Assembly (NCBI RefSeq): GCF_964204645.1
Contig: NC_134027.1
Span: 2,078,485 to 2,142,484, forward strand
Direction: 5' to 3'
DNA: 64,000 nucleotides
Source: Tubulanus polymorphus
Taxonomy: Eukaryota; Animalia; Nemertea
Shown: one piece after another, positions 1 through 64,000 of the stretch
Numbering within the stretch: the first letter of the stretch is position 1
How the letters are laid out: each line of letters starts with the position of its first letter
Position numbers and translations under genes: made by a program
The notes under the pieces: generated by a model
Told to the model about the DNA's origin: nothing
Seen by the model: only the letters and a program-made list of their open reading frames with translations
Databases searched by the model: none

Positions 1-2429
1 TTATGGTGAATTCGCGTGTGTCGGGATTGATAACAGTTATCGAATACTCAGCTGGGGACATTCATGATTCCCATTATTCAACTATTTTTTATAGGAATTT
101 CTTACCCCCAGCCGTGTTTTGGATTTAGTGGTCTCGCGTTGACTGACTTCAAAACGCGATATCGTATAAATGTCGACTTTCCATTTCGAAAATTTCGAAT
201 GGCACTGGCAGGCGGGTATGACCCAGACGGTTGTTCTAGAGGGGACAGATTTTTAAGACTTTTTCCATATAAAATAATCAGATTACTTGTTGATTAACGA
301 GTGTGAATTGGCGTTGAATAAACATTTGAAATTTCACACACCATCCGAGTATAAGATCATAGTCTGCAAGTATATTTATGAGCCGCCGAAGAGGTTACGC
401 AAATTGCGAAAAACAACATCGAACAGACTCGAGTTTGATCGGGGATATCAGCGTATAGCTGACGAAAGGCCATTAAAACAATAATGCAGACAATTATTTA
501 CGAACGATAGGTCAGCTCCGGTTCAATTTGCAGTCGAAATATTCCATTCGCTGTCGACATTCAGTGACAAATCGTGTCGGAGAACCAAATGGAATCGCTT
601 CCGCGAAAATCAGTGGTGATGATTTGCACTCACTTTATCTAAGTACAATATAATACGGCTAATTTTACGCACTTATTTGGTTTAGAAACGATGTGCGTGG
701 TAAAGAGTATGTTTTTGTTTAGGTCCAAAATAATGAGTGTATAGTACATCAAAATTCAATTTCCACATTCGTGTTTATAAATAGTTGTTACAATTGATGC
801 GAGTGTTGACGGTGTAAAAATTCGACACCATTTTTCGGTTGAAACCGTTGCGCACGATCTTTCAGGCAATGTACGTGACCACACACGAAATGTCACAATT
901 TTTGTGTGATGAATGTATCATCAATCACGCCATCAACAATTTTGTATGAAAAAAGCCCCCTTGACAAAAGGATTTCCAGACGTTCTTTACACAACGAAGA
1001 CGTGGGACAGGTCAGTTTTTAAATCAACCTGCTTTCAACCTCAATACATATTTGATCAGGAAATCGAGGTAGAAATTCAAATGCTCGACTGTCCATGAAA
1101 TTTGGAACTGTTGATACAGACCGTTACAGTCTTGCAGCCAAAAATATAAACTGATTTGAATGTGTGTTTATGGCAGTTTTAGTAAGGTTTCTGTAAGGAT
1201 TTTCCCGGTATTACTGTGTCTGTACACCTGCTATTACCAGACAAACGAGTTTGTTTGTAAACATCTCTGTAACAGTGTGCTTAGAAACTTTTTTGAAAGT
1301 TTGACAATCAGAGGTCAATGCGGATGACGGATGAGTCTGGTGATTGGTCGAGTCGTAAAGCAGTTAAATAGTGATTATTGAACAAGTCTGACGGCAGTTT
1401 AAGTCGATTAAAATGAGGGTTTGTTGACAGTAAACTGCGCTCTAAACAAAACATTGCAACCAGAAAGAATAGCTTTGCTGATTGTGTCGTAAAATATCGG
1501 GCCACCATGCTGTTGTTACTAAGTCAATTGAGTTCACACTTCTGGGTGCGAAGTCTACGTACGGCAACTAAAACTGACAAATTATTATGAAAAGTTCAGA
1601 TTCTTGCAGAAAATGGCTTCTCAGTTTTTTGCGCTTGACAACAAGAAAAAAATAACCAGACTGATAAAGGTTTTCATCTCTACTGCACAGTGCACGGTAC
1701 GGTGCACGGTGCACGGTGTGGTGCATACTCAGTGGATAACTATCTAATAAATGTAAAAGTTCCGTTCGTCCGGTTGAGAAATATAAAAAAAAATCTGTTT
1801 TGTCCTCGTGACTAAGCGATAATCCCATCATTTGCATATTTCGATTAGCGATCGTATAACAGATAACAATCGCTGACCCTGACCATACGCAAAATTCGGC
1901 TGCTAAAAACCGTATCGACGGAAAATTACGAAACCTTCCTCTTCGAGTTATTCTTTAGATTACTTTCCAAATTATAGACGTGAGTTTTAAGCGTTATTCG
2001 TCGCAATATTCGAGATATAAAAAGTGAAGAAGATTGACCCGCGGATTTTAACGGTATTTATCACTGAGTCGATTCTATGACAGGCGTGGATATTTCATCA
2101 ACTATTACTCATCATTATGTCCGCGACAGACATCAAATTATCGTCGCCCGAACAAAGATCGCTAAATCTCCACATCCTGTTTTCATTCATACGAATCATT
2201 TAAAAAAGAACTCTTATCAAGGCGATCCATCTACAGGAGGAGGGTATGTACGTTTCTGGGACTTTTCCCGCCAAAATATATCGTATTTTTGTTAAGTATA
2301 TATCATTCGCGCCAAATTTCAGTCACAATAGGCCCACAGACACGAATTAATTGAAATATTCACATTCAAGAAATTATCGAATGCTAAAAGTTATCTTTTA
2401 TATGTAAAAAAAACATTATCATTACTTAC

Positions 2430-2613
2430 CTAAAGGTGACCCAGATGATGGTTGACTTCGTTCATCTTTTTGCTCGTCTTTACGACTACCAATGATGGCT
2501 TCAATTGAGAAAGCTGAAGCTTTACTAGACATGATCTGTTTCGTAGGTGGTGGACTGACGACATTTCCTCGTTTTTCTTCATCTTGCGAAATATCCTTTT
2601 CATTCGTATCCAT
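2430..2613 (-). CDS. First coding exon of a T-box transcription factor, Tbx15/18/22-like (Tbx20 less likely); gene continues beyond the left edge
   Basis: ATG at 2613. Peptide contains MSSKASAFSIEAIIGS, an eh1/Groucho-binding motif resembling Tbx15/18/22 'LSSRAHAFSVEALIG'. Ends at a G|GTAAGT donor (2430/2429). The T-box itself is not visible in the window. Confidence 0.7.
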
Positions 2614-3039
2614 CTTTTAAATCGAACGATCGTTAACCGTAAAACGCCGTTTTTCAATGAAATGAATGTTTAAGCGATCAAGCGATTGACATTGGCTGAA
2701 CTTCGACGACTGTTCTACGCGTTTTTTTTCTATATTGAAGTCGTTCCCGGCAGCAGCTTCGATGAGATCCTCCAAAATATTCGTCGATATAGTATCCGTT
2801 TGACGAGAAAAGCTGGTAATATTAGAATATCGCGGTACAAAGTGACAAGGATCCTAGACCGACTTTCCTTTTTTCTCGAACCCACGATTATGCACTTGTT
2901 CCTGAGTTGTGGTTGATCTCGTAGCAGGTGCGCGCCGGGTTAAAATTTGGCCAAATCCACCCGAAACTGGTAGTTATGCATTCTTATTCAACTCCAAATG
3001 AATCGAACATGTTCAGTCATTCGCTTTCAATGCGATATT

Positions 3040-3180
3040 CTTTACGATATCGCGGCGGTTATTGGTTGTCTTGCGGCGGGCTGGCTCGGTCTTTGTGGAG
3101 AAGGCGGAGTCCGCATAATACGCTCTACCAGACTCTCAACGCGGAGTCAACAACTCGCGCGGTTTTGATGGACTTTCATA
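3040..3180 (-). promoter_or_regulatory. Candidate GC/CCAAT-box promoter of the T-box gene
   Basis: Local GC-rich patch with GGCGG repeats and ATTGG (CCAAT on the minus strand) about 450-550 bp upstream of the ATG. Confidence 0.35.
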
Positions 3181-6100
3181 TCATCCGAGAATTCATAACG
3201 TGACAAATCATCAGTAAACACGACTGCACGAAGGAAACACGAACGGGAAGGCAGCAGTGGATCACACGCTTCGGCACCTTTCACCCGTGATTTTCATTTT
3301 TAACCAACATTGCGGAAATCTCCATTCTTTATTGGCGTAATAGCGAATATTAACAAGTTATCATCTAAAAATATCCACTCTTCAGTCGTCCATTTCATAA
3401 TCATAAATGTATTGCGCGCACGTGGAGACTTCATTCCTAAGGTGAAAAGAATATTCCGAGAATAGCCGCAGCAAATACGTGTTATATAATATCAGCGAAA
3501 TGTCCCTCGTTTTTGGCGATGATTTCTTTTTTCATTGGAAAAACAAAAATTTGAAAAGTAGAACAGAAGTTGTAAATAAAGGAGAATTTATTCGACAGAA
3601 CTTGGTTACTAACTAATGTAAAATAAAAACATTTCTTTATACTATACACAAAGAATAAAACACAGTAAAACTGTATCTGCCAGTCGAACGGCGTTTCGTA
3701 TTATGTAAACGGAATTTGAGAAAAAACCTACATCCTTTTCATGTTCATTCTGATGACAATGTACGGAGCATTTATTTTGACGCAATTGAAAAATATTACC
3801 GTAAAGCCTTTTACACATCACTTATTTCATCAGATATCTTGTAATAGATGACTTCAGCCATATTGAGTAATTGTGCCAGTTTAACGGTAGCCGTGTGTGA
3901 TATATGACTTCTGTAAAACATAATTAATATCTTCTGTCAAAGTGGATGCACGATCTTCCATCTGCATCCCTCGACGATTCGACACAAAAATTCCGAAGGC
4001 CAAGTAAAAAAGAATCGTGTGTTTTCAACGTCACATAATCTTAACAATTGATAAGGCGCAATGATCGGTCGTCAGGGCTGCGATTATTTAGATATTGGTC
4101 ACGCTGCAGTTCCACTACGTTCAAAAAACGTTTTCCAATACCTCTAGTTAAGAAAACTTTCAACCTAATGTATTGTTTGTCAGCCGTTTGGGCCTCTTGA
4201 CTTCAAATAAAGCCACTATACTGAGTGACGAGCTTGTTGAACGAGATACCAAACAAACGTGCAATATGGCGTCGCCTGATGTGGTCACGTGATTGAGAAA
4301 CCTTTTTATAGTCTTTTTCTGGTCGTCGTCATAATTTTTTTTTTCGCAAAACACTGAATTGAAGGTTTTAACATCATTGGTAGGTAAATTTATCAAACCG
4401 TTTCACATTCAAACGTTTCAATACGGAGGCTGTGAATGGCGTGGGAATTTCAGTCATACACAATGATCTGAACGTATTGTCGTAGTTTGTTTCGTCTAAG
4501 ATTCACCCATCATCAATAACCTAGCTACATTCACAAAATGAGCAATTTCATCAAACTTCACAGAAAGCTTTATAAAACGCATATCTATAAGATCATAATA
4601 CGCCTAAAAGTATCCGGTAATCGCAACATGTGCCCGAAAAATGAATGCGGGAAAAAGTACCAACGCATACATCGTTGTATTATACTAGAAGTCATGGTTC
4701 CGATATCTGTATATATCGTAAACAAACAGTATTCCACACACAATATCGAAAAAGTCTGAAAAGCTCACATAAAACCATTACGTTATCTGTCATGGTCATT
4801 CTCGTGTGAGTTAGACGCCAAAAACGGGATAAACATTCAGTGATGAATGGAACGTTTCGTGAGCAAAAAACTATCGTCTGCCTAAAGATCAGTATTTTTT
4901 GTTATCAACTAAGAAACAGACCACGTGAAACTGTTACTATTTGTTTATACATTTACACTGATATCAATACAAAAGTGGAGATAAATCTTTATCACCAGAA
5001 AGAACTGTTAAAATTCGATGGAAATCGCGAGATGAATTCCGATGCACGCGCAATGGACACTTCTACAATTCGTAGAATACCTAATCTTCAATACATTATA
5101 CAAAATATCATATTCATATATAATCATTCATATCGTTAACGATCACCTACGGTAGGATTTGGGCATGATTTAAGGTAGACTTCACGAGGAAGATCAAATC
5201 TATGAGGAAAACGTCTCGAGATGACGCAAAACATGGCGCCTATGTCGCATTTCATCACAGACACAACGTCGTTTTATCATTTTTAAAACTCTTAGCTAAA
5301 AATATCAAACATATGTAAATTCGGAGCTTGAGATCAGGGTCCCGGTTTGAGAGGTGATGTATTTCTTCAGGTCAGATGAGCCAATTCGCCATTGTTCCTA
5401 TTTACCCGTTGCCAAGTAACCTCATCTGAAGTTCCCACGTTCCATAATGGTGCCTTTCATTTTGCGTTATACCCCGGTTCTAATCATCGATAATACCAGC
5501 CTATATAGACTATATAGTAAACATACAAATGGGAAACATAGCGCTTAATGTTAGGTCTAAACAACTAGCGAAAGAATATTTGAAACATCGTTAAACAAGT
5601 TAAACTTTAAACGATCTTTTAATCTTTTTTTTCCATCTTAATAAATTCAATATCATTAAACAGAAGCAACAGCGCATGAGAATACGTTATGATTTCAAAT
5701 AACTGGTATTCAGTTCGTTTACACTTTTGAGCATAAAAATGATAGATAAAAAATAAGAATATGAATATCCAAGTAATATCGGCGTTATTAAATGAAAGTT
5801 TGTAAACCGGGATTCTCATCATCATCAGTTACATCTGCAAGCGCCGCTTGCTAACCAAGTTTGATAACGTTGAAATTTACTTGTTTGAATAACTTAATGT
5901 TCTGCGACTGAAACTCTATTTGAAAGTAAGATTTTGGTGCATTGCTATTGAAAACCCGAAATTCAGAATGATTTAAGAATAAAAGAATATAAGAATATTC
6001 ATAATGAAATTATAACGATTATTGCTTTTCTTGCGTATATGTTTTTCTAATTTGATCTAAAATGTCTAGTCGTAACGTCATAACAAAGAAATGTCAAGTA

Positions 6101-9100
6101 ACTAAAATAATAAGTGTTTTAGACAATTTGTGACAGATTATTTCTCGAAATGTTTTTCCTTATCACTTAATCGTTGAGATCAGAGTCGATTTTGGGATTT
6201 CGAAAAGACAGATAACAATGGAAACGAAACGATTTAAATTCTTTCCATTTCAAGTAAATAATCGAAAGTTAAAAGTCTTTTGAAAAATGACCGAACCGTT
6301 ATCAGATAATGAGTACTTACGCGGAATACTTGATAATTTGGAGGTCGGACCATCGTGTGCCCCTGGCATCACTTCTCTCTCTTAATAAGACAGCGGCTGA
6401 CACCAATATTGGTTAAACACAGACTCTTCCGGTGCTATGTTTAACTCGATCAATCACCAGATTTTTGACACATTTTCCCATGACTTGTAATCTTCTAATT
6501 TAATCACCAAACATTACATTGTGCGGTGTTTTTATAGTCTACAACTACAACCGTTTGTCGGTATAGACAAATATTCTAAATATGGCCGAACGGATAGAGA
6601 AATACCCTCCCAAAATACAGCAACAACTCATTAATGGATTAACGAAGATTATCTCGATGATTAACGTTTTAACGTGTATAAGTCAATCCATCAAATTTGT
6701 TCAATTTGAAATACAAAAATGGCGAATTTCATTATAAATGGTTTTACCTGTGCTTATACAATTGACACACACCACAAAACCATTGGCAGCCAATTGTAGT
6801 GCAGTGTTATTGTAAGGGTTCATTGTAAGGCAAGAAAAGATGCGATGATGACGGGAAATAAATGTTTCTTTTATCCGACAGTTTTTGTCGAAAGATCCGG
6901 GTGTAAACGGGTCCCGTTATACCCTCCACTCCAATAAAAGAACCAGTTAACATATTATAAATAATAACGTTTCACCGCCTTATACGTGAACCGGTGATAT
7001 AGGAAGGATCTCTTCCTCTCCTGTGGCCAGGTTCAAACCTCGGCTATAGATGCTCACAGAAACCATCCATCTTCACACAAAACAAACTTATATGAATCAC
7101 GATGAATTTCTTCCCGAGCTGTCTGAATTACATATGATTTTATCATGAATATCTGAGACATTGAGTGGAATAGATTCTGACATCAGTTTTATCAATTACT
7201 GTTTTGTTGAGGAGAAATGTATATCTAATTCCTATTTTGTTAAGTTTTTAGACTATAGCACGCTATGAGCTTCACCCAGCATCGATTCATTTCCAAGAAC
7301 AATATTCGCCACTTTGTCACTGCGGCGTCTATTTCCACGACGATATCAACGTATTCGTTGTTGGTTTAACAGATCTCAATAATCTCCTTGCAACTTCATA
7401 AAATCACGATAGCAGAACGCGAACTAATTGTGAAGCACTGCAAGCAGATCTGGACTAGACTAACGTAATTGGCTATTGATTTTACGGCACCTAATTCCGG
7501 GTATCAGGCGACGAATCTAACCCCCGTTAGAGCGATGAGAAGATCTTTTCATCGTCTTCTTCTAGTCACAAGATTTCTCTCTCGGGTCCAGTAGTATTAG
7601 TAATATTTCTGATAGTAATAACTCATGTTTCAGTGTCTGTTTATACAGTCTACATTGACCATGGTTTTTTCTTATATTTGTAGCCAATAAATTGGACATA
7701 ACTAACGCATAACTCCCATCGAATTCTGAGACGGATTCAGTCTTTAGTTTTTTCTAATGAAAAGTCCAATCTGCTTACGTAAATCTACGTAAATGAATGA
7801 GCCGAATTAACGACGTGGACCATTGCAATATAAGGACGACAGATACAGTGGTTGAAGTTGAAACGTCAGATCTCTATGATACGCTTCACCAGAACTCGCA
7901 GAGTTAAACACATTAAACACCTACAAGCAATCTGTTTAATAGCTATACCAGACTTTTATCATTTTCAGGATAAGTTAATATCGACACGCTGTTATATGAT
8001 GTTTTATCAGTGGATCTTAATGCGCCAAGAGTCCAGCCATCTGGCCACTCACTCTCTCTCTCTCACTCTCACTCTCTCTCTCTCTATCTGTTGTTTCACT
8101 GTCGCCCTTTCTTCTTCATTTCTAGTTTATTCGAACTCTCTATTAGATAATGTTCCCTATTAGCCACATGCAGACTAATTTCGTCGATAGATTCGTAGCT
8201 TAATATGTTCGTATTTTTGAAAGTTGTTCATTTCTGTCGTCTCGACATCACCGACGTGGAATAAGTTGTTGTTGTACTGAATTAACGCTGAATTCATATT
8301 GGTCATTTTCGAGCCTTTTGTATACTCGACAGAAGTTAACGAGGAGCTGTATCCCAGGGGCTTCATCTTCACAGAAACTAGTCGCGTCTTAAACCGAATT
8401 CATTTCTCGCAAATAACATTTATTCAACGCGCTGTGATCTTTTTCTGTCGAAATGTCGGCATTATAAAGAGTAATCAACGCGATTATTTCCTAAACGAGC
8501 ATTATCCTGGGAAGATGGGACTGACTAATGAGTTGTAACTAGTCAACGGGGGACATATTAGTCTGTTGTTTAATTGTTGATGAAGTGTAAGTTACATCAA
8601 GTTAATTCGATTGACCCAAAGTCTCGCGGCGATAACCGCTTTACAGCGGCGCGATCAACAACAAGTCGTAATCAAGTTAAAAACCCCTAACCTTTTCATT
8701 ACTGGGCAATAACTATTTTTATATGCGATTAAAGAGATCGCAGAGACGCGGCGATATTCAAGCTGAGTATGTTATTTGCCATGCAACTTTTACGTAATGA
8801 AGAAGTCATCTTTACCGTACGAAATAAGGTTCTGAAATTTGCTTCAATTTCCACACACGAACAATGGTGACATTTCATATTCACCGTAGTTTCATTTATC
8901 CCTTAAAACTTCGAGCCTTCGCGCTTTTACGGTGACGAAAATAATGTTCGAGCAAAAAATAGATTTTTTCGTGTATTTTGTATGGTAATTATCAGCGGTG
9001 CGTTCTACCATCATCGCTATGGCAGATCATGCATCAAATTTCAATTTCTGGCTGCTTGATCAACTCATAGAACTCATAAACCTTACCGTTGATACGATCG

Positions 9101-12100
9101 GTCGGTCAGCAAGAAAATTTCTGCCAAAGATTCATCGACGTGTTTAACAGGCGCATTCAGCTGGATGTGGTGATTGGGGTGCGCTATACACGAACTTCTT
9201 CGAAGCGTTCGTAATCGTCGGTTATGATGTATCAATATACCGAGACAGTTTGACATAAGAAGATGGTCCACTTGATACAACCTAGATCACCTTTCCCGGG
9301 GACAAAAGCGAAAAAATTGAGTTACTGTAATGGGCTTCTCGGTGTTATAATTATGTGCAGTTGATTTGATCAGATGATAAAATTCAACGATGAATTGGAT
9401 CTTGATGCGGCCAGATCACGTGGTCAGATTCACGTCGTTCATTTCTAATTACCAGACTTATATCGACCATAAATGAAAATGGAATTTCTAAGTCATATTC
9501 TGCATGTTCTGCATAAGTCTTCTACGCAGTTTAAAATGGTAGAATTTTTATCAACTGTTTAATGCCATGAAACTGATGAAATGCAGTTACAGTTTACCAG
9601 TTTATAATTTCGTTGGTAGTGTACAAACAAGAAGTAAATTTATGAGGTTTCTACTTGTGAGGTGTGAGATAAAGAGAAGAGAGTTACCGCAGAATCAGTG
9701 TGGACGTGGGAACACCTGAATATTGCACCCTTTAATCACCTACACAAAGTCTAGATAAAACTATAGACGTTTCGTAAAATTAGTTGATTAACGATAGTTT
9801 TGCTTGTAAAGCCTTCCGCTTCACCGCTCGTTATAAAATAGCGAACGATTTGTTTATCGCCAGGACACTGAGAACCATATAGAAGACCATATAGAAGTGG
9901 TTCCGATATTTTGATTTTTTTTCAATGATAATCCAATTTATCAACAACCTTCAACTACGAGACCTGTGCATAACATGTAGAAACAGAAACTGAAAAACGC
10001 ATAAGAGAAATTAGAAATAAAAACTATAGGGTATAGGAGTGAGCGGTCGCTGTGTGGAGGGCAGTGAGCTCGTCTAGGTGAGCTGACTGGTTTACGCCGC
10101 AGAAAAAAAATGTATATTGTTGTTTCTTTCTTTTTGCAGTAACTACAATTTCTTCCTTCGATATCTAGATCATAATATTATACCAGATGTACATATATCA
10201 GGATATTGTCCGGCTATGACAGGCTATTCTCGAGAAATCGGACGCGTCACGCGGATTGATAAAAAGAGATATACGACGACATTTATATAAACGCCATCTA
10301 CATGTACGATTCGACATTAAAATACGTCTGCGACAGAAATGAAGTTAATGTGACTATTTTCTCCGGTTAAGCCGGCGGCATCTGTGATACACTATTAATT
10401 CCGAATTCTTTCTTTTCTATTAGCTTATCTCTGTCGGTCTTCTCGAATGTCTTGCACAATAACTGAGACTTCATCCCCAATTAAGACTATCTCTACCAGT
10501 CGTAATACCGTCAGATTTACTGGAGTCTGTGTAACACGCGAACCGAGAGCCACATTCTGCCGACTGGATCAGCCACGAGCGATCAATGCACATTTTATCT
10601 CTCAAATTAACTGGTTGCCATCCACTCGGATATACCAGAGCCGAATCCCAAGACAGCGCCGCAATCCATTCCAGAAATCCCATTAGAAATTTATAACATT
10701 TAAAGGCCCATAATCCAATCGGGTTTATCACTAAATAGAGCTGTGTCACGAATGCTTCCAGACAAATTTCGTGATTGGCTTCGATCTCATTGTTTTGAAA
10801 TCTTTCTAATTTGATAGCAGTAGTTGGGTCAGGAGTAAATGACACTTTGATCGTTGTGTAAGTGATTTATAAGTAGTAGTCCAATCCATCGTGTCGACTT
10901 ACAGCAAATTGGCTAATGTTGCATCATAATTCAGGACTTATCGATGCAGAACGTAATTCTTGATTTCACATGTGACATCTGAAATGTCGTATAATTGACC
11001 ACTTGATGTCATGCTCAAGTTTCCGTATCAGTAAAAATCAACGACACATCCTGAAAGATGTTCTAGAATCTCTCCCTTTCAGGCCCGTAGCCATCCGGGG
11101 CCGGGCCGTGTTTCAGACCCTACCCATACATAGCACTGTAGTACGATAACCTCTGTGGTGAACAGATGATAAGATAAAAACCCACTATTTACAAATTAAA
11201 AGAAATCTAAAATCGAGAAAATATTTATTGAAACAATCTAAAATATAAGAACACGACGTTTGGATCTCACCCTAGAGATCATCGTCAGGTCACTGTAGGC
11301 CCGGGTCTACACTTTTTGCCGAGCGATCTTTTGAGAAACACCTTTACTTCAAATCCATAAACTTGCTGAACGAGTTTGATAGGAGTCTTAACGGGATCAG
11401 AACAGAAACAAAACTAGCAATGAGAACACAATGAACGTATGTAGGCCTAAACTATGACTTTCTAAACGTATTTCATTCATATTTTCGTGCCAACAACTTG
11501 TAATATCCTGGCTACGCCCCCGTCTTCTCCCTCTGTTAAAGATGTTACTGGAAATAACAGAAAATTGATGGTTAGATATGACACATAGCCATTCTAGTGA
11601 TTAGTTGAGAATGGGTAAATCAAATTGACTTATTAACGTCAATTTATAGCAGCCTCTGGGTAATTAACTTCCTTGCATGTGGCCGGGCGTCATTTACTGT
11701 GTTGTCCTTTTGTTAATTTGCGAACGCGAAATAATTTCAGTCTGAAAATTTTCAATCTCTGTTGTCTCTCCCTCAGGGTGCCGTCACATGACTGACCGGA
11801 CGGCGATAAATCGAGATAACCAGATTGCGTAACACCCACGAAACTAAAAATGTGTTTATACGCAGAAATTGAGCCTGATTTGGGATTTGGTTAGTTTGCG
11901 AACTGAGGTTGGTTTCCGCTGACGTGCTCATGTTGAATAAACTGGTATTATTATGTTTTAATGAACGTGAAAATGGCAGTGAACGCGGTGTCGATGGATT
12001 ACTCGCCGCAATGATTCTATTGTAGCCGTCTATATTGACACATCTGCTCGGAGTTTTTTACTCGATTACTTTCGCTTCGTTTAATTACGGAATCTTTGAA

Positions 12101-15100
12101 TAAAACTGGACATCAATTCTCATTTCATTGCGTCTACGGGCTATGCACAGAATGAAGTCGACGGATTCAAAATACATTTCCGCGTCTCAAAATGTTACCT
12201 GTGTATCCATCCTGCTTTTTTGAATAGAATGCGATGATTACTTTTTCAACAAAGAATTGAAAACTATTTGATTTCATTTTGTTGCCCGTTGGGTATTTAT
12301 CCCCTCAACGGCTTCTTACTCTTAAAGTCAGCGCAATTCCCGGGGGATTTCCCTCACCATAATACGTAACGGTTAGAAAATTCGAAAAGCGGATTGAATT
12401 GATTCACACAATTCGATACTCGCTGGCGCAGATCAGATAGAGATCGTTCGATTCGACGGGTATATTTCAATCACAGAAATTTCATATCAACACGCGGGCA
12501 ACATTTTCAGCAATAAATCAAAAATCTAAGTGCGCGCGCATATAGAAGATAAGTCGCCGAGAACGAGGTGCTATTAGGGCTAATGTAAAAAGCCCGGTCG
12601 ATAGCAGCTATAGCAAAATGGAAAATTTCATCAGATCTTATCTTCCGTAATCAACCCCAGTGGGTTATTAATCATGTGATTTCGGCACAGACATGGCGAG
12701 AACTGATGGCTCTCCGGTTCCCAAGTGATTGCATATGTCTCTGAAACGAGCAAATTGCCACCAAATATTCGCCGGAAGATTTTCTGTAAAGATAAAGCGT
12801 ATGTAGCGACGATAAATTGTAAATTTGTCGAAAGTTGCGAATGCAAGATAAATCCTCGCCCCACGGGTGTTGTATGACACTGAGCCGTCTAGTCTACACA
12901 TCTAGAGGAAGATTGTTTTCATCTTTCCTTTCGATGTAAAACCGTCAAAAATCATCGGCAAACTCTCTCTCTCCCATATTAAGAATATTTCTTTTTTTAC
13001 GAAACATTTTTATCGAGACCCAGCTAAAACGGCGCAATCGTTTGGCACGTGGGATGAAGAAACTGCGAGTGAGCGCGATTTAAGGAGGTGAGATTCGGAC
13101 TTTTTTCGTGTCTGGCGCCAGAAAAACTACTGGCTGTAAATTAGAGCTGAAATCGGGCATGGTAAAATCGACACTATCTGACGACCGCTAGGCGAAATTG
13201 ATGACATTACAGAAACTCTATCAGAAAAACACATGATTACCCCTGAACTATGCGCTATCATGAAAAACCTGTACTTGAAGATAGATCACCAAGAAAGAGG
13301 CAGGTTTGATATTAGACAGCATATTATTTTGTTATTACTGGCAGTGTCAGTGCCGAGTTTCTGTACGAGGGTCTTTTAGTAGTGTGAAATCACGCGTGAA
13401 GAGCCAACCAGTATCGCACCAACTCAATTGTTCCGTGATCTCCGGGCTCAACGAACATAGCCTTCCGCACAGACACTAAAATATTGCCCAGTGACATGTA
13501 AAAATATTGCAGATGACTATGTCACAAAGTTATCTTGTTAGTAAGATTGAGGAGCAGGGATGTTTTCATTCCATTCCGAGTGCCATTTATGGTGAGTTTT
13601 CAATGCTATCTGTGGCAATTGATTTTTGTAATGACGTTTAATTTACCATCCATCTTACTGCGGTGAAACTCGCCAGGAAGTGAGGCCCGTTCGCATAGAC
13701 ACGTTATCGGTTCAGGGTTGCACTTGACTTTTTATCGGTGAATTGAAGCGTGAAAATCACGTATCAGTGCAAGTTTTAGCTATTATCATGTGAACGTTTT
13801 ATCCAGACCACTCCAATACACAATAAACGATCAATTTCTTTCTGGTGCATGATGAGCTTCTCTCCTCGAACCCGCAGTTACTGAGTCGTGAAAAATCGTC
13901 TCAAATATCTGGACTGAAAAGGTAAATGAGTGAGGACGTTTTACCTGATGAAGGGACTATGTATACGTTTGTAGATAAAGCTCGTATTTGGCTTCAATTA
14001 AATCCAGTTAACCTTCAAAGTAGTATATGTCGTTGCGTTTACTGATGAGATTGCTGTGAGCAGGAGGTTGAGTTGTTAGAATATTGGCCCAAAAGCGAGA
14101 ATTCAAACCAAAATGATAAAACCCGCGAATCAAAGCGTTCGTCTTAGTTAAGTATTTCATCATGATTTTGATCGATGTTATTCGATTCTATTGTCATGAA
14201 TAATTCATATTGAAACTGGGAGAACTGTCAGACCACTGTCCACCGAAAACATTTGACATAATTTATAAAACATTCTCGTGGAAGCCACAGGATCAAAATT
14301 ATATTATCATTCCTCAATATGGACTATAATGTTATAAGTCAGTGAGTAATTGCCAGTCTCTTGCACGGATTGTGTATTCGAGGGGCAATTATGGTTCATA
14401 ATCTGCGTGTTATGGCAAAATGTTAGCGGGCATCATTTCTTATATGAGTCGGCCGTCACTTTCACTCAGGCGCCAATGTATCAAGAGTGAGGTAATGTAA
14501 TTTCACTAGGAATACCGACAATGGTTGAACGGCGGTTAGGAAGCGAATAATCGCGTTAGCACGCGGCAACACGCAAGTCATTAGAATTCGAATTGTATAA
14601 GTGATAACTTTTTGACGGATGATGGTTCGGTTTTTGGGCGACACGTTTATTCATCTTTGCGCCCGTAAATCGCATTATCACAGCACCTAGAAGGAGGAAA
14701 ATGCATTTGATTTTCGTGAAATTAAGTTTCTTCCACGATGAGTTTTCACAAATAAATGAAATCATAAACAGATCACCGGGATCTGCCATAACGCGTCGTC
14801 GGGTTCGATCCATTCGATGTATTATATCACTGGTCGCTAAACGATGACAAAAACTAATCCACTAGAATTTAGAACCTATTGTGCTGATATAAACGCTGCT
14901 TCTCAAAGAAAGTAATCCGTCAAAATACCAAATAAAGGTAGCCTTGAGACGGTATTTTGATGTCACCTTGAGTAAACTTAGAATTTGGAAATTCAACACG
15001 CTGAAATGATTGTGTTTTGTGGCTTTGTCGATTTCGCTTTTGCTATTGTTTACTCGAGCTGAATCGACGCGTTAAAATTGAAAATGTTATTTTTTGCCCA

Positions 15101-15644
15101 GATGGAATCGTAATTCATCAATCACTGTAAAAATATCTTACACGCATCGCGCACAAATTATCAAACATTTTCATAATCGATGCGCGATGAAAATGACCTC
15201 AGAAATGGTGAGTAATCAAGCGGAAGAGCAGCCGATATTTTATCTTCGACGGTCATCTTTCCAGATACCGTAAAACAATCGTAACGTCCGGTATTTTTAA
15301 CGCCGAATCGGAAATTAATTACTACCAAATGCCCCACGTTGAAACAATGCATAATGAGACGATCTCATCTGGTCTGTTTTTTAGAACGACAGCCCAAAAT
15401 ATTCGTGAGGGAAAATTGAAGTTGCGCGAATCTGCTTTACTCTAATTCTTTTGAATATCTCCATCATTCAAAATCGTCGTGTAGTGTTCGTTACTATCAA
15501 TGTTCACTTTTGAAAGGAACTTGTTCTTTATCAACCAATGTCATTCTCAAATTACCGCCAAGCTATTCTTTTTCTGGCAAAATCTGAAAACAGCGACTGA
15601 CAACGGATCGTAAGTAGGTTTTTATTCTCTCACTTACTTTTTTT

Positions 15645-15677
15645 TTCTCGTCAGGATAATGTGTTTCAGTTTCTAGT
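15645..15677 (+). repeat. Second partial copy of the same 3'UTR block
   Basis: ttctcgtcaggataatgtgtttcagtttctagt matches 16014-16046 with one mismatch. Confidence 0.7.
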
Positions 15678-15904
15678 CATTTCGAATGTTGCGTAAAACC
15701 ATCGACTTTATGTTACGATGAACTGTTAAAATGATTTTACTGAAGTTTGGACTGTGTAAGTTCCGCGTAAACACTACATATTTCAATATCGAACATATAT
15801 TAAAATTGACAATAGTCTTGTTCCCTACTTGAGAGTTAATTTTCAGTTAATAAAAAATACGCATATCCGGTATGAATATAGACTGTTAAAGTATGAAGTC
15901 ATTG

Positions 15905-16120
15905 TTAACTATGGATTTTATATAAAATTTCTTTTGTTTTATTTCTAGATGGACGGAAAAGATGACGCTGATCGGATCGCATTAATGAAATCAAACTCTC
16001 AATTAATCTTTCCTTCTCATCAGGATAATGTGTTTCAGTTTCTAGTTTTAAATAATCTAAAGCATTAAATGACGGTGTCTCTGTTATACACGACTGGTTT
16101 GATGTGAAGGAAGAGCCATC
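15905..16120 (+). pseudogene. Orphan copy of the last intron end and 3'UTR exon of the secreted-protein family
   Basis: Aligns by eye to 22203-22420 (ctatggattt...ttttgttttatttctag|atggac...gtgtttcagtttctagtt...aagcatt...tctctgtt-tacacgactg...ggaaga-ccatcg). Acceptor AG ends at 15948. No intact coding exon seen upstream. Confidence 0.75.
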
Positions 16121-18274
16121 GGCAAGAATATTTCTTATTGGTTAATTTCGGTTCTTATTGCAATTTATCAGCTGGGTGAAATGTAGATCTTCCTTCAATT
16201 CAAGGAATTGGTGCGAACATCACGAAAATATACTTGACAGAAAATGTAGTAATTGAATTGTAAAACAATTCAGCAGAAGAGAAAAACTTATGAATATCGT
16301 AGTGATAATGGCATCGAAACGATATCGATAGCCACATTGATATCAGGCGTAATCTAAACACCGAATAAAACCCGTTCTCGTGGAAACTAAAAGAGATATA
16401 TAGAATAATAGACTATCGTTTTTCTCACCTTTACACGTCACAGCTGATCCTTAACATTGACTCGTTTTTGTTAACATTCGTGATTTACTTCAGGATTTTT
16501 CTATATACAAAAACCGTAATATTAAGCTTCATTTGACGCCTTTAGCATCGAGCCTAATTGGCTCGTGTACACTTGGTTTAACCGAATCAATGTTGTATTC
16601 TTCTAGGATTCTTTGCCCTAAAAAACAATATTGGTGCGCAGATGGGGCGTCGAGGTCCATTTCTACCCGATTTCACCCAATTTCAAGCTCGGGGAGCGCG
16701 CTGTAGTAATTTATGGTGAGGATTGCCTGGTGTTTGTTTATAACGGCGTTCGCACGCGCCCGGTCACATGTTCCCCTAATCTTCGCGACGAAGTTGACAA
16801 ATTTCGCAACTTTTCGACGGGTCTTTGTCGGCTGTGACTTGGCAGGTGTCACGTTCGCTTGGCTTACCTCGCTGATAAAATCAAATGCAAATTATGCGAC
16901 TTCTGACAGCTGAATTTAGATTCTGTTTAAATGGAATTATTATTGCGATGAACGGAACGTCGCTCGTGATTCGTAGGTCAAAAGGGGACATTTTACTTTC
17001 ATCTAATTACATTGTGATATTGCATCAGATGGAGTTCTGAGATAAGAAACTTCTGACTTTAAATCCGGGTCAAAATGTCCCGGTATTGTCTTAAGAATTA
17101 AAAGGATTAAGGTTTTAGTCTTGGTCTTATGGTCGCGGTTGTCATTTCACCACGTCACAAGATATTGATGTTGTATCGCTTTTCTGCCAAACGATCTTTC
17201 ATTTCCCGCCCATACAGCTAATCTCCAAAACCGATTTTATGATTTTCTATTTTTTGTACACTTATTTCTCATTGTGGTAAATATTTAATACAAATGAAAC
17301 CTTTGGAGCAGTAGAACATGGCCGAAGACTAATTGAATTGAAAAGATACATACGATGATTAAGAAAACTGAGTTCTACTTTAACAAAAACAAATACATAC
17401 TCGCGCGTTAATGTAATTGGTTTATAAACCAAAACGTGTTTTTCGTCGTGATCCGGTCATTTTTTCACCTGAAACTATCAGTTAAAAACAAATCAATCTC
17501 CTTTTAAAACCTCGCGATCACGAACTGTAACGCTTTGCGGTCTGCGGATGCTGCTAAGCGCTTTGTTCACGGCCGTACGGTCAATGTTTAGTGGATTACC
17601 AAGATTTGCTAACTGTAATCATCCCGAGTGGGTTGACTTTATGCGACTAATGCCAGCGATGATTTGACACAACCTGTCGTTTTGCTTCGAGTTAATCGAG
17701 TTACTATCGCTGTTGCTACCGGAAAACACGCGTATAATGAATTCAATATCGCCGATTCGAGGATGTGGCTTATTATGTAACCGGTTTCGTTTTCAATTTT
17801 CGGATGAGACGTTACTGGTTTCACGTGGCTTCTGCGACGGAATTCGTTACTTAATACCGATAAAGAGATTTGATTCACCAGAGGGATGACAGCACTCCCC
17901 GATTTAACAGACTTGCCACAGAGCAATCTAGTTGCTGCCATAAGATAAGATACCTTTATTCATCGCGACAAGGATGTAGACAAACATGCTAATAATACAT
18001 TATGTAAAAAATAAGGGATTTACAGGACATTTCAACATATCTATTCATCAATGATTTCGGGTCCTTCGTATTCAATAACTCGTAATATTTTAGCTCATCA
18101 GTAAGCCTGATGATGGCCAGTGTTTAACCGACACATTGCTCGAAATATATACCAAATATATGCCATGCTTTTTATTTTTTGGCTGAATTTATAGTGGGAC
18201 TTCTCTCGTTACTTAACATGCTTAATGAATTATTTTTACAGGTAACCACCGCGCGTAACTTTATCTGAATGCCT

Positions 18275-18410
18275 TACCGTGAGGTGCTGCCACTATGCTC
18301 ATAATTAGCGGAATTCTCGTACACTACTATGAACCACCCCTGGCAATTAGCTTCGTGTTAGTGTATAAAAAAGCCGCTAATGATTTGCATAGCGGCAGCA
18401 CCTAACGGTA
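18275..18410. mobile_element. Small MITE, TA-flanked (Tc1/mariner-like)
   Basis: 24-bp inverted termini taccgtgaggtgctgccactatgc / gcatagcggcagcacctaacggta with 2 mismatches, TA at both ends. Confidence 0.65.
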
Positions 18411-19167
18411 GAAGGATCGTGGTGGTTGAAGCTTGATCGTCAATAGAGGCTTCGTCTGATTCAACCCCACGTGCAGCATACCCGGTTGATTCTAACTCGA
18501 ATAAGTTAGGACTTGGACCTGAATTAAAACTTTTATTTTATTACAAAGGTTACATAGGAAATGACACAGGAGACCGGTAGACAAGACAAACAATCATGAA
18601 CGTACAGTATTGGTATAGATAGACAACAATTTAAAAAAGAGACTAGTTAGTAGAATCAGTGACATCTGCGGATAATAGAATGTTATTGCAATAGTTCTAA
18701 GATTGAGTGCCCTGGTGAATGTGAGAACTAGAGACTTGAAATGATTCTGATTATGATGAATCCACTGTGTATGATGACAAAAACGCGAACAATTTGTAGT
18801 GAACAAACTGAGCATACGAGTGATGCTGATGTTAAATGGGTTATGAAGACTTTGGGAAAAAGAATTTTAAATAAAATTTGTTTTGTATAAAACGTTTACC
18901 ATATGTGTCTGTAATAGTTAAGTAAAAAAAAATTAGCAACGGGACGCTCGCGGTTGCGCGCTGATGACTTGTGGTCGGTAGTTCAATACGTATTTATGAG
19001 TAAAGCCCAAGCCGCGCACCTTGACAACCCACGACGAATTGTGTAGGTAGTTGCACCCTCGATCACTACGTCCCTGGTTCAAGTCTTCGGTAAAATTATT
19101 TTCTAGGCTAAAAAATTAATTATCCGGCTGGGTTTTGAAATATTTCCTTTGATGCGATTCCAGCCTA

Positions 19168-19672
19168 CCAGAAGAAAGACATGGATTCCTACGAAAAAGT
19201 CCAAAGACGAGCAACAAAGTTAGTCCCCACTCTAAAAGACTCATAATATCAACAACAGATGATGCAACACAAACTACCATCGCTGAGTTACACACGTTCA
19301 CGTGGTGGCATGATCGCCGTGTACAACTGCCTACACGGGAACTACCGTATCAACTCTGAGAGACTAATACCACAGAACCACTATCGTAGAACTAGGGTCC
19401 ACTCACTGAAACTGGCAAAATCCCGATCAAGGAAAAACATCCGGAAGAACTTTTTCAGTCAACGCGTAAATAACTGGAATAGCCTAACAGAAGATATAGT
19501 TAATGCACCCAGCATTGACAGTTTCAAAGCGCGACTCGATAACTACCGGCAACACAAACTTACGAACAACGTCCACAGCTGGTTTCATACCTAGCAATAA
19601 TCAACAAGAGACAACCTAGAAATAGGCATATAATGCCTCCCGTTGGTTGTAACCGATGCGATACGATACGAT
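19168..19672 (+). mobile_element. 5'-truncated CR1/L2-group LINE relic (ORF2 C-terminus, 3'UTR and simple-repeat tail)
   Basis: Translation KDMDSYEKVQRRATKLVP...(stop)...RTRVHSLKLAKSRSRKNIRKNFFSQRVNNWNSLTEDIVNAPSIDSFKARLD is typical of CR1-type ORF2 ends. Terminates in gatacgatacgat. Confidence 0.85.
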
Positions 19673-20722
19673 GTAATTTTGCTGGGAAGTTGGCCGTTGG
19701 TTCTTAGTTTTGCCCATACATAGGAATGTATCATCATTGAAATACGTAATAGTGTCACGTGTTCCCGTTTTATAAATTCCTTTAATTGAAAAAAAAGAAA
19801 TTAAAATTTCCATTTTGTCAGGAGTGTGCGAATGTGTTCGATAGATCAGAATAAACACTACACATTTTGATATCGAACCTGAATTGAATCGACAATAGTC
19901 CAACTCGAGATCTAATGTCACCAGAGCGATCAGTTGAACTAACACAGGAAACACATATATATATTCAACCGATCCAGTTATTTAAAGGTACATAAGAATT
20001 GATGTTACAGATCGAAAAAATATCCCTTCGATTTAAAGAATCATGTAAACTCGAACGCCTAAACTAGCTATCAGTACTTCAAATACTGATTCCAAAATCA
20101 AACCCCTCCGCTTCGTTCCCAGTAGGCGTGATGGGTTTGTAAGGGATACCGAATCAAGTCAGATCATATCTAACTACCAAATAAAACGGTGATCCGATAA
20201 AATGTACCCACCCGTGAAGCAGAACAATCAACTTAAATTCGTTCATAACACCCGTCCTTGGGGTTCTTTGCTAGTATTATATAATTCTATGTTATGTTAT
20301 TTATTGTCGAAAATATGAAGCAATATATGTGTTATTTTTCAGGGTCGTCAATAAACTTTCAAGTAAGTTTTCTTGTTTTATGTTGGCCGCAGCACTTTTC
20401 CAATTCTTCCTAATCGACCGGGATTCGAACCTGATTTATACATCAGTTTCAATATAATTCAATAATCATTATATATCAATTGCTGTAATTTTCGCCCCGT
20501 TGTTTCCCTAAAACCCTTTTTTTATTACTACATGTACTTTTCTCATTTTCTCGGCGCCTGAAAAATGCCATCCGAAAATTCCAACAAAATAATTAAATTC
20601 AAGTATATACTTTAGAAAAAGTACCATAAAAGTACTCTTAAAATGTGCCATTGCAAAAACCGAATTCAATGAATCTAATTAATGTTTACTATTCACTTTA
20701 CTATTCAATTTTCACTACTCGT

Positions 20723-20846
20723 GATGAACAAATAAAGTTTTGTATATAAGAATCGGTTTTGGAAGTCTTTCTGTGGCGGTTTTTCTAACTGTGGAGTTTG
20801 ACAGACGTCTTCATCATCAGATCACACAAGGAGGATACAACTGAAG
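20723..20846 (+). promoter_or_regulatory. Promoter (TATATAA 20743-20749) and non-coding exon 1 of secreted gene A
   Basis: GATGAACAAATA followed by TATA box; donor gaag|gtaagt at 20847; intron ends ttcag at 20943. Paralogous to 25843-25947. Confidence 0.7.
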
Positions 20847-20953
20847 GTAAGTTTAACAATAGATATTAGTCCACTGTAAATTTCATCTCATGTTCACATT
20901 GATGGCGTTGGTTTTTGAAGTTCAAATCGAATGTTCATTTCAGTAATCGCATC

Positions 20954-22150
20954 ATGAGAGGTTTCACATTTTCCCTGCTGTTCCTGGCTTCCTTTGTAGC
21001 AGTAATAGAGAGTAGGCCTCAGCAGATGGTTTATTACGAGGCAGAAGGGTTAGGGGTAGACACAGGCTTTACAGGCGAGACAGGTTTCGGCGGGACAGGT
21101 TATGGTGCGACAGGTTACGGTAACACAGGTCTCGTCAGCGGTGCTGGCACAGCGATCATTGATACTTCTGGAACAGGAACAGGTTACTCCAATAGTAACA
21201 TACAATCAACATCTGGAAATAGCTACAGTTCTGGAACAGGAACAGGTTACTCCAATAGTAACATACAATCAACATCTGGAAATGGCTACAGTTCTGGAAC
21301 AGGAACAGGTTACTCCAATAGTAACATACAATCAACATCTGGAAATGGCTACAGTTCTGGAACAGGAACAGGTTACTCCAATAGTAACATACAATCAACA
21401 TCTGGAAATAGCTACAGTTCTGGAACAGGAACATCTTCAAGTGGAACAGCCGGAACATTTCAATATGGAGCAGATGGAGGTTTCTACAATTCTGCACAAA
21501 ATCTTTACTGGTACGTTGATGCTACAACAGGATCATTTTACTACTTGACCAATACAGTGCCAGCTGGAAGTTACTACGATACCGCCGCACGACTGTATTA
21601 TTACTACGATACCGCTACTGGAAAATATTACACCTACAACTCTACATATCAAGTGTTCTACTATTTAGACGGTACAGTTAACTACAATGCTGGCTCACCA
21701 ATACGTTCATCCGGCTCTAGTTCCTCCAGTTCAAATTCTGGAACAGGAACAAGTTACTCCAATAGTAACATACAATCAACATCTGGAAATAGCTACAGTT
21801 CTGGAACAGGAACATCTTCAAGTGGAACAGCCGGAACATTTCAATATGGAGCAGATGGAGGTTTCTACAATTCTGCACAAAATCTTTACTGGTACGTTGA
21901 TGCTAATACAGGATCATTTTACTACTTGACCAATACAGTGCCAGCTGGAAGTTACTACGATACCGCCGCACAACTGTATTATTACTACGATACCGCTACT
22001 GGAAAATATTACACCTACAACTCTACATATCAAGTGTTCTACTATTTAGACGGTACAGTTAACTACAATGCTGGCTCACCATTACGTTCCGACTCCGGTT
22101 CCTCCAGTTCCAATTCTCAAGTTCAAACAACAAATTACGGTTGCGGTTAA
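20954..22150 (+). CDS. Secreted Tyr/Gly/Ser/Thr-rich repetitive protein (gene A), single coding exon, 398 aa
   Basis: ATG at 20954 just after a splice acceptor; signal peptide MRGFTFSLLFLASFVAVIES. Contains four 21-aa repeats and a duplicated Tyr-rich module; ends YGCG. A 3'UTR intron spans 22164-22246. Confidence 0.85.
   Translation: MRGFTFSLLFLASFVAVIESRPQQMVYYEAEGLGVDTGFTGETGFGGTGYGATGYGNTGLVSGAGTAIIDTSGTGTGYSNSNIQSTSGNSYSSGTGTGYSNSNIQSTSGNGYSSGTGTGYSNSNIQSTSGNGYSSGTGTGYSNSNIQSTSGNSYSSGTGTSSSGTAGTFQYGADGGFYNSAQNLYWYVDATTGSFYYLTNTVPAGSYYDTAARLYYYYDTATGKYYTYNSTYQVFYYLDGTVNYNAGSPIRSSGSSSSSSNSGTGTSYSNSNIQSTSGNSYSSGTGTSSSGTAGTFQYGADGGFYNSAQNLYWYVDANTGSFYYLTNTVPAGSYYDTAAQLYYYYDTATGKYYTYNSTYQVFYYLDGTVNYNAGSPLRSDSGSSSSNSQVQTTNYGCG
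21167..21430 (+). repeat. 63-bp coding tandem repeat, four copies plus a partial
   Basis: Units start at 21167, 21230, 21293, 21356 and (partial) 21419; they encode SGTGTGYSNSNIQSTSGN[SG]YS. Confidence 0.95.
21356..22090 (+). repeat. Internal duplication with 381-bp offset (two near-identical Tyr-rich modules)
   Basis: 21356-~21710 matches 21737-~22090 with only a few substitutions. Confidence 0.95.
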
Positions 22151-22859
22151 ACAAGAGCACCAGGTAAACTATAACAGATTTAATATATGCTGACTATGTC
22201 CGCTATGGATTTCATATTAAACTACTATGTTTTGTTTTATTTCTAGATGGACAGAGAACAGACGCTGACCGGACCGTATTTATGATATCAATTTCTCAAT
22301 TAATCTCTACTTTTCTCATCTGGATATCGTGTTTCAGTTTCTAGTTGTTAAATAATATCAAGCATTCAATGATGTGGTCTCTGTTTTACACGACTGTGTT
22401 GACGTGATGGAAGAACCATCGAATGTAACTTTAACAACGCAAATTTTGGTCCTATTAGTGATGAATGGCCCGCGTCAGAAAATCCTACTGAAATCACGAA
22501 TAGACGTTCCATTGTGAAATACCAAAACCGAAGCTTAATTTGAACACATTATATTGACATGACAACGAGACAAACAATACCAATACGAATACAAATACCA
22601 ATACGAATATTTATTACACTTCAACCATTTCCATGGTATATGGAGGAAAAAACAGAATTTAGAATTATTTACAAAAACAGGAAATAAAAGTATTTTAAAA
22701 GATAAAAAACAACGATCAACACATTACGACACAGACAAACTGTCTCAGCTCAGAGGACGAAGTAATAACAAATATGTAAAGGAATATTAAATTACAATAT
22801 ACAATATAACACGAACAAAGAGCTCAGTAGCAGAATTAATAGATGCTCTCAAAAACGGT

Positions 22860-23225
22860 ATTTCCGCCGCTGGTTCAAACCGTGATATACCGAGACAACC
22901 TGGAAATAGGCATAAAAATGCCTCACGATTCGATACCATACCATACGATACCATACCATACGATACCATACCATACGATACCATACCATACGATACCATA
23001 CCATACGATACCATACCATACGATACCATACCATACGATACCATACGATACCATACCATACCATACCCATACGATACGATACCATACGATACGATACGAT
23101 ACGATACCATACGATACCATACGATACGATACCATACCATACGATACCATACCACACCATACAATACCATACCGTACCGTACCATACAATACCATACCGT
23201 ACCGTACCATACCATACCATACGAT
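22860..23225 (+). repeat. (ATACC/ATACG)n pentanucleotide microsatellite attached to a LINE 3' end
   Basis: Array spans ~22931-23225. It is preceded by gagacaacctggaaataggcataaaaatgcctc, nearly identical to the LINE 3'UTR at 19608-19640. Confidence 0.85.
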
Positions 23226-24222
23226 GAAATATTTCGCAATATTTTGGTGCGAGCAAAATGCAGGGAACCACACAGGAAGAAATTATGAGTTTCTTGGTCA
23301 TAATTTCATCGAGCCAAAAATACTGTAGCCACTTGAAATCATGGATTACTAAATGAGACAACACCAAAAAAGAACATCATCTACAATAACTTGACTTCGG
23401 AGGAATCCCGCAGAAAAAAAACATTGATAAAGCGAATAACATTTCCCGACATTAAGGACCGCTTTTTCCTAGTTGCCCAAAACTAATATTTTATATCATT
23501 GAAGTTTTTGAACTACACAACCGTGTAATCTTCAAATGTATACATAATGGTATATAAGCGACCTGCTGGGATATACTGTAGTACTGTCGAGAAGCTCTGA
23601 CTGGTCGTAAAATTCGATTGAAATTGGGAAACCAAAGTTGACACGTTTAGACACGTTTATCAAAATGACCACATGACTTAGCATGTATATTTATCTATTT
23701 CATGGAGTGGAGGTGACAAACTGGTTGAAACAAGTTATCACTGAGATTTAGAGTTCGATAGTGATGATATTTAGCAATGCATGATTAATTCGTCTACTAG
23801 AAAATTCACATCGCGTCCTTTTGCCCAATTCAGCAGCCAAATAAATCTTCCGTACCAATATACACGATCGAGCGGTATCGCGCTATGAGAAATTATGTCG
23901 GTTGAAAAAGGTCGAGAATATTCAAGTTCAAGTTGGAATTTATCTCACGAAAAGCATGACAGGCTGTATTGCGATTGAGATAAAAATAACAAACGATACA
24001 ATTTACAATTTCTAAATACAATTAAGAAAAAGAGAGCGAGAGAAAAAGTAGCTTTCTGTACGGGGTAAGCGAAGACTTAAGGATGCTGTCGCAAGCACCC
24101 AGTTCAAATTCAACACGTGACAGATGAATTCAGCATTTACTGGACACTTCCGGCCTCGTAATCATACAGCCATTCCTTTTCCACAAACGCCAAACCACTG
24201 TGAAAAAGGCGTGGCGTGTTAA

Positions 24223-24808
24223 GGCCCTCGCATACGAGCTGAAAACTTAAAGGCCCCGGCACAAGAGCGCATTTAGCGCAGAATATATAAGGCCCCCGAC
24301 ATGAACCGAAAAATGCGCTCAGCAAAAGGAAGCTGCGGCAAGCACGTATGCATTATACAACCATATTTACTGCATATCTGCACCATTTACTCGCGACTTT
24401 AATTGTCCTTGTCAAATCTATTTGAATATAAAGGGATTTTTCTCTTCTTATTACATCTTCATCGGCATTAAAAGTCTTGCAAGGGGAAACTTGTGATTTT
24501 GATAATTTAAGTAATCCCATATCATTAAGAAAGTGATATTCGTGTCATAAATCAGTGTGTTTCTAATCTGAAATCAATACGCTAGCCACTATTATCAGTT
24601 TTTGAGTAATGACGCATGCGCATTAACGACGAATGAAACGCAAATGACGCTGAGTTACCCGCACACAAGAGCGCAGTTGGCGCTGCGTCAAAAAATATCA
24701 AACATGATAGATATTTGGCTAACGACAAAATGCGCTCGAAAAGGCCCCCGCACAGGAGCCAGCGCTGCGCCATTTGCGTACGCAGTTTTCAGCTCGTGTG
24801 CGGGGGCC
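24223..24808. mobile_element. Non-autonomous DNA transposon with TTAA TSD and GG...CC termini (Kolobok-like)
   Basis: TTAA|ggccctcgcatacgagctgaaaact ... agttttcagctcgtgtgcgggggcc|TTAA, a ~25-bp TIR with 2 mismatches. Internal aaggcccc-gcac subterminal repeats. Confidence 0.75.
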
Positions 24809-25842
24809 TTAAAGTTGCCGCCTTTAATTTACTTCAATTTCGTCAAAAGCATATATTTAAAGGGAAAAAACGTCATTCGGTAAATTATCCGCTCCCGCAG
24901 AGAATCCTGGTTACGCCCCTGATGTCGTATCATAGTTACCTATAGACGATACCACTTTCGTGGATAAAAATGGTGGGTGTCAGTACTTAGGAACAATATA
25001 TAACAAAACGCACTGAAACGGAATTAATTTCGCTGAGTAAGATCAAACAATCGGGCGAGAAGCGAATAGGGTTTCCAATTATAGATAATTATATTAGACA
25101 GTTATTTGCCACGAGTTAACACTAATACAAGCCCTTTATTTACACAATTAACGCATTGAATCTACACCAAATATATTTACTTTCCGCGAATATCAAAAGC
25201 TGGAAAATAAATCCACCCACGATGCATTACCGGTTTTGTCAAATTATCTTTTGGTACCTTGCTAAACCCGGATAAGATAGATATAATATATTATTATCGT
25301 TATTATTATTATTACTAATGATAAAAATGATAACAAAAATATCTGTTTTATATGGATAAAAAAAACACGTGTAAAAAAGAACACATATAACATTAGTCGG
25401 TCACTTGAGTTGCAATGTTCAAGGTGAACAGAAAGAAGACATGTGACAGAATAAATTAAAGAATGTCATTGAAACGAAAGATGTACGATATAAGACTAAA
25501 TGAAATTATCATTCTTATCAGGTCCTACAACTGGTACGCCAGACACGTAAATGAATTAATTCAAGCTGAGGCTCACGCCTTCCTTCATTCTATTCCCATA
25601 TCTCTTCGCGGTCTTAGATCTTTGGGTTCGGATTTTTCGATAGAATCAGCTCTGGGGATTCTTCATGATGGCACGTAGGCCTACAGTAGGTATGAGTTCA
25701 ACCCAGACAAAAAATATCGCAATAAAAAGGTTCATGTATTAGAACCTAAATTCAATTATGTTTTATTGATTATGAACATTATTGCTAAAACGAATTGGAT
25801 AAATTTAATTGCTATTTGCTTTACAATTGTCATTTTTATAAA

Positions 25843-25947
25843 GATGAACAAATATAGTTTAGTATATAAACTTCGATTTCGATAGTCAATTCTGTAGTTT
25901 TTCAGGCGTGTTCATCATCAGCTCACATTTGGACGATACAATTGTAC
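25843..25947 (+). promoter_or_regulatory. Promoter (TATATAAA 25863-25870) and non-coding exon 1 of secreted gene B
   Basis: Same layout as gene A; donor tac|gtaagt at 25948; intron ends ttcag at 26055. Confidence 0.7.
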
Positions 25948-26061
25948 GTAAGTTTGAGACGGCTTAAAGATTGATTACATGATTTCATTTTAGGGCCTTT
26001 ATTTTTTGGGCATGGCGTAAGATTATTGAATGGGTAGTATTTTTCCCCATTTCAGTAAAAC

Positions 26062-26721
26062 ATGAAAGGTTTCACGTTTACCCTGCTGTTCCTGGCAATG
26101 ACGTTGTTTGTCGTGGTAGTAGAGAGTTTGTCTGTCGCCAAAAGGCTTTCGCCTCCAACCAACCCTGCACCTGCACCGGCAGGTCCCTCAATTTTACCAG
26201 TTAACGCCACCAAATCCAACTCAACCGGTAACTCTGATGACTCCGAATCAAGTAGTTCCAGCTCGGAATCATCCAGCTCCGAATCAAGTGAATCCAGCTC
26301 CGGATCAAGTGAATCCAGCTCCGAATCAAGTGAATCCAGCTCCGAGGAATCCAGCTCCAGTAGCTCAAGCTCAAGCTCAAGTTCTGAAGAAGACGTATCT
26401 GCTGTATCTGTTTCATCGTCTGAAGAAGATTTGGCGATTGCTATGATCCCCGTAGAGTTAGGTAGCTCAAGTAGTTCCAGTAGTTCGGAGAGCTCAGAAA
26501 GTTCGGAGAGCTCAGAAAGTAGTTCACAGAGCTCAGAGAGTAGTTCGGAGAGCTCAGAGAGTAGTTCGGAGAGCTCAGAGAGTAGTTCGGAGAGCTCAGA
26601 GAGTAGTTCGGAGAGCTCAGAAAGCGAATCATCGTCATCATCGAGCAGTTCCGAGGAAGAGTCCGGTGGCAGCGGCGCTTCAAACAGCACAGTACCTGCT
26701 GTTTCAGCAGCGGTCGCTTAA
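26062..26721 (+). CDS. Secreted acidic poly-Ser/Glu protein (gene B), single coding exon, 219 aa
   Basis: Signal peptide MKGFTFTLLFLAMTLFVVVVES, a Pro-rich linker, and two Ser/Glu tracts built from 21-bp repeats with many S-x-E motifs. 3'UTR intron 26765-26913; AATAAA at 27039. Confidence 0.85.
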   Translation: MKGFTFTLLFLAMTLFVVVVESLSVAKRLSPPTNPAPAPAGPSILPVNATKSNSTGNSDDSESSSSSSESSSSESSESSSGSSESSSESSESSSEESSSSSSSSSSSSEEDVSAVSVSSSEEDLAIAMIPVELGSSSSSSSSESSESSESSESSSQSSESSSESSESSSESSESSSESSESSSESSESESSSSSSSSEEESGGSGASNSTVPAVSAAVA

Positions 26722-26760
26722 AGCAGGGAAGTGTGATCATCACACTTCCCTGCTTAAAGC
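26717..26760. repeat. Perfect palindrome/hairpin directly at the gene B stop codon
   Basis: aagcagggaagtgtgat-c-atcacacttccctgctt, with 17-bp arms at 26721-26737 and 26739-26755. Confidence 0.95.
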
Positions 26761-28401
26761 AAAGGTAATCTCTCACATTTCGTTTAATAGACCTTTTACT
26801 TACTTTATGGATTAGAGAAGTGCAGATGGAAAAAATATCAAAATGTCAATTTCAATGAAAACGAAGTCACCTTTAACAGGGAATTACATTCATTACTGAT
26901 TCTATATTTTTAGAGTGGATACAGAAGCATTCAAGGGTATTACGACGAACACGGAACGTAACTTACCATCAAGCCCAAAACGGACAGAATGAAATAACAA
27001 ATCTCTCTTTAGAATATTATGTGTTTCATATTCTGTTCAATAAACAATCGAAGCATTAATTTTGTATTTGCTGTTTGTACGTGCTGGTTGGTGTTTTCAG
27101 TTCTGCCGTGAATTTACTCATTGAGCAGCAATCTTCGAATCCAAACCATTTATAAGAACAATGGCGTCTTTTGAGTTTTTATGATGGGCAAGCGTGAGAC
27201 ATGTGCGGAGAATAATACTACAGCAACCGTAATCAAATTCATGGATTGCTGCGCATTTCGTGGTACGGTCTGACAGTCGTTTCTTTATCCACAAAACGAA
27301 AACTAACGAGACCTAAAAACGCCTTTTTTAAAACCAGACATCACTGTAATATTTATTCAATAAATATATCAATTTCAGAAAAAGAATGTTAAATGTATAC
27401 TATAATATACTTACATTATAAAATATGGAGGAAAGTTTGAACGATGTAGTAGTGATCATTAGAAAATGAATTTGAGTAAAAGGAAGCTAACTATTAGATC
27501 TTTTAATTCACAGTTTATGACATAAATAGCTTAACATGAAATAGTGAGATGTTATATGGCTGGTAAATCAATTTGCAATTTTACAATCGATTTGAAATTT
27601 GGACGGCAATTCATATAAGGAATCAATCGTTGCACCAAACATTTGCTTGTGAAAGCGCAACAGTGCGCTTCTATTCCGAGATTCTCCAGGACAAAGGCAA
27701 TTAACATCCCCTATACCCTAAAACCTCATTCACTTTAAACAAATCCATCCTACCCCGCATGGAATTGAACTGCTGAACATCAACCTGGTAAAAAAGATCG
27801 TTACTGGTTCCATTAGTATAAAGTGTGTTACCAATTCGAGGGTTCAGAGTTGAGAAGGCAGAACCAGTATGATGATAATCATATTTGAGGAGTTTTTGAA
27901 GAAAATACCAAACAATTCGAAGAGGTTTCCATTGGTGATATTAAACATTTGCCAAATTCAAAGTCTGTGTCTATGAGTACTTTAGACTGTGAGCCATTGT
28001 CATATACAAGAAGAAAATACGTACATATTTTGAAATGTTTAAGACTTTAAAAATTTAAAGAGTTTCAGAGTAATTTCTCAAAATTCGAGATCGAGATCGA
28101 ATTCAAGGTCCTTCCTTTCTTCAGTTGAGTTGAAGTTATCAACGAATCGAGGAATATCTAGAAGTAAGAACCTTGAATTCATCAGAAAAACACACTATCA
28201 CTGAAATAGATTTTAACCCACGTGATCAATAAAATATATTAGCTCAAATTTCCCACTTTCAACCGCTTGAACAAAGAAAGACTTCATTTGATTTGAGTTC
28301 GAATTGTCAACAGTGACAATTGTTGTGTAGATTCAATGCTCCAAACTGAACAGTATTTCACAATGAAGACGTTTCAGTAAACATTAAAAAAATGGTCTAG
28401 T

Positions 28402-30892
<2,491 letters not shown>

Positions 30893-32739
30893 TTACACAT
30901 CCGACGATCAGAGCTGAAATGAAGTACAAATTTTTTTAGTTGCCTTCTTAAAGGTAAGGTCTATAGTAGCCTAGGATACTGACTGGAGGACAAAATATTT
31001 TGTAGCAGGCACCTGTGTTGTTGTGAACCTTCAACTAAATAGGCCTATGCGTGGGTGGCTATCAGTCATTAAGTTAATGTTTTAATCCCCCACCACAGTA
31101 GTCTAATACCTAGCCGTCATTCTACAAACAACGTTGTAGGAAACCCGTTACAACGACTGATATTCAGACTACCACCGCAGGGACTTGTAGTACTGTAATA
31201 ATTCTGTGTTTTATGTTTTCTCTTTTACATTAATTATGTTAATATCTCTTTCTAAATCAATTGCCCCATTAAGTAATGTTTTAATCTCTAAGTCTCGCGT
31301 TGTTGTCCTGCTCTATATAACTGTCGATCAGATAATGATTATATTAGTTTCAAATCAAGGACCAATAATTTTTAATAAAAAGTTATTTTGAATTCTGGGT
31401 GTATGCACGTTGTCAGTAGTAGTGTATATAATGTAAAAAGGATCATCTGACAATGACTGTTTGTTGTTGTTAGGCTAATCTAACAATACGAGACTGGATT
31501 AACCAGGTTATCGTTTTTACACTACCAACTAACTCTGATAAAAAGCTGCAGTGATTGAGTGACGTCTTCACCATAGATCCTCTGGACTTCGAGGAAGTAA
31601 GAACGCGAAACTATTTTGACAAATCTGTTTACCACGCGCTGTATCGATTATGCCAATGTGTGACATGGGTTCGAATCCTAGAAAACCTCAGAAGAACTGG
31701 GATCGGGCTTTCCACGGGACCACGGCGCCTCTGTTAGACGAAGAGTCAATGTGATTCTCCAAAACGAATAAAATTGAATACTTAAATTTCTGATATTCAT
31801 GCTTATATTTATTGCAAATATTTCAAAGCACTATCTTAATACACTAATCCAGCGCATAGCACTACAGAATAGACACTAAACAGTGTAGTGTAAGTCTAGG
31901 AAAGGGAACAACTGACAATATCAACTAAGGTCAGCTTCGTGTGTTCTTAGCATATTCAAACATACAACTCTTTAAATACAATTGCTGTAAAACTCATCTA
32001 TTTATAACATGAATTGGCAAATTATTTCACAAAGCCCAGAACCTGCTGAGTCGAACTCTATACATATTTACAACATTACAGTAAATAATGTCTACCAAGT
32101 GATAATGCGGGATTATTATATTTCAAACAGTGCAACGTAGTTGAACCCGTACATTTATCATATTAAATGCACTCATTGTCCTTGCATGAAGTAGAACTAA
32201 TTTCGGAACCACAAAAGTTCAGAAAACCCTTAACGCGACAAAAACATGGTGGAATTAACCCAGTAAAATTATTTTGCTATTTGTGATCTGTATACTAGTA
32301 TAAATGGTTCTAACTGTAAATAAGCAGTTTATTTTTACAAACTTCGTGGATAAATTGCCGTACTTTCCTTGCTTAAGTTCAATATTAAATTCAATATTAA
32401 ATCTTGAATATTATATAATTATTTTGTTGAAATTATCAAGAATTACAAATTCTCTCAGTCTAACGCCGTCTCAACTTCAAGGTGTAACGAGGTGAAAACG
32501 AGAACCCTTACAAACAGCTTCCAAGAAAATCACAAAAGCATCATCTCTACATATTATCAGCCACAGAATATTTCGTCATTCTATCTAAATATTAGCCTAG
32601 TTAAACGCGAAGAGAACAGTACAATAGATATATTTACTCCGATATATTTTAATTCAGCAATATTCCATAAACTGTAGGCTACCAGACCAGGCAGTGTGAG
32701 GCTTTCAGATCTTTATGCGGATAGCAAAGGCAATTTTAA

Positions 32740-32957
32740 GGCTAAAAAAAATTGATACCTTGTTTCTCCGCTCTGCTGAGCTTAAATGTTGACCCGGCCG
32801 GCCGCCTATCTACCCTATACATTACTTTTTTTTAAATCGTGATCAATTTTACCATAACAGACCGCCGCTATATAAATGAATTGTTTATAAATTTTATCAT
32901 ATTTTACAAAAATGACCCGGCCGCCGCGGAGAAACAAGGTATCATTTTTATTTAGCC
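32740..32957. mobile_element. PIF/Harbinger-like MITE
   Basis: TAA|ggctaaaaaaaattgataccttgtttctccgc ... gcggagaaacaaggtatcatttttatttagcc|TAA. Confidence 0.8.
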
Positions 32958-33094
32958 TAAAGTGAGAAATGTTAAACCCTGTTTCTAACACATAGATATG
33001 TAATGCTGAGTTTGCATATTCTTAATATGAAATAGTCGGGACAATACTGTAAAACGATATACAAGAAATGACTGCGAGATTGTTTCCGTTTTGT

Positions 33095-34915
33095 CTAACA
33101 TTCTTCTAGAGATGCTTGCAAAGCAGCTTCCAACATTGCGTCATCATCTTGAGAATAGTCCTGAAAATAATACATGATTATTGTAGTAGAAAAGCCTACT
33201 TCAGGCAAAAAAATTTGTTTCCTTGTTTCTCCTTTCGTCTGAGCTTGACCCGAAGTTGACCCGGCCTTCAGGCAAAAAAATGTGTTTCCTTGTTTCTCCT
33301 TTCGTCTGAGCTTGACCCGAAGTTGACCCGGCCAGCCACCTATCTACCCTGTACATTATTTTCATTAAAATCATGAATCGAGCTTACCATAACACACCCG
33401 GCAGCTATAAAAATGCACTGATTACAAATTTTATTGTGGGTTACATAATGATCCGGCCGATTAGGAGAAACAAGGTATCATTTCTTAGCCTTACCTTGAT
33501 TTTACGTTTATTACTGTATATAAAATGTATTTTACACAGATTTTTGCATCAATCTCGAAAATATGAAGCTAACCAGCCTGTTTATACTGTTTATACTTAC
33601 AACATATGTGTCGTACTCAAACCGATGTCGCAGATTTAAATGATTGATGAAATTCGAACTTTTTTGTGAAGGGTTTCCCCAAGGCATTGAGGCACAGATC
33701 GGACACACCTAGCAATACAGACAGTGATATTTAAAAAAGATTATAGGAACAATGGTCATACAGTCGAATTCACTTGCATTACTTAACTAAGTAAGTTGAC
33801 CGAATACCAAACCAAACCATAAATTAAGTGAGTAAGGCATTGACTGCAAAGGTTTTTAAATGTACTTACAACATGGGCCAAACTATGTTTATGAGTGTGA
33901 TTACAATGTTTTACTAAATCTGTAGTTGTAAGATGGTTCACACCGCAGTATGGACATTGGAATGTACATCTATTTGGAATAACGCTGAAATATAGAATAA
34001 TGAAATTCAACGTTGTAACAAAATGATGTAAATTCATGACTATACTTTTTAAAAAGATTTCAACAGCACCTTGGTAGCTTTTGAGAAGTCTTCGCAATTG
34101 GTTCAAACTTTTTGTGTCCCTGAGGTAAAGCTTTACAGTGATTGCCGTGAGAACGCAGTTTAGACAAACTCATCTGAACGAACAATATGAAATATAGCGT
34201 ATCATTATACATTCGGAAATAAGTAATATCGAAATTCGTTCAATCGTCATAATAGAATTCTACCTTTTTCGAACATCCTTTACATATGACTTTATTAGAC
34301 GATAACACTTTGTCGACATCGATGGCTTTTTTCTTTTTCTTTGGATCGAAGACAGTTCGACAAAGAGGGCATTGTGGTTCTGATAAATTAGTGTAGGCAG
34401 ACACACAATTTCCGCAGAATCTGAATTTTAGATTATCTCTATAATATATTTATTATGAATAACAGTTTGCTTCAGAGATCAAATATTCGATTGCATCAAA
34501 CATCTGGCATACATCCAAGATGATTAAAGAATTATGAAATATTATCTCTTTAACTCAGAAACATTTCAGTTACATATATATAGATATACACATGTATATG
34601 ATTCAATTGTCACATCGTATAAATGGTATCATTCATAATAACTGAATCTAACTCTATTACATGTATGCTATATAAGACAGCTGTTGCAGTACATGGTATA
34701 AACAATAACAAAGAAGTCAGCTGATCAAAACAAACCAGGAAAAAGCTCACATCTAGAGCTTAAAAATACAATTAAGAGAAAATTTCTACTTACATATGTC
34801 CACACGCTATAGTGAAAGGTTTCTGATAAACCTCTAAACAAATAGCACAGATGACATTGTCCAAATCGTCTAGATTTTTACTTGGCTTTGCTAATTGAGC
34901 CATTGAGGAAGCCAT
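33095..34915 (-). CDS. RNF166: RING-zinc finger-UIM E3 ligase, RNF166/RNF114 family
   Basis: Exons 34794-34915, 34264-34420, 34070-34173, 33870-33984, 33601-33708, 33095-33160. [23 protein letters not shown]; [11 protein letters not shown]; [11 protein letters not shown]; C-terminal [16 protein letters not shown]. Confidence 0.88.
33204..33490. mobile_element. Second copy of the 32740 MITE family, in the last RNF166 intron, with its left ~68 bp tandemly duplicated
   Basis: Shares ccttgtttctcc, gttgacccggcc, cctatctaccct and ggagaaacaaggtatcat blocks. 33200-33267 is repeated at 33268-33333. Confidence 0.8.
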
Positions 34916-35315
34916 TTTTCATAATAATATTGGAGCAAATCCAATGAGCTAGTTCAGTGATTGGCTAATGATGGCACCACTTCCTAGTAGATTCAGACAC
35001 ATTCATAGACAGCGTTCAAACTAATCGATCAATAACACTGATGATTATAATACAAAAACATATATTGTTACTACAATGATCACTTAATGAAAAACGTTGT
35101 TGTGCAATTGCAATTAAAAATAATTCATAACCAATTTGATCAATTTCATATAAAAGTTTATCATGTACATATTTTTACATCAAATTGTAAGACAATAATT
35201 TCAATTTTTTTCAAAAAAGTTAAGTCCATTATTGCTAAAGTTTTTTTCTTCTAGTTTTAGTTAATCCGATTGTAGTTTTCTGCGAGTGCGTCTTGAAACA
35301 GTTCGCGGAGGTATT

Positions 35316-38300
35316 TTACACAAAGGAGGAATAACGGGACTGAAATTTTCAAAAGAAATGAATTGTATAAGTTTAGAATTACGGTAACTGACAGGTATCC
35401 ATTCACAATATTTCATTTAAGTAAAGTACTGACCTTTCTAAAAGATCAGCTTCATTTGTATCAACCGATTGAAGAAAATCTTTCTTTGGGGTTTTGTTTT
35501 GTTTCTAAGATTCAAAAAAAAAATACAAAAACGTTTAAAGGATTAAGAATAGATGTTATGTTTTGATACTAAGTATCCGGTACTTACCGATGACTTGCTG
35601 CGCATCAGAGTCGGCCATAAGAGACTCGGTTCAAATTCTTCACGTCCATTTTCTGATTCAAAACAACCTAGAATGAAACGAAAACCAGGGTATATTTATC
35701 ATGACATAGTAGAATAGTCTGGTACACTCAGAAGTGGAGAAAACCCACACTAGACCATGACATTGAGACTTCTTTTAATTTTCCATTTTAATCCTTGATC
35801 AATGAATTTCGTTTATAATCTTAATAATTTGTACATAGTGGCTTTTTGAATGTGGTTTTTTTTGCCATACTGATAAAAATAAAAACTATAATTTTCGTTG
35901 AATAGCGCATACCAATGTTTTCTTTGATATTTGATAACATATCTTCAGGTTCTGCATCAGAATCAGGTTCCTCATTGTCTTCATAATCACCACAGTCTTT
36001 ATCATCATCGTCATCACTATCATCATCATCATCATCTAAAACGAGCTGTTGCGATACAGTAGGTGATACACAAGCGATACCAGCTGTTTGCAGAGCTTCG
36101 TTTAAATCGTGATCTTCATCAGCAGTATTATTCATAGTTTTCATTGATTTCGGTGAAATGTCCTCTGGTTTAACGGTAATATTGAATCGTTGAGATTTCG
36201 ATGGACGATTGAAATCACTAACGACTTCATTCTTTAAACGCAGATACCACTTATTATCGGAAACAGTACGAGTCATCGGTTCTCGTGTAGTATTCACAGA
36301 CGAGGCGGTATTCGTCGATTCAGAATTGTGACTACACGATACGGACGACGATGCTCCATTGTTTAACAGTTTATTATTAGTTTCATCGACGACAGACGAC
36401 CCGGAGGAATTTATATCCGAATATTCCGCAGCTGCGTCGGCTTTCTTTCGAAAAAGCTCCGGTCCGAATATTTTCAGAGTTAAATCTTCGGGTCTGTTTT
36501 TCGAATTGTGTTTCATCGGTGAGTAGATGACGCAATTAACGGTAGTTTTGACGAATATCGGTTCATCTGTGGTTGATAGATCGGTGTACGAGTTAGCACG
36601 ATGTACTTCCGCACGTACGTTTATACGAGGAGGGGCCGTCTGCTCAGATTCCAAAATCCGTTCGACCAAAGCCTACAATATAGCGAAACACATACATTAC
36701 ACATTTTGGTTTCCAGAGACTGACATAAATTATTCAACTGAAATCATTACTATGAAGTAAAACAAAGTGAGGATTTTGACATTTGAATATATTTAGAAAA
36801 GGAATTGAAACGTTGATCCTCTTTAGTTTTTTTGTGTTTAATTGCTGGTTTTTTCTGCAATAACCAACACACACTCTTCACTGAACAGAAAACCTCAAAT
36901 ATCATCATAAATGCAGTCGACTGAGACAGCAAGGATTATTAAACCGCTTTGAAGCACACGTGTAAGGTGCATGCATAAAAATGAAAATAATTATCATGAT
37001 TAAATGAACTAAATTTTGAATGATAGTCGAATCATCTGGCCGTATATCTGGTGGTGGCACTGATGCCTCATACTTGAATTACCTGTTTTTTGCCATTCGA
37101 CGGTATTTTCTTTTTTCGTAATATTTTCTGCAATGTCTTTACTTTCATTTTAGCATAGTAATCAGCATTTTTCGCAGGTGCCCTCGTCTCGGACGAGTCT
37201 GGTCTATCACTGAATGTATAATAAATACAGTAGTCTGTGTGAAATGAACTGAGGCAGAAACAACACTGATTCAGAGCATGCACACCTTATAATGCAAAAT
37301 AGTCAAGGAAAATCTGATTTTCAGACCATTTTCTTATTTTCCGTACCTTTTTCATAGACAGAAATATTTCCTGATAGCTTTTCAAGGGCCTGGAATAAAT
37401 TCCCACTTTCCAAAACCCATACAAACCCTTTTGTATCATTGTTATAAGTAACACAGACCGAGTTTTTCATCAACAGAGAGCATTGTTTTTACTTACGTAG
37501 ATTTACGTGGACGTTTTGCAGGGTTTGGCATCACTTCTTGTCTATTTATCCCGGTTATTGGTTCATCTGTATCGATATCATCTTTCTCAACATCATTTTC
37601 ACCAGTTTTTGTATATTTTCCAGATGTAGATTCAATCGAGAGTGAAGTTTCAGCGGCAGAAGTTCTCTTAGGTCTCAGCAGACGTTCGTCGCGTGGCTTT
37701 TCAGAAGTCAAAACGTTCGTACATTCGTCTGAAATTTTCGGACTTTCTGCTGGCACATTTTTGCACTCGTGATCGATGAGTCTTTGAATCATATCCTTAA
37801 AATATCAATAATAATTCTCAGTGTAGAATGAACGATCCCAGGATCAATTGAAAAAATTTCATTGATACAAACTTTTTTAAGACCACAAATGGAAAGACTC
37901 CTTTTTTTCAAACGCTTCTTTAATTCCCAAGAAGTCATTTTACCATATCTGAAATAGAGATATTAGTTTTATCATTATCCGATGATATTGATTGTTGTCC
38001 CAGATCAGATATCGATGTTAAAGTACGTATTACCTATTCATCTGACGTAGACTTGATTTTTTATCTTTCGTCAATAAACAAGAGTCTAAATGTGAATTTA
38101 TACTCTTTTCCGAAAACAATGCCTCACATATAGGACATTTCACTAGAAAATATAACAACTTATTTTAGCTGAATTTCTTGGACCTGGGATTCAATACATT
38201 CAATACCATCCTTCAAATTTGTTATTGTCCTGCACTCTGGACTTGACTACCCGAGACATTTCTCATTGAAAATGAACTTCAAACACCAGACATTAGACAT

Positions 38301-39134
38301 TTCATCAGTGCACAGAAACTACGATCGACTAAACTTCATACTTCAATACACTGGTACATATTCGAGGGAGATGGTTTCTGCAATCAGCTGCTTGTCTGAA
38401 GAAACTAACCATTTTTGATATTTCCATCTTCAGTAAATGATTCTTCTTCAACACTATCAGTAGCTTCATTTGTCGGAGATACAGCAGTTTTTGATGTTTT
38501 TGTTGAGATTTTTTTCTTGCTGTCTGTAGTAGCCTTATTACTACTGCTATTAGTCGTTTCATTCTTGTAGATTTTCACCAATTCATCGATCAATTTACAA
38601 TGAGTTATTTCCGCATTTTTTCTGACATACTAAAAAGACAGGACAATCATGGCATAAGTCGTTCAGACTATTTAAATTACTCTCAAGTTTTATGCATTAA
38701 ATTGAACAGTTACCGGTACCTTTTTACAATAAGGGCATACACTTTTAAATTTCAGAGACTTCTCAAGACACGAAAAGCAATCTGAAAAAATTAAAAACAA
38801 CACAGATATATGTGTAGGGATATTGATATTCAGTTCGACAGTTCTCAAGAAAATTAAGTTTGAGTGATTCACAGACACATCTCATATATTTCAATTGAGT
38901 TAAATAAACTTACACATGCTTTCATGATCACAAGATGAAATCATTGCTGCACAATCCAACAATTCATTGCAAATTCCACACTTCAACAAGTTACCAAATT
39001 CTTCCTAAATAAATTATATTGGAATTTTGATTTACACAAGCACGAACGAACAATTTCTTGAGAAAGGAGGCCCAGTAAGCCTTTAGGAGTCAGACTAATT
39101 AATCATCGCGTACCTCAAACATCTTTTCTTCCAT
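35316..39134 (-). CDS. RAD18: RAD18-like RING-UBZ-SAP protein with a second SAP-like motif and an acidic tail; 3' end uncertain
   Basis: About 11 GT-AG exons from ATG 39134. LLKCGICNELLDCAAMISSCDHESMYCFSCLEKSLKFKSVCPYC and LIDELVK (RING region); KCPICEALFSEKSINSHLDSCL (UBZ4, ~38034-38142); YGKMTSWELKKRLKKRSLSICG and YAKMKVKTLQKILRKKKIPSNGKKQALVERI (SAP-like). Confidence 0.72.
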
Positions 39135-39539
39135 AAAAAACGGGCTCTAATCCAATCCCTGTAATAATACAACGTTTTACGCGGAGAAAATCTGATAAGT
39201 GATCCAATTAGCATTTGAATGATGCGCGCATTCGGTGAATGTTACCCGCGGCTGCAGAGACTGTGATAGAAGAGGAAAGTGAGTTCGAATCCACTTTTTA
39301 TCTTATGTTAACAGTCCTTCATAACAACATTTTATGGATACAATAATTTTGTGAATTATCCTCTTATCGGTTAAAGAGAATCTAGGTATGAGTTTTAATA
39401 GCATTTAATGGGTGTGAACATTATTAGAATGTTGAAACAATCTCTTGGTTCCACAATCCTCCATGCGGTGGCAGCACCTTACTGATCACCGAGTTTTGTT
39501 TGTTTTATGCATTTTCTAAATTTCTAAGTCCTCCTTATG

Positions 39540-40386
39540 TAGTTAGTTACCTAATCGTTGGTGGTAAGCTTTTTATAATCGGATGGGCTTATACCAACGT
39601 TAGGGATGACAAGGACCAAAACACGGTTGAAAAAAGTAACACTTCAAAAATATACTTTATATTCACTTCAGTCCAAAATTAATGGCTTAATTCACAATCT
39701 AACACAGGTACCTTTCGAAATAATCCAATTTCATGTATGTTTCGAGTGGTTAATCAACATTATTTTGAGAAATTAATTAATTTCTCCACCAATTTCGCCA
39801 TTGGCCGCCATTTCTCTGTATTGCACATGTGGCATGATAAGACAAGGGGACCTACAAGGATTTATATAAAACTTTCAAGGCGAAACGACAATTTTTATTT
39901 TTGATGGTTTTCCAACTTATATTTCAAATCTTCAGGTTTTCCATATTAAATTATGAAACAATAAATTCTGGTAAAAGAAAAATGTGAATAAGTGTTGATT
40001 TCTTAATTTTTTTCAATTTCGTCGTTTCGCTTCGTTAGTTTGTGCTGTTGTCCTGGCCTCAGTCCACAGGTGCCACCACCTCCAGTAATTTTCAAAATGG
40101 CAGCTGTTGACCCGACGGAAATTTACTCTCACTTTACGGCCGATTTGCACATGGATTAAGATCGTCAGGTGAGGTGTTATAGGTATCAGACAAACTACGA
40201 ATCTGTTGTGCGTCGATTACAACAAAAATTAGACGGATATCTTAAGAGACAATGAAATGCCAGGCAAATTACTCGTCAGTCAAATTGGCTGACGAAGATT
40301 TCATACAAAAATGACCTTCCCATTCCTGACTGTGGTTTGTGAAAATATCCGATTGTGAAACTAAACCACAGACAGGTTACTGACTA
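39540..40386. mobile_element. 847-bp non-autonomous DNA transposon, copy 1 (TAG...CTA termini, 9-bp TSD; AcademH-like, MULE not excluded)
   Basis: ctccttatg|tagttagttacct ... aggttactgacta|ctccttatg; near-identical to 42627-43463. Confidence 0.9.
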
Positions 40387-40966
40387 CTCCTTATGCTGCT
40401 CGGCAAAAAGAATAAAACTTTGTCTTGTCTTAGAAAGGAAAGCTGTCCCGTGGACCTCATGCTTACGCATAATACTTTACCTATGACAATAAGAACAAGT
40501 CTTGATTTTCATTTCACTACATTTTTTTATTTACACAAGTCATAAAATCTTATAAGAATGAACGCAGAATAAGTCGAAATTCCATCTTTTACAATTCCTT
40601 TCACATCCTACGCCCAACACTGAACCGGTACCACACGGGAGGAGTACCCACATGATCACTTCTTCATCATATGCAAAAAGATGTAAACAAAAATCTTTCT
40701 AACGAATGTGAAATCTATTCATCATCTAAAGACAAGTTAAAACAATTTCCAACATAAACAAATTACTTGGATCTTATCACATAAGAGTAAAAGAAGTCAA
40801 GTCCGTGATGATTACGTAGCTTTTAAATATATCACAATACAAAGTAGGAACTACATTCTAGAAAATGTGATGCAGATTTTCTCGAATGTAGTTGAAATGT
40901 TGGTAATTCATAGAGTCCTAAAATCCATATATTCGTTCATATCATTTGCTAACAGTTGTTCCTTCA

Positions 40967-43864
40967 TCATTGGTAAGCACCACCGAACAGCGGTTTAGGA
41001 GGTAATTGTGATGGGTCGTCCTGAGGAGGCATTTGCATTGGATCCACTGAAAAACAAATCGATGCAATGTTTTAACGAAATCTATTGTAACGAACAAGGT
41101 TCAAGCGATAATTCTTCTTTATTCACAAAAATGTTTAACTCTTTAGCAGGTTTCGATTGGATGTATTCCAGTTTAGTCATAGCTAAATTGCTGATTCCAG
41201 GCTCTCTACCAGTCGCTTCTATCAGGGCCAAGCTCTACAGTTCTGAATTAGATTCAACTCTTTTTAGCTAAAATAAGCTCATTTTCGACGCATAAACTCG
41301 AAATCAGGTCCTGGTTTTCACATCCTGACCATCTTGTGCATTGTCAGATCGAACACGACAGTAAAGTATTCCAGAATCGGCAGAGAACAATCGAAACCTG
41401 CCTTAATTATTCAATTATTCAGCTTATCCGATTTAGAAATATTGGGCCCAACAAAACGACTTACTTGGCTTAAATTGTTCGGCTGAAAATCTAGTGATCA
41501 TAATTCCAACTCCTTCGATCAATGCAAGTAAAACACCACCTAATATACAATACACATAACACATATGTAAAATTATAAAAGCATAATATATGCATCATTA
41601 ATTGAGGAATCGAATAAAATCGGGAAACTTACCGATAACTGCTGATCCGAACATGGCACCAGCACCATCTACAACAGAAATAAGAACTTCATTATGAATT
41701 TGATGATCAGCGTTATGCAATTATGGAGAGTTGGCTGATTTAAAACCCCGACACATGGATAGGGATCATTCATTTATTACGTACGCATAAAATTTGAAAT
41801 TTTCAACCCCCCTCCCCCTCTGTACGCAAAATCGGCCATTTTTTCATATACATTAAGCATTACAGTACGCAATTGCACTGACCCCTCCCCTAATGCGTAC
41901 GTAATAAATGAATGACCCCATAGCACTTCAGCTGATTTTCCAACTTACTTCTAACTGATAATATCGCTCCGGTGAGTGCACCACTAGTGATTGAATTCCA
42001 TGGATCTTCTTTCTTACGCACGTAGACTAATGAACAATCAATCGCTGAGAAAAGTCCACCCCAAACTGCAAAGTTTCCTGTTCACAAAAAAGAAACACAT
42101 CATCAAACGACAAGAACTAATTTTTCCCCTGTAGTCGACTGAAACAGATGTAAGCAAGTTGAGATTGATCGAATCTACCTCGGTCCAGGCCTGCATGCCA
42201 CACGACATACCCCCTGCGACATTAACATGGTCGTCACAGTATAAAATCAAGATCAAGATTGTACTTAAAATAGTGTAATGAATATTGCGTTTGAGTTTAA
42301 GAATGACCTGAACTTACCACCAGTGATTGGAGCTCGTTCTTTAACTGCTACTAAACTTCCCATCAGTCTACGATACTGACCCTAAAAATAGAACAATTAA
42401 ATATGTTGTCCTCAAATTAAAAGACTTGAATTGACAAGATCGATAAAGCTTACTACTTACACTAGGGGCATTTCTGTAACCTTTTATGGCATGGAATAAA
42501 GAACCAGCAATGCCTCCCATAGCAAAGGCACCACCACAGTCATCTACAATACGCCATGGGCTAAAACGAAAAATGAATGAAAATGTAGTCATTACTTAAT
42601 CGCCCACCACAGGCACAGTCGACAGGTAGTTAGTTACCTAATCGTTGGTGGTAAGCTTTTTATAATCGGATGGGCTTATACCAACGTTAGGGATGACAAG
42701 GACCAAAACACGGTTGAAAAAAGTAACACTTCAAAAATATACTTTCTATCCACTTCAGTCCACAATTAATGGCTTAATTCACAAACTAACACAGGTACCT
42801 TTCGAAATAATCCAATTCTATGTATGTTTCGAGTGATTAATCAACATTATTTTGAGAAATTAATTAATTTCCTTACAAATTTCGCCATTTCTCTGTATTG
42901 CACATGTGGCATGATAAGACAAGGGGACCTACAAGGATTTAGATAAAACTTTCAAGACGAAACGACAATTTTTATTTTTGATGGTTTTCCAACCTATATT
43001 TCAAATCTTCGTGTTTTCCATTATAAATAATGAAATAATAAATTCTGGTAAAAGAAAAATGTGAATAAGTGTTGATTTCTTAATATTTTTCAATTTCGTC
43101 GTTTCGCTTCGTTAGTTTGTGCTGTTGTCCTGGCCTCAGTCCACAGGTGCCAGCACCTCCAGTAATTTTCAAAATGGCAGCTGTTGACTCTACGGAAATT
43201 TACTCTCACTTTACGGCCGATTTGCACATGGATTAAGATCGTCAGGTGAGGTGTTATAGGTATCAGACAAACTACGAATCTGTTGTGTGTCGATTACAAC
43301 AAAAATTTGACGGATATCTTAAGAGACAATGAAATGCCAGGCAAATTACTCGTCAGTCAAATTGGCTGACGAAGATTTCATACAAAAATGACCTTCCCAT
43401 TCCTGACTGTGGTTTGTGAAAATATCCGATCGTGAAACTAAACCACAGACAGGTTACTGACTAAGTCGACAGGTCGATGGGTTATTAGTCAGAACCTGTC
43501 CAGTCAATTAATCTTTATCGATTCTGTGACTTCTTTCACAACTGTCACCAAAAATAAGCATTTAGTTCCAGAATATAAGTCGTTTAGAACGTTTTTAGTC
43601 GTTAAAAACAACAAGGATGAATGAGTTTTGACATTTGGAAGGGACAAACACAGACTACCCACATGACATAGTTTTTTCACGAAATCAAATATGTGAATTA
43701 TTCTTTAAAATGAAAGTATTTGCATAGTTCTTAACTGCTATTTCTGATTCTAATTATTTTTGCTAATGACTGATTGCATAATTTCTTAATTTCATTGATC
43801 TATGTCGTCCGTATGACATTAATTCGTCCTTTACTTACCACGGTTCACGTGCGTACTCCTCCAT
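40967..43864 (-). CDS. TIMM17: Mitochondrial inner membrane translocase subunit Tim17
   Basis: MEEYAREPC|[15 protein letters not shown]...[37 protein letters not shown]; seven GT-AG exons; TGA ends at 40967. Confidence 0.97.
41761..41920. mobile_element. MITE in a TIMM17 intron (Harbinger-like termini)
   Basis: ~26-bp TIR gggatcattcatttattacgtacgcat / atgcgtacgtaataaatgaatgacccc. Confidence 0.8.
42627..43463. mobile_element. Copy 2 of the TAG...CTA element (837 bp, 10-bp TSD) in TIMM17 intron 1
   Basis: agtcgacagg|tagttagttacct ... aggttactgacta|agtcgacagg. Confidence 0.9.
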
Positions 43865-43980
43865 GATGAAATATTCTAGGGCCACAACAAATCACGGATG
43901 GCTGAATCAAGTCCACGTCCACATTTTTAGTTTAGCTAGAATACCCGAGTCCTAATCCGGATTCTTATCGTCCAAGTAAA
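43865..43980. promoter_or_regulatory. Very short bidirectional promoter between TIMM17 and UXT
   Basis: Only 116 bp separate the divergent start codons. Confidence 0.7.
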
Positions 43981-44899
43981 ATGACGTCAATGGGAAAACC
44001 CGGAAATATGAATGTTATGGATTCGAGTTTCGATTCTAATTTACCCCAAAAAGTTTACGATTATGAGGATTTTTTGAACAATGTTCTTCAAGTCGATTTA
44101 AAGTAAGTTGGTAATGATAAATTCAGGTGATATGTATTCGTATGTCAGCGTGAGTGAGTGAAAGAAAGATCTGAGCAGCTTCGTTCTCTTTTTTACGCAT
44201 TCAATTTCAATTCAGTAATTTTGCCTTTATTTATTTTCAAATTCTGACCTTGATTTATTGTAGAAAAGTTTTGGAAACAAGGGATGCTTTATATGAGAAG
44301 ATTTCAACGTATTTAGAATTAAAGAATACAATAGAGATGATCAAAGTAAGAAAAATTAATTGAAATACTGTGCTGTGCAAGAATTGAAAGAGCCACAGCC
44401 ATTTTTAATGTTTAATCGTTTTCTCTCAGGAGGCTGATACTAGCTCTATAAAAACCAAAGTGGATCTCGGCTGCAATTTCTATGTACAAGCCAATGTGTA
44501 AGTGAAATCTGAAATATAAACACATAGTTGTCCATGTCTTGTACCCAGATGTAAGAAGTTGTCATTTAATTGCAGCCCCGACACGTCTCGGATTTTTGTG
44601 GCCGTTGGTTTTGGATTCTTCGTCGAGTTCACGTTAGATGAAGCTTTGAAATTCATCGAAAAGAAGACCAAACATCTCAATGAAGAGGCAGAGAAAATGA
44701 GTAAAGATTCATCAAAAATAAAAGCACACATCAAACTTGTTTTAGAGGTGAAAATTCAGGGTTTTATTTTTTTTCAAACTAAAATTTCATACACAAATCT
44801 GACATACAAAAAATGAATTGTTTTTTTTTTCAGGGCCTAAGAGAGTTACAGCATATAAAACCGGAAACAAGGAACAAACAACGGGATTTATTTTCATGA
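43981..44899 (+). CDS. UXT: Prefoldin-like protein UXT
   Basis: Five exons (~43981-44102, 44264-44346, 44430-44497, 44576-44747, 44834-44899). KVYDYEDFLNNVLQVDL, KVDLGCNFYVQA, IFVAVGFGFFVEFTLDEALKFI, KIKAHIKLVLEGLRELQ. The start could be a downstream ATG. Confidence 0.93.
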
Positions 44900-45253
44900 T
44901 ATTACGAGTGCAAGCTGTGATTCTGAGTGAATTTTTTTCACTGCATTTAAATTTATCCAGTCTTTCAAATGAATATCTGTATGTTTTTCTATGTACATAA
45001 TGTAAATACATCTTATATACTGGATTGTGTATGAAAGACGATACATATTTTAGTCATTTGTCTGAGTAGGATTTTCAAACTGTGTGACAGTATTTGTAGG
45101 AATAGCAGGATTTTCAAGCGAATCTTTGAATGAAACTTAACCTTCATTTATTTATTTAAACCTTTATCAAAACATTTTATTCAAACAGAAAAGTACCTTG
45201 AGAGAACAATAGTTAAGTCACATTGGAATTGTTCAAAATATAACAGTTAATCT

Positions 45254-47231
45254 TCACGAAATACCGAGGGTCTTAAACCAGTCTTTATTATCCAGATGAA
45301 CATTTCCATCCTTTGCAATAGCTTTCAGAATGCCTCCAGCAGATTTCACAACTCCTATGGATAAGAAATCACATCTAAAGCACTGAGAAATAACAGAAAC
45401 GGATAAAAAGAAACTGTATCATTATCGCAAACCTCTGAGCACCATTAGTTCACCATCCCTGCTCGGTTCTTCAGATGTCTCTAACTCTGGACTAATCGTT
45501 ATCTCTCTGCCTTCCAAATCTAAAGCTGTCTGGAGCCCATTTTCAACTGATAAGTTTATATTACCTGAACATAATGAAACATGCACCACATATTATAAAG
45601 CTGTGATTGAAAAAAAAAAACCTAAGACTGAGGAGAGTGACGGATATTAGCACCGACCTTGTTCAGTGATTAGACTGACATTGTTTAGTCTGTTTATATG
45701 AACATCAATGTCTCCTGTTTTACAATTACCAATTAAATCACCATCTGAACTATCTGTAATAATAACAATATTGTTCGACGGGTTTCAGTTAGCAATTTCC
45801 AAGCGCAAATTTGATGATGTTAAATTTCAGTTTTACCGATTTTGGCCGTGCCGCTGCCCAGATTGAATTTTGTGTTACCATGGCAGTTACCAACATGCAG
45901 ATTACCATTCAATAATGAGAATTCAGACTGTTCTGCGTAAATAGTTTTCACCGATAACAGACCGACGCCGACATTAATCGATGCTTTTGATGCTTGTATT
46001 TTACCAATTTTCACATCCTGAAGAGAAGTTATACGAAGGTTCAACAAGATCATAAGTGATCACAGTGTGGAAATAAGGAGACGATACTTACACCATCAGG
46101 GGCGGTAATATCAATGTTCGAGTAAAGAACCGTTGGACAAATGACATCCCCTTGTTTGTTTGATACACTGAGGTTACTAGACTGAAAAAATAAACTTGCA
46201 ATCTTCATAACGGTTCCGTTTAAAATTCGATCCTAATTTTTTCAAACCTAGCTACATGCTCATTCATTTCAACTATACAAACCTTTATATTTTTGAGTTT
46301 GCAATTACCACGTTCCATGTTAATTTTGATATTTGTACTTTCCAATCCAGTTAAATCGACATTGGAATTACCAGTCACTTCAATATCTACACCTACAATT
46401 TATAATCAATATCATTGATTAATTATCAAGATCATAAGGAGGGGATAGTTCATCACTCATTCTATACTCACTATATTTCATCGGCAAGTAGAAAATACAT
46501 GACAACTTGCAAGTGAAGTCTTTATCTGGGTTCTCTAACAATTGTGCATCAAAATTAATATTTCCATCCTTGACTTCGACAGATGCTGTATAGAGATGCT
46601 TACACCGACTGATCAGCGCCGGTCTACTCAATTCTACCAGTGTTATATCTGCCCAGCTCTTATTAGCTAATAATGATATATGAGCTTTGTTCATTTCGGG
46701 ACAATCTTGAGGATTTGTAGGCATAATCTTCACGCTAAAAGGACTGTTTATTTTAATTCTACCAAATGTCGATACATCAAAATCCCAGGTTTCCAGTGTT
46801 AGACCGAGTTCATGAGACGCATCTGATTTCGGGTTTAAATCTAGAAGTTGATCATATTCTGGTGGTTTTTCGATGATGGCTTCGCATGATTTTTCAGCAG
46901 CAATGATTTCTGTTGCTGCTGGTTTATTTGATTCTGTTACCCCAGTCGGGGGATTCACGAAACTCTGGACATCGCATGCAGGTTTCTTGGGAGAAAAGAC
47001 TTCCGATTTAGGACGATTAATTATCTCATGACCATCATCTTCAGAGTGAAGTGTGGTTGCAGTCACGAAGTTTACTCTGTGTTGTTGTTGCTGCACCAGC
47101 AATTCATTGTTGCTTTGTCTTTTTTCGTGCCTGTGGCTTACGACAGTTGTCAAGTGCTTGATTTGACTGAGTGCATTAGTAGAAGCTCTTGTTTGATGTA
47201 GTTGATTAACAACAGTGCGACTGACAAACAT
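45254..47231 (-). CDS. FAM185A: FAM185A-like (DUF4097/adhesin-like beta-repeat) protein
   Basis: Large first exon ~46471-47231 with LETWDFDVSTFGRIKINSPFSVKIMPTNP, resembling FAM185A 'LKEWTLQVSPFGRL'. Six further exons with beta-repeat motifs; ends KDWFKTLGIS. N-terminus resembles a mitochondrial presequence. Confidence 0.72.
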
Positions 47232-47675
47232 AATTGATGCTTAAAAATCTAATCAATTAACAAGGACATGACAATTGAGTTGTTGTGGTTGGGGGTAAGG
47301 GCTCATTTCATTGGTAAATCTAGGACTCACATGACTCACATCATTCACTTATCGACTATGAAATGGAATCCCAGTGAGTCTGAAATTGACCAACAAAACA
47401 AGCTCGTCCCACGAGGAATCCCGGGAACCAGTCTATTAACCCGAATCCGGGTTTTATTCGTATCCCTAAAGATGTGTGGAGTAAATTCAATTCAATTAAT
47501 TTTGTGACAATATATCCATACACATGTTCACTTATGTTCAAAACATGTCTCCTCTTTAATAATCACCACGAAATAGACTTGCAATACTTTTGGAGGAAAG
47601 AACGTAAGAAAAGATTCATTGTTCTTACTTAAAATGTAGCATTCATCAATCACTACTTCGGGCTGCCACTCGCCA

Positions 47676-47786
47676 TAGTTAGTTACCTACCAATCGTTGG
47701 TGGAAAGCTTTTTATAAGGCTTATACCATATGTGGTTTGTGAAAATATCCGATCGTGAAACTAAACCACAGACAGGTTACTGACTA
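47676..47786. mobile_element. 111-bp internally deleted copy 3 of the TAG...CTA element
   Basis: Retains both termini (tagttagttacct...; tgtggtttgtgaaaatatccg...aggttactgacta). No TSD recognisable. Confidence 0.85.
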
Positions 47787-48130
47787 GTACCGACCCAGCC
47801 AGGTGGCAGTGCCAGTGGACCACTACGCTGGGTGGGTGGTGCGTGTGATGCTGTTGCATTTTATATAACTCACCCGGCAGTACTGCATGACAAACCGGTT
47901 CAAGTCACTGCTGTTGGCTGCTTCCTTCCACTTCCAGGGTGTGGGTAATACTTAAATAACAAAGGCCACCCCACCGTGATGTTTAAATGAAAAATCCAAT
48001 GCCAGGGTTACAAAAGTGTTAGGAAACCAAGATCCAATAGATACAATGCGAAGCAAGATTAAGTGCCTTGAGCCACAAGCAACATGCTTTAATTCCAATT
48101 TGTTTCTTTCAAAAGTGATATTTGTCAGAT

Positions 48131-51100
48131 ATGGCGAAGACTCGGCTTTCGCGACAAGACAAGCATAAAGATGATGTTGCTTCGAGTCAGAGACAAAAGA
48201 TACCGCGGAACAAAATTAAGGAACCAAAGAAGTCCATCAAAAAGAAGTCGAAGGAAACTCGAGTATCGAAACGACGAATGAAGCAAGCGGAACCAGTGCT
48301 GTTAAATTTGAAAAGAAAAACTCGCTCAAGTGAAACAGCGCCTGCACCATTAGTCATAGATACTGGCGGTCCGACTTTATTCAAATTTAGCCAAGTTATA
48401 AAGAGAACGACTAGAAAGTCTCCAAAACAAACTGATGCATCTAAGTCTCAAATAGAAATTGATAAATCCAAATCTACCAAACAAGCTGAAAAATCTAAAT
48501 CTCCAAAACAGGTCGATAAAAAACAAACTGTTAAACCCAAGTCTCCAAAACAAAGTGAAAAAACTAATTCTCCAAAACAAATTGTTAAATCCAAGTCTCC
48601 AAAACAAACTGAAAAAACTTATTCTCCAAAACAGATTGATAAAAAGCAACATATTGTAAAATCCAAATCTCCAAAACAAATTGTTAAGTCCAAATCTCCA
48701 AAACTTAAAGATAAATCCAAACCTAATGGAATAAATGGTTCCAACAATTTAGATTATGGAGATTCCCCTCAAAAACCAGTCCAAGAAAATTCCTCCCAGA
48801 AAACATCTAGTTCGAATACCGTCAAAACTGAGTCAAAGTCCAGTCGTCAATCACAGAACCAATCGACGAAAAACAGGCCCAAAAGAGGTGCTGCTAATTA
48901 TGAAGTTTTTGTTAATTCGAATAAGTTGAAAAAATTGAAGCTTTCAGCACCCAAACCGCGAGAGGAATTGGAGGAAGAACCAGTTACAGTGGAAAAAAAA
49001 CCACAGCATGAGGAAGAACTGGATTTGGAGGAAGATATACAACAGATAGAAGAACCAATATCAGAGAAAGAGGAACTACCCATATCTCCATCACTTACAT
49101 CGGAACCAATAAATAGGTAAATTTTTTATTTGCATGTTGATTTCTTTGTATTTTATTGATGTTATTATGAACACACTTTAAATATTTTGCGTTTCAGATT
49201 TATCGATATAAGTAATGATGAAGTATTGTGTTTGATGCAGTGTAAACAGTCAGTAGCTCTGAGAGGAATCTATGAATTAAAGGTGGTTTGTGGTGCCGGT
49301 GAAATGTGCGGATATCGGTTTCTACCGGGAAGAGAATATCAACAAATCTACTGCCCCAATCTCTACTGCACTTTGCCTTTTGAAACGTGTGAAATAGACA
49401 ATACTAAATCAGCTCGAATATCTCAATTACAGTCGCATCTGATTAACAATGAATCGATATTGAAGGAATTATCGCCCGACATAACAGATACAACGTGTAT
49501 TTTGTCTTTGAGAAAATTGACGATTTCATCGTTCGCTTGCGTTAAGGACATCACACCATTCAATCGTTTATTTACCGGGGGCCAAAGTTCTGCTATTTCT
49601 GATTCTGCTTTATCTCGTATATCAATAGAAATTTCTTCTCAATCAGATTCTGTTTTTTCCACCCCTGCCGATTATAAGAACGTTCAGAATGAATTCATGA
49701 CCTCTTTCTCTGATGCAGGTTTGTTATTTTTTTATACCGCTTTAATTCAATATTATTAACATGACAGTCTCTTAATGGATATATATTTTCTTCTTTAGCT
49801 GATTCTCCTATCATAGTATTATGCGGTGGAAAGAACGTGGGAAAGTCAACTATGTCCAGATATCTCGTAAACAGTGCTCTTAATGTGTAAGTTTCTGAAA
49901 GAGTTTGTTTGCTATTGATTGCCTGAAGATACTGGGAATTTATGTTAATGATATGTAAATAAGTTGGTGCTGTTTATGATATTTGTAGCTGTGATACTGT
50001 AGCGTATTTAGATTGTGATGTTGGTCAAACAGAATTTACTGCTCCCGGTTTAGTTTCATTAAACCTCATAACTCGACCATTACTAGGTAATGATTCACCA
50101 AAGATGATTCACTGAAGTTTTCATCAAATCAGATCTAGTTTACAAAGAAAATTGCATTTCTCGTTCAATTCTAATGAAAATTTTGATGTTTATTTTATAT
50201 TTAGGGCCACCATTCTCACATCAGTTGGAACCTGAATGGTAAGTGTTTCTGATCTTTCTATCGATTTTAATTTTGTAATATATTTTACCAGTAACCGATG
50301 ATCGTATGTTTTCTATAACTGACAGCTGTTATTTTGTGGGAGGCGTCTCGCCTGCAAATGATCCTTCATATTATCTGAAATGTGTACAACGAGCATTTTA
50401 TAAATACTCGAGTCTCGGGCCAAGAGTTCCACTCATAGTTAACACAATTGGCTGGAATAATGGTATGTAAAATGAATATTATATTTTGAGTGTAAAGAAA
50501 TGCTTGTTCAGTCGGTAAGAATTTTTCGTCGTAATTTCAGGGGTTGGAGTTTGTATTATGGTGGAGATTCTGAAATTGATAAAACCGAATCGAGTCGTTC
50601 AATTGATTAGCAAGTCTATTAAACAGAACTATTCTTCCGATTTGAGTCCACATTATGTAACGAATGCACCGGGATGGATGTGGCAGTCGTCACATCAGGT
50701 AAACATATACATGTAAACATGTGCGATGTGAAAACTGATGTATTCTCAGTGTGGAACATAATGAACATTCTCCTAATTGATTATGTCTTAATTTCACATT
50801 TCCGACTGTTTCGAGATTTATCTAAATCTGATCTTCAGAGAAACAGTAACTGTCATTCATGTTTCATATCAGTTATCATTTCTGTTTAGATTAATCTTGA
50901 AACTGTGTGTGGATGATAAACTGAAGATATCATCAATTGTGAAATCATTCAATATATAACATGTGTTCGTGTAATCCAGTTTATTCACATGTCTTGATAC
51001 GCATCACATGATATGTGTAAATCAATTTAATTTACAGGTAAAAAGTGAGGTATCCAGTGAATTGAATTACAAACTGTTATTGGTGAAATGTGTCACCAGT

Positions 51101-52657
51101 TATGGGTAGGTGTTATTACCATTCGCCATTTATACAAACATATACTTCCAGTATTCTTATTAATCTAATTCGGTATCTATTTATTTCAGTATGAAGGGAG
51201 CATTTCAGTTAAAGTCTGTAAACCTCAGAGATTTGGCGATGTTAATGCATTTATCACCTGTACTGACTAGAGGAGAAAGTATTCTGAATTTACGCGCTGT
51301 GAAACCTTTTGAAGTAAAATGGTCAAAGATGGCCGTACATATAATGCATACAGCAGTTCCCACTAATCAAATCATGTATAGTTTGAATGGAAGCATCGTA
51401 GCTTTATGCTCTGTTAGTCAAAATCATGTAAGTTCAAACAAACATGTATCGGTGATATAGTCAAACTTGGTCAAGTCATCATTGGATAAGTCCTCAAATT
51501 ATAAGTTGTCACTACTTTCAAGTCGCAATTTGTGTGCTTCCAGTCAATTTACTTAGTGTAAATCATATCGATAAGTCATCAGCTACATCGGCTTAAAGCA
51601 AGTTTGACTTACGTCACAATAGAAAATTTGATTGATGATTCAATGTAGATTTCTTTGATTTATAGTTGCGTCAATGTAATGATGAGAATCTACCTATGTT
51701 TATCCGAGGCTCGTTACCGGTTTGTGATTGCTATGGCTATGGTACGTAAATGATCTCCTGTTCGAAACTGAACTTACGGACCTAGTTTCATAGTTGTGGC
51801 TTAGAATTTGCCTTTAGAGTGGAAATTGGAAGTGAAATAATTCACCTTTACCAACAAATTTGGAACATGGTCCTGTTCTTTAAAATTCAAATTTTGCAGC
51901 CAGAAGAGGCCAGATTCTTAATTCATATTTTTCATATTATTCATTTCCAGGTTTGATTCGAGGTATTAACCACGTGAAAAAGTGTTTCCTAATTATTACA
52001 TCGGTACCAATACATAAACTGCACTCAGTGAATACATTGATTCAGGGAGCTATAAACGTACCAGATTTATTGATTATGTCTGAAGATATCAAGGTGAAGA
52101 TGTAGCTCTTTATTCCCTATAACTATTATTCCTCTCATTTGCATGAAATTATGATTATCGAAACCTATGCGGAGCAGCTGCCAACGGTTCCGATTTCATG
52201 GGGACTTGTTAAACTACCATCTGTCCTATTGTCCCTGATATGTATCAGAATTTCTCCTTAAAGTTTTTCCTTGGCTTTTTATATGGCTTTTCCCCGAAAT
52301 TGTGGTAATATTTGAGCGTCCCTGACGAATGTCTTTTGTCCCTGACAAAAATTTTGAATGTCCCTGAAACAATTTTTGTTTAGAATATATTATCTTAACG
52401 AATTTTTTATCTACTAATCATGTCAATTTTGAGATTGTTATTAAATGTTAAGCACTTTTAAGGAATAGATTGTTATAACTATTATTATTTATTATATGTA
52501 CCTGTTCAGACGTGTATAATGTTTTTGATGTTGATATTGTTATGTATTGTAGAAACCTGTGCCTTATGTCGATGAACAATCAACAGTAAGAGGAGTGAAA
52601 CCAATCACATCACAGAGAAACTTCATGCGTCGAAAGAAATATGATCGAATATCATAA
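48131..52657 (+). CDS. NOL9: Polynucleotide 5'-hydroxyl kinase NOL9 (Clp1/Grc3 family)
   Basis: About 12 exons. P-loop CGGKNVGKST (49820-49850), YLDCDVGQTEFTAPG, PLLGPPFSH, PLIVNTIGW, CYGYGLIRGI. Long basic N-terminal exon; TAA ends at 52657. Confidence 0.92.
51778..51873. mobile_element. ~100-bp hairpin MITE family, copy 1
   Basis: ggacctagtttca...tggaacatggtcc; related to the copies at 52700 and 54264. Confidence 0.45.
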
Positions 52658-52699
52658 GACCAGGTAACACTATATTCATTAGGCTGGTGAAAAATTTGA

Positions 52700-52798
52700 G
52701 GGTCCAGTTCCACAGCTGTCCGGACTCTGGGGTTGTTAAGTTCATTTTGAATATTTTAAATCTCAACTGATGACAGTAGCAACTGTAGAACTGGTTCC
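52700..52798. mobile_element. ~100-bp hairpin MITE family, copy 2
   Basis: gggtccagttccacag...ctgtagaactggttcc inverted ends. Confidence 0.55.
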
Positions 52799-53560
52799 TG
52801 GAGTTTGAAGATTGTTTAGATTCTTTGCCTTTGATTCACATTCTTTATGTAATCATTGACAATACATAGGAGTAAAACTACATGTATAGTGAACTGCAGT
52901 TGATGGTGTCTGTCATTGAAGGGTGGGTCTATTCTAGCTGCAGAATACTGATCAGTTTGCGGTGACGGATGGAATGTAAACTATGTTGATTGGTTTATAA
53001 GACCCACTTGTAACTGATGATTATCAGTCTCCACGATTGAAAGGTCACATCACAATGAAGTTCTTGTTTTAAATGTGTCACTTTAACGCATTCCCATAGC
53101 ACACTCTTGTATTAATGTAGCTTATTGACATTATTTCGCTTTGATTAATAATCTTTAACTAAACTAATCCATATGAATTCAACAGGTTCTCTCATTAACT
53201 CAGTAACACTGTATTTTCTTTGGACATCTTAGTTTTCATTTGCATGTGTTTGAATTATTCTATTCTTTTACTTGTTTTGTTTTCTTTCAAAATGGAACAA
53301 ACTAGTGAGATTATACATTTAGTATTCCGCAGTTTATCGATGAAATTAGTTTGCAGATTAAAATAGACTATAGGTTGACTTCATAATGTAGATACGTTTG
53401 TATTAGATAGATCCATTCATTGGAATGTTACACATGTCAGATTAATAAAAGCATGCCAAACATAATTCATAGATCAGATCAGTAGTGCGGGTTATCAACT
53501 TCTGGGTACATCCTCTACGCATGAAATGAAGCTTTTACCTCTGAAGAATACAAATAACTA

Positions 53561-53805
53561 CAGGAGTAGATCTAGGATTTTCCATGGGGGAGGGGGGTGT
53601 CCAATGAGGAAAAATGACGAAACACCACGTACTCCGGATGCTTCTACAACATTTTCGGGAGGGTGCTTTCGGTCATTTCATGCGTTGAAAAAATTATTAT
53701 AGGTGAGAAACCTTGGTCCAAAAAATTTTGGTGTGACATATTGAGGGCACTTCAAATTTTAGGGGGTGTCGGCACACCCTGACATGCCCCCTAGATCCGC
53801 CCCTG
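53561..53805. mobile_element. Degenerate hAT-like MITE
   Basis: caggagtagatctagg ... cctagatccgcccctg imperfect TIR; TSD not clear. Confidence 0.55.
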
Positions 53806-54263
53806 ACTGCTACGTAATCGATGTGGATGAGTTGGGGTTACATAAGTTTTTCATCTTCGATCTTTGGATCATTTTTGAACCGTGCTGAATGATATCAATA
53901 TGTTCACTATTGTCAGTTGGTCTACGACCTCGATGTAAAAATGATGCTGTTCTTCCATTGTGTAGTCTTAAAAAGTTTTTGTTTCTAGTTGAATAAGTGT
54001 TATACTCAATAATAATATTCGTGTTAATGTCAACACAATTATTGCAGTTCTCGTAATAATTGAATTATGCATATGTTGAATAAAAAGACTTCGCTTAAAT
54101 GAATTGGTCTTCGATGTCTGAGTATTTGTTACAGTAATTTACTGTTGCGGCAAACTTTAATAATAAACCGAGTTAGTGTAATTATTATTGTAGTAAGGCG
54201 ATACACAGGCGATTAATCACTGAACATTCAGCCCTGTGTTGAGTGTAATGATTCGGATCACCT

Positions 54264-54364
54264 GGATCCAGTTTCACAGTCTTGACTCTGAGTTAGAATT
54301 AGTTCATTTTCCAGTGAGTTAACTCGATGTCAAATCTGAACTCAACTAGTGTGGAACTGAATCC
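54264..54364. mobile_element. ~100-bp hairpin MITE family, copy 3
   Basis: ggatccagtttcacag...gtgtggaactgaatcc inverted ends. Confidence 0.55.
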
Positions 54365-55897
54365 TGTACAATGTGGTTCTACCCGTTTCAGCTACGAGTC
54401 AATAGTAAGACTAGCGGAAAAATCTCGGTTCACAAAAATGTCTATATATAATAGTGTATCTAAAAGAACATTCAGTTGAAGCTGTTTGCACTAGAATATG
54501 ACTGTGGTTTCAAATGACTCATTCTACGATGTTGTTATTCTATTATTTTTAGGGTTTGGGTGAGAATTTAATGACCTTTCACCGTGGAGTCTGCAGCCAG
54601 ACGAGAGGACATCCTTCCTAAAACTGATTTTATCAAACATCCTGATCGTATAAATTTATGATCTACTGTAAATGTTGAATAAGCCGCGGTTTGAACGCAT
54701 GAAACAGGGAAAGTTTCACTACTCATGTGCAGCGCGTATTCATCCGTTGATCGCGGTAACTCTGAAAATATGTGTCTAGAAAATTAATAAATATTCTATG
54801 ATTAGTTTGCCGATGCTCGAGCCGCTCGTCAAGTGTGAATAATTGCTTTATTACTGAATGAATAACGATTCTTGAAAAACCCCTAGTAATTTCATATATC
54901 TGGCGATCTTGAGACTTATACTTACTATAGTTATTACTGTGCTCAGAATATAAATTATTTGATTGAAATGGTTGTATATGTATATATAATGAAATAGTCG
55001 TATGCATTCGATGATATATGTAGTTTTTTTACGACGTCATGGGTACGCCATTGTACGCATTGACCGTCCATTTGACACTTAACGTCACAAAAAAATGAAA
55101 TGAATAATTTTGAAAATGTCTGCATTTTGAATGAATAAAGGATTCGATGCCTATTGTAAATGGACTTACGTTTTATTGTTACTGGTAGAGGTTTCGAGGA
55201 CCTGGACATAAAGACCTTCATTGAGGAGGACGGACTAATAAACAACACTTAACAGTTCCTATTTACCGACGCCCCAAATAACCATATTCATCGAACGACT
55301 TTCCAGGATCTCCTGTAAAATAAAGAAGTCACCCAGTGCCCCATCGCGAAATCTGAAAATATGTGCATATGGTCTACAAACAGCAATTTCAGCTAAAAAA
55401 ACAAATTTTTGAAAAATTGCGTCGTAAACAATAGACCAATTGAAAACCGTGTCGAAATAATTTGTTCTCATCAGTAATCGTAGCAATAACTCATGTGGTA
55501 GGCATGTATGGGCGGTGTATATAAGATGTATCTTACTGAAGGAATGCAAGCGTTTGATTAAAAACAAGAAGTGTATCGAGTTGTATGTGATAAAGGAGGA
55601 AACACGATACAGCGCGATGACCTGAAATCTCGACGCTGTTTTTCACTGACTGGTAGACGTCGAGTTGATCCAGTGGTGGCCAGTCGTTAGTTCCCGTCAA
55701 CGCCTCGAGCTGCAACCCGCCGGATATACACAAATTGTTTATTGAGGATTTTTTTTAAATGAAAAAAAAAACGATTCACATGCAGGCTTTGAATAATATT
55801 TTGACGGATTAATTGTTGGTATTTCTATCAAGCAGTCATAATCCATACAGAGTTGCAGATATTTATGCGCGTGAGATACAAATATACACGAGTGAAA

Positions 55898-59304
<3,407 letters not shown>

Positions 59305-60481
59305 TGTAGTGTTTGTTATACTGTGTATTTGTAATGAGAGAACTGAAAAAAACTGAAGCGGTTGGTTCCAGAATCTGATAAGCATCTGATACGAGGCGAA
59401 CTCCAACAGAGAACGGCAGCAGTTCAGTAAGAATGATTAGAATGATTTGTTAATATAAAAATATTCGAGTGATTCCTTGTAAATAGTTATTACTATAAGT
59501 ATAGAGGTTTTTGTATGTTTATTATAATCCATGCATATGCGTATCGTTATAAGATGTACAGAACGTTTTTAATTCTAAACGCCTTAAATGTATTATAAAA
59601 ATTTATGATAGAAAGCAATGCGCATTAGTTCCACATCATATATCTTATGATCCAGAATCTTTAAAATCGATTAATGAATTCATTGACATAGACACGTATT
59701 TTAAATTCCAATATGATAATTCAGTGCTTTAGACTGAGATTTGTATCGTTTTCGTCGCTATATTGTAAAGAATCATTGTATGTATTATTGTATGACGAAC
59801 AAATTCATTCGGTTTATATCGAATAAATGGATGTCCAGCAAGTTTAACGTCTTTGTTTCCTCCTCATTATAAATATCATCGGTCAACGAAATTCATATTC
59901 TAAGTTTTCAACAAGAATCTCGCAAGACGACTTGCGCGTAAAAGGATCACTGGAACATTGTGAAACCATGGGTATCATCGTGATGTCGCGTAGAACTGGC
60001 CGTGAAAAAAATCCCTGAGTTGTCTAAAGTGAGAATTCCATGATTTTCCCTGCACAGCACAATGAATTCAGAATTCCCTGACAACCGATTCTGAATGTAA
60101 TGAAGAGAGACAATACGATTATCATAATAACAAATTTTATTTAATAGCTTGATACAAAAATATATACAGTGTAAGCGTTCATAGACACGTCTCATTGGTA
60201 GCAGATTTCAATCTAAATTCTTTTAGATAATAACAATATAATGAATTGCACAGATTTTAATTTGACTAGAAATAAATCAGTTATTTAATCAGATGCAGAA
60301 AAGAATCTTAATGAAAAACACAAAAAAAAGAAGCAAAATGAGATTGTTACAGACTGCGCATTATCGTCTCATCTCAACAAGACACAGAAAAACTAAATCA
60401 TTCCAATAACTTGCAAATACGGTAGATATTGTTTTGGATATATGGAATATCAATTGTTCAGATTACAAAGCAATTTGAATG

Positions 60482-63400
60482 TTACGCGTATGAATTGCCA
60501 TTCGTTATTAGATTTGGTAGCGGAACCTTCCTCAAACAGAGAAGATGGAATTTCATATTGGCTTTGAATTGATTCAGAAGATCTTCGAACAATCTACAAA
60601 TGAGAAAACACGAAATTAACTACAGTTTGACGAGCTTTTATTCCGTAGATGAAGATAACAGAAACTTACTTTTTATCGTTAGTAGTCGTAATCTCTTGAA
60701 CGCTGTTTAAAGCCTCTTGAAATGCAGCACTGGAAATTGAATACAATCGCTGTTTATTTCGATAGACAAGTGACCATGTATTATTCAATTGGGGAAAAGA
60801 CCGACTATTATGAAGACCTAACTAAGAGAGGACTGACATGTGAACTCCATTCTATAAGCCGTTTTCAAAACTAAAAGCTCTTTTGAATACGGCTTGTAGA
60901 GTTGAGTCGGAACGTCACTACTCACTCTCTTCATCATAATTGACGGCAGTTTCTTCAATATCTCGTGTTTCAATTTTGTATATTAAATAGATTACTTACT
61001 TAGCATCATTAGTTTTATACAATTCTACAGCGTCCCACAATGAAATCAGTTCTAATCGAGCCTGAATAGCGCCGTAGTTACTGAACGCTGTAACGCATTG
61101 CACAAGTCTCAGTAATTCCTCACAAACGGCTTGAACGACTTTATACATAACCCTCGGTACAAAACCGGGTGAGATTGCGTAAACCTCTGCGTGAACGGAA
61201 ATCAATCCTAGAAGCGCTTGTTTTATATAGGTACGAACACCTGAAACAATATCGCAAAATTAGAATTGGTAAAACAGGGTCTCTTCCTGGAGTTTTCAAG
61301 GAGAAAACTTGAAATTTCAAGGGAGTGTCTGCAACATTTGCATATCCCAATTACAGAAGACTCCTCCTAAATTGGTACTGTTTATCTTGGTAAACCATTT
61401 ATTCAGTGGTTTTGTAACAAATTCTCATCCTTAAGACTTCCTAAACTCAGTTTTTAATTTGGCAATCACCTTATTACGTAGAAATCCAGGTCCCAACTGC
61501 ACCTATGTAGGCGTAGTCTAGGGGTAGGTGTAGAGTTTTTAAAGAATCAAGGAGTAGTAGGTACTCTGAATTTATACAGCAACGGTATATGATTCTTACC
61601 TTTTGGTTTGGAACAGTTCTTCCAGTCGAATCGTCCGGCGTACATATTTTGTTCTAAGACACCTACTATCGGATTGGATTTCTCTTCGATGTAGGCTTCG
61701 AATAGTTTTTCATCCAGATCATCGAATGTCATCTGAGCGGACTGAAAGATAATAAAATGAAATTTAAAATTAAACATAGAAGACATAAATAAACTTGTTA
61801 CTCGTACACGTAGATATAGTTATCATAAACTTACCCTGAAAACTTTATTCATTTCTGGATATCCGTGTTTTTCAAAGTTATCAATCAGTCGTGGAATGAT
61901 ATGCTCAATCGTGTTGTTACAGTTACTTAACATAATTATCAGACGTTTCTCCTACAAGTATCCAGGTATAACACGATGAAAACAGCCCCAGATAACCCGC
62001 ATTATCGACCCATTGTTTTACTTACCAGACATGGAACATTATCGCCGAGAGGCGATGGTGGAGATCGCGATAACACTGCGTATATCATAGGTAATGACTG
62101 ACTTCTTTTCCTAAGAAATACGGGTAAATTTGAAAACAAAATTTCACCGGTTTCGATTTCGTGAATATTCGAACTGTCATCATTCATTACCTCGACCTGT
62201 CTTTAGTTGCAGTACCATGAAGCGCGAGTTCTTCTAAAACCGTCGCGAATCCTTGTAGAAGTTGAGTGCACAGCGATGTGGCTTCTTTTTGAATTGTTCT
62301 TTGAGTGAAGATCTGCAGAAGAATGATGTGATGGGGATACAATAAATGCACTAAAAGGAATTTGGGAGAAAATTCAGTAGAAAATAGACAAATACCTCTG
62401 TTTCTTTCTCCTTGATTTTCATGACAACTTCGTGTAAATGTTGAATGGTATCATTGATGATATTCTCAAACAATACAGGCTGAAATATCGAGAAAAGCTC
62501 AAATGAATCATGAGAGTGAATTCACTATAACAAACCAGTGAGATCAATCTGTTCTTTACCAATTGAGTTGTTCCTCCAAATTCATCACTAGATTCCACGT
62601 CCCACGTTTCCCTCGTGTGTAGATTATGAATATCTATAATATGAAGAAGTGGTCATAATCCATTTATCGCAATCTCAAAGATCATTTAGAGCTGTAATAA
62701 TAATATTCTCAATTCCTACCATCAAGGGCTGACTTTAATAGAGTCGTCATGCAATGAGCTCTCATATCAAAAGCTAAATCTTGCAGCACATCTAATGAAT
62801 CTCCTGGTAAATCAGTGTTTGTTAGAGACATGACGCAAGACCTTTAATAGAACATAATGGATTGGTCAATTTTCCTAGAAACATTAACCTTCATAACAAT
62901 CGATGAAACAACTAAATTGAAAACTCCCACCATGACACGTATTCAGTACTAACCGTACATATCTAACACAATGAGGAAGCCATGCTCCAGGTATATCCAA
63001 TCGGGCATCAGGCCAATAACCAAATATTTCTCTTTTAGTCTTATCCCGTGATAAATTCTCCAGGGTCACTGGCAGAAAGGCAGCTCTCAGTAAATTTGTG
63101 AACAAATTTATGACTTCTTGGATCATTTCCTACCCAGGAATAGAACAGAAAGGGTTAAGATAATAAAAATCCGTTCATTCTATTCACTAAGCTTTTTTCA
63201 CTTGGGTCTAACCTTAAATTGTGCATGTTTGCTCGTATCAACCTTCAGTTTTTGTTCACCAGACTGAAAAGATAAATAGTCAGTGCTTACATTACGAATA
63301 ATAAACAATTCATATAGATACAGATAATATCACAGTACAAACTTCTTTCAGAACAAGTTGTCCAGCGAAATAGGCTTGGCCGAGTTTCCAAAGATCTGGA

Positions 63401-63491
63401 AATGTCTCAGTGATAGTAGCAGTCAGTTCTTCTACGAATTGAACTTTCTGTGGAATTCTAACTTGAGATGATGTCGTGTTGTTATTACCAC
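60482..63491 (-). CDS. EXOC2: Exocyst complex component 2 (Sec5), 3' part; gene continues beyond the right edge
   Basis: About 12 exons. FPDLWKLGQAYF, GAWLPHCVRYVR, LHTRETWDV, RLIIMLSNC, LDEKLFEAYIEEKSNPIVGVLEQNMYAGRFDW, VHAEVYAISP, GAIQARLE; TAA ends at 60482. Confidence 0.95.
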
Positions 63492-64000
63492 CTACAAAAA
63501 CAAACACGACAAATTGTGTTTGTGAACTGAACAACGCCCATAAACTGCGTGAATTTGTTTTACAAGAATAGAATTATCTGGAAGACGTTGACAAACATCA
63601 TTTACTACTAAAGCATAAAAAACCTACCACAAACACCTGAACAAAAATACATTCAACAATATGCAGTTTTAATAAACCTTGTGTTCAGACAATTATCTAT
63701 TAATTGCAAGTAAGACATCGTGTGTGTGTTTGTGTGCGCGAATAGATTTTTAGCATAGTTTCTAAATTGCAGAGCTTTTTTTATAGTAGATGATTCATGA
63801 GTACGATATTCTTAAAACTACAAATCTTTCATTGAATTGTTATTCAGCCTGCTCAATTATGTGCTACCTAAACTCTACCACAAGTGCATTTACTTTCACT
63901 ACAACACACCTACCCAAACCTAATACGTACATAAATAAAATTGCAATTCTATTTGCATCGCTTTTATATACAACTAATGGAATGTACATTTCACTTTTTA

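Follow-up and report, generated by a model that had tools for sequence, protein, structure and literature searches.

Two paralogous genes of the nemertean Tubulanus polymorphus combine a conserved secretory frame with contrasting Tyr-rich and Ser-rich cargo: candidate tube-wall proteins

The window analyzed here is a 64,000-nucleotide stretch of the Tubulanus polymorphus genome (NC_134027.1, positions 2,078,485 to 2,142,484), and all features described below are located on its + strand. Exon/intron boundaries were inferred from consensus motifs and homology. Gene A starts with a promoter-like block (20723..20750), recognized by its identity to gene B, which involves the 12-mer GATGAACAAATA with a RYAAAYA match at 20728 and a TATATAA at 20743. 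It is followed by an inferred non-coding exon 1 (20773..20846; start from TATA spacing, donor GT at 20847, homology to B) and by an inferred intron 1 of 97 nt (20847..20943, GTAAG...TTTCAG), the core of which does not align to the corresponding B intron and which contains three upstream ATGs that are lost if it is spliced. The coding sequence (20954..22150) is one open frame of 398 amino acids. Its first 20 residues (20954..21013) constitute a predicted signal peptide (hydropathy, identity to B), for which the cleavage site after Ser20 was judged by eye; the hydropathy profile peaks at 3.0 at the N-terminus and does not exceed 1.63 beyond residue 30. Residues 20-398 consist of 18% Ser, 17% Gly, 14% Tyr and 14% Thr, and with 2 Lys (0.5%) the protein is indeed not Lys-rich, as an earlier note on this DNA had stated. 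A 63-nt unit repeated 4.3 times with 99% matches (21166..21433, TRF) encodes a Ser/Gly/Thr/Asn linker, and repeat analysis indicated a 381-nt module in two copies (21355..22117, 96%). Each copy carries an 85-residue Tyr-rich domain with 19 Tyr (about 21446-21700 and 21827-22081), which was modelled as a beta-hairpin at low confidence (pLDDT 53). Past the stop, there are an inferred 3'UTR intron of 83 nt (22164..22246, GTAAA...TTCTAG; the same sites are found in remnant Z, see below) and an inferred last non-coding exon (22247..22420; homology to B and Z), the 3' end of which is not defined. A canonical AATAAA is absent from gene A, and AAATAA is found at 22350.

Gene B has a promoter-like block identified by its identity to A (25843..25870; RYAAAYA match at 25848, TATATAA at 25863), an inferred non-coding exon 1 (25893..25947; start inferred, donor at 25948, homology to A) and an inferred intron 1 of 108 nt (25948..26055, GTAAG...TTTCAG). 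Its single open frame (26062..26721) encodes 219 amino acids, of which the first 22 (26062..26127) are predicted as signal peptide from hydropathy and identity to A. Ser and Glu account for 47% and 15% of the whole protein and for 52% and 16% of its mature part. S-x-E kinase motifs number 27 in B but are absent from A, and motif closure suggested that 88 of the 103 Ser can be reached through S-x-E/pS priming. In addition, B carries three N-glycosylation sequons and 21-nt repeats at 26271-26345 and 26479-26621. A 33-nt near-palindrome (26722..26754) is flanked on both sides by a TAA duplication, the first copy of which is the stop codon of B. Judged from its sequence, this element is likely to be a collapsed MITE, and related copies occur at high depth in a public sequence run. 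An inferred 3'UTR intron of 149 nt (26765..26913, GTAAT...TTTTAG) and an inferred last exon (26914..27065; homology to A, motif) with AATAAA at 27039 complete the gene.

The earlier note had proposed a duplicated family of likely secreted proteins, in which a conserved frame (TATA block, exon 1, acceptor position, signal, single coding exon, post-stop intron, 3' blocks) surrounds chemically contrasting cargo. Here, we found every one of these features in both genes, and the sequence supports the family. Exact matches of the 12-mer are located at 20723 and 25843 only, among 17 matches with up to two mismatches, and in both genes TATATAA follows 20 nt after the start of the 12-mer. Acceptors end 10 (A, 20943) and 6 nt (B, 26055) before the ATG, the 3' donors at 22164 (A) and 26765 (B) lie 13 and 43 nt past the stops, and the 3' acceptors end at 22246 and 26913. 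Between the two genes, 25/28 nt are identical in the promoter-like block, 47/59 across the donor and the 3' portion of exon 1, and 50/60 (plus a 6-nt indel) in the signal coding sequence, where the first 12 codons include 8 identical ones, 2 synonymous and 2 replacement changes.

Local alignment scores were judged against dinucleotide shuffles (300; 100 for the mature DNA). Promoter plus exon 1 scored 116 (null maximum 40), acceptor plus signal 86 (27) and the 3' exon 49 (36), and none of these scores was reached in 300 shuffles. The 3' exon is the weakest of these blocks; the best unrelated window tile scored 44. When gene A was compared with real window tiles, high scores were obtained solely on tiles over B, both for promoter/exon 1 (1266 tiles) and for acceptor/signal (2121 tiles); a search of the window with a 5' model matched A and B only. 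In contrast, intron 1 aligned at chance level (score 22, 21/300 shuffles), and a further-upstream control scored 39 (15/300). The mature regions, which had been described as lacking recognizable homology, were likewise at chance at the DNA (score 31, 11/100) and the protein level (score 89, 131/500), whereas the signal peptides scored 66 (0/500).

Both reading frames are intact; the other + frames contain 10 and 22 stops for A and 7 and 19 for B. Each protein has a single hydrophobic stretch at its N-terminus, and tandem arrays cover 89% of the mature coding sequence of A and 50% of that of B. Both proteins are acidic (K+R/D+E of 7/17 for A and 4/36 for B) and lack His, and a cationic partner was not found within the 64-kb window. 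Cys is nearly absent (1 in A, 0 in B), unlike in peptide toxins, which typically are disulfide-rich. RYAAAYA, which we take to be the Forkhead-type consensus, is common in the window (180 matches), and its shared position in A and B follows from their homology, so that it adds no independent evidence of co-regulation.

There are signs of further family members. A remnant (Z) of a third, A-like gene is located at 15855..16125 and comprises its last intron (15870-15948) and 3'UTR exon, where 215 of 271 nt match A (22148-22425). Upstream of it, neither promoter nor signal was detected and there is no ORF in 1.4 kb. A further piece of this exon, in a more decayed state, lies at 15586..15677 (73% over 94 nt, E 5e-9). 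Moreover, 30 nt at the start codon of B (26061-26091) are common to two contigs of the public run (691 and 834 nt, depth 35.6 and 34.9), which according to hand translation continue in-frame with other hydrophobic tails. Of each of these signal variants 60 nt were observed and they may be divergent alleles. A neighbouring exon encodes 75 amino acids that are 100% identical to a T. polymorphus SLC66A2-like protein (153 bits vs. 87 for the next best match). The RefSeq protein of this neighbour is present in a 15-billion collection, but A, B and three alternative-start forms are absent from it and, thus, are without annotation support.

Neither A nor B involves a Pfam domain above cut-off, vitellogenin included, and no PDB match was obtained for their cargo. 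In these and in sequence searches (A was searched whole, B whole against Pfam and Atlas), we found no homologue, family or fold. The matches of A to OCRE (PF17780) were weak (E 0.011 and 0.072), and with 16.2 and 13.6 bits they stayed below the Pfam gathering cut-off of 24.7 bits, so that an assignment as OCRE domain was rejected. In Foldseek, RBM10 OCRE appeared at rank 9 (E 1.3) with the gene A model. OCRE (RBM5/RBM10), a nuclear splicing module, shares with A the pattern of a Tyr-run beta-hairpin, and this resemblance is likely to be compositional convergence.

Taken together, the alignments suggest that A and B are paralogues, which kept their frame while their mature regions diverged, likely by repeat expansion. 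Because one and the same exon encodes both the signal and a cargo made up for the most part of tandem repeats, such expansion accounts for the unrelated cargo better than exon swapping would. As to their function, the earlier note had left the choice between adhesive, tube, cocoon and mineral matrix. The source of this DNA is a Tubulanus and two congeners are described to secrete tubes, which makes a tube more plausible. T. polymorphus itself builds a tube; Pacific records under this name are now assigned to T. ruber. On the basis of natural history and composition, we tentatively favour secreted tube-wall proteins, with B as a likely phosphoserine/calcium gel former and A as a likely tyrosine-cross-linked scaffold. 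In such a scenario, the shared Forkhead-like and TATA promoter would drive both genes in the same epidermal gland cells and the signal peptide would route both proteins to secretory granules. B (27 S-x-E, up to 88 primed Ser) would serve as substrate of a FAM20C-type Golgi kinase, and the resulting dense polyanion would gel with seawater Ca/Mg. The two Tyr-rich, predicted beta-hairpin domains of A, borne on flexible Ser/Gly/Thr/Asn linkers, would stack, and tyrosinase or peroxidase would cross-link them into a tough film.

A close chemical parallel is sabellariid cement (Phragmatopoma Pc-1/2/3, Sabellaria Sa-1/2/3), in which a tube-building marine worm secretes low-complexity Gly/Tyr-rich proteins together with polyserine proteins, the latter of about 220 residues (PMC12621633, PMC9999432). 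According to PMC12621633, S-x-E/pS and polyserine are targets of FAM20C, Sabellaria cement cells express it, and it is the proposed kinase for the polyserine proteins; for B (103 Ser, 27 S-x-E), phosphorylation by this kinase is a prediction. However, annelids are another phylum, Tubulanus tubes are described as films whereas sabellariid tubes are cemented grains, and the signal peptide is common to A and B but, judged by eye, not to Sa-1/2 and Sa-3. Sa-3A/B contain 65-67% Ser and about 1% Glu, and Sa-1 and Sa-2 are basic (13% and 8.5% Lys, pI 9.9 and 9.7; PMC12621633), whereas A is no such polycationic Lys/His-bearing Gly/Tyr partner (K+R 7, D+E 17, His 0). The Phragmatopoma model needs a Lys/His polycation, and because A and B are acidic and His-free, this model is unsupported as stated. 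No match to Pc/Sa cement proteins was obtained with A or with an N-terminal A/B profile, and A and B do not appear to be sandcastle-cement homologues.

With neither protein cationic, the material would set like caddisfly silk, by tyrosine chemistry together with divalent ions, unless a cationic member exists elsewhere in the family. Caddisfly silk contains dityrosine cross-links. Its H-fibroin holds an underwater casing together by Ca-phosphoserine networks (PMC9999432), but it is one protein of more than 300 kDa with (pSer-X)4 motifs and Arg-rich blocks, whereas A and B are two small proteins with Ser/Glu runs and without cationic blocks. It is possible, although doubtful, that tubulanid underwater tube material evolved independently of annelids from a single cassette, in which gland promoter and signal stayed shared while the coding exon came to specify complementary polymers: an acidic Tyr-rich beta-hairpin scaffold on the one hand and a polyanion of phosphoserine and glutamate on the other. 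Divalent ions and cross-linked tyrosines would set this material in the absence of a polycation.

Another gland product, either cortex or core of the pseudocnidae (rhabdoids) of the proboscis or a sticky mucus of epidermis or proboscis, appears unlikely. In that case, what condenses and hardens through the phosphoserine/tyrosine chemistry described above would be a secretory granule and not a tube. The shared frame is compatible with any single gland type, and PMC7897414 describes pseudocnidae as secretion granules with a layered build and calls their structural compounds uncharacterized. On the other hand, A and B lack the Cys-rich or collagen-like motifs of nematocyst minicollagens, and pseudocnidae are widespread in nemerteans, yet the collection, which includes Lineus, gave no A/B homologue, a weak argument for fast-evolving proteins.

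It is improbable that A and B share the cassette by descent only and serve separate jobs or cells, one gene perhaps being weakly expressed or decaying, so that two repeat expansions would have produced the two-component pairing by chance. Repeat expansion by itself erases homology, and orphan remnant Z, the likely MITE on the stop of B and the missing annotated protein resemble birth-and-death. A conserved signal/UTR with variable cargo is also common among secretory families, for instance in the vertebrate SCPP cluster of casein, enamel, dentin and saliva proteins (PMC4373244). These SCPPs share with A and B tandem duplication, S-x-E motifs, a non-coding first exon (stated for AMTN) with the signal in exon 2, and acidic and non-acidic branches from one ancestor. 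However, they derive from SPARC-L1, and their mature protein is divided among later exons (PMC4373244), whereas A and B are nemertean, lack a Pfam domain and carry signal and cargo in one exon after intron 1. Against separate jobs stand the two intact reading frames and the conserved promoter, exon 1 and 3' exon; with introns at chance, this pattern suggests that shared regulation is still under selection or subject to conversion.

An egg coat, egg string or spawning jelly, or a phosvitin-like ion store in the case of B, is decidedly improbable. Reproductive products are known to include tanned eggshell proteins rich in Gly and Tyr as well as phosphoproteins rich in Ser, which would fit the Gly/Tyr content of A and the polyserine of B, and stage-limited expression would account for the missing annotated protein. 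Clustered eggshell gene families with conversion exist, as in silkmoth chorion (PMC4639761), but A and B contain neither vitellogenin nor any other Pfam domain.

Conotoxins carry a nucleotide-conserved signal before a hypervariable mature part. Frog skin-peptide precursors are built similarly (PMC3731216, PMC13128954), but both release short, usually Cys-rich or cationic peptides, in contrast to the low-complexity cargo of 200-380 residues with 0-1 Cys found here. Nemerteans are venomous (PMC6410017), the A/B signal is conserved at the nucleotide level (8/12 codons), and B is similar in composition to acidic mineral phosphoproteins. Nevertheless, a venom or defence family of the conotoxin kind is most improbable, and so is a pair of biomineral matrix proteins, since the cargo is long, low-complexity, Cys-poor and without Pfam or PDB match and palaeonemerteans, to our knowledge, lack a mineral stylet.

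A and B are, thus, specific gene candidates for the palaeonemertean tube or pseudocnidae, and the protein make-up of either was not found in the literature searched. If the tube-wall reading is true, no structural protein of a nemertean tube would have been identified before them, and the phosphoserine-plus-tyrosine recipe on which sandcastle worms and caddisflies converged would extend to a further phylum, with both chemistries coming from one duplicated cassette and no polycation so far. In addition, A and B show in compact form how regulatory and signal sequence can outlive the coding region within one exon. The general pattern of conserved signal and regulation with variable cargo is already known; new here are remnant Z, the two signal variants, the 27 S-x-E motifs of B vs. 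none in A, and the acidic character of both proteins.

Genes A (20954-22150, + strand, 398 amino acids) and B (26062-26721, + strand, 219 amino acids) are each encoded by a single uninterrupted open reading frame. When the two were aligned at the nucleotide level, we found four homologous blocks: a promoter-like block, the 3' part of a putative non-coding exon 1 with its donor, the signal coding sequence and part of the last exon. In the promoter-like block, which runs from a 12-mer (20723 in A, 25843 in B) through TATATAA, 25 of 28 nucleotides were identical. The corresponding values were 47/59 for the exon 1 segment including the donor and 50/60, plus a 6-nt indel, for the signal sequence. 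Against 300 shuffles each, promoter plus exon 1 scored 116 (null maximum 40), acceptor plus signal 86 (27) and the 3' exon 49 (36). These scores uphold the common promoter, exon 1 and signal proposed in the earlier note and also its similar 3' blocks, for which the margin over the best other real tile of the window (44) was narrow. With the 5' blocks of A as query, B alone was singled out among the tiles.

Elsewhere, similarity was at chance level for intron 1 (21/300 shuffles), a control farther upstream (15/300), the mature-region DNA (11/100) and the last introns (371/500). The signal peptides aligned at the protein level (0/500 shuffles) and the mature proteins gave no significant alignment (131/500), as the earlier note had stated. 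Directly before the stop codons, one of five sub-region tests yielded a marginal 27-nt match (score 24, 1/500 codon shuffles), which is no more than a hint. The splice sites of both genes (20846/20944 and 22163/22247 in A; 25947/26056 and 26764/26914 in B) were predicted from motifs, and both 3' introns begin at most 50 nt after the stop. As a rule, an intron close behind the stop codon avoids nonsense-mediated decay, and the transcripts of A and B would therefore escape it. Taken together, A and B are very probably homologous genes for secreted low-complexity proteins, and the family is real and apparently undescribed.

Each protein has one hydrophobic stretch, at its N-terminus. Residues 20-398 of A contain 18% Ser, 17% Gly, 14% Tyr and 14% Thr, and the mature part of B contains 52% Ser and 16% Glu. 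Both are acidic (K+R/D+E of 7/17 in A and 4/36 in B) and lack His; Cys occurs once in A and not in B. By motif count, B carries 27 S-x-E motifs, with 88 of 103 serines within reach of S-x-E/pS priming, and A carries none. Two 85-residue domains hold 38 of the 53 tyrosines of A, and a low-confidence single-sequence model of one of them (pLDDT 53) suggested short beta-hairpins; the chains are mostly disordered.

Tandem arrays make up 89% of the mature coding sequence of A (63 nt x 4.3 and 381 nt x 2) and 50% of that of B (21-nt units). Exon shuffling as source of the contrasting cargo was rejected, since signal and mature region lie on the same exon without an intervening intron, which makes such a swap impossible. 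Independent repeat expansion would be the simplest cause. A and B agree in 8 of 12 codons where the signal begins, and the two X1 variants described below have 30 nt in common with B there. As the introns cannot be aligned, such strong nucleotide conservation points to selection or to gene conversion acting locally.

No homologue emerged from sequence, profile, PDB, ESM Atlas or JGI searches. For whole A, none of 7990 scored candidates (lengths 218-697) reached E<=0.01, and the N-terminal profile of A and B retrieved 0/482 at E<=10. Exact look-up in a collection of 15 billion proteins matched neither full protein (0/2) nor any of five further forms, one of them the exon of a neighbouring gene. 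ESM Atlas gave no usable match for A 160-255 or B, the only PDB sequence match had an E-value of 3.1, and Foldseek with the domain model found nothing at E<=0.001. The signal pattern had no match in JGI metagenomes, and the stretch 15000-28500 had none in Rfam. OCRE membership of the Tyr-rich domain was rejected on sub-threshold Pfam scores. A literature search of titles and abstract openings, with most subscription journals and older histology outside its range, found neither nemertean tube proteins nor a family of this type; the available portions of PMC6410017, PMC3681988 and PMC13565374 contain no tube information.

T. polymorphus probably secretes a tube. We place first, at somewhat less than even confidence, the reading that A and B are tube-wall components, because two congeners build tubes and because sabellariid cement combines phosphoserine with tyrosine chemistry (PMC9999432, PMC12621633, in part) and caddisfly silk uses Ca-phosphoserine chemistry (PMC9999432, in part). 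By analogy, A and B would likely work in the manner of such cement or silk: B as a FAM20C-phosphorylated polyanion bridged by Ca/Mg, A as a scaffold cross-linked through Tyr. Membership of the sandcastle-cement system itself, which had been considered earlier, was not borne out. No cationic partner of A and B lies in the window, whereas Sa-1 has 13% Lys (pI 9.9) and Sa-2 8.5% (pI 9.7; PMC12621633); the serine protein B is Glu-rich; and A and B have one common signal, whereas those of Sa-1/2 and Sa-3 differ by eye. The vertebrate SCPP cluster has a similar gene architecture (PMC4373244, in part) but differs in lineage and exon structure. A pseudocnidae or mucus product is unlikely; the composition of pseudocnidae is described as uncharacterised in the available part of PMC7897414. 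Less probable again is a common cassette serving separate jobs, and an egg coat is doubtful. Toxin or mineral proteins are very improbable.

A third, A-like gene is represented at 15855-16125 by its final intron and 3' exon, which share 215 identical positions with A in 271 nt, and a smaller A-like 3'-exon fragment lies at 15586-15677. The 5' model matched only A and B within the 64-kb window and no ORF was found directly upstream of 15855-16125, so this copy is an orphan remnant. A transposon origin of its match to A was rejected (depth 29.9 of its contig in run X1), as was 62351-62570 (-) as a 3'-exon relative, which had a tile score of 62 but was gappy and AT-rich. Among the public sequencing runs listed for this sequence, none was given as RNA; X1 and a second run, X2, belong to one study of unspecified data kind. 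Their contigs span introns and intergenic DNA and do not bear on expression; the window itself may derive from X1. None of the 15 of 21 contig joints listed falls at a predicted intron. Seven X1 contigs match the 5' end of B: two flanks of B, one with the length and depth of the contig of A, two nodes (31 and 41 nt, about double depth) and two variants (691 nt at depth 35.6 and 834 nt at depth 34.9). The variants share 30 nt at the start codon of B and then diverge; hand translation of 60 nt of each loose end gave in-frame, differing hydrophobic signal tails. Two additional paralogues are the probable reading, with divergent alleles as a possible alternative. Three X2 differences in the first module of A all match module-2 letters, and a sequence variant was rejected in favour of likely repeat collapse. 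A 33-nt near-palindrome with TAA duplication sits on the stop codon of B.

Between A and B, an element of about 600 nt (24219-24812) with 29-nt terminal inverted repeats, TTAA at both ends and high X1 depth is likely a MITE. An imperfect 136-nt palindrome (18275-18410), deep in both runs, is likely a small transposon. A 111-aa ORF without Pfam match (19259-19594) resembles, judged by eye, a LINE reverse-transcriptase tail. Spurious Tyr-rich ORFs arise on either strand from the ATACC satellite at 22933-23222 (58 copies).

Tubulanus polymorphus is a palaeonemertean ribbon worm. At 28400-34916 (-) lie an SLC66A2-like PQ-loop gene and a RING/Di19-type zinc-finger gene, which we take to be RNF114/166-like. 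The first coding exon of the PQ-loop gene (30668-30892, -) matches two T. polymorphus RefSeq proteins, including XP_074645468.1, with 100% identity across 75 aa (153 bits; next best of 58 matches, 87). An orphan-looking gene at 35824-37960 (-) has an acidic 283-aa exon without significant Pfam match. A NOL9-like gene (48119-54600, +; Cupin_NOL9, E 5e-13) has a long N-terminal exon built of 27-nt Lys/Ser/Pro repeats. A multi-exon gene at 55900-59300 (+) encodes an acidic mucin-like Thr/Asp/Ala/Gly-rich protein with a large exon lacking Pfam matches and likely one transmembrane helix near 58630-58715. A direct repeat of 848 nt (39539-40386 and 42626-43463, 96%) is likely a dispersed element, and both its ends match again near 47676-47786.
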